64,000 nt of DNA. Source: Rebecca billardiae RCC1528 (taxonomy: Eukaryota > Protista > Haptophyta). The notes below the pieces were generated by a model that ran no database searches, had not been told where the DNA came from, and saw only the letters and a list, made by a program, of their open reading frames with translations. Location: positions 1,488,001 through 1,552,000 of the forward strand of contig OZ251222.1 in NCBI GenBank assembly GCA_965240325.2, read 5' to 3'. A program made the position numbers and the translations under genes. Positions within the stretch are counted from its first letter, which is position 1, and every line of letters begins with the position of its first letter. Of this stretch, positions 1-64,000 are shown piece after piece.

Positions 1-525
1 GCGGAGGCGGCGGCGACGGGATCGAGCTCGGCGGCGTGGTCGGAGGCGGTGCTGATGGCGGCGATGATGGTAGCGGGCTTGTTGGCGGCGATGTAGGCAG
101 CGACGGCTGCGGGCTCAGCGGCGGGCTTTGTGGCGGCGATGTAGGCGGTGATGACGGTGGTGGGCTCAGCGGCGGGGTCGGCAGCGGCGACGGCAGCGGC
201 AGGCTCGAGGTGGGCTTGGTGGCGGTGATGGCGGCCGGGCTCGGCTATGGACTTTGCGGCGGTGGGCTCGGGGGCGGAGTCGGTGGCGGCGAAGGTGGCG
301 AACCCAGCGCTAGGCTTGGCGCTGGGGTGGAGGAGATGGGCTTGGTTGTCCGTGGTGGGCTTGGTGGCGGCGATTTGGCGATGATGGCTGTGAGCGGCGG
401 AGTGGCCATGAGCTCGGCAGAGGTGACGGTGGCTCGGGAACGGTGGCTGGCTCGGCGGCGGCTTCGGCGGCCGCGACGGAGACGGGCTGTGAGGCGGCTA
501 GGGCGGTGGTGTGGGATGGGATTAC
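1..525 (-). pseudogene. Degenerate Ser/Pro-rich (SPPP-type, extensin/pherophorin-like) coding remnant running off the window start
   Basis: One minus-strand frame reads PPSPPP/PSPPP repeats but contains in-frame TAG stops (CCGCCCTAGCCG, AGTCCATAGCCG). Confidence 0.4.
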
Positions 526-1575
526 TGCGTCACTGTTGCCCTCGGTCAGAGCTTGGCGGGGACACAGCGCGGCCAAGCTCCGGGCGTTGGCGCTGCCGCC
601 AGGTCGGCCGCAGGCCACCCACTCGTCGGCAAAGCTTGGGCGGCAGCGATGCCCAGACATGAAGGAGGGCACTGCGGGATCGCTGCGTCACCTCGGGAAG
701 GCTGAGTCCATGAGAGAGATGATCGGCACTGCCCCGTCTGGTGGAGTTCGATGAGCTGACTTAGACTACTTTTGCGACCGTAGGCTGCTGCTCGGCCTTG
801 TCAGAGTCGACATCCGACCTAGCGCCAGCGCGGCGCAGTACGTATCGATTGAGTCATTGCGCGGACCAGCAGCATGAGACGTCATCGCGACTCGGAGTTC
901 GTCACGTGCCACTCAACCGCGTCCGACCCGCCCCACTGCCACCTTGGGCAAGCGCCTGCAGACGATACGGCGGGCCAGCATCATAAGCTGCGCTCCTGCT
1001 GAGTGCTGGCTGATGATGACTGCGTCAGACGACTGCGCATTGCAGCCGCAGCCATACCGTACATACGCTCTCAGCGGGACTACGCGCGAGTTGTTCTGCC
1101 TTCTAGCGGTGCCGGCACGTGGCGCGACGATTCTGGCGTCATTATCACTTGACGACTCGACTGATCACGACGAGTGGCCCTTCTCAAGCAAGTGCAGCAG
1201 CATTAGAAGTATAGCCTACACTCGTCCGTCATCGTCTGGTTCCCCTGAGAAGTCTTCTGGAATGCATCAGCGACATGCTCCCGCAGCCTGGTCAGTGGTC
1301 CAAGCCAGTCACATCCGGCAGCCTGACATCATCCCACATGCCGCGTGGGCAGAGAGGCGCGCTATGCCCACGCGACTGGCTTCCTAGAAGCTGCCGTGAC
1401 GGAACGAGTGTCAGCAGTGGACCGCCGGCCGGTGCCGCGCGCCGCACCGCCGGGCCCAATGGCAACGAACACCCGGTGGCCGGCGGTGCGGCCCTAGGCT
1501 AGTGCGGCGGATCTATCGCGTATAGAACGACCGGCCGTGACGCGCTCTGCACCACGTACATTCGGACGCGGCAAT

Positions 1576-3211
1576 GAGCAGCATGCACCACCGTCCGGCC
1601 GTCTCAGGTCGCTGTCGTCGGCAGCCAGCCGGTGCCGGGCACGGTGGCGCCGGGCGCTCGTAGCTGAAGGACCGCGATCAAGGATTGATTGCCAAGTCGT
1701 CAGCCGACGACTGGGAAGTTGAGCCTGATGCTGCCCGCTGCCGGTTCGCGGGACGAATGACGAGCAGCCTATGGCCCGTGAACCTGCGTCAGCTCCTAGA
1801 ACTCTTCCAGACGCGGTGAGGATATCCCTCACGAACTCAGCCCTCTCGCGCTGACGCAGCGCGTCTTGCGGCCTGCTGCGTGCCGCGAGCTATCGGACAG
1901 CGCGGCCCGCCGGCCGCGGGCCTTGGGCGGCGGGTCGACGGCTCCAGGCGGCTGCGGAGGACGCGGAGGCCGGTCGCATCCCGGCCAAGGCGTGGGCATC
2001 GGCCCGGCGGTTGGGCCCGTCAGCACGCCGGCAAGCGCTCTGATGCCACTCGAGACTGGCTGCCGAGCTGTCGCGCAACCGTGCCCGGCAAGACACGTGG
2101 GTCCGCGCCGAGCGTTCACCGGCCTCCGAACCCGCGCACGCCTCCCAGACCAGGGCCAGGGCATGCGCCGTCGATCTACCCAGCCGGAAGCAGCTCGACA
2201 GCCCCGCTGTGTGCGCGCGCGCCTGCCGGTATGTCCGCTGCCCGCTCGAGGGCGAGCACGCGGCGCCTCACCTGCCGACCACGACAGCGCGCCTCGCGTG
2301 CACACTCTGATGGCGAGGCCCGGGATCTGGGCAGGCGATGGCACTACCCGCGCCTCCGCCAAGTCTCGGCCTGGCCGAGCCTGCCACAACGAGCAGCATG
2401 CACCACAGTCCGGCCGTCTCAGGTCACTGTCGTCGGCAGCCAGCATTCGCCGGGCGCGATGGCGCCGGGCGCTCGCGCGCGATCAAGGATTGATTGCCAT
2501 CAAGTCGTCAGCCGTCGACTGGGAAGCTGAGCCTGATGCTGCCCGCTGCCGGGTCGCGGGACGAATAACGAGCAGCCTACGGTCCGTGAACCTGCGTTAG
2601 CTCCTAGAACGCTTTCAGACGTGGTGAGGATCTCCCTCACGACCTCAGCCCTCTCGCGCTGACGCAGCGCGTCCGCTGCCACTCTACGGCCTTGCTTCCT
2701 GCTGCGTGCCGCGAGCTCTCGGACAGCCCGGCCCGCCGGCCGCGGGCCTTGGGCGGCGGGTCGACGGCTCCAGGCGGCTGCGGAGGACGCGGAGGCCGGT
2801 CGCATCCCGGCCAAGGCGTGGGCATCGGCCCGGCGGCTGAGCCCGCCAGCACGCCGGCAAGCGCTCTGATGCCACTCAGCCTCGAGACTGGCTGCAGAGC
2901 TGTCGCGCAACCGTGCCCAGCAAGACACGTGGGTCCGCGCCGAGCGTTCACCGGCCTCCGAACCCGCGCACGCCTCCCAGACCAGGGCCAGGGCATGCGC
3001 CGTCGATCTACCCAGCCGGAAGCAGCTCGACAGCCCCGCTGTGTGCGCGCGCGCCTGCCGGTATGTCCGCTGCCCGCTCGAGGGCGAGCACGCGGCGCCT
3101 CACCTGTCGACCACGACAGCGCGCCTCGCGTGCACACTCTGACGGTGAGGCCCGGGATCTGGGCAGGCGATGGCACTACCCGCGCCTCCGCCAAGTCTCG
3201 GCCTGGCCGAG
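1576..3211. repeat. Tandem duplication, two ~815 bp units (1576-2379 and 2391-3211)
   Basis: Both units start GAGCAGCATGCACCAC and end GTCTCGGCCTGGCCGAG. The 3' two-thirds are nearly identical and the 5' part is more diverged. Confidence 0.9.
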
Positions 3212-3480
3212 GGGCACAACACTGGCCGAGCCCTCGGCCCGGCGCGCCGCCGCCAGCCTGTGCTGAAAAGCCCAAGCCGTGCGCGGCAGGCCTGCGCGTG
3301 CGAGCGGCGATGGGCGTGGGCGGCGTTGCGCGGCGCGAAGTGGGCCAGGGGCATGTCAGCCTCGACTCCGCCGCGTCGCGCGCGGCCGAGCGCGCGCTCT
3401 GCGCGCGGGGCGCGCGACGCGAGGCGGGCGCTCGCGCACGCACGCGGCCATCCCATCCAGCGCCAACGGGCGGCGCCAGC

Positions 3481-3557
3481 GGAGGGACCTTCACTCGTCG
3501 AACGTGTGAAGGTCCCTCGAGACGTGTGAAGGTCCCAGTGGGAGGGACCTTCACACG
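3481..3557. promoter_or_regulatory. Four copies of GGGACCTTCAC(AC) in +,-,-,+ orientation upstream of the 3733 gene
   Basis: Copies at 3481, 3504 (rc), 3524 (rc) and 3541, ~175 bp before the ATG. The regulatory role is inferred from position. Confidence 0.45.
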
Positions 3558-3732
3558 AGTCCGAGTTCGGCCGTGCTCCCTCCGACCAAGCCCTTCGTCT
3601 GTTTCGTCGTCCAACGACAGATTTACGTCCGGGCGGCGTGACCACTCCGGACGGAGCAAGTAGGAGCTGCGGCGGCACGTTTGCGCGGCTCGGTCGGTCG
3701 CCAGGGTGGCGGGCGCTTTTTTGGAGGCCGGC

Positions 3733-6700
3733 ATGGAGCCCGGCCAACCGTGCGGCGGGACGGCCTCGTCGGCGAGCCCGATGCGTGCGCCGGCGAACAC
3801 GCCAGCGCGTGGCGTCCGTCGGCCAGCACCAATACCGACCGCATCGCTCATGGAGCGCCTCACCCTGCTGCAGGGAGACGAGCCGGGCAGCGGCCCCAGC
3901 CAATCGCTGCTTCGGCCGTGGCGGTCGAGGCACGAGGCGGTCGGTGGCGCTGCTTCTCCTCGCGCGGCGCGCGCACAGGCGGCGATGAGCAGGGGCTCGG
4001 CATCCACATCCGATGCGCAAACACGGGCGAGTTCTGCTCCGGCGCGGCTGACACACACGCGGACGCGCCGCGTCTCGCGCCGGCTGCTCAGCGACGCCGA
4101 GCGAGCGGAGCGGCGACGGCTGCGGGCCACTCGCAAGGCGGCAGCTTTGCGAGCGGCCGTGGTGGGCGAGAGTGACGCGGCTGCGTCCGCGAATGCGCCG
4201 CACAGGAGACGGCACTCCCTGACCAGCGGCGGGGAGAGGGGCAGCACGAGCTGGCGTGCTGTCACGCAGGCGAGAACGGGCCCGTCTCCGATGGCGTCGC
4301 AAGCCCAGCGCGTGCGTTTCGCGACGCCGCTCTCCACGACGAGCGGCGCCGCCCTGGCCTCGCGGCCGGGCTCACTCGGCGCACCGCTCGCTGGTCCGCC
4401 GGCCAGCGTGACGCCGTCGGCGCCCCCCCCCGCGCACGCTCTGGGTACCAGCTGGGTGCAGCAGCTGCCCCCCGAGCACGAGCCGAGCAGGCACGAGCCA
4501 CCTGGGCCTCACGCCGCCGCCGCCGCCGCCTCCTCCTCCTTCTCGCCGAGGGCTCCCGTGCCTCTCAAGGTGATGCGGCTAGACGTCTCTCTGTCGGACC
4601 TCCACGCGCCTGTCCGCGCGCCCGCCGCCGCCGCCGCGGCCGCCGCCGCCACCGCCGCCGCTGCCGCCGAGAGCGCTGCGCCACCACCCGCGACGCGCAC
4701 GGGCGCGATCATGGCGTTCCTCCGCCGGTGGCAGCGACGGCTTCGCTCCGAGCTGTACGATCTGCGCCAAACGGCGCAGGCAAACGAGGAGCACTTGCAG
4801 CGATATGAGGCCAGCCTGCCCGCTTCGCCCTTGCCCTCGCTCCTGGACATGCCCTCGCTCCTCAGGTCGCGCAGCAGCTCGCGCCTGTCGCAGCAGCTTT
4901 CGCCACGCCCGAGCAGCCTCGTCGCTACTCCCTCGGAGCTGCTGCTGGCGGAGAAGCCCCGCGAGGGCACGCTGGGGCAAGCGATGCGGCACGCGCGGCG
5001 CGCGACGAGGCGCGTGCGCGCAGCGCCGCTGCTCACGTGGCTGTGCCTCCTGCTCGGCTTCCTCGCCATCGCGTTGCTCGTGTACCTGCTCATCCTCGTG
5101 CACGTGCTCAGCGAGTTTGCAAAGCTGCCGTGCACGAACATCGTGCTGGAGGAGGTCGCGCTGCCGGACCTGTGCTCGGCCAATGTGCCCATCGAGGTCA
5201 AGATCCGCATCCAGTCCGGCTCGGCCTACTCAGTGTCCATCACCGACCTGAATGCGATCTTCATGGTGAACGGCACGCAGGAGCTGCTCAAGGTCTCGGT
5301 GCCCGGGAAGCACACGATCAGCTACGGCGACGAGCTCCACCAGCTCACGGCGTACCTCACCATCCCGGACGAGGCGTTCATGGCCAACTTCGCGTACGAC
5401 ATGGTGGCGGGCCGCCCGCCGGCGACCGTGTCGTCGCAGTCCATCGCGATGACCATGCTCCTCTCGACGCGCGCCATCCTGCCGTTCCGCTCGGAGCTCG
5501 CGTACAACGTGAACGCGGACCTGCCGCTCACGGACGAGGCGACTACGCGCATGCGCGAGGAGACGGCGATGGTGCAGCGCGCGGTGGGCTGCAAGGACGC
5601 GTCGGGGATCCACGCGGCCCTGGCGTCGATCCCAACCTACGTGAACAACTCGTTTGGATTCTCGGGCATCAAGGTGCGTCGCGTGCGCACACACTCGCGA
5701 GGAGGGCCCGAGGAGCCCCCGGCGCGCCTCTCTCGCAGCCCAGAGGCAGGCTCCGTCGCGGTTGGCGCGCTGACCCGGTTGCCCGCGACCCCTTCCGCCC
5801 CCAACACGCGCCCGACCTGGACCCATGCGCCCCGCAGCTGGAGGAGGCGACGACGAAGCGCATCCACGCGAGTCTCGGCGTCGCCGTTCGGCTGAACGGG
5901 CCGTTCCGCGTGTCCCTCCCGGCCGTCTCGCTGCAGGTGTGCTCCGGCCGTCTGCTGCCGGTGACCAACGTGACGTCTGGCCTGCGCCTGTTCACGGGCG
6001 AGCACGGCGCGACCGAGGCGCACGATGGCCACGGCCTCGGCGTGATGGGCGCGATCAAGAGCTCGGGGATTGCGGAGGCGTACGTCCCTCCCGCGTGCCT
6101 CGGCACCATCTCGTCGCGGCCGGCGGTCATCGCGCCCGACAGGCGGATCGAGCTTTTCGCCGACGGCGTGATGAACTTCTACGGCTCGAACGAGGACTCC
6201 AAGCGCGAGGCGCTGCACTTCGTCGATCGCGTGACGCGTGGCCATGCCATCAACGTGCACGGCTCCAACGCGAAGGAGCTCCACCACTCGCGCGAGGGCG
6301 ACCTCTCCGAGGCGTACAACGTCGCGTCGGACAACTGCCTGCTGCAGCGGCTCGCGCAGCAGGTGGACGTCGAGGTGCCCTTGTGGGAGCTCATCCCCAC
6401 GCTGGCCCCCGTGGTCGAGGACGCCATGCTCGGCTCAGCGTGCATGGTCGGCCTCGCGCTCCACTGGTGGGAGCCCGACTCGAAGGCGTCGAAGGCGGAC
6501 GACTCTGCGGTGATGTACGACTGCATCACGTTTGTGAAGAAGGGGCTGGACGTGGCGGCGGGCAAGCCGCCGCCTGACGTGGGCAGCCACGCCTGGGCGC
6601 ACGCGGACAACACCTACTACGACTTCGTGCGGCTGGGTGGCGACGACGTGGCCTGCCGGTACCGGCACGAGCACGACTGGGACAAGAAGTACGCGCACAC

Positions 6701-7985
6701 GGTCTTCAAGTACCACGACCCGCACAACTCGGCGCCGCGGCTGCAGTGCGAGGAGGCGTGCGCGTCGCGCGCGGACTGCTTCGCGTTCCAGCTCGATCAC
6801 CACAAGGTCAAGGGCGAGCCGAAGGTCGAATGCCAGCTGTGGGCGTACCCGCCTAACGCCACCACCCCGCGGCCTGGCTCGTCGTGCACCCTGCTCGTCA
6901 AGGCCGACTTCCCGTCGCTCCGCGATCAGATACTCGCGGCGGCACCGGCCGAGTACCGGCACGCCTACTACCGGAAGAAGACGCGCATGATGTCTGCGTC
7001 GAGCTGCAAGGTGGCGTGCGAGACGAACAAGCGTTGCTCCTTCGTGGAGTACGACTCGTCGTCGGCGCGCTGCGCTCTGTGGAAGCGCGTGGACGCCGAC
7101 AACCTCTTCCCGCGGCCGCCACCGCGGCCGCCGCCTCCGAGCCCGCCCAGCGCGCCGCCGAGCCCGCCGTCGCCACCACCCAGCCCCCGGCCGCCGCCGA
7201 GCCCGCCGAGTCCGCCGCCACCGCTTCCGCCGCCGAGTAGCCCGCCGCCCAGGCCACCATCGCCGCCAGCGAGGCCGCCTCCGAGCGCGCCTCCGCCGCC
7301 GGCGTGCGCCTACATGGACCTGACGCGCACTGCCGGTGTGCGCGCCGAGGCGAGCTCGGAGAACGTCCACCACGGCCACACGCAGAAGGCGAGCCTTGCG
7401 CTGGACAGGGATGCGCACACATCCTGGTGCTCGAAAGTGACCCCGAAGCCGTCGATCACGGTCGATCTGGGTGAGCCGCCCGACAACACAGCGCCGCCTG
7501 CGCACTGGCCCCACACCTTGCGTGCACGCGTGCGCGTGGCGAGCATCGGCGCTCATGCCAGCCACTCAAAACCGTGCGTGCCTCCCGCCGCCGCGCCGCC
7601 AACCGGAACACAGGCTCACCCCGGCTCGTCCACAAGATCGACATCGAGTGGGACTGGGAATACGCCCAATCCTTTGTCGTCGAGTCGAGCATGGATGGGG
7701 CCACGTGGCGCGAGCAAGTTCAGGTTCGACGCCGGCGCCGATGCGCCCGCGAGGTCGAGCTCGGAGCGTGCGTGATTGCGACGCACGTTCTGACGTGCGT
7801 CATCTCCGCCACGCGCGCGTGCGCCCTCGCAGGGGACGAATCAGCACGTGCCTCGATCCAAGTACGCCTTGCACCTCCCGTACCACGTGGTGGCGCAGTT
7901 CGTACGCGTGACGAGCCTGAACAGTGGGCGGGGTCACGGCCACGGCTACTGCATTCGGACGTTGGAGGTTTGGGGCTGCCAGTGA
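3733..7985 (+). CDS. Single-pass membrane protein: disordered N-terminus, TM, LEA_2-like beta region, PAN/apple-like Cys domains, Pro-rich stalk, C-terminal F5/8 type C (discoidin) domain. Introns 5674-5837, 7471-7613, 7724-7832
   Basis: TM is LLTWLCLLLGFLAIALLVYLLILVHVL. PAN-like motifs are CEEACASRADCFAF and CKVACETNKRCSFVEY. F5/8C motifs are ASS...ALD...TSWCS...ITVDLG, SMDGATW, AQFVRV and LEVWGC*. GT-AG splicing restores one frame. Confidence 0.8.
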
Positions 7986-8346
7986 CAGGCGGACCGCGTG
8001 TCACGCTCCGCCGTCAGCGCGAGCAGTGCGGCTGTGCGGCGGAGCTGGCCATGAAGATTATTATTAGCGAGCGGCGCGCGCCAGCGCGGCGCATCAGCGC
8101 ATGCATTATTATATTTTGTTTATTGATGACTGACTACGAGTATATAACGCACTACTACGATGACGCGCCGCGCGTCGTCATCATCACCGACGATGACACC
8201 ATCATCATATCATCATCAGCGCAGTACGTAGTGTCATCATAGATCATAGTTAGACGATGTGCCGTGACCCGTGTGCGCCAGCGTTGGCACTGCGGCCCAC
8301 TGCTTGGCATGGCCTGATGCAGGCGGCGTCTCCCGTTCTGACCCAC

Positions 8347-11300
8347 TCAGCCGGCAGTGCTGACTGGCCGGCTGGTCGCCGCAAGCGCAGCTCGCAGCTC
8401 AGCCACCGCATCGACGACGCCCGCGCACATTGCGAACTTCGCCGAGCACATGTCCGCGATGTCCGCGATGCGGCTGGCCCCGGGCGATCCTGCTGCGCAT
8501 CCGCGGAGCACCTCGGAAACGCCTTCGCACTGCAGCGCTGCCGCTACGGCGAGGAGGCAGTACTTGGCGAGAGCTGCGGGAACGCGATCGCGCAGGAGGC
8601 GCGTGCCGCGCTCGGCCGTTGTGAGCTGAGGACGCTCAAAAGGTCTGCGAACGACCGTCGCAGGACGGGACACGTCATCACTTTGATCGCGGAGCGCGCG
8701 GGCGCGCACGCACCTTTCCCAGTGCCGCCGTTCGCACGATGGATGGCATCAATGCACTCGATGACACCGTCTGCGAGCACTCGCGAAGATGGCGCGGCTG
8801 CGGGTGCTCGCTCGGCATGCCGGAGCAGCTCGCGCAGCTGGAGCAAACGCAGGCGGGGCACGAGGGGGCGGGCGAGATGAGGACATGCCGGCCTCACACC
8901 AGCGCGTGCACGCTGCACACACGTGACGGCTTTCCACGCGTAGCATCGGCGCGGGGCGGATTTCGAGGGCGCACACCGTTGCGACCGCGTAAGGCTCGGC
9001 GCGGACATCGCGGAGCAGCAGGGCGCTCCACCGCTGCTGCTGCACAAGGCCGGACACCAGCTCTGCGCGCGGGGTGGCGGGGCGTCCGCGCCGGCCGGGC
9101 ACGCCGTGTGGGCAGGCGCAGGTGGAGGGCATGTGGCGGTGAGCACACGGGCGCGCGGCGTCGTGACGACGCGGGTGCGTACGGCAGACCGGTCCCGCGC
9201 GAGGCCCCCCCGCGCGCGCACCGCGTGCTGGCGAGCAGATGGACGCGTCGTCGCCAACGGCGTGCACGAGCTCGGCGAAGCACAGGAGGCACATCCACGC
9301 GGCCGACTTGACGCGCTCGTCGTGCGCGCTCTCGAGGAGGCCCTCGCCCAGGACAGCGCACAGATCTGCGTTGCCCAGCAGGGCTCGCACCTCGATGGGC
9401 GGCAGTCCGTCTGCGCCCGCATCGGGATCGGCGCCGCGCGCGCCGCCCGCCGAGGCCAGCTCCTGCAGCGTGATGCATGTCCGGCCGACAGCCTTGAGCG
9501 CGCTCGCACGCAAGCCAGCGTGCACGTGGTCAGCGGGAGCGCCGATGGCGCGGATGAGGTGGACGAGCACCTGCTGCGGCATGTCAGCAGGCGGCTTGGG
9601 GCTGAAGCGCTCGTCGAGCACGGGCGCGATCGTCTCGTACGCCTCGGGCGCACACAGAGAGCCCGCGCTGCCCACGAGCGCGCTCGCGAGCTGATGCCAC
9701 GAGCGCGGCGCAACGCTGGGCGAGCGAGGCGTGAGCGGGTCCGTCAGCGGCACCTCCAGCGAGTCGCTGCGCGCGCCGAGCATCGTGTGCGCGCCGAGCG
9801 GGTGCGGCTCCTCACCGGCTGGCCCGCTGTTCTCCTTGTCATCCTCGCGCTGCCCGACCTCCGGCTCCGGGCTGCCGCCGCCCGGCGCAGTCGGCACGGC
9901 GCCTCCAGCTGCGTCGACCTGCGCGCTGTCCTCCGCAGCGCCACCGCTCATGATGACGGGTGGTGCACGCCGCGGCGACCGTGCTGCAGCGGGTGCCGCA
10001 GACGAGGCCGGGGCCCCGGCCAGGGGGGTCTCGGTCGACGGCGCAGCCGCCCGCTGCAGGCGGGGCTGCGCCGCGTCCTCTGCCGCCGAGCAGACCGCCG
10101 GCGCGTGCGCTGCCACGTGCGCGATGCCGGGGCTGAGCTGGCGCTCCTCGGCAGCCGCCTCGCCAGCAGCGCCGCCGCGCTCGGCCTCATCGACGGCGGC
10201 ATCGGGCGCGGCTGGCATTCGCGCGCTCGGGGTGCGCGGGCCGTCGGTGAGGTCGACCACGCTGCTCGTCTGCGCCGGGCTGGGCGCACCGGTGCGCGCG
10301 GAGACGGCACGCTTCGCCAGCTCGAAGGGGTTGGTGACGGCGCCGGCTGCGCTGGAGGCCGGGTTTGCACGGGGCCGCTTGGCCGAAGGTGGCACTTTCG
10401 GCGGGCGCGCCGCGCCCGGCGTCACCTGCGACGGCGCAGCGCTGTGTTCCGCCGCAGCAGCGCGCGGCCCGGCGGCGTGCGCCACTGCAGCGGCCGCCGG
10501 TGCCGACTCGCTCTCCTCCGTCGGCAGAGCGCTGCCGCACGGGGTCGGCGCCGCCGCGCTCGCCGGCGCTGCAGCAGCAGCGCGTGGCGCGGGTGAATAG
10601 CCGACGTGCGGCGGCTGCTCAGCCGCCGCCGCGACAGGTGCGCTAGCGCCGGCGGCCAGCGCGGCGGCGGGCGGCGCCTCGGGGGCCGCCGGCTGTGCAT
10701 CCTCCGACGCGCTGACTGCCGCCGCGGCTGCTGCTGCAGCCGCCGGGCTGCCGCCCGGCGGCGTGGGTGGGCTGGTGAAGAAGGCCGCCGCACGCGCGAT
10801 GCCACCAGGGCGTGCACCCGCGCTCGTGCTCGCGCTCGGCTTCGGGCCCTTGGGCGCGCGCTTCACGACCAGAGGCCCGGTGATGGGCGCGGGCGCCGAC
10901 GCGTGCTCGGGCTGCGTGCGAGCGGCCAGCCGGGCCATCTCCTGCGCGTGCGCCTCGAGCAGGTGCGGGCGCGCACGCCATGGCTCGCGCCCGCTGCGCT
11001 CCTCGCAGCAGGCGAGGATCTTGCGCTCGGTGCTCAGCTTGGACAGGTGCGGGTGGGCGGCGCGCAGCGCACCCACCAGCGCCGCGAGCCCCGCTGTCGA
11101 CTGGTGCACGAGGAGCAGCAGCTCTGGCGTGTACTCGTCGGTGATCTGCGCCGGCGCGCGGCCCGCCGCAGGCGGTGCGTCGGAAGCGCCCGGCGACGCG
11201 GAGGCCGGGCAAGCCGCCGCCGCTGCCGGCGCGCCGTCGGCGGCGAGTGCCTGCGTGCCGCCGCCATCGCTCGGCGCGGGCGGCGCGGGCGGCGGCACGA

Positions 11301-13206
11301 GCGCGCTCTCGCCGATGCCGCCGGGCGTGCCCAAGAGCGCCTGCTCGGAGCCGCCATCGGCCGCGTGCCGCAAGATGCGCACGCGGAAGCCGCCGAGCGC
11401 GGCCGGCGGCGCGTCCGACGGCGCGGCATCGCCCGCGCGAGCGCCGGTGCCGAAATGCGTCAGGACGATCATGGGCGGCGGCTTCGGTGCGCGGCGCGCC
11501 TTCGCCTTGGGCGCGCGGGCGTGCGGCGTGGCGGCGTCGCTCGGCCCGCCAGCGTCTCCCGCGCCATCCGTGAGGTCGACGGTGGTGGTGTCTGCGGAAG
11601 CGGCGCCACCGGCCTCGGCCGCCGCCGGCGCCCCCGCGTCGCCGTCGTCGTCGACCAGCCAGCCCTCCTCCTCGTCGGACGCGGACCCCAGCTCGTCAGC
11701 GTCGTCGAGCTCGTCTGCCGAGTTGAGATCCTCGCCCTCGGGCTCGAGCTCCCACTCGGCCTCGCTGTCGTGCTCGTAGTCGAGCACGCCGCTCGTGTCA
11801 CGCGCGAGCGGCGTGCGCGCCGAAACCGCCGCCGGCCGCTTGGCGTGCGCCGTGCCAAAGCGCGGCGGGCGCACGTCCTCGTGGAACTGGCACAGCTTCA
11901 TGCGCGCGGTCTGCCAGCTCGCCTCGCGCTCGCGCACGGCGCGCGCGCGCGCGCGGTCGGCCGCGCGCGCGCGGCGGGCGGCCGCCCGCACGGCGTCGAG
12001 GCTGGCGGCGGGCGCGGTGGCGGTGCTCGCGTCCGCGGCCGGCCCGACGCGCGCCGCGCGCGCAGCGGCGGGCAGCGGCGGCGCGAGCACGGTGAACGGC
12101 TCGAGCGAGAAGGGCCGCAGCTCGCCGCGGCGCAGCTTGATCGCGCGTAGCGGCCCGGCCAGCTCTTCGGCCGCGGCCGGCGCCCCGCCGCTCGCGCCGG
12201 TCGGCGTGCGCTGCTGCGCGCAGCCCGCGCCGCCCCGCGCCGCGGCGGTGGGCGTCTCGGCCTGCGGCGGTGCGGGCTTGGGCTGCGTGAACCAGTTGGT
12301 GATGCTCTGGCGCTTCTTCGACTTCTCGAGCTCCTCCTCCCGCGCGCGCTTCTGCCGCTCCTTCTCCTCCTCCGCGGCGCGGCGCGCCGCCTCCTTCTGC
12401 AGCCGCTCCTCCTCGCGCTTCTGCTGCTCCGCCAGCCTGGCCGCCTCCCTGGCCGCCTCCTTCTCCCTGCGCTCCTCCTCCCTCTGCAGGCGCGCCGCCT
12501 CCTTGGCCGCCTCCTTCGCCAGCCGCTCCTCCTCCTTCTTCTGCTGCTCCGCCGCCTTGGCCGCCTCCTTCGCCTCGCGCTCCGCCTCCTTCTGCCGCCG
12601 CGCCGCCTCCTTCGCCTCCTCCTTCTGCCTGCGCTCGGCCGCCTTCTTGTGCTTCTCAGCCTGCGCAGCGGCGGCAGCGGCGCGCGTGCGCGCGCCGCGC
12701 GTCAGCCGCTGCAACCCTCGCGCGGGCACGGCGCACGCGCCCGAGCCCGCGGCGGCATGGGGGGCGCGGGGGTTTCGCGCGCGCACCTCCTTCTCCTCCT
12801 CTCGTCGGCGCTTCTCCGCGAGCTTGCGCTCGCGTTCCGCCGCCTTCTCAGCCGCGCTCAGCTTTGGCTTGGCCTTGCTCGGCGCCGCTCCGGCAGCGTT
12901 CGGCGCGTTGACGTCACAGCTGCCGGCACGAGCGTCATCCTCGTCATCGGAGAGGGCGATCACGACGGCGGGCGCTAGCTGCCCACGCGCCGCTCCGGCT
13001 GCAGGCGTCTCGCTTGCGTCAGCGCTGCTCGCATCAGCAACGCGCACCGTGCGCGCCCCGCTTTGCTCGGCCGCGTCTGGCCGCAGCCGCTTGTGAGGCG
13101 TGATGGACCCTGGGCCGCCAGCCTCGCCGTGCTCCGACGGCAGCGCACGCTTGGCCTCCGCGCCCGCGGGCCGCTCACCACCAACCACCGCGCACTCAGC
13201 GCTCAT
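8347..13206 (-). CDS. CHAF1A: Chromatin assembly factor 1 large subunit (p150/Cac1/FAS1) with a long C-terminal extension. In-frame intron 12661-12786; the 3' exons and true stop (8347 or 8544) are uncertain
   Basis: KER charged helix, PIP box QSITNWF, and CAF1A motifs KLCQFHEDVRPPRFGT and LDYEHDSEAEWELEPEGEDL followed by an acidic ED tract. Confidence 0.88.
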
Positions 13207-13499
13207 CCTCGCCGCGACCCGCGCACGCTATCCTCGCGCACGCTACCCTCGCGCGCCGAGCTCGGAGTCGTGGGAGACCGTTTGTCACCGCCTGTCCGGA
13301 CGCCGCCGCTGCTCGGCGTCAGAACCGTATATTCAGCGGCGGAGCCAACGGCCGGTCGGCTCCAGCATCCACCGGACCTTTCAAAAAAGCCGCAGCTCCC
13401 GTTGGTCGCGAGCTGGTGACGACGACGCAGCGCTCGTCACGAAGCTGAAAGCGATCTTCTCGGCGTGGCAGGCACTGCAAGAGAACGTTGGTCACAGTC

Positions 13500-16400
13500 A
13501 TGTCCTTCACCGGCGCGCTGCTCGGGCGCCGCCCAATCGTCCCGCGCGTGGAGGCCGAGGGGCATGGCGAGAGCGGCGCGGCACTCCCGCCACGGCGGCT
13601 ACTCGCTGCGTTCGAGGAGCTCTCGCGCGTGCGCCTCGGCGTGGTGCACGTGATCGATGCGCGGCGCCGTGGCGATTGCGCGCGCGTGCGCATCCGTGCG
13701 TTTGACATGGCGCACCTCGACAGCGACGCCAAGGTGCGCGCGCGCGCGCGGCGCGCGGGGCATGTGGTATGTGTGCATCTACGCCAGCTTGCGCTCACCC
13801 GCCGCGTTGCCGGCGCGCGCGACGCATCGACACACAGGCTCGTGCCGAGGGCGAGGTCGCGGCTCTGTGCGCGCTGCCAGCCGACGCGCACCTCCAGCGA
13901 GTGCTCGAGTGGTTTGTCGACGGCGACGCGCTGTACGTGGTCTCGGAGGCGAGCTCGTGGACGAGTCTCGCCGACTTGATCACCCGCTTCGCGGGGGAGC
14001 TCACGCCAGAGCGCCTCGTGTGGCAGCTGCTGCGGCAGTGCGGTTCGGCTCTGCTTCGGCTGCACGGCCGCGGCCTCGAGCACGGCGGCGTGCAGCCTGG
14101 CTGCCTCTTCGTGCACGGTGCGGCGCCGCGCGCGTGTGGGCCGCCCATCACGCGCGACTGTCGCTCACCGACGCATTTCTCGCCCCACCCGCCCCACGCC
14201 ACGCCTCGCCCGGCTCGGCAGAGGCGCCCGGCACCGCTCTGGAGTCGCTCGAGCTCACCCTCCGGCTTGGCGACTGCGGGCTGGCGCGCCTGCGCCGTGC
14301 GGCGCAGGCGCACGGCCAGGACGCACCGGACGCGCAGCTGTATGCATCCCCGGAGGATGACGACGGCTTCGGCCCGAGCGCACCCGCGGACATGTGGGCG
14401 CTCGGCTGTGTGGCATACGAGCTGGCCGCGGGCCGGCCGCCTTTCCTCGGCGTCAGCGCGGACGCGCTCGCGCGCAGGCGCGCGACAGAGCCGCCACCTG
14501 CTCTGCCGACGCGCTACTCCGCGGCGCTGCGCGAGCTCGTGGGCGAGCTGCTCGACAAGGCGCCTGCGCGACGCCCCACAGCCGCCGACGTGCTCGCGCG
14601 CAGCTTCGACGCGGAGGCGCCGCCGCCGCGGCGGCACGGCGCAGCGGCCGGAGCAGCAGCCGAGTCTGAGCACGCGGGCGGCCGAGCGAGCGCGACGCCG
14701 ACGGCGAGCACCGCCGTCTCGCCCGCCGCTGAGCGCCGGGCGGCGCCACGCACCGCGCGCGCTCGGCTACCACTCGGCGAGCTACTGGACGGCTCGCCGC
14801 TCTCCTCGCCGCCGCACTCGCGCCTGCCCAGCCGCTCAGACACGCCCAGCTCGCCGCTCTCGCCGCCCTCTCCCGCAGCGCAAGCTGCGCGCGCCGGGCA
14901 CCGGGCTGGGCAGGCCATGGAGGAGGACGAGGAGGAGGAGGAGGAGACGACGGACGACGACGAGGAGGAGGATGACGACGACGACATTCTCGCCTCCGCC
15001 GACGCGCGCACATTGCGCGCTGCGCTCGCCGAGCGCCAACGCCGTCGCGTGCACGCAGGCGCACCGGCCAGCGTGGGCCGGCCGCCCTCCCAGCCGGCCG
15101 CCCAGCCGGCCGCCCCCGAGCAGCACGACGGCAGCGCCGCCGCCCTCGAGGCGATGCGGGTGCGCAACGAGGCGCTCGAGGCGGAGCTGGCGTCACACCG
15201 CCAGGCGAGCGCGCGCCAGCTGCTCGCCGCCGCCGACCAACGCTCCGCGGCTCTCGAGGGCGCGGCTGCGCTCACCGCGGCGCGCCTTGCGCTCGCACAG
15301 CGCGAGGAGGCGCTGCGCGCGGCCGAGCTGGCGCTGGCGCGCAAGCAGGCGGCGCTCTCGCCACACGCGGGCCGCGCCGCCGGCACCGACGGCGGCTCGG
15401 AGCTGCTCACGCGCTCCGAGCTGCTACCTGAGCTGCCACTCAGGCCCACATCCGCACCGCCCGACGGCTCGCACGCCTTCGCGCCGAGCCATGCGCACTC
15501 GCCCCCGCCCCGCAAGGCAGCTGCTGCGCCTTCGAGCGCGAGCGCGCGCGCGCGCCCTGCTGGGCACGGACTGGCGCGGCCTGCCCCGCCGTCGCCCGCC
15601 ACGGCGGCTGTGGCGCGCGAGGATCGCCCCATCGTCGCCTCACCCGCCGTGCACGCGCACGTGCCGAAGACGCCGGTCGGCTCTGCGGCCGGCTCTCCCG
15701 CCCACTCAGCCGTGCAGGCGGCGCATTCGGCCTCGCGCGCCCACGTTCGCGCCGCCTCTGCGAGGACGGGTGCCGCCTCTCAGCCGGCCGATCATCGCGC
15801 CGAGCCGGGCAGTGCGGGGCGGCATACGCAGGCAGCCTGGCGAGCGACTGCAAGCTCGGCCGCTCGGGCGCAGGCAGCGCGTGCCAAGCTCGAGGCTGCA
15901 GCCGCGGGCGAGCCCGCCGCGCGCGCTGCCTGGCCCGCCTCGCCGCGCGCCTGCAGCGCGACGTCGGGCGCATCGGTGGGCGCCTCCGACCCGCGCACCG
16001 CCTCCGCCTGCCTGGCGATCGCCGCCTCCGGCTCTCTGCTCCGCTCGCCGCGGGCGCAGGCTCTGGTGTCAGCGGGCACGCCCGCGCATGAGCGCGGGCA
16101 CAGCACGCCGCGCGCGTCGCAAGGCGCGCCAGCCGGCGCGCGCATGGCGCGGCAGCACTCGCCCAGCGCCGCGCTGGCGCGCACCTCGCCGCGCGGCGCC
16201 ATGGCCCAGCAGCAGCGTGCTCGCGGCGGCGCCGCCCCATCGTCGGCGCGCGTCTCCACGCCCGCGCTAGCCGCGAGCCCGGCAAGCCGCGCGCGCACGG
16301 CTCGCGCGGTCGCTCGACCGGGCTCCGGCGCGCGAGGCGCCCTCAAGCAAGCGTCGAGGGCGACAGACGAGCCGTCCATCCAGCAGCGCGCACAGCAGGC

Positions 16401-16752
16401 AGCTCCGCACAGGCTGGTCAGCTCGGAGGACGCAACCGACGCAGGCCACGCGACGCCTGACGGCACGCCTTCCGGACGGCCGCGGGCGGCGAACGCGCGC
16501 TTCCGGCAGCTCATGGCTGCCGAGGCGCAGCGCGTGAGCGACGAGGCGAGGTGTGTTGTCCTCGCGGCGGCGGCCAACTCCCAACCGTCGACGCCCGGCA
16601 TGCTCACGCCGGAGCGCGCCACCAAACCCACTGCCGGCGATGGTCCCGCGCCAAGCAGCCCTGCGGAAGCGGCCGTTCACGAGCTGCGCCAGCTCAGGCT
16701 CGAGCGCAAGCTCCTGGAGCAGTCTCAGCGCGCTGCCGCCGCGACTACCTAG
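13500..16752 (+). CDS. NEK/NIMA-like protein kinase fold (probable pseudokinase) with acidic, coiled-coil and disordered tail. Introns 13734-13837, 14118-14221
   Basis: EWFVDGDALYVVSE, LRLGDCGLAR, YASPE, ADMWALGCVAYELAAGRPPF, LPTRYSAALRELVGELL and RRPTA are NEK-like. HRD is replaced by HGG. Confidence 0.8.
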
Positions 16753-17119
16753 TACCTCCTAGTCCTACTGCCCATGTCGGATGTCCGATGAGTCGACGCA
16801 CTCGACGCCGAAGGCGAAGAGCAGCGGACGCGGTCGGCCCGGTCGCAGTGATGTCGAACACGACTCACGAGTCCGACGAGACACGAGGCCCGTACTCTAA
16901 CTCACGGCCAACGCCCACGCCCCGCCATGTGCATCGGACCGTGACGGTCAGGTTCCGCTGCCTGACTGACTGACTGGGCACTGGCACCGCTGCCGCACTG
17001 ACGACGCTACACGCCACACACACGCGGCCGGTAACACGGGGCCCCCGGCAACTCAGCTTACAGTGAGCTAGCTTAAGCTAACTACTACGACTAGCTTTTC
17101 TGAGTATTCACCGTATTGA

Positions 17120-17219
<100 letters not shown>

Positions 17220-17694
17220 GCGCTATAGTATTAGTAAGTTACAACCGGTACGGCAAGCACGGACCGAGCTAGTTACACTTACAGACGACGTAGTACTAGA
17301 TAGTAGCTAGCTACTGGACGCAGTATGATGAGTAGCTAGCCGACTGAGCGGGTGAGGCGACTCGCTCACGACGGATTGGTCTAAGAATAAGTGACTAGTC
17401 AGTCTACTAAAAATAAGTGGGTCAGTCTTCAGATAGAGCAGGGCTCATCAGCAGTAAGAATTTGGCCGCTGCGCCTGCTGTCGGATCGTCCGGCTATAGC
17501 GAGTAGCAGAGTCGCCCTAGCAGCCTAGCTAGGCCTCACCTATGCAGTATCAGTCATCACTATCTGAATCGACTGCTAAGTCAGACTGTCATCAGTCGTC
17601 GTATCACTGGACGGATCAGCCGACAGGGTCCGCGGCCCGAGCCGCCGGGCATGACCGCGTGCGGCCCGCGCCGCTCATTACTAATGGAGACTCA

Positions 17695-18162
17695 TTACCA
17701 TTCATCCGCCTGCTCTTCGCCTTCGTGCTGGCTGTGCGATTCAGCATGAGCTGCCGAGGCTTGTTTGAGGGTCCGGAAACGCTGCCCGGAGGGTGACACG
17801 TACACCTTGCTCTTGCCACTGAGCTCAATCGTCCAGCCGCTGGCCTCAAGCGCATGCGCGAGCGAGCGCTTGCGTGAGCCACCTTCAGTGCCTTTATGCG
17901 CGAGCGAATCAGCGATTTGCGCCGGCATGCTGATACTGCCGTCGCACATGCGCTCCACATTCCGGAGCGAATGTCGGTGCACGGCAGCGGCTTTCACCTG
18001 CAGCTGGGTAATTGCCGGCATCCCATCAAAGGTGTCGGATAAGGCAGCGTGTTGCAGTTCCGGGACGGCAAGCTGGCGGCATGCTCGGAGATGTGCCGAC
18101 GTGAAGTGATCCGATTGGCGGAACTCTCGCAGCACGGCGATGCGCTGGCTGGGCTGGGCCAT
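17695..18162 (-). CDS. Small protein (155 aa) with a C-terminal MBD-like motif
   Basis: GWTIELSGKSKVYVSPSGQRFRTLKQA resembles the MBD signature GW...YxSPxGxxFRS. The ATG at 18162 is divergent from tcdA. Confidence 0.55.
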   Translation of the reverse strand: MAQPSQRIAVLREFRQSDHFTSAHLRACRQLAVPELQHAALSDTFDGMPAITQLQVKAAAVHRHSLRNVERMCDGSISMPAQIADSLAHKGTEGGSRKRSLAHALEASGWTIELSGKSKVYVSPSGQRFRTLKQASAAHAESHSQHEGEEQADEW

Positions 18163-18345
18163 GACAGCAGCTCGTCGCGCAGCAAGCTTCGCAGGGCGGG
18201 CACGCACTAGACGGCGGCAGCGTCGTTCGCGGGGCCGCGGCACCGGTGGCGAGTCAATCCGGATTCCGGAGTCCGGACGCTTCAGCGGCTTTGTACCTTG
18301 CAAAGCCGCTAACCGTCGTCGCCTTCGGGTACTTCCTGCTTTTCG

Positions 18346-19341
18346 ATGGCGCCGCGGGTTGCCACGTGGCTGCCGTGTGTACTCGCCCTGGCGCGGGTCG
18401 ACCAGCAGGCCTACGCTTGCTCTCCGGCGCACGTTTCGGAGCACAGCCTCCGCTTCCGTGGCGTTAGCGGGCTGTATGGCGAACATGCGCTGAGGCGCTT
18501 CGAAGCTGCACACGTAGCAGTGGTTGGTGTCGGCGGCGTCGGCGGGTGGACGGCTGAGGCGCTCGCACGAACTGGGATTGGCGCGATCACGCTGATCGAC
18601 TTGGACGAGGTGTGCATCTCGAACACAAATCGCCAGCTCCCGGCGATGCTCAACACCATCGGTCGCCCGAAAACAAGCGTGCTTGCGGAGCGCATCTTGC
18701 AAATCAACCCGGGCTGTCGCGTGCACGAGGTCGCAGAATGGCTCACTGCGGAGACCGTCGACAGATTGCTTCTGCGCGCGGCTGAGCCGCTCGATGCCGT
18801 CGTCGACGCCATCGATGACGTTGCTGATAAATGCGCGCTGATCGACGCCTGCGTGCGCACCGGCTTACCGGTCGTCACGGCCGGCGGCGCTGGAGGCAAG
18901 CGCGACGCATCAATGGTGCATGCGGTCGACCTTGCACACGTGGCAAACGACCCACTGCTCAAGCAGGTGAGACGGACGCTGCGCAAGGAGTACGGCTTCC
19001 CGCCCGCGGAGCCTCGTGGCCGCGGCCGCGAGTGGGGTCTCTCGTGCGTGTCATCGAAGGAGCCTCCAGCCGCGCGCCGGGCAGGGAACGACTGCGACAG
19101 CTTTGGCACGTCGTGCGCGGTGACGGGCGTCTTTGGCTTCACGCTGGCGAGCATCCTCGCAGGACTGCTCGCGGCAGAGGCCGATGAGGTTCGCGTCGCG
19201 TCCGCGGGGCCCTCGAAGGTCGAGGATTCGGCGCTCCACGGCTATTCGACGCAAGCGACGAGCCAGCGGCGAGACGATTTGTACGCCGGCCTGCGCGCTC
19301 GATGCAGTGGCAGTGCCAGTGGCGGCACTGGGCAGTGCTAA
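18346..19341 (+). CDS. tcdA: tRNA threonylcarbamoyladenosine dehydratase (TcdA/CsdL, ThiF/E1-like) with an N-terminal hydrophobic extension
   Basis: LRFRGVSGLYG, VVGVGGVGGWTAEALARTGIG, IDLDEVCISNTNRQ, VVDAID, GGAGGKRD, DPLLKQVRRTLRK and VTGVFGF. Confidence 0.92.
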   Translation: MAPRVATWLPCVLALARVDQQAYACSPAHVSEHSLRFRGVSGLYGEHALRRFEAAHVAVVGVGGVGGWTAEALARTGIGAITLIDLDEVCISNTNRQLPAMLNTIGRPKTSVLAERILQINPGCRVHEVAEWLTAETVDRLLLRAAEPLDAVVDAIDDVADKCALIDACVRTGLPVVTAGGAGGKRDASMVHAVDLAHVANDPLLKQVRRTLRKEYGFPPAEPRGRGREWGLSCVSSKEPPAARRAGNDCDSFGTSCAVTGVFGFTLASILAGLLAAEADEVRVASAGPSKVEDSALHGYSTQATSQRRDDLYAGLRARCSGSASGGTGQC

Positions 19342-19837
19342 TGGCTAAGCTGGCACCACGTACAGCATCGTAGCAGGATTGAGGATTCGATCAGGAGTAG
19401 CAGTCGTCTGCTTCTTGCAGCGCTATCTCTCTCTCTCTCTCTCGTCTCTGCTCTCTCTCTCGGCACTCTGCGATGTAATACAGCATATGCACTGCCACTT
19501 GCGTAACACTATATAACAGTCGAGGATCTGCATTTTATTATGGCCCGCGGTGCAGGGCGGAGCGCGTAGCGTGGAGCCCCGCCGGGGGCCCTCACTACGT
19601 TGTCAAAAAGATCTTTTGATCAAAGAAAAGGGGACGGGGGACGATTTTGAGGGCTGTTGGAGGGTGAGTTTTCGCTTTTTCGAGGGGTTCATTCGCCCAT
19701 TGCTCTGCATTAGCAAGACGCGATTGACGAAATAGCCGCGCCCGGGCCATTCCGCATAAGTCGATGGACGGACGTGCATTTGTCAGTATATCTGGGTGAA
19801 CGAATCTGCGATTTGTTGTAAATCTTCATAGCATATT

Positions 19838-19885
19838 GCCAAATAGGACGAGGACCCAAGCGCTTGGGTCCTCGTCCTATTTGGC
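19838..19885. repeat. Perfect 48-bp palindrome
   Basis: GCCAAATAGGACGAGGACCCAAGC|GCTTGGGTCCTCGTCCTATTTGGC. Confidence 0.95.
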
Positions 19886-20189
19886 GCGTGGGTGCGGGCT
19901 GAGGGCTCCTGGCAAAAAGTCTTCGTCAAGTACTCAACTTTACTAACGACGAACCTTTGCGCGCTGCCAAATTACTCAACTTTACACCTAATAATGACCC
20001 CAGTGGGCGGAAATGGCCATATCTCCAGGAGATCGGGAGTACTCACACGTGTGAGTCATGTTTCGTCCTTTTTTCCGAGACGTTGATTGGTCAAACGCTC
20101 AGCATTCTATGTCCACAATTCCATATCGACACAACACAACTCGAGACAACCTTCACTTTCGAGCGGGCGAAAGGAGCTTTGCCTTCGGA

Positions 20190-21437
20190 CCCGCAGGCAT
20201 ATGCGTTCTCGCTGGCACGCGGCGCGCGCTGCCGCTCGCCGCCGCTGCGCTCGATGCGAGCGCGGCCGCCGCCGCGGCAGCGCGCGGGCCGGGCGGCTGC
20301 GAGGACCCGGGCGCGCTCGTGCGCAAGCGGCGGCGCCCGGTGGGCGGCGCGGCGGCGCCCGCCGACGCGCACGGCAAGAGCGAAGGCTGCGGTGCGCTGA
20401 GTGACGCCGAGGTGGAGGCCGCGGCCAGCGAGCTCGCGCGGCCCGGCGCGCGCGCGGTGCGGCTCGGGCTGGGGCACGAGGCGCGGACGGCGGCGCGCTC
20501 GGCGGCACCGGCGCGCTGGATGCGCTCGCCTGCCCGCTCGCGCGGCACGCGGCTGCGAGGCGCAGCGCGAGCCGCCGGGCTAGGCCGCGTGCGCCGAGGC
20601 GGGCGAGACGCTCGGCGTGCTCGGCGGCGCGCTCGGCATCACGGCGCGCTGCTGGCGGCGCTGCTCGCGTGCCCTTCCATCGTCTCGCTCGCCACATCCG
20701 CCGCGACGGAGCAGTCCAGCAGCAGCACCGTTTCCGGCATGCGCACGCTGGCGCTCGCGCACGCCAACTGCGAGTGCGGAGGCGCTGGGCGCCGAGCTGG
20801 CGAAGCGCGGCGCCGAGCTCGACGCGCTGCGCGACGCGGCGACGGACGCGCTGCCGCTGGGCGCGCGTGGCGCCCTCGTCGCGACGCCCCGTGCAGCAGC
20901 TCGAGCAGCCAGCTGTGGAGTAGACGGCCGTCGAGGCGATCGGCGCCGGGTGCCAGCGCGCACGGGCTCAGCCCGTGCCGCTGGCTCGGGCCGCCGCAGC
21001 CGTCTTCGAGGCCGACGCGGCGGAGGAGGCGGCGGGCGAGCTGACGGCGGCGCGGTCCGGCGGTGGAGCAGGCGCGCACGCGCGGCGGCAGGCGCGACGC
21101 GCCGCTCGCCTCGTTCCACCCCGAGCTCCGCTCGGTCTCGGTGCGCGGCTGCCGGTAGCGCAGGCCGGGGCAGCACTGCGTGGCGCGCGCTCTCGCTCCG
21201 TCTGCCGGCACGAGGTGCGCCGGCTGAGTGAGCGACCAGCGGCCCGTCGTCGAGCGCATGGCGCCGCGCGAGCACCTCAAGCAGACTGTGCGCCCGCACG
21301 CGCGCACGCGCCGGCCCGCGCCGCGCGGCGCCTATCGCCCTGCCTGCGCGCGCGCGCCGCCCCGCGGCGGCCGCTTCCCCGCGCGGCGGCCCGCCGGCGA
21401 CAGTCCTCGGCCCGCCGGCCCGGTGGGCGGCAACTGA
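20190..21437 (+). CDS. Possible intron-containing Ala-rich hypothetical gene; structure unresolved
   Basis: Coding-like fragments occur in different frames (LSDAEVEAAASELAR; AEALGAELAKRGAELDALRD; AVFEADAAEEAAGEL), separated by GTGCG...GCAG-like segments. Confidence 0.3.
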
Positions 21438-21682
21438 GTTGTGGCGGTGGCAGCTCCGAGGCGAACGAACTGTTACACATGATTGTCCGACTGAGACAGC
21501 ACTCAGCAGCCGACGGAGGGTGCACCGCGGTCCCCTAACTGCGTTGGTTCTACGGAAGGACCGCGGAACGCGGTCATTTATAATTGCTGAATCACGACTA
21601 CGGACTAACAGACTACAGTCTCCGTAACTACGTACACGCTAACAGTCTCATGCGCGCAGCTATATATATATCAGATATCTCG

Positions 21683-21714
<32 letters not shown>

Positions 21715-21846
21715 AGCTCAGACAACTGTCAACTGCGCTGCCAGAGCTAGCTGCTGCCTGCTGCCCGTGCTGGGCCTGGTGTGGTGATCGGGGCGCCACC
21801 CGGGCCAAGGGGGAGGGGGGGCTGTTGAGCTGGCGGACGGGCCTCG

Positions 21847-23427
21847 TCAACGGTCGTATTGATGATGCTCATGCATCTCAGAGGTGTGCTCGGTGCCGTC
21901 AAACAGCCGATGATGCACCAGCTCGTCGTCAGGCGCGTCGCCGAAGGCGGGATGCAACAACGCGCTCGGAATCGGATCCGACGCTCCGAGCAGCTCTCCC
22001 GTGCGCCGAACAGCGCCCATTGCGCCAACGGATGGAGGGCGCATCGCGCGAAGGTGCGCTGAGTCTAGTGCTGCGGCCGCCGTGATGAAAGAGTGGCGGG
22101 CGAGCTCGGCACGCAATCGGCGAATCAGGTGCAGGTCGTGCTCCTCCTCGGCCGCCCACGCTGCCTCCTCGGCCGTGCGCGCGCGCTCGGCAGCGGATCG
22201 CGCACCGTCGGCGCGTGCGAGCGCGTGCTCGTGCGGGCGCGCTCCTTGCCCCGGATGAGGCGGCGCCGGCTGCGCAAGCCCCGGCTTGATGGCCGAGTGG
22301 TACGGCGCGCGCTCGGGCATCGCGGCGACAGGTCGCGTCTGCACCGCGCGCGCGCGCATGGCGAAGAGCAGCGTCGAGACGTTCTCGTCGTAGCTCGACG
22401 CATCCGCGCTGATGGTCGCGACGATGCACGTCTTCGAGTTGCCCGCGAGTGCGTTGGTGAGCAGCCGCGTGATCTTGGAGTTGCGGAACGGCACGTGCGG
22501 CGCGGACGCGCTGCCGCCCGACGCGAGCGCAGAGATGCAGTTGCCCAGGGCCGAGACCGAGCGGTTGATCGCCTTGGCCTCTTCGAGCCGCTCCCCCTGG
22601 CTGCGCGACTTGTGCACGCGCTCGGAGCCCGCGAGGTCGACGAGCGTGAGCACCGACGCGCGGCCCGCCGTCCTCACCTCGAGCTCGACGACGGTGTGCG
22701 AGCGAGACGACGCGCGGTTCGTGCGCGTGGCGCTGACCTGGCGCGCGCGCACGACGCGGTGAAGCTCGCGCAGCGCCTGCGCGACTCCGCCGGTGATGGC
22801 CACGCGCACGAGGCCGTCGAGCCGCACGCCGCGCTCGCCGTCCTCGCGGATCTTGGGCGCAGCCGCCGCCGCCCCGCCCGCGCCGAGCAGGTCGGTGACG
22901 CGCTCGAGGTACACCTCGTACGCGCGCATACTCAGCTCAAAGGGGCGGCCCGCGCGCTGGGCGCGCGCCTGCGCGCCGCAGAGGTCCATCGCGGCGCGCG
23001 CCACGATCCCTCCCTCGCGCCCGACCCGATCGACCAGAGCGTCGTCCGCAGCGGCCACGGCACCGACGCCCGTGAGACCGAGTCCGTACATCGTGTGCGT
23101 CTTCCCCGAGCCCGTGGCGCCGAAGGCGAGCACGGTGGCATTGAAGCCATGCACGACGTCGTGCACGCTGGTCAGCCCGACGCTCGCGTACGCGTCAGCC
23201 TGCGTCGCCTCGCGCGTCAGCACGTCGTCCGCCTCGAACGCGCGCCTGTCAAAGTAGGGCCGCTGCAGCACGACGGCGTGGGGGGGACGCTCGGACACGC
23301 TGGAGTCGCCCGCGATGCGCTGCGGCCGGACGCGAAAGACGACCCGGATGCTGCGGGCGCCAGCCTCATCCGCACCCGCCGGCGCCTCGCCCCGATTCGC
23401 CTCGTGCGGCGAGAGGGGGCGCAGCAT
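21847..23427 (-). CDS. Kinesin motor-domain protein (526 aa, short tail)
   Basis: IRVVFRVRP, P-loop FGATGSGKTHTM, switch I NRASSRSH, switch II LVDLAGSER, INRSVSALGNCI and HVPFRNSKITRLL. Confidence 0.95.
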   Translation of the reverse strand: MLRPLSPHEANRGEAPAGADEAGARSIRVVFRVRPQRIAGDSSVSERPPHAVVLQRPYFDRRAFEADDVLTREATQADAYASVGLTSVHDVVHGFNATVLAFGATGSGKTHTMYGLGLTGVGAVAAADDALVDRVGREGGIVARAAMDLCGAQARAQRAGRPFELSMRAYEVYLERVTDLLGAGGAAAAAPKIREDGERGVRLDGLVRVAITGGVAQALRELHRVVRARQVSATRTNRASSRSHTVVELEVRTAGRASVLTLVDLAGSERVHKSRSQGERLEEAKAINRSVSALGNCISALASGGSASAPHVPFRNSKITRLLTNALAGNSKTCIVATISADASSYDENVSTLLFAMRARAVQTRPVAAMPERAPYHSAIKPGLAQPAPPHPGQGARPHEHALARADGARSAAERARTAEEAAWAAEEEHDLHLIRRLRAELARHSFITAAAALDSAHLRAMRPPSVGAMGAVRRTGELLGASDPIPSALLHPAFGDAPDDELVHHRLFDGTEHTSEMHEHHQYDR

Positions 23428-23633
23428 GCCTCGCGCGCCAACGGTCTTCGACGTGCGCGACTCCGGACTCGCGGGGCGCGGGCCGCCGCCCGCCGCCCGC
23501 CGAGTCAGTCAGCCGGACCATCTTCAATCTCCGGACGCGCTCGAGATCTGCGCCGTCCACTTTTCAGATGATGATTTCCGCCAGCCTGACGGCGGTCGAT
23601 TTTCGTTCGATGCGCCGGCTCAGCGCGATAAAA

Positions 23634-26600
23634 ATGGGCTCCTCCGCACTGCGCGCCGGCGTGCGCGTGCGCCAGTGTGACGTGCTGGTACTTGCGGCGG
23701 GCGTGTGCCTCGGCCTGTTGGCGTCGCGGCATGCGCGCGAGACGCCAGCCGACCTCGGCCCCGAGCGCCTCATCCGCCGGCGCGGCGGCGCCTCGCAGCG
23801 CACCGGCGCGGCCGCGGCTGCGGCCGCTCCCGCCGCGCCGCCACCACGCTGCACGGGCAACTATACGGCTCTCGCGATCGACGGGGCGGGGATGGGCGCC
23901 CTCGCGGCCGTCAGTGTGCTTCGCGAGCTCGAGCACGGCGTCGCTCAGGCCTCGGCCCACCCCGTCGCCTCGGTGGGCGACGTGTTTGACGTGATCGTCG
24001 GCTCGTCGGCGGGCGGCGTCGCGGCCGCGCTGCTGGCCTCGGGCCACCGCGCGGCGGACGTCGAGCGGCTGTGGACGCACGGGATGGGGCGCATGTTCAA
24101 CGACTCCCTCCTCCACTGCGCCGCCCCGGACATCGCCCTCCTCGGCAGCGAGGCGTGCGCGCCCGTGCGCGCGACGTGCGGCTCGAGTGAGGCGCTCAAC
24201 AGCAGCGGCGCGGGCTGCGCGGCCGCGCTCGTGCGCTGCGCGGCGGGCGCGCCGCTCTACCGCGCGGAGGGCGTGCGCGAGGTGCTCTCAAGCCTCCTCG
24301 ATGCCGCGCGCGAGGAGCGCGCCGCACCCACCACCACGCGCGAGCTCGCCCGGCGGCTGGGCGACGCGCGCGCGTTTGCCCTGCTGGGCGCGGACGTGAC
24401 GCGCAACGCGCTCGCGCCGCCCGCCGTCGCCTTCTCGAGCATCGCGTGGGCGTCGGGCGTGGTGAACGAGACGGACGCGCAGGAGTACGAGCTGGCCGAC
24501 CTGCTCGCCGGCCTCATGGCCGCGCCGCCGCTCCTCGAGCCCGTGCGGCTGCGCGCGCGCGCGGACGAGAGCAGCTGGCCGCGCGGCCCGGTCGCGCGCG
24601 CGGCCGCGGCGCGCGCGGCCGCGGCGCGGCCCGGCCGCCTCCTGCGCGACGCGTCGGGCTCGGTGCCCAACTCGGCGCCGGTGGCGCTCGAGCTGGCGGC
24701 GGCGATCGCCGCGCGGCGCGAGGGCCGCGCGTGCGAGCTCGCCCCCGCGCAGCTCGCGCTCGTCTCGCTGGGCGGCGGCTACGGCTCGGCGGTCGCCGCG
24801 TGGCCGGACGCCGCCAAGCGCGCGCTCGCGCCCGCCGCGGGCGCGCGGCGCCGCTCGCCAAGCTCGCGCCGGCGGCGGCACGACCCGCCGCCGCCGCCGC
24901 CGCCGCCGCCGGGCGTGCTCGAGTGGCTCGCCGAGTACGCGCCCGCGCGCGACGCCGCGGACGCGTGGGGCACGCTGCGCACGGTGCTCGCGCCGCTCGC
25001 GCGCGCCGAGCCGCTGCTCGCGCGCGCCGCGGCCGAGGGGCTTGCCGAGCTGGGCGCGCGCCAGCTGGCCGAGCGCTACGCGGCGGCGGGCGCGCGCGGC
25101 GCGTACGTGCGCGTCGCGCCGCGCGCGGCGCGCGCGTCGGGCACGCCGCCAGCCTCGCTCACCGACAGCTCGGACGCCGTCGTCGCCGCGCTCGAGAAGC
25201 TCGCGGCGCGCGCGCACGGCTCGGCGCGCAGCGGCGGCGCGCTCGACGCGCTCGTGGCCGCGGCGCTGGCGCCGCGCGCCGCCGCGCTGCCCGCGGCCGT
25301 GGGCGGACCGGCGGTGCTCGCGCAGACGAGCGCGTCGGAGCGCGGCGCACTCGCGCTGTGCACGGGCGCGAGCTCCGCCTGGATGCGCCTCTTCCCCGCC
25401 GCGTACGCGCCGCTCGCCGCGCACGCGAGCGAGGCGCGGTGTGCGCAGCTCGGCGCCGAGCTGAGCGCGCCCACGCCGCCGCCGTCGCCGCCGTCGCCGC
25501 CGCCGTCGCCGCTGCCGCCGCCGCCCTCGCCCGCGCCGCCGCCGCCGCCTTCGGCGCCGCCGCCCTCGCCGCGACCGCCGCCGCCACCCCTCCCGCCGCC
25601 GCCCTCGCCCTCGCCCCCGCCGCCCTCGCCCTCGCCGCCGCCGCCGCCCTCGCCGCCGCCTCCGCCGCCGGCGCCTCTCAACGTGCTGCGCGTGCGCGCG
25701 CTGCACCCGGGCGGCTCGCCCGGCGGCGGCCGCGCGGGCATCATCGACCCGTTCCTCGTTCACTGGGACCCGCCGCACCCGTCGCCGCCGAGCCCGCCGC
25801 CGCCGCCCTCGCCGCCGAGCCCGCCGCCGCCGCCCTCGCCGCCGCCGCCGCCTAAGGTGCCGCTTCCGCCGCCGCCGCGGCCCTCGCCACCGCCGCCACC
25901 CTCCTTCCCGCCGCCCTTCCCGCCCCCCTGGTCCATCCCCTCGTCCATCCGGCTGGTGGACACGGCGCAGCTCGCAGCGGGGCCGCGCCGCACGCCCGCG
26001 GTCACGCTGCGCCCGTTGGGCGGAGCCGCAGGCTCGTCGAGGCCTCTCAGCGGGGGCAGCCCGGCCACCGCGCAGCACGCACACGCGCCCCCGCCGCCGC
26101 CCTCGCCCCCCCGCCGCCACACCTCAGCCCCCTCAGCCTCGTCCGCCCTCGTGCACTTTTCGTACGAGGGCTGCTTCCGCGACGACGTGGCCAACGCGCC
26201 CGACTTTGGCGAGCAGCAGCGCGGCCGGTGCGGTGCCGCGCGCGCATGGGCGCGGCGACGGGGGCGATGGCGCTTGCTATAATGCTTGCCCGCACGCGCC
26301 CGCAGACCGCACGAGCCATGCTCCGCTCAACTGCCAACCCGCCGCCCCACCACTCACCCCCCTTCTTCTGCCGTGGCCGCGGTGCGCTGCGCCACAGGCA
26401 CACGGTCGAGTCGTGCGCGCACGCGTGCGAGGGTGCGGCCTACATTGCCCTGCAGGCGGCGGAGCACTCGCGCGCGCTCGGCGGCTTGTGCTCGTGCGGC
26501 CCTCCAACCGGCAAGCCGCCGCACCTGCGCGGCACCTCTGGCCCATACGGCCGCGTGAGTGACATGGAGTGTGCGTGGCCGTGCAGACCCCTCGACCCGA

Positions 26601-27157
26601 AGCCCGACCGCCGGCCGTGCGGTGGCGAGCGTCGGAACGCCGTCTACTGCACACTCGGCAGCGGCCGATGCCACGGCGTGCAGCTGCTCGTGGGGGAGGC
26701 CGGAGGTGCGGCACAAGGCGACGCCCAGCACGTGGCACGCGGGCACGGCACGCGCGCTGCATCGATGGGCGCGCTAAGCGCGCTGGGCGCGCTGGGCGCC
26801 GGGCTCGCCGCGCTGCTGCTCGCCGCGTGGCGCTCGCGGTTGCAGCGTGTGGCCAGCGTCTTCGCACCCACCGGCGCACCCGCTGCGCGCGGCGCGGCGG
26901 CGCCGATGGCCGGCGCCTCCGTAACGGCGCTTCCTAGGCGGGCATCTGCGCCATCAGTCACATCTGGCACGCCGCCACGAGCACGTGCGCTCCCGGCGAC
27001 GGCGGTGGGCGGTGGCGAGCAGGCCGATCGGCTGCTGTCTGCAGCATCGTGCACGCTGGTAACGGCGTCTCTCGGCCACCAAGCAGACACGCATCTGCAG
27101 CACCCGACTGGTGACGATTACGAGCGCCGTGGTCGCGTGCCTCGGATGATGCTCTGA
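23634..27157 (+). CDS. Patatin-like phospholipase domain, Pro-rich stalk, WSC domain and C-terminal TM. Intron 26228-26397
   Basis: LAIDGAGMG (DGGG-like), FDVIVGSSAGG (GxSxG) and LRDASG. The WSC domain reads YEGCFRD...TVESCAHAC...CSCG...C...C...CGG...NAVY. Hydrophobic segments lie at the N-terminus and at ALGALGAGLAALLLAAW. Confidence 0.8.
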
Positions 27158-27924
27158 GCTGCCTCGAGTCGGACCCGGCGTGAGCTGTGAGCTGTACAGT
27201 AGTGCTGCGAAATCGTCCTGGCTAGCAGTGCTATCGGCTGCGCTGGAAGAGAGCACGCCCCACAAGGGCGTGGCAGGCCCTCGAATTGAGCCGGCAGAAC
27301 CAACACTAAACGGCACTCCGAGGTGTGGAGGACAGACTATGTGATAATCACCTGGCTGGCCCAAGCCCACCACGACGCGCGGAGGAAAGCTGCCAAGCTC
27401 CTCGGTCACTCCTGGGGCTGCTGGCAGTAAGGAGTGCTGATGAGTGCTGCCGGTCGGAAGCACCAGTCGGCGGATGATGCGCTCGGCGACCAGCAGCTAC
27501 GGTGCGCCCGGGACACAAGCACAAGCGCGTGCCTGAAAGCCATCGGCGTGTACGGGAGGAAGGCGACGGTCAAGGAGGAAACAGGCGCAAGCGTTGGCAT
27601 GCGTGAGAGTGATGCGCGCGCATGGCGACTGACTGTGCACCGGGCGCAAGCGGGCACACCAGCCGGCGGCGCGGCACTGCATCGATGTGATGCTCGGGAT
27701 GGGACCGCCTGCGGTCAGCGCCGACGGCGGCACACTGCTTTGGCAGCTTGCACCAGCGAACCTCCATCGCGCTGACCGAGGAGCTCCAGTCGTCATTGTG
27801 GAGCAGGTGTGTTGCTGTGGCGGGCATGTCGTTACGGGATCTGCTGACCATGCAGTGGGATCACCCCACCGGCGTCGCCGTGCACGGTCAGCCGACGACG
27901 TCAGGGGCCAGCCCCGAGCCAAGA

Positions 27925-28975
27925 GAGGCCACTCGAGCGACTTCGTGTCAGGCGAGGCAGATCGCGCCAGTGCGAGGCGAGGCAGACGCTCGCCTGCCTC
28001 GCCCAGCAGGCGAGGCAGCTAAGCTAGTAAAGCCGCGGCCGAACTTTACGAAAGCCAAATGTCTGCCGGTGCGCCGCCGGTCTTCGCGCACGGTGACAAG
28101 GGCGCGGGCGCTTCCTCACGATCCCGAAGAGCGCTGCGCGCGGCGTCGCGTTGGCGGCGGCAGCGGCGCTTGGTTGTATCTTGCCCATTCTGCGTGGCGG
28201 CGCGCGCTGATGACGCCTCGGCCGCCGCCACGCCATGCGCGACCAGGCGTGTCGCCTTCTTGACGGGCAGTGCACACGCCCTTGCAAGCGCACAGCCGTG
28301 AAGAGCCGAGAGCGTCCGTCGCGAGCACGCCGCCCAGGCGGGATGCGTTGTGTGATATCAACGAAGCTACCTTGCGCATGCGCTCCGCCGAGTTCGCCAT
28401 GCGTTCAGTGCAGTCAAGATCGCTGAACGAGAGGTTGTCATCGGCTGAAATGCAGGTGAGCATTGCTCATCGTAGCTGCTACCCATGGTCATCGTGGCTT
28501 GCACATGCCAGAGCGTGAACACCCAGTGTCATACGAATAGTCCTGACAACGCATCCCGCGTGGGCGGCGTGCTCGCGACGGACGCTCTCGGCTCTTCACG
28601 GCTGTGCGGTTGCAAGGGCGTGTGCACTGCCCGTCAAGAAGGCGACACGCCTGGTCGCGCATGGCGTGGCGGCGGCCGAGGCGTCATGAGAGCGCGCCGC
28701 CACGCAGAATGGGCAAGATACACCCAAGCGCCGCTGCCGCCGCCAACGCGACGCCGCGCGCAGCGCTCCTCGGGATCGTGAGGAAGCGCCCTCGCGCGCC
28801 CTTGTCACCGTGCGCGAAGACCGGCGGCGCCTCGGCAGACATTTGGCTTTCGTAAAGTTCGGCCGCGGCTTTACTAGCTTAGCTGCCTCGCCTCGAGGCG
28901 AGGCAGGCGAGCGTCTGCCTCGCCTCGCACTGGCGCGATCTGCCTCGCCTGACACGAAGTCGCTCGAGCGGCCTC
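27925..28975. mobile_element. Foldback/MITE-like non-autonomous element with ~430-bp TIRs and a 5-bp TSD (CAAGA)
   Basis: 27925-28351 is the reverse complement of ~28546-28975. CAAGA flanks both ends (27920-27924, 28976-28980). Confidence 0.9.
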
Positions 28976-30045
28976 CAAGAGGGATGAAGCGCTCATTGTC
29001 TTCACACCCGTGAGGCCCCAGCCGTCGGACTACTTTGCTCTCCGAGAGAATGAAGGGCTGGAGCGTACGCCAGCCACTCCCGTCGTATCAGCGCACACCG
29101 CCCTGCGCCGTCGCGGCGACGGCCTGCGGTATCCTGTCACTGGGTCCCACTGCAGCTCGAGCGCGCTCACGGCAGAGCCGTCGCCCTCCTACGGCTGCAT
29201 GCGCGCGGCTGAACGTGCCCCCGAAGCCGCCGATCGCATCAACAGTCAGTGGCAAGGGAGGCTGAACCACCGGAATCGGCGGGTTGGAACTGCGGAGTAG
29301 TTCTTCGGAGACGCCCGCCACGAGCAAGGTGGGCACAAAGTAGGATTTGGCCGAGGTCGACTCGCATGCTCGCCCAGCCGCCGGGCAGCGACTCTGGCAG
29401 CGGCTGCACGTCCAGGTGGATACGGGTGAACTGGAAAGTGGCCGACCCAACTCACGCGGAGGCCTCTCTGGGAGCATTGGGGTCGAAGGGGCGCCAGGGA
29501 CGGACTTCAGGGGGTCCCTGGAGTTCCGCCGCAGCGCGCTTTCTGCGCTGCGGGCCCGTCTCCGCGCGTGGCGGCCGCAACGGCACTGTTCAATTACCTA
29601 GCGCTGGCTGGGGCATGGGAATCGAGCTCAGAGACGCGCGCACGGAGGAAGAGCGTGTGCAGCGGCTCGGACGGTTGCCCTGGGACCTACCCTGGCCAGC
29701 GCAACCGCGCCTTGCCTCGGAGTCCGCCCTTCCTGAGCCCACGCACGCGTCTTGCGGCTTGAAACGCTGGCGTTCAGCCTTGTGCGCGGAACTCACGAAA
29801 CAAGGCGAAGGCGGCGAGAAGCGCGACCTGGCGCGTGCGCAGACGACGTCTCACGACCAGGTGAGTTCAGCGAACATCGTGCGCCGTCGTGGCGACCCGC
29901 CAGTGGGCGCTCGTGCTCGTTCGCCCACGAGCCCTCGCCACGAGGCCCGCCGCCCGCTGAGTGCCCAGATAGCCCCGGTGCCCAATTAGCCCGTATCCGC
30001 CTGTACAGATTCGATTCTGCAGAAGCGCGTCGAGTCGCCCGTGTG

Positions 30046-30134
30046 TGGTAAGATGGCGAAGCGTTTCACCGCTGCGCCACCAGAGTCGACTCTGGTGGCG
30101 CGGCGCAGCGGTAAAACGCTTCGTCATCTTACCA
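30046..30134. mobile_element. 89-bp near-palindromic mini-element with TG...CA ends and a 5-bp TSD (GTGTG)
   Basis: TGGTAAGATG...GAGTCGACTC...CATCTTACCA, flanked by GTGTG at 30041-30045 and 30135-30139. Confidence 0.75.
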
Positions 30135-31596
30135 GTGTGTGCTGCCTGAGCACGAGTACCAGATCCGTCGACCTGGGAGTAGCACCACTCCACCGCAAGG
30201 GCGGTGGCGGGCGAGCCAGTACCACGTGGGCGGGAAGGCGTGCACTTTGCCACTCGCGGTGCTGGACGCATCCACAGTGACGTTGGTTGAGCCCTGTGAG
30301 GAAAGCGGCTGAGATCGCGTCGTCGTAGTATGGGCCCGTGCGCCCGCCCTCATTCCAGCACATCTGGAACTTCAAATGGACCGCGCCACAATGTTTGAGC
30401 CCAACGAATACGGACTGGCCTACATACACGTGCTCGTGGCGGTCGTCGGGGCTGGTGCAAAATTCGCAGCGAGCGTGGTGTGCACCGCGTCCTTGCCGAA
30501 GGCGGGCCCGGCTTTGCGTGGCTACTGATGCCAATGATGGTTGATTGATGCGGCACCGGCCCACTCAGCAGCCAGGACGATGAACGAGCTGCCCCGCGCG
30601 CCGCTCATCTGCGCGGTGGTCCAGCGACCCGCGTGTAGGAGCGTGCCGTCCGCAAAAGCCCAGGCAGAGAGAGCGCGGCGGCGCGTCACGAGCACAGCGT
30701 CTTCGGCAAGCCGGACGACAGCCCTCGGCTCTCTGGCCGGGCATGGCAGGCTGGGTGCCACACGCTGAACCTGACCATGTTGTTTGCCCCAGTTTCAAGT
30801 TGGTGTCTTCCGCGACGCCTTGCAGCTCGCTCCAAGCCGCGCCATCGAAGCACCACACCGAGCCGCGGTGGTTGCTCAGCATCGACTGGGGCTTCGTGCT
30901 CCGCTCGCACGAAACCTGCATGAACGCTGTGTCAGTCTGGCTGCTGCCCGGGTAATCGCCCAGCAACGTCCACGGGGCGTTGCTGGCACCCGTGGCGCTG
31001 CCGAGAGTTGAGCAGTAGGGCGTTGCGTACTGGTAAGATGACGACTCTGGTGGCGCAGCGGTGAAACGCTTCGTCATCTTCCACCGTGATTCCGCTGAGG
31101 GCGACAGACCGACTCTAAGCGTCGCCGCGTCGACCGCCGCAATGATAGTTACGAGTGTGGCTATCTATCTCAGCGCCCTCTGCGACAGCGTCGCCAGCTT
31201 CGACGACGGCGCGTCCGCCGCGTCCATCGCAGCTTCAGCTTCGGCAGAGTCTGCGAGTTCATCGCCGTGAAGGCGTCCCCCGTGCTGTCGACGGCGCCGC
31301 CGCTACGCGCCTCCGAAGCGTTGAGGTCCACCGCCTGATCCGCCTTCTTTGCAGGGCGAGCCAGCAGGCAGAGCGCAGTGAAGCGACCGAATATGATGGT
31401 TTTGATCATCGTTTGCAGTGGCCCCGCCGACGGTGTAGTAGCCGCTACCAACAGTGAATTGCATGACCTCGCCGTTTCCGAAGCTGAGGGCGAGGGTACT
31501 TGCCTTGAAACCAGTGCCGTTGATGTCGGCGGCGCACCCCTCCCACGCACTGATCGCGTTGGGCGGTGCGTCGCCGCGGACGTACGCCTGGAACAT
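30124..31596 (-). pseudogene. Fragmented coding-like remnant (Cys/Trp-containing segments) interrupted by stops and a mini-element
   Basis: Protein-like pieces include YATPYCSTLG...SVWCFDGAAWSEL and AWEGCAADINGTGF...FTVGSGYY. No continuous frame and no family recognised. Confidence 0.25.
31031..31083. mobile_element. Internally deleted second copy of the TGGTAAGATG palindromic mini-element
   Basis: TGGTAAGATGACGACTCTGGTGGCGCAGCGGTGAAACGCTTCGTCATCTTCCA. No clear TSD. Confidence 0.7.
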
Positions 31597-31738
31597 GCCG
31601 CCGACGCAAGGTCGAGGTCGTTCGTAGACTTGGTCCCGCAGTTTGAAGCTTCTGAACTAATCCGTCAGCCTGGCCAGAGCTCCGCCCTGCCAACGATCAC
31701 TGCCGTCCACTGTGTGGACTAGATTATGATGGCGCACG

Positions 31739-31795
<57 letters not shown>

Positions 31796-31842
31796 AAAGG
31801 TCTGAGCGTGAGCGAAAGCCGGGGGGGGGGGGGGGGGGGGGG
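31739..31842. mobile_element. C56-spacer-G22 mini-element flanked by a 9-bp direct repeat (T/C)GGCGCACG
   Basis: Poly-C 31739-31794 and poly-G 31821-31842. Flanks at 31730-31738 and 31843-31851. Confidence 0.55.
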
Positions 31843-32604
31843 CGGCGCACGTGCTCCGCAAAATCAAAAAGAGGATGCGCGCAGGATTTTGGGGATTTTT
31901 GTAGCAGATGTGACCGGACCCCTAGTGGACGCATTTCGCTGCCAATGATTGCGTTTGTAGTAGATGCTAATTTTAACGATAGTAACACTTAGGGGAATGC
32001 AGGGTGGAATAGCACATAACACCAGCCGTGTGTTCGAACATTCCGTCATAGTAAGATGCTTGAATTGTAAGAGCCTGAAACAGCTCGCCAACCATAGAAA
32101 AGAGAGATTCGGTCGGCTTTTATGTCGCTTGAAGTAAAGTATTGCCGGCATCTGAAGTCATGAACCGTCGCTTCTCAGTGGCGGATATCATCAGGTTATG
32201 GCGCGATGTTCTAGGGCACGCGATCCGCATCGTTTCGCACGAACCCTCGCGGGCGACGAGATATATCATTGACGCGGGTAGCCCTTTAAGGCGTTCCCGT
32301 TCCCGCGCGCGATTCATAACCGTACCTTTTCTGATTACTATAATTATCTCCCGTCGATTAATATACTGCTCATCGCTACAAAAGGCGCTGCCACTGCCTT
32401 GGCCACTGGCCACTGGCAAACTCGACGCGGGCTCGCGAACAGGCGGGCACTGCACGCGATCGTTCAATCCGACAAGACTCAGCGCCGGTGCGCGCAGATC
32501 TGCGGCGGGTCCCAACGGCCGTCGGCATCGCATTCGTGCCTCGTTCACCCCGCGCGCCCCGCCCTGCCATGCCTCTTCGGCCCAGTGCGTTTTCCAACCG
32601 AGCA

Positions 32605-33242
32605 CGTCGTCACTCGGTCGCACGAACGCGGCCGTTGTCGACCGGCTCGTAGCTGACCATTCGCGCGCCCGCGCGCGCCACGCCGCACGCCGCGCAGCTG
32701 AGGCTCTCGGCATGTTCAGAAGTCGCTCGCCCAACCCTCACCGCTCACGCTCGCGCCGTCCATGACCATGGCCGAGCTGTGATGGCTGACCGCTGAGCCG
32801 CGTGCGGCGTGCTGACGGCTGCGCATGGCGGCGCGGCAAGCATTTGGCGCGCGAGCCGCGCGCTGACCGTGAGGAGGGGCTCTGGCGCTCACTCGACGGA
32901 TGCCTGACCGTGCCTGACACGAGAGCCGTCGTCACTCGGTCGCACGAACGCGGCCGTTGTCGACCGGCTCGTAGCTGACCATTCGCGCGCCCGCGCGCGC
33001 CACGCCGCACGCCGCGCAGCTGAGGCTCTCGGCATGTTCAGAAGTCGCTCGCCCAACCCTCACCGCTCACGCTCGCGCCGTCCATGACCATGGCCGAGCT
33101 GTGATGGCTGAGCCGCGTGCGGCGTGCTGACGGCTGCGCATGGCGGCGCGGCAAGCATTTGGCGCGCGAGCCGCGCGCTGACCGTGAGGAGGGGCTCTGG
33201 CGCTCACTCGACGGATGCCTGACCGTGCCTGACACGAGAGCC
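32605..33242. repeat. Near-perfect tandem duplication, ~320-bp unit
   Basis: CGTCGTCACTCGGTCGCACG...GACACGAGAGC occurs at 32605 and 32927, differing by a small indel. Confidence 0.92.
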
Positions 33243-33958
33243 ACAGGCTTAGATCTGCGAGCGGCGAGCCCGCGATGATGGCGAGTTGGCATATGCTACG
33301 GGCGACGCCGTGCTCCCCTCTCGCCCGTGCTCGCAGTAGTCCTCGCGCTCCGGGCCGTCGGCCGACAGCACCCGCGGCGGCACCGACGCGCACAGCCATG
33401 CAGCGGCCCTCGCACCGAGTGCATCGACGCGGCGGCGAGCCTGACAGACAAAGGCGTGCAAGGAGCGGCTACTGCGGCTGCGGGAGGTCGTAGATAGACA
33501 GGCTCGAGCCGCGGCTGCTCGCGACGCTCTTCCCCGCAGCGAGCTCGTCCGACGCTGCGCCGATCCCGCCGAGCGCGCGAGGCTGTGCGAGGCTGAGACG
33601 GGCGAGCTGCCGAGCGCGATCTCCGCGCTGCGCGCGGCCACAGACAACAGGGCTGCCCGATGCGCACCGGGCGGAGGCGCTGCGGCTGCTGCGCGTCGAG
33701 TTCGACAGGCGGCGCAGCCCCCCGAGGCCCGGGCCGTCGACCGCGTCGATTACTCGCGCCCGCGCCTCCTGCACGGCGACGCGCCGGGCGCGCGCATCGT
33801 CATTCGGTGAAGAACGCGACGACTATTGCATACCAGTAGGGCCGTGCGCCCTCAACTTCGTTGTTTACTACCAGAAGATCGGCGTAGCCGATCATATGAT
33901 ATGTATATCGCCTGCCCGTTGCATACCACGTCGTTAATATGTACATATATGAGCCGAC

Positions 33959-34242
33959 GTCAGTTGTATTGCCGCTTTGGATAGTGTGGTCAGTTGTATT
34001 GCCAAAAGCACGTTATGACTACCGTGGTCAGTTGTATTGCCGTTTTCAGTAGATGGGTCAAGAATATTGCCGCTTTTGGATAGTGTGTCAACAATATTGC
34101 CCCTCAAATACTGGTTTCAAACCAATGACCCTTTCACACTACTTGGTTCACGAATATTGCCGTTTTCGAGCTTGAACATATGATGGGGATAGTCTGCTCA
34201 GAAATATTGCTCTTTCCGGAACTATGTGTCAGTTGTATTGCG
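33959..34242. repeat. Array of 8 copies of the bipartite motif GTCA-N4-TATTGCC
   Basis: Copies at 33959, 33989, 34027, 34057, 34087, 34147, 34197 and 34228. Confidence 0.85.
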
Positions 34243-35740
34243 ACGACGGGCGTACACAGGGCTCGCGGCGGCGGGAAGGGCGCGGGCGCGACCGAGAAAA
34301 GGCACGGCCCAGACGCCTCTAGCCAGCCGCGGACACGCACCGCGCCTCCTCCTTGCACGCTGCTAACTTCATCCGGTGCCCAGGGTGGTTTTGCTGCCGG
34401 CCGGCTAGAGTTCCACAGCTGGTCACGGTTCGGCTTGCGACCTCGCCGCTGGTGCTTGCAAGAAGGTACGCGAAATGGGTGAACACCCGCGCACCGCTCT
34501 GCGCTCGTCGACGCCCTCTGGAGGTGACTCGGGATGCATGCGGGGCGGTCGCATGCAGTGGTTGGCATTGACGACTGACTAGTTGTCCAGCGCGCAGGCC
34601 ACGTAGCGCGGATGTGGTGCGCGCATGGCCCGGTAATGCGGTCGCGGCATGTGTGCGTGGTCTGCCCAAGGCCTGCCGCACCGCGAAACGAGCGCTCAGG
34701 AGCGTGTGCCGAGCGTGCCAGTCACGCCGAGATGGTTGTCGCGGCAAAGAAGAAATCGGGAGCCTCTCCCTCCGCCACACACCCGGTGCCCCCCCGGCAA
34801 GCTGGTCCGGGCGGCCGGCGCTCACCTGCCCCTGCCCCTTGGCTCCTTGAGTCCCTGACCAAAACCCTGACGGCCTTGCCAACGATGGCGCCCGGCGGCG
34901 CCCGGGCTCAACAAACCTTGAGACCATGCGCGGGGTGCGACCTCAAGGCGCGTTTGGCATTGCTCATACGATCGATGCTAAACGCAGCGGCATCGCGTGC
35001 ATCGCGTGCATCGACACGAGCATACATGCGTGTATCGGCAGGCCGGCAGGGGACGCGCCTGAGCAATGCGCCACGTAGCGGTCTCCGCGCAGCACCTCAG
35101 ATCGGCCGCGAGTCGTCACTCGTCGTTGGTGCTGCTCACGTTGCTGACTCACGGTGCCGATGAACCCCAGAGGCAGGTCTCCCAGACAACCGGCAGCTGA
35201 GTCGTAGGCGGGCGGTGCCTCTCCATACAGCTGGCTTGCATCGCCATCGCCATCGGTGGCGGCGGCGGCGCATCGTTGGCGCGTCGCCACATCAGCATCG
35301 CCGCCACGAGGGGGCCGTCTCCTCGGCCCGGATGAGTGACGGAAGCTAGCAGTCGTAAGCGCGCCATATATCCGCGGAGTCGTAGTCGTGCACGGTGTAG
35401 CAGCCGAGTGGGCGCCCGTGCGGAGCCGCGCGGGGTAACTATAGCGCTACTAACTGCGAGTGGCGACTCCGCTGCGGCTGCGTCTACTGTAAGAGGCTGA
35501 GCTGATGGACCGTCCCAGCAGCAGACTGTCACTCACTGTCAGACAGTGTCAAGCCGCAGCATCCGATCATGCATCAGACTGCCGCGGGCCGCCCTTAACT
35601 GATATTTACTGATGCTGACTACTACAGCGCGCAGTTCTCGGATGACGCCCTCCGGCGCCCCGCGTCCGCCGTCGCGGCCAGCTAATTAAACGACTGATAT
35701 ATCGATATCTGAATATAGCAGTCGTCGTCGTATATAGCAT

Positions 35741-35782
35741 ATCAGGAGACCCGCGTCGTCCTACCTGTGTCGTTAAATCATA
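35741..35782 (+). repeat. Dispersed repeat motif (…CCTACCTGTGTCGTTAAATCATA). Other copies at 36163-36183 (+), 47033-47057 (+) and 53921-53971 (-)
   Basis: All four share the core GTGTCGTTAAATCATA. The 35741 and 53971 copies also share ATCAGGAGACC, and the 47033 and 53921 copies also share GAATGAGTC. Confidence 0.8.
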
Positions 35783-35790
35783 TATAGTCG

Positions 35791-35828
<38 letters not shown>

Positions 35829-36257
35829 GTGTGGGGTTATTGGCACAATAACTGAGTGTGTCCTCGACTGTGGGGCGCCGGTCCAGCCGGTGCTGACAGG
35901 CTCCCCTCGACCCTTGCTGTGCTGGCCCAGGCCGGATCATCATCACCTTCGATCCAGATCGATGGCCCGGACTCACCGGAGTCTTTTCCAAACTCCGCCC
36001 ATGCCCAGCCAGCCAATGAGCGGGCAGCCTGTACAAGCCTGGCGTGCTTCGATCGTGCTCATCCGTCCGCCTGAGCCGGCTTTGGACGGCCGGGCAGCGA
36101 GGAGCAGCCAAGCTGAGGAGCCGCCTGCTGCCCCGCACGCACGCAGCGAACCTCGCTCTCGATACCTGTGTCGTTAAATCATATATAGATATATATATAT
36201 CTATATAGATATATATAGATATATATAGATATATATATATAGATATATATAGATATA

Positions 36258-38228
36258 TGATTAAACTTTTCTGAGGATAGCGCACCAGCAAAATCCCTTG
36301 ACCGCCATCCGGATTTTACGGAGGCCGCGTTTGGACGCAGAAACGCGCGATGGCGAGGCCCGCCCTCGCACCACCGCTCTCGCGAGATCGCGACCGTGCG
36401 ACCTGCGGCGTTGCGCTCGACGCGCTCTTTCTGCTCGGAGGCCGCGAGGACTCCCAGGTGCGCCAGCTCGCGAGCGCGCACCTTCCTCCTCGCCGCGCTC
36501 GCCGAGCACAAGCCGATCTGCAGCAGATGTGCAAGGAGCCGCATGTGGCCTTCCTCGCGCGCGCGGCACGGCTGCACACGAAAATCGTTAGAGGGCACTT
36601 CTCCGCGCATTCTACATTTTGGGGAAAGAACGCCTGAACTGCACAGAAAGTGCCCTCTAACGCTTCCGCTCCTCGCCGTTGCGTGCACGCGCAAAGGAGC
36701 ACTGCAAAGGGTGCGACTGGGAGCATTCCTTCTCCCGGGCGGCCACCACGGCCTCGGAGGTGGTGAGGAACGCGTCGGCGACCACGGCATGGACCACCTC
36801 CGTCGCGCCGGACACTCCGGTCGCCCCTCGCCGGACTCCATCCTCGCTGCGCGCTGACCGTTTGCCGAGCGGGCTGCCCCCGCCGCCTGCCCGGCGTGTG
36901 CCCGCGTGGTGACACAAGATGGTCGAAGGCGTGGCAGCGCGGTGGTGCGTGCGATCGGGGGACCCCACCTGAGCTACGACACGGGCGCGCGCGCTCATCC
37001 GTGCTCATCACGGTGGTGCACGCGCGCGTCGCGCGCTCGTCGGCTGTCGCGCGCTGACGGCTGGGCTGCTTTGGGGTGTCGGCGGCGGCCACAGCTCGCT
37101 GGTACGGGCGCGATGGTGGCTGCGAGTGGTACGCGGCGTTGCACCAGGTCCATGTGCGTCACGCACGACGCTCGGCCGGCTCGCCCTCGGACCATTGGCT
37201 GAGTTCTACTCGCTGCGCGCGCCGCGCGCGGGAGCCGCTCGGCAGCTGCTCGAGGCGCAAAGTGCGCCCCGCGCGCTGAACGTGGGCACGACGAGGTGGT
37301 GCGGCGAGCGTGCGCGGGTGTGTGTGCGTGATGGGCACCCCCATTGCGCTACTTGCCATGCACATCTGCCTCTCGCCAAGCCTTCGACACGATTGCTGCA
37401 AGCGCTGCTCGGAGGCGCGCTCGCGGGCTCGCGCGCGTTTGAATCTGGGCTCGGCGGCGATCGCGTGGACGAGGAGCAGCGCGGTGCACGGTGGCGGAGC
37501 GCGTGCGGAGCGCAGCCTACACCTCCTACACGCTCAATCCAGACACATCGCGCATGCTCGCGCGACCTCCTCGGTCCATCACGTGCGCGTGCGCGCGCGA
37601 GCAGGTGTGCATTCGCCGGGCGCGTTCACGGCGCGCCGCGTTGGCGCGCGCGCACCGATACCCGTGCGCAGCTCGACGAGCGAGCGCGGTGTGTTTCGAT
37701 GCGTATGGGGAGGCTCGAATTTACGCGCGCGCACGCGCCGGCCCTCGCCGCCCCTTCGCTCGCCCACGCCTCATCTGCGCGCTCGGCGTTTGCACGCAGC
37801 TGCTCATCCTTTCCAACACGTGCACAAACGAGCAGATAGCGCTGGGCGAGGTCGATTGGTGCGTCAGATATTCGGCAACGACCAGCCCCGCTCGTGTGCC
37901 GCCGCTCGTGCTACTCTTGACGACCACCTCTGGCTCGGTCGCGCGCACGAGGCTGCTCGCGGGCCCAATCGTGCCGTGTACCGTCAAGCTGTACCGTGCG
38001 CAGCGAGGCGCACTCAGACGTCCGCATGGGCTCGCATGCGAGGGCCCGGCAGTGCGACGCGTCGATGGAGCATGCTCCGGATACGCTTCGGCGCACTTTC
38101 CGACGCGCACGAGCCGCTCGAAGGCGCGGAAGGGCGCCCAAACGGGGCAACCGCCATTTTGCGCCACTTCGGCCCGGATGGCGGTCAAGGGAAATTGCTG
38201 GTGCGCTATCCTCAGAAAAGTTTAATCA
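36258..38228. mobile_element. Non-autonomous DNA transposon (1971 bp) with 55-bp TIRs, inserted in a TA/GATA microsatellite
   Basis: The TIR TGATTAAACTTTTCTGAGGATAGCGCACCAGCAA(AA/TT)TCCCTTGACCGCCATCCGG lies at 36258-36312 and (rc) 38174-38228, with TATA on both sides. No transposase ORF recognised. Confidence 0.9.
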
Positions 38229-38859
<631 letters not shown>

Positions 38860-38994
38860 TAACAACTCCACCATGCCCTGCTCGCTCGAAGTCGAAGCGT
38901 CGAGCACGACCGAGAGCTGGATGGTCGTGGCGTGAACTGCGTCTTGGGACAGTCCACGATGATCATGATTGCGGGACACGATCATGTTACATAC

Positions 38995-41105
38995 CACAGA
39001 AAACAAATAAATCGATTTTCGGCGTTACCGTAACCCGTCCGCACTTCCGCCCAGTGGGGATGCGTTGGAATTTTTTTGATGCCGCGTTCGCGGCACTTCA
39101 CGCCGCCACAGTGGAGAAAGATCGGGCCGAAGCCGTTTGAGCATGGTCGTTCGTGCGCACGCCCATTCGAATCGATGGCGCGCTCCGAGCGGCGGGCGTG
39201 CGCGCATGTGTGCCGCGAGGGGGGCTGCGAGGCGTCGGCCAGCTTGTCAAGGCGGTTCCCCGGGGCGGCGTCACCCTCGCCCGCCCCTCCTCGCCCACCC
39301 TCGCTCCACGGGCGGCCACACGTGACCTCGGTTAAGATGAGCTCACGGGGGCCACGCGGCACGCGCGCGGAGAGGCGAGGAAGCGTGGTGTTTCGCGGAA
39401 AAACGCAACGTCGCATTGTGCTCAACTCATGTGGGCACCCGCTCCACAAGTTTGCGCGCCTTCAAACCGCACACAGCGGCCTGAGCAGCTCCCAGACTGA
39501 GTTTCGCTCTTGAAGCCTGTTTTTGCAGGGCCAGATCTTGGTGTGGATGTAGCGCGGCGAGGAGGCGCCGGGCGCGCGCCCGAGCTGTGTGCTGGCACTC
39601 GCCATGACCCATAGGCATCGTCCGTCGCGAACGACCCGGCTCGCCTCGACCTCTCCGACCCGCCGGACAGCCACGACCGAGCACGGCACGACAATGGCCA
39701 AACCGGGAGGCTTCTCAGACCGCGTGGGATGGGCATAGGCGCGAGAGAGGGCGCCCAGCGCGCTCTTGAGGTGCACAGGAGCACGCGTTGATGCGTATGG
39801 GACCATCTCACCACGATCGCCCCGACCTGGCGCGCCCTATCTGGCCCGTCAGGCTGCCCGCGCCGCCGCCACCGCGCCACGCCGCCGCCACGCCGCCGCC
39901 GCACCGCGGGCACGTGGGTAAGTCTGTATTCAACAAATACAGAATTTCCGGTGCATGCGGCCATCTGCGGCAAGGTCGGTCTGGTCGACACCTGCCGCGC
40001 GGCATGGGCCACGGCGCGGCGAGGTGGCGGCTGGCGCACCGCGGCGTGGGCGGGATGGCTCGAGGACACCACCGCCCCGCCTCCCACGCCGCGCCGTGCG
40101 CGTGCGCCGTGCTCTCGTCGCGTACCGATTTTCCTGCGGCGAGCGACGTCCAACAGCGCGACCATGCCATCGCGCGCCGAGGTGCGTTCAGCTCAGCGAT
40201 TTGTCGTGTTTGTTGAATATACATGCGGGTACGAATCGACTCAAGGAGCGGCAAGGACGCCCTCGACGCACACGTCGAGAGCCACGCGCGCGGCGTGGAC
40301 TGGCACGCGACGCGGAGATGGCGGGCGCGGTGCCGCGGGCGCGCGACTGGTCTAAAACATCCCAATGAAGCGCGGGACGGCGCTGCGCGGCAGCGCGCCT
40401 GTGCTCGCCGCCGTCTCCTCGCAGTCGAAAATATCTGTGCACCCTTCTGCCTGGCTAGTCGACCGGCCGGCACGCGGCACGCGAGCAGTGTGTGTGGGGA
40501 GGAGTGTGACATGGCAGGCTGTGGCGAGGTGGATGGCCGTGCAGGTCTACGTTAGGAAGGGCCGCTCCCGCGCTCGCGCGGTGCCTGGCAGTGGCGCACG
40601 CCTCGTCGAGGACGAGCGTGTTTGAATGGCTCCGGGGAGGCCTGCGCAAACGCTTGTGGACGGCAGCGCGCAACAGGTGCACACGACGAAGGTGACGACC
40701 AGGCACTCCGGCGAGGGCGGCTGTGCTGGCAGCAGACTGCCTTTGGAGTATAAGATGCGCCATCGTAGTACGTGCCGCTTCGCCTCGCCGCATCGCCGCC
40801 ACTGAGCAGCAGGGCTCCACGCTCACGAATGGCTGCTCACGAGCTACGTGACAGGCCAGCCGCGTGCAACCTGGCGAGGCAGAGAGGGGCGGAGAGATGG
40901 GGAGGCTGGCTGGGATGTTGCAGTCCCATGCCATGGGCACTCGCCAGGCGCCTGCGCGCCAGGCGCCTGCGCGACCACCGTAGCGTCTTCTGTGCGCTCG
41001 TGCGCGGCCCGCGCGAGAATTCCGCCCCCGAAAATCGGCTGCTAGCTACTCGAGTGTCGGCGGACAGGTTACGGTGACAATAATCCCGCGTTTTTTTTCA
41101 CTGTG
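38995..41105. mobile_element. Candidate degenerate CAC-ended (CMC/Transib-like) non-autonomous element
   Basis: The left end CACAGAAAAC...GTTACCGTAACCCGTCCGC resembles the rc of the right end, CACAGTGAAAA...GTCACCGTAACCTGTCCGC. No convincing TSD. Confidence 0.4.
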
Positions 41106-41109
41106 TATA

Positions 41110-41991
41110 TCATCGTCCGTCGTCCGGAACACCTCTCGCCAGCAGCGAAGCTGCGTGTATCAGCCTCTGCTGCACAGAACATCTGGCCTCTTCGCGCGCC
41201 ATGCCCACTCCGGCAAAGTAGGTGCTGACGGAACGGAGCTCGAGTGTGAATGGGCCACCACGCATGTGCGCGTAGCCGATGTCCTCGTGGGCAGGGTCGG
41301 CCGCGCACAATGAAAGACCGATCGATTCGACCCGACGAGGGTCCATCGATATGGCCTGCGGCTGCACAAAGCCACGCCACGTCATGACAAAGGCTGCCCA
41401 GGGCAGAGTGACCTCTCGCCATGGCCCAAGAGCGCCCATCTCCGCCTCGCTGCGCGTGCCGGGCGGCAAGGGTGGTGGTGGCAGGAGCGCCTGGTATATT
41501 TCTTGTGTATCTTGCATCAACCGAGACGTCTTGACCGTGACAACGTACGGCCGGTGGTCCGACCGGAGCACGAACGCCAGGCCGTCGAACTCGTCGAGCG
41601 GCCCAAACGGAGCGGGTTCGCGTGAGCGCACCGAGCAGTACCCACTCCGAATCATCCTCGCCCCGGCAAACGACGAGGGAGTCGCTCGAGCGGGCTCTGG
41701 TGACTCACTGTCGAACTCGGTACTCAGGCTGCCCGCGAGCACGCCCACACCAGCACCCTCCCGCTCGGCGTGGTGCCAGTCGGCCCAAGACTGCCCTCCG
41801 TCTTGCTGGTCGGTCAGAATGATCCAGTCCTTGACGGACTCGGGAGCGTCGAACGAGAAGAGCTCTAGGCGTGAGGGAGGAGGACGTAGCGGCTCATGGT
41901 TGAAGAATGCGTCCCACGCCTGTGACCAGGAGCCACGCCTGCCGACCGCCCAAGCCGCCTGTCCGCCTCGCCATCGTGTTGCGCGCAGCAT
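41110..41991 (-). CDS. NDUFAF1: Complex I assembly factor CIA30/NDUFAF1 family, with a mitochondrial-type presequence
   Basis: LFSFD...WIILTDQQDGGQS, IRSGYCSVRS, LRSDHRPY, WREVTLPWAAFVMTWRGFV and GPFTLELRSV. The N-terminus MLRATRWRGG is Arg-rich. Confidence 0.9.
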   Translation of the reverse strand: MLRATRWRGGQAAWAVGRRGSWSQAWDAFFNHEPLRPPPSRLELFSFDAPESVKDWIILTDQQDGGQSWADWHHAEREGAGVGVLAGSLSTEFDSESPEPARATPSSFAGARMIRSGYCSVRSREPAPFGPLDEFDGLAFVLRSDHRPYVVTVKTSRLMQDTQEIYQALLPPPPLPPGTRSEAEMGALGPWREVTLPWAAFVMTWRGFVQPQAISMDPRRVESIGLSLCAADPAHEDIGYAHMRGGPFTLELRSVSTYFAGVGMAREEARCSVQQRLIHAASLLARGVPDDGR

Positions 41992-42134
41992 CTTGACTGT
42001 CGCTTGACGAAATGGGAGGTCACACAGTCTGGAATCGTCATCGTCACATTTCAAGACACTGGCTGCCCGAACGCCAAGAACGCCCACATTTGAGGCTCCT
42101 GAGTCCTGACCACCTCCCACCCCTCAAAAACACC

Positions 42135-45100
42135 ATGGGCCGAGACGACGATGATGAGCTCCTCGACAAGCAGGCGCCTCAGAGCGAGGACGGGGGGTGG
42201 TCAACGGCGCTCCCCGCCGAGTTGCAGAAGGTGATGATACGCTCGCAGAAGCGCGAGCTCACCGAGCGTCACCGCCGGCTGAGGGCGTACGCCAGCCGCT
42301 CCAAAGGCTCTGACGCCCGGCGCGACGTTCCCGGCCTGAGCACCCAGATGGACGATACGCCGGGCGTTGGCGTTGTCGACCTCGTCCTCGTCGTGCCACG
42401 CGGAAAGGCGCCCGATGGCGACGAGGAGCAGGGCGAGGAGCAGGGCGAGTCCATCATGGCCTGGGCCAGCCGGCGGCTGAGTGGGGGCAAGCGCGAGCGC
42501 GTGCAGCACCTGCAAGCTGCGACGAGCGCGCTCGTGCGCGCCGGGCTGGAGATCCAGGTGTCTCACAGCTCGGACGGCAACTGGACCTTCTTCATGCTGT
42601 CGGCCTCCGATGCGCGCCTTGCGCGGGAGGCCGAGCGATCGCACTTCGACAAGCGCCTGCGGCCTGAGTACCGCGTGTTTGACGTGGGCTTCCGCGAGTT
42701 CTCTGTGCACTTCAAGGGCCTCTTTGCGCGCGGGCTGGACGGGTACTTCTCCGCGCTTGAGCGGCAGCAGCTCATCCTGAGGATCATCGAGGCCGACCGA
42801 CGCCGCGGGGGCGCCGGGCTCGACCTCGACCGCCTCGTGGTCGAGGGCGTGATCACCGACTACATCTCGCTGCCCGCGGGCGCGTACGTGAAGCGGCTGC
42901 GCACCTCGTGGATCAGGACGTTCGGCTCGCCGCCGATCGACGACATCCGCGACTACCTGGGCGAGCGCGTCGCGTTCTACTTCGCGTGGGTGACCACGTA
43001 CACGGCGTGGCTCGGCGGGCTCGCGCTCGTGAGCCTGGCCGTGCAGATCTACGCGTGGGTGACGTCCATCGACAACGTGCTGCTGCCCGTGTACTGCGTC
43101 GTGGTGTGCGTGTGGTGCACGCTCTTCCTCGAGTGGTGGAAGCGGCGCAACGTCGAGCTGGCATACCGGTGGGACTCCGAGGACCTCGACGCGCACCAGC
43201 CTCTGCGCCCCGAGTTCATCGCCAAGGAGGGGCTCGAGCGTCGGCGCGGCCTGTACACGCCAGAAGGCTTTGTCGACGCGCCTGACCTGGTGCCCGAGGA
43301 GCGCGCCGTCCCCTACTACCCGGAGGGGCGGCGGAAGGTGATCAGCACGGTCAACCTGGTGGGCACGCTCGTCCTCATGTGCGGTGTGTCGGCGACCGTG
43401 ATCGGCATCTTCGCTTTCAAGGTCTTCCTCGCCGCATCCGCGGAGCAGACGTGGTGGGGCGCCAACGCCGTCAATGTCGCGGCGTTCCTGAACACCGTCT
43501 TCATCACGATCATGAACTATGTGTGGGCATGGGTGTCGATCAAGCTGAACGACATGGAGGTGCATCACTCCGACGATGCCTACGAGAACGCGCTGATCGT
43601 CAAGACGTTCGCCTTCCAGTTCATCAACTCGTACATCGCTCTCTTCTACCTCGCGTTCATCGCTGGCGCCGAGCTCAACCTGTTTGGCCTGCGCGAGGAG
43701 GGCACGGGCGAGCCACTGCACGACTCGTGCCCGCCCGCCGGCGACGACGGGCAGCCGGACTGCATGCTTGCGATGTACTCGCAGATGCAGATGATCATCC
43801 TGGTCAAGCAGGGCTCGCGCCACGTGCAGGCGCTCCTCCCGCTCCTCTACCGCTGGTACATGGCTCGGCGCGCGAACATGGCGATCGAGGTGGAGGACCG
43901 CACGCTCACGCAGCGCATCGAGCACGAGCTGTCGCTGCCCGAGTACGCGGGCACGTTCGTCGAGTACAACGAGATGATCCTGCAGTTCGGGTACATGACG
44001 ATGTTCGCGGTGGCGTACCCGCTCGGGGCTGTGATCTGCTTCCTGAACAACGTGCTCGAGCGCCAGACGGACGCGATCAAGGTGCTGCTCTTCTGCCGCC
44101 GCCCGCGCGCGATGCGCGCCAACTCGATTGGCGTCTGGGAGTCGATCCTGCACTTCATCTCGATCCTCGCGGTCTTCACGAACTGCCTCGTCATGTACCT
44201 CTCGTCGGACGCGCTGAAGTTCTATGGGGCCCACTCGACTGCGCTCGTGATCGTCGTCTTGGCAGTGGAGCACGTGCTTTTCGCGCTCAAGTACGGCCTG
44301 GCCACCCTGATCCCCGACACGCCGTTCTGGGTGACGGCTGCAAAGGCGCGGATGCAGCGGAGGCTGCGGGAGATTGAGCTCAACAAGAAGGCGCAGGAGC
44401 TCACGCCGTCGGAGGCTGTGGCCGCGGCGGCTGCTGACGGCGATGACCATCGTAAGTATAACTTCCTGAACCCCTTTGGCCGGTTCGCGACCGCCGGCCA
44501 GGCCGCTCCTGAGACGGAGGAGGAAGAGGTGAGGCTCCTGGAGCCGTTTGCGCCCACTGCGCGCACATCGGCAGGGCTGGCTCCGCGACCGCGCTGGCCT
44601 CCCGCGCATTACACTCGCCGCCTCGTGCGTCTGACGTTCTGCCTACCTTGCTCGTGCTCGCGTGCTCGCGAACTGCGTCGGTGCAGGACGAGCCAGATGT
44701 CGTCCTCGTCTTCAAGGCCGTCGAGGACGACACCGAGGAGGAGAAGGCAAAGAAGATCCAAGAGCAGCGCTTGCAGCTCAAGGACGACCTGACCCGCGCA
44801 GGTGCGTGCGTGCGATTGGGGCCTGGGAGCAGGTGCCACGCATTCCAGCGTGCGAGTGCGACTCACGGCACGCCCCTGCGCGTGTGACGGCACGCCCCTG
44901 CGTGTGTGCCGCACGCCTCGTCGCGCGCGCAGGCCTCAACGTGAGCGTCAGCTGGGGCTCGAAGGGCGAGCGGCTGTACTACCTCCTCACCGGCACCGAC
45001 GGCCGCTTTGACGAGGCAGCCGAGGACATGCACATGAGTAAGAGGCTGCAGTACGAGGAGGACACGGGCTCGCGGATCGGATACAAGGTGTTCCACCGGA

Positions 45101-46821
45101 AGGACAAGCACCTCTTCGCCTCGGCGCAGGACGAGTTCTTCACGGAGCTCGAGCGCCAGATGCTCACCTTCCACGTCGTCGAAGGCGACGCACGCGAGAA
45201 CGGCGCCGGGCTCGACCTCGACCGCCTCGTGGTCGAGGGCGTGATCACTGACTACATCTCGCTGCCCGCGGGCGCGTACGTGAAGCGGCTGCGCACCTCG
45301 TGGATCAGGACGTTCGGCTCGCCGCCGATCGACGACATCCGCGACTACCTGGGCGAGCGCGTCGCGTTCTACTTCGCGTGGGTGACCACGTACACGGCGT
45401 GGCTCGGCGGGCTCGCGCTCGTGAGCCTGGCCGTGCAGATCTACGCGTGGGTGACGTCCATCGACAACGTGCTGCTGCCCGTGTACTGCGTCGTGGTGTG
45501 CGTGTGGTGCACGCTCTTCCTCGAGTGGTGGAAGCGGCGCAACGCCGAGCTGGCGTACATTTGGGACAGCGAGCACGTGTCTGACTTTGAGCCTCTGCGC
45601 CCCGAGTTCATCGCCAAGGAGGGGCTCGAGCGTCGGCGCGGCCTGTACACGGCCCAGGGCTTTGTGGAAATCGACGACGACCCCGGCGTGCAGCAGGTCC
45701 CCTACTTCTCGGAGGATCTGCGGAGGGCCATCATGGCATGCAACTCGATGTTCACCTTGATGCTCGGCTTCTTCGTGGTCACGAGCGTGATCGGCATCTT
45801 TGCTTTCAAGGTCTTCCTCGCCGCATCCGCGGAGCAGACGTGGTGGAGCGCCAACGCCGTCAATGTCGCGGCGTTCCTGAACACCGTCTTCATCACGATC
45901 ATGAACTATGTGTGGGCATGGGTGTCGATCAAGCTGAACGACATGGAGGTGCATCGCTCGGACGATGACTACGAGAACGCGCTGATCGTCAAGACGTTCG
46001 CCTTCCAGTTCATCAACTCGTACATCGCTCTCTTCTACCTCGCGTTCATCGCTGGCGCCGAGCTCAACCTGTTTGGCCTGCGCGAGGAGGGCACGGGCGA
46101 GCCACTGCACGACTCGTGCCCGCCCGCCGGCGACGACGGGCAGCCGGACTGCATGCTTGCGATGTACTCGCAGATGCAGATGATCATCCTGGTCAAGCAG
46201 GGCTCGCGCCACGTGCAGGCGCTCCTCCCGCTCCTCTACCGCTGGTACATGGCTCGGCGCGCGAACATGGCGATCGAGGTGGAGGACCGCACGCTCACGC
46301 AGCGCATCGAGCACGAGCTGTCACTGCCCGAGTACGCGGGCACGTTCGTCGAGTACAACGAGATGATCCTGCAGTTCGGGTACATGACGATGTTCGCGGT
46401 GGCGTACCCGTTCGGGGCTGTGATCTGCTTCCTGAACAACGTGCTCGAGCGCCAGACGGACGCGATCAAGGTGCTGCTCCTCTGCCGCCGCCCGCGCGCG
46501 ATGCGCGCCAACTCGATTGGCGTCTGGGAGTCGATCCTGCACTTCATCTCGATCCTCGCGGTCTTCACGAACTGCCTCGTCATGTACCTCTCGTCGAAAT
46601 CCTTGCGACGCGATTTCCGTCTGAATGCCACCGGCGTTGTGATGGTGAGTCTCGCGGTCGAGCACGCGCTCTTCCTCTTCAAGTTTGGCCTGAGCCAGCT
46701 TATCCCCGACACGCCATTCTGGGTGACGAAGGAGCGCGCGCGCACGGCTTGGCGTGTGAACGAGTTGGAGCTCGTGGCCGCATCAGCACAGCCCACGGCA
46801 TCGGCTCCAGCAGAGGCCTGA
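42135..46821 (+). CDS. Tandem double anoctamin/TMEM16 (two full Anoctamin units, ~1465 aa). Introns 44529-44686, 44802-44932
   Basis: Each half has PIDDIRDYLGERVAFYFAW, FLEWWKRRN, YENALIVKTFAFQFINSYIALFYLAF, EYNEMILQFGY, NNVLERQTDAIK, IGVWESIL, VEH and IPDTP. The GT-AG introns join the halves with no stop. Confidence 0.92.
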
Positions 46822-47119
46822 CGCAGGCCTGCCACGACCATAGCCAAGGTGAGGTCGTCGGACCGGTTACGGTCGCAACTTCGACCGGTGATCCTGCTGG
46901 ATTCCTGGTCGGTCATTACTCATTCACGTCATTGGTACTGCCGTAGTCTTAGAAGTGAGTAAGTAAATTATATATATATTATATATATATTATAATATAT
47001 TATAATATAGTTACTAAGTTGCGCGCGTGTCAGTGTCGTTAAATCATAGAATGAGTCAGTGCCTTCCGCTTATATATTGATGCGATGATGCTTATAATAC
47101 GACTACTGCTAATGCCAGG

Positions 47120-49792
47120 CTAGCCGCAGTCGTCGTCGTCATCATCATCGAAGAGCCTCTCCAGCACATCGAAGACCGAGCCGCGAATGTCAGTCGTCGC
47201 CGTGCACTTTTTGTCCTCACCGCTCCTGCCCCACGCCGCTCTTGGCACTGCGCCGGGACGATCGGCTATGGCGTTCGCGTCCAAATCTGCGCTGCTGCCG
47301 AGAGGCTCTGCGATGGCTTCATCACGATTCGCCACGCCCGTATGAGCGCCTGCCGGCGGCGCCGCATCCGCACCCGTTGCGCGCTTCGGCGCCGTGTCGA
47401 GCGTGGCGCAAACGCCCTGCGAGGGTGCGCGCGTGGAGGGCGGTGCTGGCACAGCCTCCGCGGGGCCGAGTGGCACCGCCCGCAGCGGGCTCCGGGGGTG
47501 GTCAGCGCTTGTCACAGGGCGCTCAGCATGCGCTCCTCGAGACTCGGGCACCGTCGGGTGTGGATGCCGGCTCAGCGGAGCTCGCTCGAGCGTGGAGCCA
47601 GTGCCGGTGCGACTTGCTCGAGCGCGCTTCGCATCGCGCTGCTGCTGCTCGTGCCGGTGCACAGCGACGGTCGCAAAGCGCAGCAGGAAGTCTCCGGTGA
47701 GAGCGGCCGGAACCTCCGGCTCACTGCCGGCGGCTGCGCCCTGGCGCGCGGCCCGCTTGCTCGCCTGCTGCGTCAGCGCTGCGGCACTGGTGACGAGCGT
47801 GCCCACGTCAGATGCACCGCTGGCGCGGACTCGCGCGGCTTGGCCGCCGCGCGGTGAGAGCCGATCGCCTGCCCGGCCGCTCGAGGCCGGCGCCCTCCCA
47901 GCCGCCGCGCGCGCGGTCTTCGTGGGCCCGCCCCCCCCGTCGCTGGGATCGGCGTCCAGGTCGATCACCTCGGCTGGTGCAGCCGCTCGCTTCCGCTTGC
48001 TGCCGGGCTGCCGCTTGGGGGCTGCGGCCGTCGCGTTTGATGCGGCGGTCTCGCCGCCTGTGCCTCTCGCAGCACTCGCCTGCCACGGCGTCTTGCGTGC
48101 GCGCACGGCCGGGGCGCCGGGCCGTGTGCCAGGGCCGAGGGGCGCTTCCTCGGGCGCCGAGGCCACGCGAGAGGGCGCGGCTAGCACGGCTCGTGCGGCT
48201 GGCGCGGTGGGCCCGCTGGCTGTGCAGGACGCGGCCTCCGGTGCCCCCGCCGCCGCCGCGCTCGAATCCTGCTGACGAAGCAGCAGCCCTGCGCCCGCAG
48301 CCGTGAACGAGCGCGGCGACCGCGCCCTCGCCAGGAGCAGCATGCAGACGTGCTTGCACGAAACGCCCGCCTTCTTCGCGCCCCCCGCCCACGGGCAAGA
48401 GCATTGCGAGCAAAGGACCGAGCCGCGGTCTGCCGCCAGTTGCGCCTGCGTCGAGTAGAGCTCCTCGCCGCCGCCCTTGTACCTGAAGCCGTACACGTCC
48501 CCGTCCGCTGCGTGGTCCGACATGCGCGCTGGGTTGAACTCGTCCTTCGCCTTTGCGAGGAGCTTGGCGCCGTCTGCGCCGCTCGCCCGGACGAGTTGAC
48601 AGACGAGCTCCTCGGACAGCGCGCCGCATGGACTCACGACGCCGTGCTCGCGCCCGTGCAAGGTCGCGCACTCGATGCGGCTGTCGGCCGGCTCGGCGAG
48701 TGCGCGACCTGTGCGCATGCGCGCGCGCGGGATCCAGGCCGGCCGAGCCCCGGCGCTCCCTGTGGCTGAGCCATCGGCAGCGGCGCGCAAAAACGCCTCC
48801 GTGCTCAGGCGCGCGAAGCCACCCGCCCACGCCTCGGCCGGCGCCTCGTCGCAACCCACGCACAAGGCCCGCTCGGGTGGCACGCCGTGCCTGCGCGCCA
48901 GGTACGCGCCCAGGTGCGCTGTGGCTGCGAGGCCTGCCCACTCGCCGCAGTCCCATTGGCGCGCGTAGTGGAGGCTCGCCGAGCCCGAGAGGGCAGCCGC
49001 CATCTGCGGGAGCCAGGCTGGCAGCGGCGCGTCCGCGGATCGCTCGCCGATCATGACCGCCACGCGAGCGGAAGCGCGCCCTCGCGCCCAGCTGGCCACC
49101 GCCTGCACGAGCAGCTGCAGCTTGCCAGCATGCGCGAGCCTCTGGACGGCATGCGCATCGATGAAGAGACCGTCGCGGCCCTCGGCCTCGCCATCGAGGA
49201 GCGCTGGGTCCAGGCCCTCGCGCACCTGCACGGGCATGCATGCGTATGCCCCACGCTGCGCATCGCCGTCGAGACCCGCGGCCTCGCCTTGCTGCGGGGC
49301 GCGATCCAAGGACTGCGCGCCGCACGAGGCCGCCAGCAGCGCGGGCGTGAGCAGCTCTGGCAGGGATTTCGCACTCAGCCCGATGTCCTTGATGCCCGAC
49401 GACATCGCGGCCGCCAGCCGGCACTCGTAGGCCCAACGAATCTGCTCCTCCCCGCCCATGGGAAGGAAGTGCATGCAGCGCACCTGCGCGTCAGGCACCG
49501 CGCGCAGAATGCAGTGGATCGTCTCCACGCGCGTCTCGGGTTCGAGGTGATTGTCGTCAAAGTAGAGCTCGCCGTCGTGCGATGCGAGCCAGCGCGCGCC
49601 CTGCTGGCGCGCCGCACGCGTTCGGAACGTGAAGTCGAGCCGGTCGCCTGGGTCGCGGAACCAGCGACGATAGCATTGCCTCATGGCCCGGTTGGCGCCA
49701 GCGCTCTCGACTTTGCGCACGATCGCCGCCGTCTTCCCAGACGATGGCGGCCCGCAGACGATAATGACGCGCTTGTTAGGCGCATCGCTCAT
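47120..49792 (-). CDS. P-loop kinase (PNK/AAA_33-like), degenerate HAD-like region, SWIM zinc finger and disordered tail
   Basis: VIIVCGPPSSGKT and LYFDDNHLEPETR; LARRHGVPPERALCVGCD...AWAGGF; CSCP-x9-SCKHVCMLLL (CxCxnCxH). Confidence 0.7.
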   Translation of the reverse strand: MSDAPNKRVIIVCGPPSSGKTAAIVRKVESAGANRAMRQCYRRWFRDPGDRLDFTFRTRAARQQGARWLASHDGELYFDDNHLEPETRVETIHCILRAVPDAQVRCMHFLPMGGEEQIRWAYECRLAAAMSSGIKDIGLSAKSLPELLTPALLAASCGAQSLDRAPQQGEAAGLDGDAQRGAYACMPVQVREGLDPALLDGEAEGRDGLFIDAHAVQRLAHAGKLQLLVQAVASWARGRASARVAVMIGERSADAPLPAWLPQMAAALSGSASLHYARQWDCGEWAGLAATAHLGAYLARRHGVPPERALCVGCDEAPAEAWAGGFARLSTEAFLRAAADGSATGSAGARPAWIPRARMRTGRALAEPADSRIECATLHGREHGVVSPCGALSEELVCQLVRASGADGAKLLAKAKDEFNPARMSDHAADGDVYGFRYKGGGEELYSTQAQLAADRGSVLCSQCSCPWAGGAKKAGVSCKHVCMLLLARARSPRSFTAAGAGLLLRQQDSSAAAAGAPEAASCTASGPTAPAARAVLAAPSRVASAPEEAPLGPGTRPGAPAVRARKTPWQASAARGTGGETAASNATAAAPKRQPGSKRKRAAAPAEVIDLDADPSDGGGGPTKTARAAAGRAPASSGRAGDRLSPRGGQAARVRASGASDVGTLVTSAAALTQQASKRAARQGAAAGSEPEVPAALTGDFLLRFATVAVHRHEQQQRDAKRARASRTGTGSTLERAPLSRHPHPTVPESRGAHAERPVTSADHPRSPLRAVPLGPAEAVPAPPSTRAPSQGVCATLDTAPKRATGADAAPPAGAHTGVANRDEAIAEPLGSSADLDANAIADRPGAVPRAAWGRSGEDKKCTATTDIRGSVFDVLERLFDDDDDDDCG

Positions 49793-50005
49793 GTCCCCGG
49801 CGCTGCGGGCGACGACCTTGTGCACGATCGCCGCCTCCCGGGCCAGGGTCGGGAGGGCGGTTGGCTCGACGCGCCCTCCCGCTCGGTAAGCCGAGGACGA
49901 GGGTCCGGGGCGCCTCCAGTATTTCGGTGTCAGCCATCGTTCGTCACGCCGCGTGGCCCGCCAGCTCGCGACCGACCACGAGGGTGTCGCGACTGGCCGC
50001 GCGTG

Positions 50006-50900
50006 ATGCTCGAGCAAGCGCGAGTGCGACTGCCAATGCACGTTCTGCCGGGCGCCCTGGTCAACCTGGAGGGGGCACTGCGTGCGCAGCTGAACAGGTC
50101 CATCCTGAAGTGAGTGCGCGGCGCGCCACGCGCGGCATGCATCCCCAGCGCAATCTGCATGCGTGCTCCCTGCCTGAGCGGGGCGCTCCCCGCCACGGCA
50201 GGTACGTGCCCGAGCTCTCGGGTGTGCCCTTGTCATATCGTGACCTGAAGATGCCCACTCGCCTCGGTCGCATTCGCGATGATCTCCCGCACATCCACCT
50301 GACCATCGAGCTCATCGTCCTCCTGTTCAGGCCAACAGTGGGCGCCGTGCTCGGTGTGCGCGCGCCCCACTTGCGGCGCGCCTCTCGCGCTCGGTCGGTG
50401 CGCCCATCGATGCCAACGCATCGCGTGGCGCGCCCCCCATCCGGCCGACGCGGTACGCAGAGGGCGTGGTCACGCGCGTGAGCCGCGATGTCATCAACGC
50501 GCTCATCCTGAACGTTTTCACAGCGTCTGTCCATCTTCGGTCAGCTGGCACGTGCAACGCGCGGGAAGGCGATCGCATTCGTTTCACCGTGTCGAAAGTC
50601 AGTGTTGCCAACGAGCTTCTCTCCATCTCGGGCTCCGATCCGCACGTGGTCCACAGCGAAAATGCTTCGCGATCCGCCTCGCGGTCAAAGTCGCACAACA
50701 AGAGAGCCGCGGACAAGGCGGGTCTTGGAGATCGGCCCACACCAGGCAAGAACGCCTCGACGTCCAAGCACGCTGGAAGTGCGGAGCATGGGCATGCCGG
50801 GCGCGAGAAGCTGTCGCCGCCGCGCGGCAGCCACGCGGACTTGGGGACGAATGGCGGCAGCGCGGCCGCCCGCCATCCAAGTGCATCCAAGCGCGGATGA
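50006..50900 (+). CDS. RPA43: RNA polymerase I subunit A43 (RPB7-like). Introns 50110-50201, 50354-50460
   Basis: The spliced product reads LNRSILKYVPELSGVPLSY...GRIRDDLPHIH...LLFRPTVGAVLEGVV...ALILNVFTASV...GDRIRFTV...LLSISGS, followed by a low-complexity tail. Confidence 0.85.
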
Positions 50901-51028
50901 TCGAACCCATCACTCACACTCGACTCAGACTCAAGGAAAAAGCTAGGGACGGGGCGGGGACGATTTTCAGGGCCGGAGGAGACCGAGTTTCGACGAGTTC
51001 TTGAGATCGCGCATAGAGAGGTAGACCT

Positions 51029-51032
<4 letters not shown>

Positions 51033-51074
<42 letters not shown>

Positions 51075-51100
51075 GAGAGTCGAGAGAGAGAGAGAGAGAG
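51033..51100. repeat. (GA)n microsatellite, interrupted
   Basis: Direct sequence. Confidence 0.95.
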
Positions 51101-51112
51101 ATTCCTAAGGTC

Positions 51113-53064
51113 TAGGTGGGTCCCTGGCGATTTTCCAGCGGTCTTTTAAACATTTACCGGGTTTTCTGGCCTGATTTCTTTTCGCGCGGGGCGCGGCTCG
51201 GGAAAATCGCCGGGCCGCCGGCCGAGGTCCGATCTGAACGCTCCCGACGATGTCGGAGCGCCTCTCCAGCGCGACCGAGCCGCCGTGTGTCGGGTAGACT
51301 ACTGCCAACACCTATCGCGCGCTCCAGCGCTTTGCGCGTGCTCACGGATGGGATCCGTGGTCACATATCCCCCGCCTGGCACGGGCCGGCATGTTTGACT
51401 CTCGCCCGGCTAGACGCGTACAGACAACTTGAATCGATCGGCAGGTGTTCGACCCGTGCCTTCGAGCAGGGTCACTTTTCGCTACAAGCGGGTCAGGCGA
51501 CGGGAGGCATGGGTCACCATCAGGCATGTGCATACTCTTGACGCTCCCGCCATCTTGAGCAGCTCAACGCACCGTGAAGGTGACAATTGGGCTGCGCGCA
51601 AGCTGCTCGTGAGAACGCACGACAGCCAGCCCCGGGCTCTCGGGGAGCCATGTGAGCGATTGGCGACTTCCGAGAGGGCGTGTTTGGTGGGGGTTGGTAC
51701 CAATCATCGACCAGCAGGCCTAGGATGGGTGCACTGAGGACTTGGGATGCTGAGAAGCCGCCGCGATGTGCGGCGAGCACGCCGACTTGCCATCCGTGTG
51801 CACGATCTAGCGCCAGGAAGATCAGCAGGGCCTTTGACAGCGGCAGCAGGCGCTCAGCGATCCTTCCCTATGCCGAGTGTGGGCATAGTATGCGGTGCTC
51901 GAGGGTGATCGCAGGATATGGGTCCATTCTTGACAGAACGCGGTCGCGTTGACAGGCGCGGGTGCCACCCCACGCTGTTGCTCCTGCCATCGGGTGGTCC
52001 CACTCGTTCCGCTTGTGGTCTGCGAAGACTCGTACTCAGCAACTCTACGGCTAGGCGTAGTAGACCCCTCAGACGCATGTCTGATGATTGCCCGGCACGT
52101 TCTCGTCGTCACGTTGGGTGTACTTGAGCGAGCGGAAGCCGCAACGTGATGGCTAGGCCAGCAGCTCAACCATCTGACGTCTCGCCGGCCAACTGGCTGA
52201 GTGCTCTCAGCCTAGCAGCAGCGTCGGTGAACCTATCGTATTGCTGCCTGGCGAGAAGATGGTAGGAGGCATCGTCGGCGGCATGGGCTGCAGCTGCGGT
52301 AGTCATGGACTGGTGGCGGCCTCACGCGGGTGGGCATACGACGACCGGTGACACGCGGAGTACGAGCACGGAAGCCGCCGAACGCGGCAAGCTCCGGCGG
52401 TGGCGTTGGCTGATAGTCCAGCCTCGACGGCGGAGGGCTCCCGTGTGACGACGGTGGCATGCTCGGTGGCGGGCGATGGTGTGTGCCTCGGCACGCAGCC
52501 CGCCACAAACACTGCCACTCGCAGGCAGTCCGGTTGCGGCCCGGGTTGCCTGTGTCCGCGTCGCTCGGCGCCTATTCGATGACCCAACAAACGTACCCAC
52601 ATATCGGAACGAATTTGAATATATAGTGAACCGCATCCACAGTCAATATAAAGTGGGTAACACTCATACTATATACGGGTAAGTGGTTATATATGAAGTG
52701 GGTAATGTGCTCGATCTTGCTGTAGTTTGTTGGAGGTATCAGCGCACAGCATAGAGCCCCACTCTTTGCTTCATAAAATGGTTCGGTCGGGTGTCAACGG
52801 TTGTCAATAAGTAATTCCGATCGCATGTCGCCATCTAGCCACCATAACCATGAAGTAACGCTTCGCAAAATCTCTATGTGACACTACTGGCGCGGCGCGC
52901 GCGCGCTCGGCCGCGCGACGGCACGCGGAGTAGGTTTTGAGGTCGAAACTTTTGCTCCGCCCCGATGGGACGCATTTATAGCGTCGATTCTGGGTGAGAG
53001 ACAAAATCTAGGACGTCATTCTGAGTGCGCCAGAATATCGCCCCAGTTGGGAGGGACCCACCTA
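51113..53064. mobile_element. Non-autonomous TIR element (1952 bp) with 13-bp perfect TIR TAGGTGGGTCCCT and 7-bp TSD TAAGGTC
   Basis: TAAGGTC|TAGGTGGGTCCCT ... AGGGACCCACCTA|TAAGGTC, with TSDs at 51106-51112 and 53065-53071. Confidence 0.85.
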
Positions 53065-53114
53065 TAAGGTCGAAAAGATCGATGACAATGATGACCGCGT
53101 CATCTGGCGGAACC

Positions 53115-53115
<1 letters not shown>

Positions 53116-53146
<31 letters not shown>

Positions 53147-53216
53147 GGTGTGTGTGTATGTGTGTGTGTGTGTGTGTGTGTGTCGGTGTGTGTGTGTATA
53201 TGTATGTATATGTATG
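53116..53216. repeat. (CA)n immediately followed by (TG)n, a self-complementary microsatellite
   Basis: Direct sequence. Confidence 0.9.
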
Positions 53217-54535
53217 TAACTGAGAGAGCGAGCAGCATGCCAATCCGCGGAACAGATCGATGGCGGCGAATCCGAGCCATCCGAGGAACCGAACAGATCG
53301 ATGGCGGCGGAGAGCGCACCGCGCCGACGCAGCGGCAAAAATGCCGGGCAACAAGAGCTGTCAACAGCAGGCGGGCGGGCGGGCGGGGCAGCTTGGAAGG
53401 CGCAGCTCGAGAGCCGCCAAGCCGCACGAGAGCGAGGCACGAAGGACCATCGTGCACAGGGCGCCTCGAAGCTGCGGGCTGCCGGAAACAGCTGCAGCCA
53501 TCAGGAAGGCGGACAGCTTGGGCGCTTCCGAGTTCGCTGCGTGAGCGAGAGCCTGCAGCTGCGAGAGGCACGCAGCAGCGTCGGTCGGCTCGGCGCCTGA
53601 TAAAAACCCAGTTTGACACCAATTGGCCGTCCTGACCGCCAGCCAACCTTGCCTATTACAGTTTATTTTTTTTAACGTGCGTAAGGCTCACGGTGGCAGT
53701 TGCCGCGCCATCCTTCACTCATCGCACGCTCTCCGAAGAGACAGACCTGGAAACTGGTTATATAGCGCCCAATAAGGCCCAGGAGCAGCGCAGCGAGTAT
53801 GTAGTTCTAGGCCGTCGTGCGCTGTGTGCACCTGTATGTAGAGCAGGCTCGAACGTCCCTCTGTGGCACGAGAAGAGGGTGGCCAAATAAATATTATTAA
53901 ATAATGCCAGCCGGACTTGAGACTCATTCTATGATTTAACGACACAGGTAGGACGGCGCAGGTCTCCTGATTCGTCGTCGGCAGTGCCCGATCGTCGACG
54001 AAGTCGGCGCTGGTGGCAGAGCATAGCCTGAACCGCGATCGAATGGCTTGAGCGCGGCCTTGAGCTGCTGGAGCGCGATCCACCTGCGCTGCGCGGCTCG
54101 CATGGACCTGCTGTGCCCCGAGCGAGGGCGAGGGTGCAGGTCCGGATGTCAGACGGCCGTCTCAGCCGCTGGGCCCTGGCGGGTGATCCGGCGGTGATGT
54201 AGTCGTCCCCGTGTGCCCTGCGCGGCCGCGTGCGCGCTTGCCGCTCTGCTCAGCTGGCTTGCTGGCGGCGGCTGGCGCTGCTGCCGGCCGCCTGGCTCAG
54301 GCCGACTAATTTAGCAGGCAGTCACAGGTGTTGATACAGCAGCGCATTGCGCTCCCGCTAGGCGTCCTCTTAGTCTTAGACAATAATATAATTATAATCC
54401 GCCGCGTTATTACTTATAATAATACGGTGCCAAGCAATTAAACAATAATAAACCCTGCTGCCACCGATATTATATAATAATTAAACTGCGCGTAGCGACT
54501 ATGATGAGCAGGCAGCCCGCGCGGCCCCGCGCGGC

Positions 54536-57391
54536 TCACGCAGCGGCTGCCTGCTGCTGCCGCATCATCTGATGCCTGAGGTTGATGCGCCGCGGCAGCG
54601 TCGAGTGCCTGCTGCTGAGTGCAGCAGTGGACGGGCGCATCGCGAGCGCAGCGGCTGGCGGGCGCTGCATCGGCTCGTCAGTGCGGGTGGCCGGCGTCAG
54701 GTGTGGCGGCGTGATGGCGGGAGGGCCCGCGCTCGCTTCGCTGCCGACTGCCCGGGCGGCAGCATGCGATCCAGATGTTGCCCAATCCAGCCGATGCAGA
54801 TGCTGGGCGCTGGCAGCGGTGCGGGCGGCGGAGGTCGGCCGCAGGCGTGGAGCGAGGAGCGCAGACGAGGGACGCGCCAAGGGCGCTGCAGGCAGAGCGC
54901 CCGCCTCTCTGCTTGCAGACGAGACCGAGGCGGAGGAATGCGCAGGCCGAGTTGGCACACTGGTCGTAGCCCACTCGTGCGATGCCGCGTCGCCAGCACG
55001 AGTGGCGTGCCCCTCCTTGCCCGTCGCTGGTGCGCCGCCCCGGGCGTCCGCGCCGCCGTCACCGCCGCCGACGGCCTCAATCGTGCGCACGTACGCCTGC
55101 GCGTGCGCGTCAAAGCGCACGCCGACGCCGCGCCAAGACTGCCCCGGCGCTGATATGCGTGCTTCCTCAGCTGAACTGGGTCGGCCGAGTGCCCGGGCCA
55201 CCGTGCTCGGTGGGGCCAGCATGCTCGCACCATGCCCAGCAGACACAGAGCCCGCCGACGCGCCGTGGCTGGCCACCGTCGGCAGGGCACGCGCTCCGGT
55301 CGAGAGATGCGGTGGAGACAACGATTGCGCCCGACTCAGGGGCAGGCTGGGGCCGATGCGCGCCGGGTGAGCTGGAGAGGCGGTGGCTGATGTGCTGCCG
55401 GCCCTTTCCGGCACCACCGAGCCGGCGCGCTGGCTCCGGGGGAGGCTCGAGCCGCTGAGGACGGGGCGAGGAGGAGAGGCGGTGGCTGATGTGCTGCCGC
55501 CCCTGGCCGGCACCATCGAGCTCGCGCGCGAGGGGGCCGCCTTCTCGCCTCGGCCAGCGGCACTCGACTGCGCCTCTGACAGGACGGTGGCCACCGCGCG
55601 CGCCGACCTGTGCAGCAGGTCGAGCCACTGGCCCCAGCGCTCGTTGTGGTACGCCTTGCACGCCTCGATCGTCTGCGGCCCCAGGATCCGGAAGAACTCG
55701 TCGCGCTCGATGGCGAGCAGCTCGCACTCCGAGGCGGTCACAACCGTGAAGTGGTTCGTGCGGTTGCTCGAGAGCTCCCCGAGCAGGGTCTTGCTGCCGT
55801 ACACGCCGATGTCGCGCTCGAGCCGCTCCTCCCAGGTCTGGCCGGTGGCCGTGCCGTGCCGCGCATAGCCGTGCAGCCGGACCGCGACGTACCCCTTGCG
55901 CACGATCACGACCGTGCTCGCCGGCATGCCCACCTTGAGCACGGTGCTGCCGGCCGCGAGCGAGACCGTTTTCATCCGGTATTGCAACCGGCTGAGATCT
56001 GACTTGTCGACGCTCGCGAGCTGCGGCACCGAGTGCAAGAAGGCGAGCTTCGCCGTCGTGCTGTTCTCCTTGCCCTTGCGCACCAGGGCCAGCAGGTTGC
56101 GGAAGTGCACGACCACCACCTGCGACGCGCAAGATGCGCGCACGCGCGATCACGTGATGGGCGGCCGCACGCTTGATGCGACACCGCCGCGCGGGCCAGG
56201 TGCTGACGCGCGGGCGCTCTCGCGCGCACCGTGGCCTCCTTGACAACGACAGCACTCGCCGCGCGCGGCTGCTCGTAGATGGCGGCCAGCTCCCCAAACT
56301 GGTGCCCCGCATGGCACACGGCCAAAGCCGGGCCGTACTTGGTCACGACGTTCTCCCTGCGAGCGACAGCGGGACAGGGCGCCGTCGCGCGAGCAACGGT
56401 GAGCGGCGCGCGCGGAACCGGCCGGCCTCAGCGGCGGGCGGCGCCATGCCCCGCGCGGTGCGCAACGGCAGCGGCCGGCGGCGCCGTGCCCCGCGCAGTG
56501 CGCAGCGGGCGCGCACCAGTCGACGTGCTCTCCCGCGCCCTCGTCCGACGGCTGCCACTTGGCCATCCGCTGCGCGTCGGCGATCGCCTTGGACGTGTCC
56601 GCGTCCGCGCGGCGGAACATGCCGACCGAGCCCGTCATGACGATGTACATGTCGTCGCCCGTCGCGTCCTGCCGGAAAAGCACCGTGTTGGGCTTGAGGC
56701 ACTTGACCGTGCACGCGTTGATGAACGAGTCAATGTGGTTCTTGCGCAGCGCGACCATTCGCTCGTCCTTCATGTCCAGCGTGTGCACCCAGGAGCGCAG
56801 CAGCTCGTATTCCTCGTCAGTGCGCCCCTCGAGCGGGCGAAGCAGCGCCTGTGTGACGCTCTCGACCAGGCGGCGCTTGGCCTCCTCGTCCGCGGCAGAG
56901 AGCGCGCCACCCTGCCCGGCCTCCTGCTCGCGCACCTTCTCGAGCTGCTGCAGATTCTTCACGGCGTCCCACGCCGCGGTCGCGAAGCCAGGTCGAACGG
57001 ACGCGCGCGACCCCGCGATCGAGATCCGCCGGTCGAACCCCGCTGGCACGTCGACCAAGATGTCTGCCTCCGGCTCGGCCAACTCGTCCTCATCATCATC
57101 CACGTACTTGTCTGTGACCGCGTCGAGGCGCGGATCGCCGCTGCTGCCGTTCTTGCCGCTCGGGGATGCGATGACAGCCGACGCGCCAGGCGACAGGGAG
57201 AGCCCCTTCGCCGCCTGCACGACGAATGGCGGCGTACGGTTCCCGGGCGAGACGGGCGCGAAGTGCTTCCGCGGGCTCACCGGCCCAAGCATCGCGCACA
57301 ACGTGTCCTTGCGAGGTGCAGCTTCCGAGCTCGTGATGTCATCTCCGGATTCCCTAATCTCGCCTGGCTGAGCTGTACATGTGCGTCTCAT
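54536..57391 (-). CDS. Protein with two cyclic-nucleotide-binding domains (CNBD2-like) and a disordered tail. Introns 56357-56516, 56120-56229; start uncertain
   Basis: VLFRQDATGDDMYIVMTGSV and FGELAAIYEQPRAASAVV form the first domain. The second reads VLKVGMPASTVVIVRKGYV...LGELSS...CELLAIERDEF. Confidence 0.85.
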
Positions 57392-57642
57392 TCTTAGCGG
57401 AAGCTGTAGTTACCGGTCGGCAAATGACGACGCGGACGATGCGATTTTACTCCGCCATCGAACCTGGAGGAGGAAGGCGGACGTACTACTGCTACTACTA
57501 GTACTTATTTGTCCTCTTGGCTAAACCGTCATCACTTTTTAACCGTGCTGCGGATCTCCAGAGCGGGGTGAGCCGGGGTCTCCTCGAGACAGGAGCTGCC
57601 GCCGCCGCCCCGGCCGGCTCCCGTGTCCGGCCGTTGCACCGA

Positions 57643-57732
57643 GTCGCTGAGTCTGCCGGTGCACGGCCGGCAGAGTCAGCGACGCCGAAGTTACCCAAAA
57701 AGAGGCAGAGTCAGCGTCGCTGACTCTGCCTC
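57643..57732. repeat. Two adjacent hairpins built from the motif GGCAGAGTCAGCG
   Basis: 57643-57683 (17-bp arms, 1 mismatch) and 57702-57732 (GAGGCAGAGTCAGCG-T-CGCTGACTCTGCCTC). Confidence 0.85.
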
Positions 57733-59590
57733 ATTATAAGTGTATTACCCGCTAGAGTACTCTTGCTAGTTGCTTCCCAGTACTGGACTGGGATGAGCAT
57801 TGCCTGGCAACACATGCTGTTCGAGAATCGAGGGTTCGCCCGTTAGGTCGCCGTCGGAACCGAAGTCGCCCCGACTATTGCCGCTGGCTCGCCTCGGAGC
57901 AAGTGTGGACGAATAATACGCGAGATGCATCAGCACTCGAGTCGAGCTGCTTTAGCGGCTTAGCATGCTCTGGGGCAAGCTCGTAGTCGGTAGTCGAGCC
58001 ATGGCCAGTGTGTGGAAGCGTACCGATGATCTTTGACGATGGTGGCGTGCGGTCTCACGGCCAGTCGTTGAGCCAACTGGCACAACTGCTCTGCCAACCG
58101 AATGTCAATGACTTGAAGGGGCAGCACAGGTTCGGACAGGTTACTGTCCGAGCTGTACGCGATCCGTAGTCAGTACTCAGTAGTACCGCGCTTGGCTAGC
58201 TATGTGTTGCAGCGGTTACTGTCATGAGTGTCAGGGGTGCGAGGCTCAATCAATCATTCGGCAATGGTCCCAATCCGCGGCCCGCATTCAGTGCTCCCCG
58301 TGGTCGCTCTACAGAGCCAGTGTACTAAGAATAAGAGACGCACACAGCTCAGGCACTAGGCAGGCGAGATTACAGTTTACTATGTTTTAACGTGCACACC
58401 TGGTACCGTTTGCAAATGATCGCTCAGACGCTCAGTCAGGCAGTCAGTCGCGATGAGTGACACGCGCTCCGTTGGTCCTTAGTAGCGCGTCGCGGACCCA
58501 ACGCAGACGAGCCAGGTAGAGCCGTGCCTCCCGCGAGTGGGAGGAATGGGACGACGGACCCCGGAACGTCCATCGACATCGCCACATCGGACGTCGAGAG
58601 CACGTCCATCTGCTGTGTTCATCAATCATCATGAACAACCGCCCTTGCCTTCAGTTGGCCAAGGGCGGTAAGGGCTGTCAACTCCCAGTGGCGCCGGGTG
58701 GCGGAGGTTGGGGGCCCCAAGGCTTCTGAGACAAACGCGTGAAGCGCACTGCTTAGGAGGGGGGGAAGGGCTCCTAAGCAGGGCCTGGAGTCCGGACGCG
58801 GCCGCCGCTGCCGCGGGCGCTGCGAGGTTTGAGTCCGGGTCGCCCTTCCCACGTCGCGCCGCCGCGCGAGAACGCGACGTAGGCCGCGAGGACGTCCCCC
58901 CGCGCGCGGCGCGTGGTGCGCCGAGCAAGAGCACGTGTACTGCCGCCCTCTGCCGCCGCTCGTCACCTCATCTCACCCGCGTTGCTCCGCGCGGGCGCCG
59001 TGCGACGCCGGCGACGTGACTCAGCTTGCACACGCCGGATGAGAAGCTGCACCCAGAGGCCGAGCTGCGCTCTAGCCCCTGGTGCGCCCGGTGGGCAGCG
59101 TGCACATGGATGTTATGCGTCTTCCCCGCGCTCAGTGGTCTGTCTCGAGGCGTCTCTAGAGTGAGTTGTTGGCTCTGCTACACGACTGCGTTTGAATTGC
59201 GCGTGTCGACGCACTCTGTCATGCCCGTGCGTGGGCAGTGTACGTCCTCAGGTTGCAGGCGCACGCGCGCGCCTGGTCGCAGTAATCATAGGCCTACCCG
59301 ACACCAACGATTTTGGGTCCTGCACGGTCATCAGGTGGGCGCAGTGCACGTGCGTGCGCGGTGCGAGTTGCATCCAAGCCGCGACGCCTTTGCGCGCGCT
59401 GCTCGCGTTGGCGGAGAGAGGCGAGGAGCGACCGCCGACGCGTACCTGGGGACTACGTATGACCTTGGTCGACTACCAGCCTCGTCGCGTCCGCGCGCAC
59501 GGGCCGTATTCGTCCGCACCGACGCTCGCGAGGTACGCTAGCAGCGGCACCGGGGGCACGGTGTCGCCCTTCAGGGGTTTGAGTCACAAG

Positions 59591-60698
59591 CCCAAGGGAG
59601 GTCCGGGCCGGGAGCTCCCAGCGAGCGGCCAGCGCGACGTCACTGCAAAGTTTTCCCTGAGCGCCGGGCGGCGGCGGCGGCGAGGGCGAGTGCTCCGCTG
59701 GCGGGGCTCGCACGGGGCACGGCGCTGCGGGCGCGGATGTGCCCGCAGAGCCGGCGCGTGCGGACGGGCTGTTGCGGGAGAGCACTCGGCGCCCTCCTGC
59801 GCCGCGCGTCTTGCGCCACGCCTCTTTCGCCTCGGTTCAGGGCAGCGCGCACATGCGCGCCGCGTCAAGGCCAGCCTTGCCTGCGCCGCAGCCGACCGCG
59901 CGCGCGCCGTGCGCGGCGTGGTCGGGAACCAACGGGCGCTGCTGCCGGGCGAGATGGCGACACCACGCGCGCACGCCATGCCGCCCCGCGATGCCGCGAA
60001 AGGGCACGGCAATAGATGTGCACAGCTGTTGACGAGTGCTGATCACTTGTCGTGCCAAGCCAGACCTGAGCTCGAAGAACGGCTGATGAAAGAGCATCAG
60101 CGCGAGGAAAGCGTCGCATCCAGCACCTCTACATGACCACACGATGATGAACATCCATGTAAGAGTAGCCCGCGCGCCCGTCTGGCACTGTTCTGCGTCT
60201 CAATGATTGTCCCGACAAGGGACCGCGAGGCCGTGCACACCATTTGTGAAAAGTCGAAGAGGCATGCAAACGGACCGACGACACGCTCGTCAAGGCGTGG
60301 CGGGGCGGCATGGCGTGCGCGCGTGGTGTCGCCATCTCGCCCGGCAGCAGCACCCGTTCGTTCCCGACCACGCCGCGCACGGCGCGCGCGCGGTCGGCTG
60401 CGGCGCAGGCAAGGCTGGCCTTGACGCGGCGCGCATGTGCGCGCTGCCCTGAGCCGAGGCGAAAGAGGCGTGGCGCAAGACGCGCGGCGCAGGAGGGCGC
60501 CGAGTGCTCTCCCGCAACAGCCCGTCCGCACGCGCCGGCTCTGCGGGCACATCCGCGCCCGCAGCGCTGTGCCCCGTGCGAGCCCCGCCAGCGGAGCACT
60601 CGCCCTCGCCGCCGCCGCCGCCCGGCGCTCAGGGAAAACTTTGCAGTGACGTCGCGCTGGCCGCTCGCTGGGAGCTCCCGGCCCGGACCTCCCTTGGG
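59591..60698. mobile_element. Foldback element A with ~400-bp TIRs and CCC...GGG ends
   Basis: 59591-59989 is the near-identical rc of 60300-60698, with a 310-bp spacer. Confidence 0.9.
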
Positions 60699-60700
60699 GG

Positions 60701-61719
60701 CCCCTCAACTCGTGCGGCCGCGCGGCGCAGCGGCTAAGTCTCCTGGGGCGCCGCCCTGGAGGGCGCGTGGGGTGCGCACGCCGCGGGCTCCTGCGCCCGC
60801 GGCAGCGGCCGCGGACACGGCGCGCGTGGTTGGTCGCCTGCTAGACAGCACGTAGTACCCTTCCACGCCGCGCGCCGCGCTCGCCGGCGCCCTCGCTGTG
60901 CCTCAGGCCAGCCGCGCACGCGCGCCGCGCCAATGGCCAGCTGTGGCCACGAGCCAGCCGCCGGCGCGCGCGCGGTGCGCAGTGCGGTCGGCGCGGGTCG
61001 GGCGCGCGCCCGGGCCGAGGCTCGCGTATGATGGGCGCGCGTCATGCCGCCTCGCGCCGCCGCGCTGACGCCCGCATGGGTCGGCGCGCACGCGTTTACA
61101 TGCTGTCGAGTGTGCATTGCCATGTTTGAAAATGCTCACGTTGAGACGATCATGGGACGGCAGCGACGCGTGCTAGACAAGCGCAGACCACTAATATGTG
61201 CACGGCCAGCCTCATGTTATGGCAAGCAAGTCCCCGAGTGCCCGCGTTCGTCGCACTGATGCGCTCACAACCACTTATCCAAGCTCATTTCTGATTGCCG
61301 AGGAATGCTCGACGAGCACTCTTCAGCAGCCGCGTGCAACGTGATCAAGCTCGTGGGTGGCGGCGCGAGGCGGCATGACGCGCGCCCATCATACGCGAGC
61401 CTCGCCCCGGGCGCGCGCCCGACCCGCGCCGACCGCACCGCGCACCGCGCGCGCGCCGACGGCTGGCTCGTGGCCACGGCTGGCCATTGGCGCGGCGCGC
61501 GTGCGCGGCTGGCCTGAGGCACGGCGAGGGCACCGGCAAGCGCGGCGCGCGGCGTGGGAGGGTACTACGTGCTGTCTAGCAGGCGACCAACCACGCGCGC
61601 CGTGTCCGCGGCAGCTGCCGCGGGCGCAGGAGCCCGCGGCGTGCGCACCCCACGCGCCCTCCAGGGTGGCGCCCCAGGAGACTTAGCCGCTGCGCCGCGA
61701 GGCCACACGAGTTGAGGGG
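60701..61719. mobile_element. Foldback element B with ~360-bp TIRs and CCCC...GGGG ends
   Basis: 60701-61061 is the rc of 61359-61719 with scattered mismatches, with a ~297-bp spacer. Confidence 0.9.
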
Positions 61720-61861
61720 CACGGAACCTCCGCCACTCGGCGCCACTACTGGGAGTTGACAGCCCTTACCGCCCTTGGTACAGTTTACTACGCGGGTACA
61801 ATGTCCGCACGGAAATGTCGCTTTGGCAGCGACTGGCCTTTCCGGTCCCGTCACGGGGGAC

Positions 61862-64000
61862 ATGACGCCCACGACCGCCGCTGTCGCCGCGGTCGCGGCG
61901 GCGAGCGCGTGTCTCGTGGCGTGGGCACTGCGCTCTGGGCTCCATCGGCGCCGTCGGCGCCGTCTGACCCCCTACGAACGACGGCTCCATGCGCTCGACG
62001 GCTTTGTGCGCCGGCTCGCTTGCACGCCGCATACCTCGCAGCTCGTGCTGCGCGGCTCTTACCTGCTCCGCGCGTACCTGCCGGCGCTGCCACGGCCTGT
62101 GGCGGACCTTGACTTTCTCGCACTGTGCCCCAACGACGCTCCGCTGGTCGAATCCATGATCCGTGACGCGTGCGACCAGCGCGTGGCTGACGGCCTCGCG
62201 TTTGCGCGCGGCGCCGTCTCCTCGCAGCGGCACTGGGAGGGCACGGAGCACCCGGGGCTCAAGCTGACGGTGGAGTGCCACGAGCTGAACGTCGGCTCCG
62301 ACGCGTCGCGCGCGCCGGCGACGCATCGCTTCAGCGTCGACGTGGGCTGGGGCGATCCGCTGGTGCCGCCGCCGGGCGCGCTGCACGTGCGCGCCGCGCC
62401 CGTGGCGGCAGGCGGCGCATCCGCCTGCGTTCCGCTCGCCGCACGGGCGGAGACGCTGCTGGCGTGGAAGCTTCACGGCCTCTTCGAGCACGAGAGCGCG
62501 GGTCTGAGCCAAGCCGGCGTCCCCAAGGGCTACTGGCGCCCGAAGGACCTCTTCGACTGCTGCCTGCTCGCCACCGCCGGCGCGCGGCTCATGCGCGCGT
62601 CCGCGCTGCGCGACGCGGTCGTCGCGGCCTTCGCCTCGCGCGGCTACCCGGTGAGCCGGCTGGTGCGGCTGGCGCACGGCCGCTTCGGGACGAGCACGAA
62701 GAGCGCGCGCAATTACGCTCGTTGGCGTGCGTCCGTCCTCGCGAGCGCCCCGGCCGCCGCCGAGTCTGGCCGCCGGGGCGCGGCTGCGCCGATCCCCGAG
62801 AGCGCGCAGGCATGCGTCGCAGCGCTCGCGCCGACGTGCGCCGCGGTGCTGCGCGAGCTGGGCTACGCGCCGCTGCCCGGCGAGACGCTCCCCTTCGCCC
62901 CGGCGTGGCAGGTGGCCGAGCTCGAACGCACGCTCGCCTCCGCGCCGTCGCGCGTCGTCGTCGATCGCGCCGCGCCCATCACGCCGAGCACGGCGCCGCG
63001 CGCGGCGGCGCGCGAGCCGTCGGCGACCACCGCGACGGCGCCCGAGGCCCTCTTCATCGTCGGAGGCGCGAACCGTGCCAAGTGGGAGGAGACGGCCAAA
63101 GTGCTGGCCGAGTACGCCAGCCTGGTCGTGCCGTGCGCGTACACGCCGCCCGAGGAGCTGCGCTTCCCGCCCGGCCTGGCGGACGGCTCGACGCGCGCGG
63201 TGGACGTCGTGCACGCGCTCGCGCGCCACTGCCACAAGGCGCTCGGCCGCGCGTGCATCGTCGAGCTCGCGCTGCTCGAGCTGGCTGGCGGCGCGCGCCC
63301 GCTCGTGCTGCATCGGCTGCCAGCGCACGAGGAGCGCGGCTTCGCCCGCGCGCACGCCGGCCGCGCCGCGCGCTTCCACGCGCTCATCGGGTACATCGGC
63401 CCGGATGGCGGGCCGGTCGAGGTGCTCGAGGGCGATCTGGACGGCGAGATTGTGAGCCCCGTGCGCGGCGAGCGCGCGCACGGCTGGAACCGGTGCTTCC
63501 AGCCCGAGGGCCACGGGAAGACGCTGGGCGAGCTGGGCGAGTCGCTCGCGTACGTGCAGCCGCGCGTGCGCCCGCTGCTCGAGCTCGCCGCCATGCTCCG
63601 CACACCGCTCGCGTACGGCACCCTCGAGCGCAGCCGCGGGCTGTTTGAGCTGCACGTGAGCGTGCGCACGCCGAGCGAGCCGGAGGGCGGCGTGCCCACC
63701 TTCCGCGAGGCGTGCGGGCTGCTCGGCGTCAAGGCCGTCGTGATCGATAACGAGGGCGGCGCCACGCCGCGCCAGCTCATGACCGCCTCGTACACGCAGG
63801 GCTCGCTGCGCGACGCGCTCACCGCCGCGTTCGTGCTCGCGCGCCGGCTGAGCGCGCTCGGCTTCTGCGTGCTCCGAACCAAGGTGGAGGCTGGATTCCA
63901 CAACCCGGGCGTGCCGGCGACCGACGCGGAGGCCGCGGCGCTCTCGCCGCACAACTACTTCGAGGTGCACTGGAAGCTGCGCCTCCCGCGCGGTGGCGCC
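61862..64000 (+). CDS. Fusion protein, 3'-truncated by the window: signal anchor, AbiEii/AbiGii-like nucleotidyltransferase, HAM1/ITPase-like domain and FExH-motif domain
   Basis: Hand translation from ATG 61862 is open to the window end (713 codons). NTase: LVLRGSYLL...RPVADLDFL...VDVGWGDP...ETLLAWKLHGL...RPKDLFD. HAM1-like: ANRAKWEE...EGDLDGEIV...RGERAHGWNRCFQPEGHGKTLGEL. Third domain: FELHVSV...RTKVEA...NPGVP...YFEVHWK. Confidence 0.85.
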   Translation, partial: MTPTTAAVAAVAAASACLVAWALRSGLHRRRRRRLTPYERRLHALDGFVRRLACTPHTSQLVLRGSYLLRAYLPALPRPVADLDFLALCPNDAPLVESMIRDACDQRVADGLAFARGAVSSQRHWEGTEHPGLKLTVECHELNVGSDASRAPATHRFSVDVGWGDPLVPPPGALHVRAAPVAAGGASACVPLAARAETLLAWKLHGLFEHESAGLSQAGVPKGYWRPKDLFDCCLLATAGARLMRASALRDAVVAAFASRGYPVSRLVRLAHGRFGTSTKSARNYARWRASVLASAPAAAESGRRGAAAPIPESAQACVAALAPTCAAVLRELGYAPLPGETLPFAPAWQVAELERTLASAPSRVVVDRAAPITPSTAPRAAAREPSATTATAPEALFIVGGANRAKWEETAKVLAEYASLVVPCAYTPPEELRFPPGLADGSTRAVDVVHALARHCHKALGRACIVELALLELAGGARPLVLHRLPAHEERGFARAHAGRAARFHALIGYIGPDGGPVEVLEGDLDGEIVSPVRGERAHGWNRCFQPEGHGKTLGELGESLAYVQPRVRPLLELAAMLRTPLAYGTLERSRGLFELHVSVRTPSEPEGGVPTFREACGLLGVKAVVIDNEGGATPRQLMTASYTQGSLRDALTAAFVLARRLSALGFCVLRTKVEAGFHNPGVPATDAEAAALSPHNYFEVHWKLRLPRGGA

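Follow-up and report, generated by a model that had tools for sequence, protein, structure and literature searches.

A probable natural single-chain TMEM16 dimer encoded by a tandem anoctamin locus of the alga Rebecca billardiae

Introduction

TMEM16 channels and scramblases are studied as symmetric homodimers. In the ten-helix TMEM16 subunit both ends are cytosolic, and the C-terminal helix packs against the partner subunit. Dimers of the family form via TM10 and this swapped helix, and their scrambling or conductance is Ca2+-activated. To our knowledge, the question of cross-talk between TMEM16 subunits has so far been addressed only through artificial concatemers. Tandem TMEM16A constructs carrying a 31-residue Gly/Ser linker form intramolecular dimers with near wild-type function (PMC5089934, Lim et al. 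2016), and further TMEM16A tandem dimers have been engineered (PMC5089935, Jeng et al. 2016; PMC3033684, Fallah et al. 2011).

A preliminary description of the DNA reported here started from the premise that TMEM16 subunits are normally encoded singly. Natural two-unit proteins exist, and the premise needs qualification. The oomycete proteins SPRG_03350 of Saprolegnia parasitica (1,896 aa) and SDRG_13914 of S. diclina (1,914 aa) each contain two anoctamin units in one predicted polypeptide. A single uninterrupted ORF of 1,388 codons in S. parasitica covers the end of unit A, the linker and the whole of unit B. Since the junction is inside that ORF, the concatemer requires no splicing assumption. 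No paper describing the Saprolegnia two-unit TMEM16 was found, and the proteins are apparently undescribed. These natural ORFs render a two-unit architecture plausible and not unique.

Here we describe a locus of the GC-rich alga Rebecca billardiae RCC1528 in which two full PF04547 (TMEM16/anoctamin) units lie head to tail on the plus strand of a 64,000-nucleotide stretch of DNA (the window). The locus is probably a real natural TMEM16 concatemer, one gene (42135-46821) with three predicted exons and a product of approximately 1,465 residues.

Results

Layout of the locus

The features of the locus are collected in Table 1. The unit 1 frame starts at an ATG in the context caccATGG, and its first 798 codons reach 44528. 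An upstream ATG at 42012 was considered as the start and rejected; GC content of the region between the CIA30-like gene and unit 1 is 0.55 with only 0.53 at third positions, and it is therefore not coding-like. The CIA30-like gene was located by a tblastn match (54%) of a CIA30 homologue to the minus strand at 41194-41892. All coordinates given in the preliminary description proved correct. Both predicted introns begin with GT and end with AG and together keep the frame, as the preliminary description stated; their removal joins 2394 + 115 + 1889 nt in frame, equal to 1,466 codons with the stop (1,465 residues). Following the unit 2 stop, GC content falls to 0.22 in a spacer that marks the real 3' end of the locus, and a convergent gene ends at 47120.

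Table 1. Coordinates of the predicted TMEM16 gene, its flanks and the gene-conversion tracts (positions in the window).
Feature	Position	Strand	Remarks
Divergent upstream region, probable promoter and 5' UTR of the TMEM16 gene	41990-42134	.	~145 nt; shared with the minus-strand CIA30-like gene
Exon 1 (unit 1)	42135-44528	+	798 codons; Pfam Anoctamin, AlphaFold2, Foldseek, codon-position GC
Parts of unit 1			Residues 1-76, disordered N-terminal extension; then the N-terminal cytosolic domain (strand 1 at 83-88 onwards), ten transmembrane helices, C-terminal helices as far as ~residue 767 and a disordered tail
Inter-unit linker, first part	44436-44528	+	Unit 1 residues ~768-798; acidic end ...ETEEEE
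Proposed intron 1 (join between units)	44529-44686	+	158 nt; GTGAGG at start, GTGCAG at end
Exon 2	44687-44801	+	115 nt, 38 codons + 1 nt; DEPDVVLVFK ... DDLTRAG; strand 1 and helix 1 of unit 2 N-terminal domain
Intron 2	44802-44932	+	131 nt; GTGCGT at start, GCGCAG at end; homology support
Exon 3 (remainder of unit 2)	44933-46821	+	628 codons from 44935; stop TGA 46819-46821
AT-rich, microsatellite-bearing spacer	46866-47176	.	After unit 2 stop
Gene-conversion tract 1	~42810-43152 (unit 1) vs 45202-45544 (unit 2)	+	99-100% identity; offset of the three tracts 2392/2389 nt
Gene-conversion tract 2	~43198-43259 (unit 1) vs 45590-45651 (unit 2)	+	99-100% identity
Gene-conversion tract 3	~43395-44214 (unit 1) vs 45784-46603 (unit 2)	+	99-100% identity; ~820 nt

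Fold and Ca2+ ligands of the units

The Pfam Anoctamin profile matched residues 271-739 of unit 1 (profile positions 1-459 of 460, E 2e-114) and residues 135-603 of exon 3 in unit 2 (positions 1-459, E 1.7e-112), which bears out the earlier proposal of two full anoctamin units. The AlphaFold2 model of unit 1 had a mean pLDDT of 84.5 and a pTM of 0.83, and the best 50 PDB matches obtained with Foldseek were all TMEM16K, TMEM16F, TMEM16A, nhTMEM16 or afTMEM16; E values were as low as 7e-28, and TM-scores (by target) reached 0.80. In the model, unit 1 has the ten-helix TMEM16 fold with an N-terminal cytosolic alpha/beta domain, the first strand of which (residues 83-88) was predicted with a pLDDT of 93, and C-terminal helices. 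Unit 2 would adopt the same fold based on its 78% identity to unit 1 and its sequence matches in the PDB to TMEM16K, TMEM16F, TMEM16A and nhTMEM16 (E down to 7e-49).

Alignment with mouse TMEM16F using phmmer revealed the acidic E..E of TM7 and E...D of TM8 in both units. The Ca2+ ligands E667/E670 and E699/D703 of mouse TMEM16F are matched in unit 2 by E473/E476 and by the glutamate and aspartate of NNVLERQTD; the corresponding positions of unit 1 are identical (E610, E613, E642 and D646). The TM6 ligand positions (N650/E654 of TMEM16A, N620/E624 of TMEM16F) are occupied by R and A in both units with Q565 adjacent, the alignment being weak in this helix. The TM6 glutamate is also absent from the single-unit relatives P0001 and P0002 described below, while the consensus of the family (68 sequences) has E four residues before a conserved Pro. 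The missing ligands may be a subfamily peculiarity or a misalignment, and Ca2+ control may differ from that of TMEM16A and TMEM16F, the TM6 ligands being unmatched in the alignment.

The join between the units

Codon-position GC content delineated the coding segments. Unit 1 (exon 1) showed values of 0.64/0.42/0.92, and the last part of the unit (44452-44528) was still coding-like at 0.64/0.46/0.77. The proposed intron 1 was flat (0.68/0.72/0.69), exon 2 showed strong periodicity in one frame only (0.74/0.21/0.87), intron 2 was again flat (0.73/0.77/0.70) and exon 3 returned to 0.59/0.39/0.92. Intron 1 has a strong donor (GAG/GTGAGG), the acceptor GTGCAG/GAC and a branch-like CTGAC motif approximately 52 nt before the acceptor; intron 2 has the donor CAG/GTGCGT, the acceptor GCGCAG/GC and a TGAC motif approximately 45 nt before the acceptor. 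In length and base composition, and in having TGAC 45-52 nt ahead of CAG/G, intron 1 is similar to intron 2, which homology establishes. A script that joined the unit 1 tail to exon 2, testing frames and stops, enumerated 73 links, of which GAG/GTGAGG ... CAG/G alone combined a continuous, stop-free frame with a consensus-like GT donor. The 8-mer AGGTGAGG occurs in 6 copies in the window versus 1.5 expected, a 4x enrichment corresponding to approximately 1 per 21 kb of strand. The GTAAGT at 44452 looks like a perfect donor but was discarded, since its phase does not fit the exon 2 acceptor, it pairs only with purine-rich pseudo-acceptors, and the 77 nt that follow are still coding-like. No introner-like repeat family matching intron 1 or 2 was found in the window.

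Removal of intron 2 yields ...TRAG/LNVSVSWG..., colinear with VRAGLEIQVSHS of unit 1 (VRAGLEIQV) and with RRAGLRTRV of P0001; neither unit 1 nor P0001 has an intron at this position. The resemblance of DEPDVVLVFK in the 115-bp exon to the first half, remarked upon in the preliminary description, is real: DVVLVFK corresponds to DLVLVV of unit 1, where strand 1 is located, and exon 2 follows the pattern of residues 83-137 in unit 1 and that of the homologues P0001, P0002 and P0003. By this comparison it supplies the first strand and the first helix of the N-terminal domain, and so must be translated. No in-frame ATG for exon 2 was present back to the stop at 44510 and no ATG in any frame was present in 44529-44696; the first later ATG (44697) is out of frame. 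The next in-frame ATGs of unit 2 are at 45028 and 45034, and a start there deletes strands 1-3 and helix 1. Likewise, unit 1 has no stop codon before the donor; unspliced, it continues for 88 further junk-like codons and crosses exon 2 in the wrong frame to a stop at 44790-44792. At the end of the unit 1 model no regular structure follows residue 778 (pLDDT 44-51), and an inter-unit linker of approximately 34 residues, predicted to be disordered and acidic, is of plausible length for a concatemer. Given the codon periodicity, the quality of the splice sites, the lack of a unit 2 start and of a unit 1 stop, and the plausible linker length, one frame through both units is the best reading of the DNA. 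The earlier claim of one gene with two units stands in this form, with splicing of intron 1 itself predicted from the nucleotide sequence.

It is unlikely that the locus instead contains two separate tandem paralogous genes, with unit 1 translated to the stop at 44790-44792 or ending nearby, and unit 2 transcribed from its own promoter at approximately 44530-44690 and starting at Met 45028/45034 or a non-AUG codon, the result being a truncated N-terminal domain or a pseudogene in the making. In its favor, gene models commonly merge tandem paralogues by mistake, as in the beetle model P0007 and a Thraustotheca model drawn over separate ORFs. This lineage can also have promoter regions of under 150 nt (45 nt between the CIA30 and anoctamin genes of contig L001 and ~145 nt here), and 158 nt could in principle hold one. 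The two-gene reading nevertheless has unit 1 overlapping exon 2 in another frame through a tail of 88 codons with no coding signal, leaves exon 2 and 31 codons at the start of exon 3 untranslated despite strong periodicity and family-typical sequence, and places the out-of-frame ATG at 44697 ahead of the real start. There is also no AT-rich dip between the units of the kind that follows unit 2, GC content there being 0.68-0.73. The linker was searched for traces of duplicated sequence from the promoter, the 5' end or the 3' flank, with a negative result (z 1.1 and -0.85).

A single transcription unit with alternative splicing, producing single-unit proteins besides or instead of the fused one, is also improbable, and somewhat more so. 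Retention of intron 1 would lead to the stop at 44790 and yield unit 1 alone, whereas joining a phase-0 donor at 42231 (AAG/GTGATG), within the N-terminal extension, to the acceptor at 44686 would yield Met1-Lys32 followed by unit 2 alone. The 42231 donor is in phase with exon 2, and the design would permit homodimers and heterodimers from one locus. Against this, the intron would be 2.46 kb and contain a whole coding unit, far longer than the introns of 131 and 158 nt here, the donor is weaker than GAG/GTGAGG, and the match in phase has a 1-in-3 chance.

Single-unit relatives

The closest relatives that could be read are single-unit, which favors the two-gene alternative. P0001, a protein of 829 aa from a JGI metagenome, is a syntenic orthologue with 47-49% identity over the whole unit; its contig L001 has the CIA30(-)/anoctamin(+) arrangement found here. 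P0001 has one unit as called; its contig continues for only 77 nt past the called stop, and a second unit could lie beyond. P0002, from a complete MMETSP transcript, is a single unit of 777 aa with 41-44% identity, likewise over the whole unit. Both share with the present units the pattern of the N-terminal domain, and in the alignments they too appear to have lost the TM6 acidic ligand; each has one unit per protein as called. A 77% identical fragment, P0009, is encoded on the 1.2-kb contig L082; homology is lost at FWV and the sequence continues into what looks like a thioredoxin-like gene on the opposite strand. This contig is uninformative on the junction and possibly chimeric. A word search with unit 1 revealed neither a match to the locus itself nor a two-unit close relative among matches of 509-1,620 residues, and one with the first 250 residues of unit 2 revealed no junction-spanning transcript fragments, only one distant match. 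None of 80 distant metagenome loci (identity <=32%) was two-unit, many of the contigs being too short to tell.

Divergence and gene conversion

The units are 78% identical over 629 residues, and all indels are in frame. The preliminary description was correct in calling them non-identical; it did not include the pattern of the differences. Sliding identity revealed that the DNA is a mosaic in which tracts of 99-100% identity alternate with segments of 70-77% identity. The tracts, which span 42810-44214 in unit 1, are interrupted by diverged sequence encoding the TM2-TM3 loop and the TM3 segment. Values of dS were 0.011-0.012 in the tracts versus 0.41-1.14 in the diverged segments. Between the units dN/dS was approximately 1 in the N-terminal domain, a value that lends some weight to separate genes with a decaying unit 2, and 0.8 in the TM2-TM4 segment. 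The high values could mean relaxed constraint on one copy, although strong codon bias depresses dS. Since the indels are in frame and the unit 2-specific segments keep their codon bias (third-position GC of 0.77-0.93), unit 2 is not a decaying pseudogene. An outgroup comparison asking if the N-terminus is unit 1-like and the C-terminus unit 2-like gave mixed counts that were too small.

Shared tracts of up to ~820 nt at >99% identity are of a kind that short-read assemblers can misjoin, and two alleles or dispersed paralogues could have been stitched together through them. It is highly improbable that the tandem is such an assembly artefact. The junction (44215-45200) is unique, with no match elsewhere in the window, and leads directly from the TM10 specific to unit 1 into the exon 2 and N-terminal domain specific to unit 2. 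Had the assembly gone wrong within an identical tract, halves would have been exchanged and no such junction created. Moreover, alleles would not be 70-77% identical in blocks.

Discussion

The natural single-chain TMEM16 dimer favored here would have originated by an old tandem duplication, with an intron now joining the frames of a unit 1 with no stop and a unit 2 with no start. Ongoing gene conversion holds TM1-2 and TM4-9 nearly identical between the units, and differences have persisted in three regions: the N-terminal domain, TM3 together with the TM2-TM3 hairpin, and the C-terminal helix together with TM10. With both ends of a subunit in the cytosol and the C-terminal helix packing on the partner, the units should fold back into an intramolecular dimer that would behave as an ordinary TMEM16 dimer of fixed 1:1 composition, with two lipid/ion pathways per chain, each with its own Ca2+ site. 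The engineered TMEM16A concatemers (PMC5089934) are the basis for this proposed mechanism, and by analogy with them dimerisation is expected within the chain. The product presumably scrambles lipids or conducts ions.

It is conceivable, although doubtful, that the protein is furthermore an obligate asymmetric pseudo-heterodimer with the asymmetry under selection. In that case conversion would homogenise the lipid/ion pathway and the Ca2+ site (TM1-2 and TM4-9). The three segments that conversion leaves out, namely the N-terminal domain, TM2-TM3 hairpin/TM3 and TM10/C-terminal helix, are those that make up or contact the dimer interface and dimer cavity of TMEM16K (PMC6718402). Were the asymmetric reading true, the halves would have co-evolved a directional interface working only head to tail in one chain, and may have divided the work between them, one half being regulatory and the other active, for example.

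If the natural concatemer is real, evolution has apparently used a single-chain, two-half TMEM16 at least twice, in an alga and independently in Saprolegnia. Each half would be mutable separately without engineering, making this a ready-made system. As a natural experiment, the protein would also show where the subunit has to remain alike (the pathway and Ca2+ site) and where it is free to diverge (the interface). The locus would further be a clean example of an old tandem duplicate turning into a single gene with gene conversion still active within it. Should the splice be unused, it is just a pair of tandem paralogues and of little interest.

Compared with the Saprolegnia proteins, the algal units have a different history. 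The two Saprolegnia units, ~460 residues apart, are deeply diverged from each other (33+39 vs 160 bits to the same query), which marks an ancient fusion between different paralogues; no trace of gene conversion is seen. In contrast, the R. billardiae units show conversion and are each other's closest relatives (78%), the nearest outside relatives being single units. On this comparison of sequences the Saprolegnia and algal fusions are independent and not of common descent.

The engineered TMEM16A dimers are alike in plan to the algal protein: the C-terminus of a full subunit leads through a flexible linker of approximately 30 residues to the next N-terminus, the linker having 31 residues there and a predicted ~34 disordered residues here. 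They were built in the laboratory from a mammalian chloride channel, and their halves are identical or differ by point mutations, whereas the algal join would be natural and spliced, and its halves differ at 22% of residues, with the differences concentrated in those parts that form or touch the dimer interface in TMEM16K.

Two TMEM16 units in tandem

Each of the two large frames matched the Pfam Anoctamin profile (PF04547) from end to end (positions 1-459 of 460), with E values of 2e-114 for unit 1 and 1.7e-112 for unit 2, bearing out the preliminary description of two complete anoctamin units. Protein identity between the units was 78% over 629 residues. The solved structures matched by unit 2 were TMEM16K, TMEM16F, TMEM16A, nhTMEM16 and afTMEM16, the lowest E being 7e-49. 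Unit 1, modelled with AlphaFold2 from an alignment of 68 sequences, had a mean pLDDT of 84.5 and a pTM of 0.83, and the best 50 Foldseek matches of the model in the PDB were all TMEM16 (highest TM-score by target 0.80). Both units keep the acidic Ca2+ ligands on TM7 and TM8; the alignment showed no match to the TM6 Asn/Glu pair in either unit, and the pair is likewise missing in the nearest relatives.

In characterised TMEM16 proteins the TM6 Glu binds Ca2+. This position is Q or misaligned in both units (unit 1 residues ~559-569), and the Glu is absent from the homologous single-unit proteins P0001 and P0002. Judged from the alignment, the algal subfamily of both units, P0001 and P0002 may have an altered Ca2+ site.

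Features and their locations (window positions unless a contig is named; near-identical tracts in unit 1 coordinates)
Feature	Location	Strand	Remarks
Unit 1 ORF	42135-44528	+	ATG 42135 in good context; 798 codons
Proposed intron 1	44529-44686	+	158 nt
Exon 2	44687-44801	+	115 nt
Intron 2	44802-44932	+	131 nt
Unit 2 main ORF	44933 to TGA 46819-46821	+	second large frame
Second AGGTGAGG	46847-46854	+	26 nt past unit 2 stop codon
Near-identical tracts	~42810-43152, 43198-43259, 43395-44214	+	DNA 99-100% identical between units
CIA30 homologue	41194-41892	-	54% identity
CIA30 homologue, L001	L001:2196-3062	-
(ATAG)131 then (AT)n	38228-38856		pure long microsatellite
(TA)48	17121-17216		pure long microsatellite
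SPRG_03350	L083:3001-8723, KK583196.1		Saprolegnia parasitica; 1,896 aa, two TMEM16 units
SDRG_13914 (P0155)			S. diclina; 1,914 aa, two TMEM16 units
'anoctamin, partial' model	L084:3-10829, JNBS01001127.1		Thraustotheca clavata; 2,374 residues, three to four units

Coding signal and proposed splicing between the units

The boundaries assigned earlier to both introns and the 115-nt exon proved exact, and removal of the proposed introns would join the units in frame: both are GT..AG, and the three exons total 1,466 codons including the stop. GC by codon position was 0.64/0.42/0.92 in unit 1 and 0.59/0.39/0.92 in unit 2. The pattern was still coding-like in the tail of unit 1 up to 44528 (0.71/0.46/0.79), became flat in intron 1 (0.68/0.72/0.69), returned in another frame in exon 2 (0.74/0.21/0.87) and was flat in intron 2. 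By composition, the halves are separated by 158 nt of non-coding DNA, and the 88 codons that unspliced unit 1 would add before the stop at 44790 are no genuine tail.

The unit 1 model has strand 1 at residues 83-88 (pLDDT 93), then helix 1 (107-135) and strand 2 (139-144). Exon 2 encodes the counterpart strand DVVLVF and a helix ending ...TRAG, and with intron 2 removed unit 2 is colinear with unit 1 and the homologues P0001, P0002 and P0003. Alignment and model alike indicate that exon 2 is a needed piece of the protein. Its frame is open back only to a TGA at 44510 and is without ATG, and no ATG occurs in any frame in 44529-44696. The first ATG thereafter, at 44697, lies in another frame and leads to a dead end of 31 codons, and a start at the first in-frame ATGs (45028 and 45034) would remove strands 1-3 and helix 1. 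As the sequence reads, translation cannot start in exon 2.

No indel between the units shifts the frame, third-position GC is held at 0.77-0.93 in unit 2-specific segments, and the residues that do not vary between P0001 and P0002 are retained; by these signs unit 2 is not decaying. Its stop is followed by an AT-rich spacer with (TA)n, where GC falls to 0.22, and then by a convergent gene. No such spacer lies between the units, and the 3' end of the locus is thus marked, unlike the inter-unit stretch. Elsewhere in the window, otherwise 68% GC, the two microsatellites form extreme AT-rich dips.

Unit 1 has no stop ahead of a strong donor. Among the 73 GT/GC-AG pairs that keep the frame open, a consensus-like GT donor was present only in GAG/GTGAGG (44529) paired with GTGCAG/GAC (44686). 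The donor 8-mer of intron 1, AGGTGAGG, has six copies in the window versus 1.5 expected, about one per 21 kb of strand, and the chance of a copy landing, in phase and on the correct strand, in the 190 nt that follow the conserved C-terminus is estimated as sub-1%. The two introns are alike in length, GC content, G/GTG donor and CAG/G acceptor, and in each a TGAC motif lies 45-52 nt 5' of the acceptor. Intron 2 is supported by homology.

Intron 2 splits unit 2 at a site that is continuous in unit 1 and in the orthologue P0001, which points to gain in unit 2, or parallel loss, after duplication. A direct repeat, ACGGCACGCCCCTGCG..., lies inside it. Although AGGTGAGG has only six copies in the window, units 1 and 2 are each trailed by one. 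The copy past unit 2 could serve as the donor of an intron in the 3' UTR, or it could be left over from an ancestral terminal intron that aided fusion; no similarity beyond the 8-mer was detected between its flanks and those of the intron 1 donor.

Relatives and the one-gene reading

The nearest full-length relative was P0001 (829 aa, 47-49% identity), encoded on the JGI metagenome contig L001, which ends 77 nt past its called stop. In both the window and L001 a homologue of CIA30, a complex I assembly factor, lies divergently upstream of the anoctamin. This order is, from the sequences compared, a conserved micro-synteny, and the shared neighbour identifies P0001 as the positional orthologue. 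The CIA30 spacers, ~145 nt upstream of unit 1 and ~45 nt in L001, show how tiny spacers can be in this lineage and would allow two genes across the halves, as would a dN/dS of ~1 between the units in the N-terminal domain, a ratio inflated by codon bias. On the intrinsic sequence evidence two genes are nevertheless the less probable arrangement: the observation in the preliminary description was confirmed, and its interpretation, both units in one spliced gene, is probably right. In principle, an isoform with unit 2 only could arise from a donor at 42231, which is compatible in phase.

P0002 is a complete single-unit MMETSP transcript of 777 residues. No tandem pair was found among 80 metagenomic loci (all <=32% identity), and the fusion, if real, would be lineage-specific. 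P0009, a 343-residue fragment (77% identical), is uninformative on the junction. On its 1.2-kb contig, L082, the anoctamin homology breaks off abruptly at FWV and the remainder resembles a reverse-strand thioredoxin-like gene (the stretch concerned is L082:820-1203); the contig is either chimeric or holds an intron with a gene antisense to the anoctamin.

Conversion mosaic between the units

Three DNA tracts are nearly identical between the units, while the flanking segments are only 70-77% identical. Synonymous divergence was 0.011-0.012 inside the tracts; outside, values were 0.74 for the N-terminal domain, 0.41 for the TM2-TM4 segment and 1.14 for TM10 with the C-terminal helix. This pattern identifies the units as a conversion mosaic, not a recent copy, so that the duplication is old and its core is kept alike by gene conversion. 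Homogenisation covers the pathway helices and Ca2+ site, and three segments escape: the N-terminal domain, the TM2-TM3 hairpin with TM3, and TM10 with the C-terminal helix. The mosaic also speaks against the tandem pair being an assembly artefact, as does the junction, which ties unit 1-specific TM10 straight to unit 2-specific sequence with no second copy within the window.

Two-unit proteins in Saprolegniales

An exhaustive search, in which proteins are ranked by summed domain score, returned multi-unit models in Saprolegniales. In S. parasitica, L083:4557-8723 is one uninterrupted 1,388-codon ORF comprising the end of unit A, a ~460-residue linker and the whole of unit B; since this ORF is unbroken, natural single-chain two-unit TMEM16 proteins very probably exist. 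The Thraustotheca model spans separate ORFs (21-1340, 5804-7975 and 8355-10829 of L084) and may represent tandem genes merged by gene prediction. No published description of a natural two-unit TMEM16 protein was found in the literature; the only "fusion" proteins mentioned in the Saier-lab superfamily survey are larger ones that carry hydrophilic domains, and the survey did not find internal repeats. Divergence between the two Saprolegnia units is deep whereas the algal units are 78% identical, so the oomycete fusion is independent of the algal one.

Proposed working and comparison with known dimers

Each TMEM16 subunit comprises ten membrane helices, and both its ends are cytosolic. The two units are proposed to pair head to tail as a dimer within one chain. 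In the unit 1 model the last confident helix ends near residue 767 and residues 768-798 have a pLDDT of 44-51; together with the DEP that precedes strand 1 in unit 2 they would give an acidic linker of ~34 residues, a length that makes an intramolecular head-to-tail dimer sterically reasonable.

In TMEM16K the dimer interface is formed by TM10 and its domain-swapped cytosolic extension, which touches the TM3-5 unit of the partner with its beta9-beta10 hairpin and also the beta4-beta5 hairpin of the N-terminal cytoplasmic domain (PMC6718402). The three segments escaping conversion correspond to TMEM16K elements that form or touch this interface. The correspondence fits selection for an asymmetric interface, though, three segments being few, it may be due to chance. 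TMEM16A concatemers engineered with a Gly/Ser linker of 31 residues were purified as intramolecular dimers (PMC5089934) and showed wild-type-like gating and conduction with two independent pores (PMC5089934; PMC5089935); the predicted linker here, of ~34 residues, is of similar length but natural and acidic.

What the first reader, a model, noticed from the sequence alone, without database searches (positions are those of the whole stretch)
61862..64000. Eukaryotic three-domain fusion: AbiEii/MenT-like nucleotidyltransferase, HAM1-like domain and FExH domain, on a membrane anchor
Seen: an apparently intronless + strand ORF that the track omits because it has no stop in the window. It begins MTPTTAAVAAVAAASACLVAWALRSGLHRRRRRR, a hydrophobic anchor followed by a basic run. 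The ~61973-62730 segment has a full set of AbiEii-like motifs: GS, R..DLD, VDVGWGD, E.LLAWKL and RPKDLFD. Known: AbiEii and MenT are prokaryotic type IV toxin-antitoxin / abortive-infection Pol-beta-type NTases, and MenT toxins add nucleotides to tRNA 3' ends. HAM1 folds bind non-canonical NTPs. Inference: a horizontally acquired toxin NTase retained as one polypeptide with nucleotide-sensing or processing modules, possibly for antiviral defence or RNA modification. No AbiEi-like antitoxin is visible upstream. This is the best candidate for an undescribed system in the window.
Basis: partly seen in the sequence, partly recalled or inferred. Interest (0 to 1): 0.88.

Follow-up and report, generated by a model that had tools for sequence, protein, structure and literature searches.

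The report
Algal fusion of bacterial AbiE-like RNA cassette
A haptophyte-like alga carries one intron-free gene whose membrane-anchored 1,398-residue protein joins four parts that bacteria encode as a small operon (an RNA-tailing 'toxin' enzyme, its usual partner domain, an inosine-nucleotide-binding module and a tRNA-type RNA ligase), so it looks like a domesticated RNA modification or repair machine, not a lone toxin.

Summary
The + strand ORF from 61862 is open for 713 codons to the window edge and has a strong coding signature. It carries an AbiEii domain, a Ham1-like domain and a third conserved 'FExH' domain behind a conserved N-terminal membrane anchor. The neighbouring genes are eukaryotic.

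The interpretation needs three corrections.
1. The gene has four modules. An identical public contig extends the ORF to 1,398 codons and adds an Rnl1-type RNA ligase.
2. The 'missing antitoxin' is present in cis. The FExH domain matches PADLOC 'AbiEi' models. In 69 of 80 bacterial loci its gene lies directly upstream of an AbiEii gene.
3. The Ham1 module is closest to KomB, a non-hydrolytic dITP sensor, and lacks the second acidic catalytic residue.

Bacteria encode the same four modules as operons (RNA ligase, then Ham1-FExH, then AbiEii) and in several pairwise fusions. FExH has no Pfam family and no solved relative. It also occurs in jumbo phages (next to RtcB in one) and in giant viruses.

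Best reading: a fused RNA or tRNA end-tailing and sealing cassette that originated in prokaryotic conflict systems. The biochemistry is untested. I rate it a new variant of a known kind, with fairly high interest.

The parts
61862..64000 (+). First 713 codons of a 1,398-codon single-ORF gene. By extrapolation from contig L084, the stop would lie at window-equivalent position 66058.
   Evidence: Open frame. First ATG after an in-frame stop. GC3 is 0.90. Protein P0125 is 100% identical over 713 aa. L084 DNA matches window 61754-64000 at 2247 of 2247 bases and continues for 2219 nt to a stop.
61874..61963 (+). N-terminal hydrophobic segment (aa 5-23, TAAVAAVAAASACLVAWAL) followed by a basic run (aa 24-34, RSGLHRRRRRR). 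This is a predicted signal-anchor with the bulk of the protein in the cytosol (positive-inside rule; inference).
   Evidence: Kyte-Doolittle value 2.02. The same feature occurs in P0001, P0003, P0127, P0129 and P0141. A JGI source names a relative (P0275) 'uncharacterized membrane protein'.
62009..62755 (+). AbiEii/DUF1814 (MenT-type) Pol-beta nucleotidyltransferase domain, aa 50-298, of the short PADLOC subtype PDLC02319. Motifs: G65-S66, D82-x-D84, D160, K203, R226-x-K-D-x-x-D232.
   Evidence: Pfam PF08843, E=3.3e-16. PADLOC, E=6.5e-47. D160, K203 and R226-D232 are invariant in alignment A1. The subtype is shared with the bacterial ligase-fused and Ham1-operon AbiEii proteins.
62762..63037 (+). 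Linker, aa 301-392. It includes a block conserved among haptophyte-type proteins (CVAALAPTCAAVLRELGYAPLPGE..APAWQV) followed by an Ala/Pro/Thr-rich spacer.
   Evidence: Alignment A1. No family match.
63038..63637 (+). Ham1-like (ITPase-fold) module, aa 393-592. N404/K407, G541-W-N-R544 and R568 are kept. The ITPA catalytic pair E71-D72 reads E468-L469 here.
   Evidence: Pfam PF01725. The family profile hits KomB 8zsg at E=9e-25 and human ITPA at 7e-21, both full length. Alignments.
63638..64000 (+). First 121 residues (aa 593-713) of the 'FExH' domain; the full domain is aa 593-805. It is a tandem beta-alpha-beta-beta-alpha-beta fold with F595-E-L-H598-V-S600, R672-T-K674-V-E676 and F700-E-V-H703-W-K705. 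The window edge cuts it off.
   Evidence: PADLOC 'AbiEi' PDLC02277 at E=9e-20 for the fragment and E=3.6e-47 for the full domain in P0125. Invariant residues in a 67-sequence alignment. AF2 model with pLDDT 89 and pTM 0.85.

Best explanation
The ORF is the 5' half of a single-exon nuclear gene of a haptophyte-like alga. It encodes a 1,398-aa protein held on a membrane by an N-terminal anchor, with the rest predicted to face the cytosol.

The protein joins, in one chain, all four modules of a prokaryotic cassette:
(1) an AbiEii/MenT-type nucleotidyltransferase, an enzyme class that adds nucleotides to RNA (tRNA) 3' ends;
(2) a Ham1-fold module that probably binds a purine NTP such as (d)ITP and may not hydrolyse it;
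(3) the FExH domain, which is the regular operon partner of this AbiEii lineage and has unknown chemistry;
(4) an Rnl1-type ATP-dependent RNA ligase, the class that seals broken tRNAs.

Most likely mechanism (inferred, not shown): it is an RNA or tRNA end-remodelling machine. The NTase extends or rebuilds 3' ends and the ligase seals 3'-OH/5'-P breaks. The Ham1-FExH unit acts in cis as the controlling or counter-acting partner of the NTase, possibly gated by a nucleotide. It would be used under stress or infection. It is a domesticated conflict-system cassette, not a free toxin.
For: Architecture (shown):
- Domains on the window part.
- Identity to P0125 and to contig L084, which extend the ORF to 1,398 codons.
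- The RNA ligase scores 37.3 bits on PF09511 and 32.9 bits on PF09414, both above their cut-offs.
- K1045, D1047, G1048 and E1100 are invariant in 24 sequences; E1196, G1197 and K1213 are conserved in at least 90%.
- The ligase model (pLDDT 89.6) best matches the fungal Trl1 ligase domain and T4 Rnl1.

Cassette (shown):
- The FExH gene lies directly upstream of AbiEii in 69 of 80 bacterial loci, median gap 99 nt.
- Operon RNA ligase, then Ham1-FExH, then AbiEii on a JGI contig and in a Polyangiaceae chromosome, L007.
- FExH followed by an AbiEii-Rnl1 fusion in L085.
- Fusion counts among the top 150 cluster representatives: Ham1-FExH x39, AbiEii-ligase x8, FExH-AbiEii x6, plus PIN-ligase-AbiEii and ligase-FExH.
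- The window's AbiEii is the same PADLOC subtype (PDLC02319) as those in the ligase- and Ham1-bearing operons.

RNA theme seen without an annotated AbiEii nearby:
- An FExH family member lies two genes from RtcB in Salmonella phage Arash and among tRNA genes in Ralstonia phage RP13.

Established knowledge:
- MenT/AbiEii enzymes extend tRNA 3' ends (PMC7450476, PMC10435456, PMC11162799).
- KomB is a HAM1-like protein that binds dITP without hydrolysing it (PMC13454610).
- RlaP is another Pol-beta NTase family genomically linked to RNA ligases and active on RNA (PMC12776372).
Against: - No activity of any module has been tested.
- FExH has no solved or characterised relative, so its role (enzyme, RNA binder or inhibitor) is open.
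- Most actinobacterial loci have only the FExH-AbiEii pair, and 10 have tandem AbiEii paralogues. That pattern looks like a toxin-antitoxin or defence module more than a repair pathway.
- The domain order in the alga differs from the bacterial gene order.
- The part beyond 64000 comes from a separate read-set assembly, not from the window itself.
- Membrane topology and expression are inferred only.
Confidence: 0.5

Rival explanations
1. A cis-fused toxin-antitoxin-like antiviral (abortive-infection) effector. The AbiEii NTase is held inactive by the fused FExH 'antitoxin'. The KomB-like Ham1 module senses an infection-derived purine nucleotide such as dITP and releases the NTase, which then blocks translation by tailing tRNAs. 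The ligase is accessory, for example for recovery.
For: - Membership of AbiEii, and PADLOC 'AbiEi' matches for FExH.
- FExH sits in the upstream, antitoxin-like position in 69 of 80 loci, with tandem AbiEii paralogues in 10.
- The best solved relative of the Ham1 module is the dITP sensor KomB, and the second catalytic acidic residue is lost (PMC13454610).
- FExH homologues occur in jumbo phages and giant viruses, where they could act as antitoxin mimics.
- One Ham1-FExH gene lies near a phage integrase.
Against: - A fixed 1:1 covalent fusion removes the labile-antitoxin logic, although fused toxin-antitoxin sensors are known.
- Ham1-FExH occurs without AbiEii in Amoebozoa and in L090.
- FExH is linked to RNA ligases of two unrelated families, in phage without any AbiEii annotated nearby.
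- FExH has no DNA-binding wHTH like the canonical AbiEi.
- The Ser at the G[GS] NTase motif, which I take to be the MenT-type phospho-acceptor position, is not conserved among the algal orthologues: RGS in the window, RGG in E. huxleyi and Prymnesium (PMC11375011).
Confidence: 0.3
2. A nucleic-acid sanitation or repair enzyme centred on deaminated purines (inosine or xanthosine). Ham1 removes ITP/XTP so that the NTase does not insert them. An EndoV-like nuclease encoded elsewhere nicks at the lesion, FExH trims, the NTase refills and the ligase seals.
For: - Ham1 family match.
- Endo_dU (PF01949) lies directly beside Ham1-FExH and AbiEii in L088/L089, and overlaps an RNA-ligase gene in L086.
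- Possible analogous MazG-like plus FExH fusion in phage RAS14, though the match is weak at 18.8 bits, below the cut-off.
Against: - The Endo_dU link rests on two independent loci, and no Endo_dU was sought or seen near the algal gene.
- The catalytic acidic pair of Ham1 is incomplete.
- The MazG match is below threshold.
- Most FExH-AbiEii loci lack Ham1 altogether.
Confidence: 0.12
3. An artefact or a dead gene: bacterial contamination, a chimeric assembly, or a decaying horizontally acquired pseudogene with no function.
For: All relatives of the individual modules are mainly prokaryotic. The species is unidentified.
Against: - The window is one continuous 64-kb sequence without N that also carries kinesin, CAF-1A and anoctamin genes.
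- GC3 of 0.90-0.92 matches the other coding ORFs in the window and holds over all 4,194 nt with no stop.
- An independent read-set assembly gives the identical sequence.
- Orthologues with the same architecture and anchor exist in E. huxleyi, Prymnesium and several metagenomic sequences at 41-60% identity, forming one clade with SH-aLRT 96.
- Catalytic motifs are intact in the NTase and the ligase.
Confidence: 0.03

Closest known systems
AbiE / MenAT type IV toxin-antitoxin systems (AbiEii/MenT DUF1814 NTase with an AbiEi/MenA antitoxin)
   Same: The NTase domain is a clear DUF1814/AbiEii member with an intact DxD, catalytic Lys and C-terminal R-x-K-D-x-x-D motif. In bacteria it is encoded just downstream of a partner gene, as in AbiE. 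PADLOC already files the partner under 'AbiEi'.
   Different: The partner (FExH) matches none of Pfam's AbiEi families and has no wHTH; it is a tandem ferredoxin-like domain with conserved Glu, His, Lys and Arg. Here the toxin and its partner are covalently fused, joined to Ham1 and an RNA ligase, membrane-anchored, and encoded in a eukaryote.
KomB of the Kongming anti-phage system (HAM1-like dITP sensor; PDB 8zsg)
   Same: It is the best solved relative of the Ham1 module (E=9e-25, full length). Both lack the second acidic residue of the ITPase catalytic pair: KomB reads E-H, this family reads E-x.
   Different: No KomC (SIR2) or KomA (deaminase) partner is present. The module is fused to FExH instead. 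Whether it binds dITP is untested.
T4 Rnl1 and fungal/plant Trl1 tRNA ligase adenylyltransferase domain
   Same: The C-terminal module scores above threshold on PF09511 and has motifs I, III, IV and V. Its model best matches Trl1-LIG and T4 Rnl1, and it includes a C-terminal helical domain.
   Different: There is no Pnk kinase or 2H CPD healing domain. Instead it is combined with an NTase, Ham1 and FExH. TM scores are only 0.41-0.51, so it is a distant member.
RlaP (PF10127), the 'RNA ligase-associating Pol-beta' NTases of RNA-repair operons
   Same: The concept is the same: a Pol-beta-fold NTase genomically coupled to RNA ligases and acting on RNA (PMC12776372).
   Different: It is a different NTase family; no PF10127 match was found. 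RlaP has no FExH or Ham1 partner.
Fused toxin-antitoxin defence proteins (CapRel-type; recalled from my own knowledge, not tested here)
   Same: Toxin and neutralising domain are in one chain, which would allow trigger-dependent release.
   Different: The enzyme families are unrelated. No trigger is known here.

Membership tests
AbiEii / DUF1814 nucleotidyltransferase (PF08843) | Profile match above the curated threshold over most of the domain | tested here: met
   60.4 bits against a cut-off of 22.5, covering profile positions 4-229 of 238. PADLOC AbiEii PDLC02319, E=6.5e-47.
AbiEii / DUF1814 nucleotidyltransferase (PF08843) | Pol-beta NTase catalytic core: hG[GS], DxD metal site, further acidic residue, catalytic Lys (PMC11375011 names the DxD and the lysine) | tested here: met
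   G65-S66, D82-L-D84, D160, K203 and R226-PKD-x-x-D232 are present. D160, K203 and the C-terminal motif are invariant in alignment A1.
AbiEii / DUF1814 nucleotidyltransferase (PF08843) | Nucleotide addition to tRNA/RNA 3' ends; growth inhibition when expressed alone | not testable with these tools
   Needs biochemistry and expression tests.
AbiE type IV toxin-antitoxin system | Cognate AbiEi antitoxin of the COG5340 type (N-terminal wHTH plus C-terminal antitoxicity domain) | tested here: not met
   The FExH domain hits no Pfam family, including the AbiEi families, even at E<=10. Its model is a tandem ferredoxin-like fold. ORFs upstream of the gene have no defence-model hit.
AbiE type IV toxin-antitoxin system | Two-gene operon with the partner gene immediately upstream of the NTase gene | tested here: met
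   Met for the bacterial relatives: 69 of 80 loci, median gap 99 nt. In the window the two are fused in reverse order within one ORF.
AbiE type IV toxin-antitoxin system | Phage defence by abortive infection; antitoxin neutralises the toxin | not testable with these tools
MenAT-type regulation | Conserved Ser/Thr phospho-acceptor in the NTase active-site loop (MenT3 S78, MenT1 T39; PMC11375011) | tested here: inconclusive
   At the G[GS] motif, which I take to be the corresponding position (not verified by alignment to MenT), the window has R-G-S66 while the E. huxleyi and Prymnesium orthologues have R-G-G.
Ham1 / ITPase (PF01725) | Profile match above threshold | tested here: met
   39.7 bits against a cut-off of 22.5, but over only profile positions 107-167. 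The family profile aligns at full length to ITPases and KomB.
Ham1 / ITPase (PF01725) | Complete catalytic acidic pair (human ITPA E71-D72 in 'VEDTCL') | tested here: not met
   The window reads I-V-E468-L469; the family consensus is 'fvElsaL'; KomB reads 'VEHTGL'.
Ham1 / ITPase (PF01725) | ITP/XTP pyrophosphohydrolase activity | not testable with these tools
   Needs an enzyme assay.
Kongming (KomABC) system | HAM1-like KomB together with the SIR2 effector KomC (and KomA deaminase) | tested here: not met
   No SIR2 or deaminase domain is in the protein or among the scanned neighbours. Only the KomB-like module is shared.
Rnl1-type ATP-dependent RNA ligase (PF09511) | Profile match above threshold and covalent nucleotidyltransferase motifs I (KxDG), III, IV and V | tested here: met
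   Met on the part beyond the window (P0125). PF09511 scores 37.3 bits against 28.3; PF09414 scores 32.9 against 27. K1045-L-D-G1048, E1100, E1196-G1197 and K1213 are conserved in 24 sequences. Foldseek top hits are Trl1-LIG and T4 Rnl1.
2H phosphoesterase (considered for FExH because of the paired H-x-T/S-like motifs) | Two H-x-T/S motifs on a LigT-like bilobed fold | tested here: not met
   The motifs are H-V-S and H-W-K. No 2H protein appears among the 50 matches listed by Foldseek against PDB, and there is no Pfam hit.
RlaP (PF10127) | PF10127 profile match | tested here: not met
   No such hit in the Pfam scans. The resemblance is functional only.

The most novel reading that the evidence does not exclude
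FExH is a new enzyme or regulator family. FExH plus AbiEii, with optional Ham1 and RNA ligase, would then be a previously unrecognised nucleotide-gated tRNA 'tail-and-heal' immune or repair pathway shared by bacteria, jumbo phages, giant viruses and protists. The algal protein would be its membrane-anchored, single-chain eukaryotic form, acting in antiviral defence.
Probability: 0.3. Interest if true: 0.85.

Novelty: new variant of a known kind. Interest (0 to 1): 0.7.

Why it matters
MenT/AbiEii enzymes are known as bacterial tRNA-tailing toxins. This finding shows a whole AbiE-like cassette, with a non-canonical partner domain, captured in one eukaryotic polypeptide and joined to a tRNA-type ligase and a KomB-like nucleotide module.

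It also gives a concrete handle on an uncharacterised domain (FExH). That domain is present in more than 550 bacterial species' genomes, in jumbo phages, in giant viruses and in protists.

The work links three topics that are usually studied separately: toxin-antitoxin NTases, base-modified-nucleotide signalling and RNA repair. It offers a testable example of a prokaryotic conflict system domesticated by an ecologically important algal group that is under heavy viral pressure.

Tried and rejected
- FExH as a 2H phosphoesterase or CYTH-like enzyme. No Pfam hit at E<=10. No PDB hit by sequence or by profile. Foldseek against PDB gave only generic tandem ferredoxin-like proteins at TM 0.25-0.34.
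- FExH as canonical AbiEi. Rejected: no Pfam AbiEi match and no HTH.
- A separate antitoxin gene upstream in the window. ORFs at 59165-61686 have no coding signature and no PADLOC hit.
- Bacterial contamination. Rejected on the eukaryotic neighbours and an independent identical contig.
- Naming a bacterial donor. The quick ML tree leaves the algal clade in an unresolved base, and the careful search did not finish.
- Ligase classification by sequence against PDB. Nothing found. The fold search was needed.
- A word-index search with the AbiEii domain alone gave only 4 hits and no named bacteria.
- Checking whether L084 is a transcript. It has no poly(A) tail, so this is inconclusive.
- Literature. 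No paper in the held library combines AbiEii with '2H phosphoesterase'. Only two general defence-system surveys mention both DUF1814 and RNA ligase, and no title returned by the AbiEii searches describes a eukaryotic fusion. The Burroughs and Aravind 2016 RNA-repair survey is not held, so I could not check whether it already lists this cassette.
- I did not determine the species of the window.
Full report
**1. What is in the window**

The + strand frame starting at ATG 61862 is open for 713 codons up to base 64000. That ATG is the first one after an in-frame stop at 61757-61759. GC content by codon position is 0.76/0.57/0.90, the same signature as the other real coding ORFs of this 61-83% GC window. 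The long antisense ORF (61766-63970) is simply its mirror image.

Other ORFs with the same signature encode a kinesin motor, CAF-1 subunit A, two tandem anoctamins, a patatin-like protein and cNMP-binding proteins. The contig is therefore eukaryotic nuclear DNA. It is not bacterial contamination and it is not human.

**2. Domains on the window part**

- Pfam finds AbiEii (PF08843) at aa 50-298, E=3.3e-16, nearly full length.
- Pfam finds Ham1p_like (PF01725) at aa 499-560, E=6.4e-10, covering only the C-terminal third of the profile.
- PADLOC gives AbiEii model PDLC02319 at E=6.5e-47.
- The quoted motifs are all there: G65-S66, D82-L-D84, VDVGWGD (159-165), K203 and RPKDLFD (226-232). D160, K203 and the last motif are invariant across the four haptophyte-type sequences aligned.
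- The N-terminus is a 19-residue hydrophobic stretch followed by RSGLHRRRRRR. The same arrangement recurs in six haptophyte-type sequences. By the positive-inside rule, the catalytic part should face the cytosol; this is an inference.

**3. The third domain is the partner of AbiEii**

The C-terminal 'FExH' segment has no Pfam family even at E<=10. It has no PDB relative by sequence or by profile. It does match two PADLOC models named AbiEi:
- PDLC02277, E=9e-20 for the truncated piece;
- the same model at E=3.6e-47 over positions 2-194 of 195 for the complete domain.

A profile search found 356 clusters of standalone 'hypothetical' proteins of about 200-240 aa, mostly from Actinobacteria. A genome scan found more than 550 loci in species genomes of Actinomycetota, Myxococcota, Planctomycetota, Armatimonadota, Bacteroidota, Cyanobacteriota and Deinococcota.

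In 69 of the 80 loci fetched, an AbiEii gene lies directly downstream on the same strand, with a median domain-to-domain gap of 99 nt. Ten loci have two or three tandem AbiEii paralogues. Natural FExH-AbiEii fusions also exist in bacteria (P0004 and five more).

So the statement 'no antitoxin visible' is wrong in substance: the partner is fused in cis. It is not a canonical AbiEi, however. The AlphaFold model (pLDDT 89, pTM 0.85) is a tandem beta-alpha-beta-beta-alpha-beta fold. In 67 sequences, the invariant or nearly invariant residues are:
- E-x-H-x-T/S on the first strand;
- R-x-K-x-E on the fourth strand;
- E-x-H-x-K on the first strand of the second half;
- an RFVTQR strand.

Foldseek against PDB returns only generic tandem ferredoxin-like proteins at TM 0.25-0.34. 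No 2H phosphoesterase appears among the matches listed.

**4. Beyond the window edge**

An exhaustive search with the 1,030-aa E. huxleyi homologue (P0001, EMIHUDRAFT_229565, 48% identical to the window protein) returned P0125, a 1,398-aa protein. P0125 is 100% identical to the window ORF over all 713 residues.

Its contig (L084, Logan assembly of run ERR14847148) matches window 61754-64000 at 2247 of 2247 bases. It continues for 2219 nt, and the ORF ends at codon 1398 with GC3 still at 0.92.

The added half completes the FExH domain (aa 593-805). An Ala/Gly/Arg-rich spacer follows. The protein ends in an RNA ligase:
- PF09511 scores 37.3 bits and PF09414 scores 32.9 bits, both above their cut-offs.
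- K1045, D1047, G1048 and E1100 are invariant in 24 sequences, and E1196, G1197 and K1213 are conserved in at least 90% of them. By eye these fall in ligase motifs I (EKLDGS), III (YVCEVV), IV (EGLVLRF) and V (HRAKVKA).
- The ligase model (pLDDT 89.6) best matches the fungal Trl1 ligase domain and T4 Rnl1, at E from 3e-11 to 1e-8. It has a C-terminal helical domain.

The gene therefore has four modules plus an anchor, not three.

**5. The same four modules form a prokaryotic cassette**

- On a JGI metagenome contig, three co-directional genes lie in a row: RNA ligase, Ham1-FExH (P0138) and AbiEii. The first two and the last two overlap.
- A Polyangiaceae chromosome (L007) has RNA ligase (PF09414), then one Ham1-FExH ORF, then AbiEii.
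- L085 has FExH followed by an AbiEii-Rnl1 fusion.
- Two Myxococcota-type loci add an Endo_dU (PF01949) gene.
- Among the 150 best cluster representatives, the architectures are Ham1-FExH (39), AbiEii-ligase (8) and FExH-AbiEii (6), plus PIN-ligase-AbiEii and ligase-FExH.
- The window's AbiEii belongs to the short PADLOC subtype PDLC02319. 

**6. The Ham1 module**

A profile of 23 Ham1 modules from this family aligns at full length to solved ITPases. Its best hit is KomB of the Kongming defence system (8zsg, E=9e-25), ahead of human ITPA (7e-21).

Where ITPA has the acidic pair in 'VEDTCL', KomB has 'VEHTGL', the family consensus is 'fvElsaL', and the window has 'IVELAL'. The N..K motif, the G-W-[DN]-R motif and the conserved Arg are kept.

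KomB is reported to bind dITP but to have lost hydrolysis, acting as a nucleotide sensor (PMC13454610). A sensor role here is therefore plausible but not shown.

**7. Spread outside bacteria**

- Haptophyte-type proteins with the same order and anchor occur in E. huxleyi, Prymnesium and several metagenomic or read-set sequences.
- In a quick ML tree of the FExH domain they form one clade (SH-aLRT 96). That clade lies in an unresolved basal region together with amoebozoan and unnamed Ham1-fused sequences, apart from the main bacterial group (SH-aLRT 87). No donor can be named.
- Ham1-FExH proteins without AbiEii exist in Cavenderia, Heterostelium and Thecamoeba.
- Foldseek against viral models gives good matches (TM 0.56-0.82) to uncharacterised proteins of T4-like and jumbo phages, and of Klosneuvirus, Yasminevirus, Fadolivirus and Bodo saltans virus.
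- By sequence, the family is found in five large phage genomes.
- In Salmonella phage Arash the family member (PADLOC E=4e-22) lies two genes from RtcB (Pfam E=1e-86). In Ralstonia phage RP13 it lies among tRNA genes. In Stenotrophomonas phage RAS14 it may be fused to a MazG-like module, but that match is below threshold.

**8. Reading**

Shown: the architecture, the operon and fusion network, and the intact NTase and ligase motifs.

Inferred: the protein works on RNA, probably tRNA, ends. The grounds for this are:
- MenT/AbiEii enzymes extend tRNA 3' ends (PMC7450476, PMC10435456, PMC11162799).
- The ligase is of the tRNA-sealing Rnl1/Trl1 type.
- FExH is linked to RNA ligases of two unrelated families and to tRNA gene regions.
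- A parallel NTase-ligase partnership is known for RlaP (PMC12776372).

Whether the cassette mainly repairs RNA or mainly acts as a gated abortive-infection effector cannot be decided here, and the two readings are not exclusive. The covalent fusions and the AbiEii-free occurrences of Ham1-FExH argue against a classical labile antitoxin. The upstream position, the AbiEii paralogue arrays, the similarity to KomB and the viral homologues argue for a conflict role.

**9. Comparison and novelty**

The NTase is a member of DUF1814/AbiEii. The system is AbiE-like in gene order but fails the canonical AbiEi criterion. The Ham1 module is KomB-like, but this is not a Kongming system. The ligase is a distant Rnl1-type member.

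In the held library I found no paper combining AbiEii with '2H phosphoesterase'. Only two general defence surveys mention both DUF1814 and RNA ligase. None of the titles returned by the AbiEii searches describes a eukaryotic fusion. One key survey could not be consulted.

PADLOC already models the bacterial partner as 'AbiEi', so the bacterial pair is catalogued but uncharacterised. I rate the finding a new variant of a known kind, with fairly high interest.

Noticed in passing
window 38228-38856: A long (ATAG)x131 microsatellite followed by (AT)x23 forms an AT-rich island (GC 0.2-0.3) in an otherwise 60-80% GC sequence.
   Followed up: partly
window 41997-44789 and 44635-46818 (+): Two tandem anoctamin (PF04547) paralogues lie head to tail (E=3e-114 and 2e-112).
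   Followed up: no
window 24001-26000, within ORF 23145-26279 (+): GC content is extreme (0.83) inside a patatin-like ORF. Many overlapping long ORFs here are composition artefacts.
   Followed up: no
window 61766-63970 (-): A 734-aa antisense ORF lies opposite the gene. Its GC1 of 0.90 mirrors the GC3 of the sense frame, so it is not a gene.
   Followed up: yes
L088:6389-6973 (-), L086:1666-2966 (+): An Endo_dU (PF01949) gene sits beside Ham1-FExH and AbiEii in L088. In a Myxococcaceae MAG (L086) it overlaps an RNA-ligase gene about 4 kb upstream. This may indicate a deaminated-base theme.
   Followed up: partly
P0223 (1425 aa), P0270 (460 aa): Two further fusions occur in the same network: PIN + RNA ligase + AbiEii, and RNA ligase (PF09414) + FExH.
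   Followed up: partly
P0153 (Cavenderia fasciculata DFA_03165), P0186 (Heterostelium album PPL_02324), P0145 (Thecamoeba): Amoebozoa encode Ham1-FExH two-domain proteins without an AbiEii domain.
   Followed up: partly
L093:4995-5594 (Salmonella phage Arash gp122c), L094:5001-5459 (Ralstonia phage RP13), L092:4683-5597 (Stenotrophomonas phage RAS14): FExH family members occur in jumbo phages: two genes from RtcB in Arash, among tRNA genes in RP13, and possibly fused to a MazG-like pyrophosphatase in RAS14 (match below threshold). Structural matches also occur in Klosneuvirus-type giant viruses.
   Followed up: partly
L019, L011, L015, L029, L031, L035, L040 and others: Some bacterial loci carry two or three tandem AbiEii paralogues after a single FExH gene.
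   Followed up: no
window 54539-57409 (-): Two adjacent ORFs have cyclic-nucleotide-binding domains. They may be exons of one gene.
   Followed up: no
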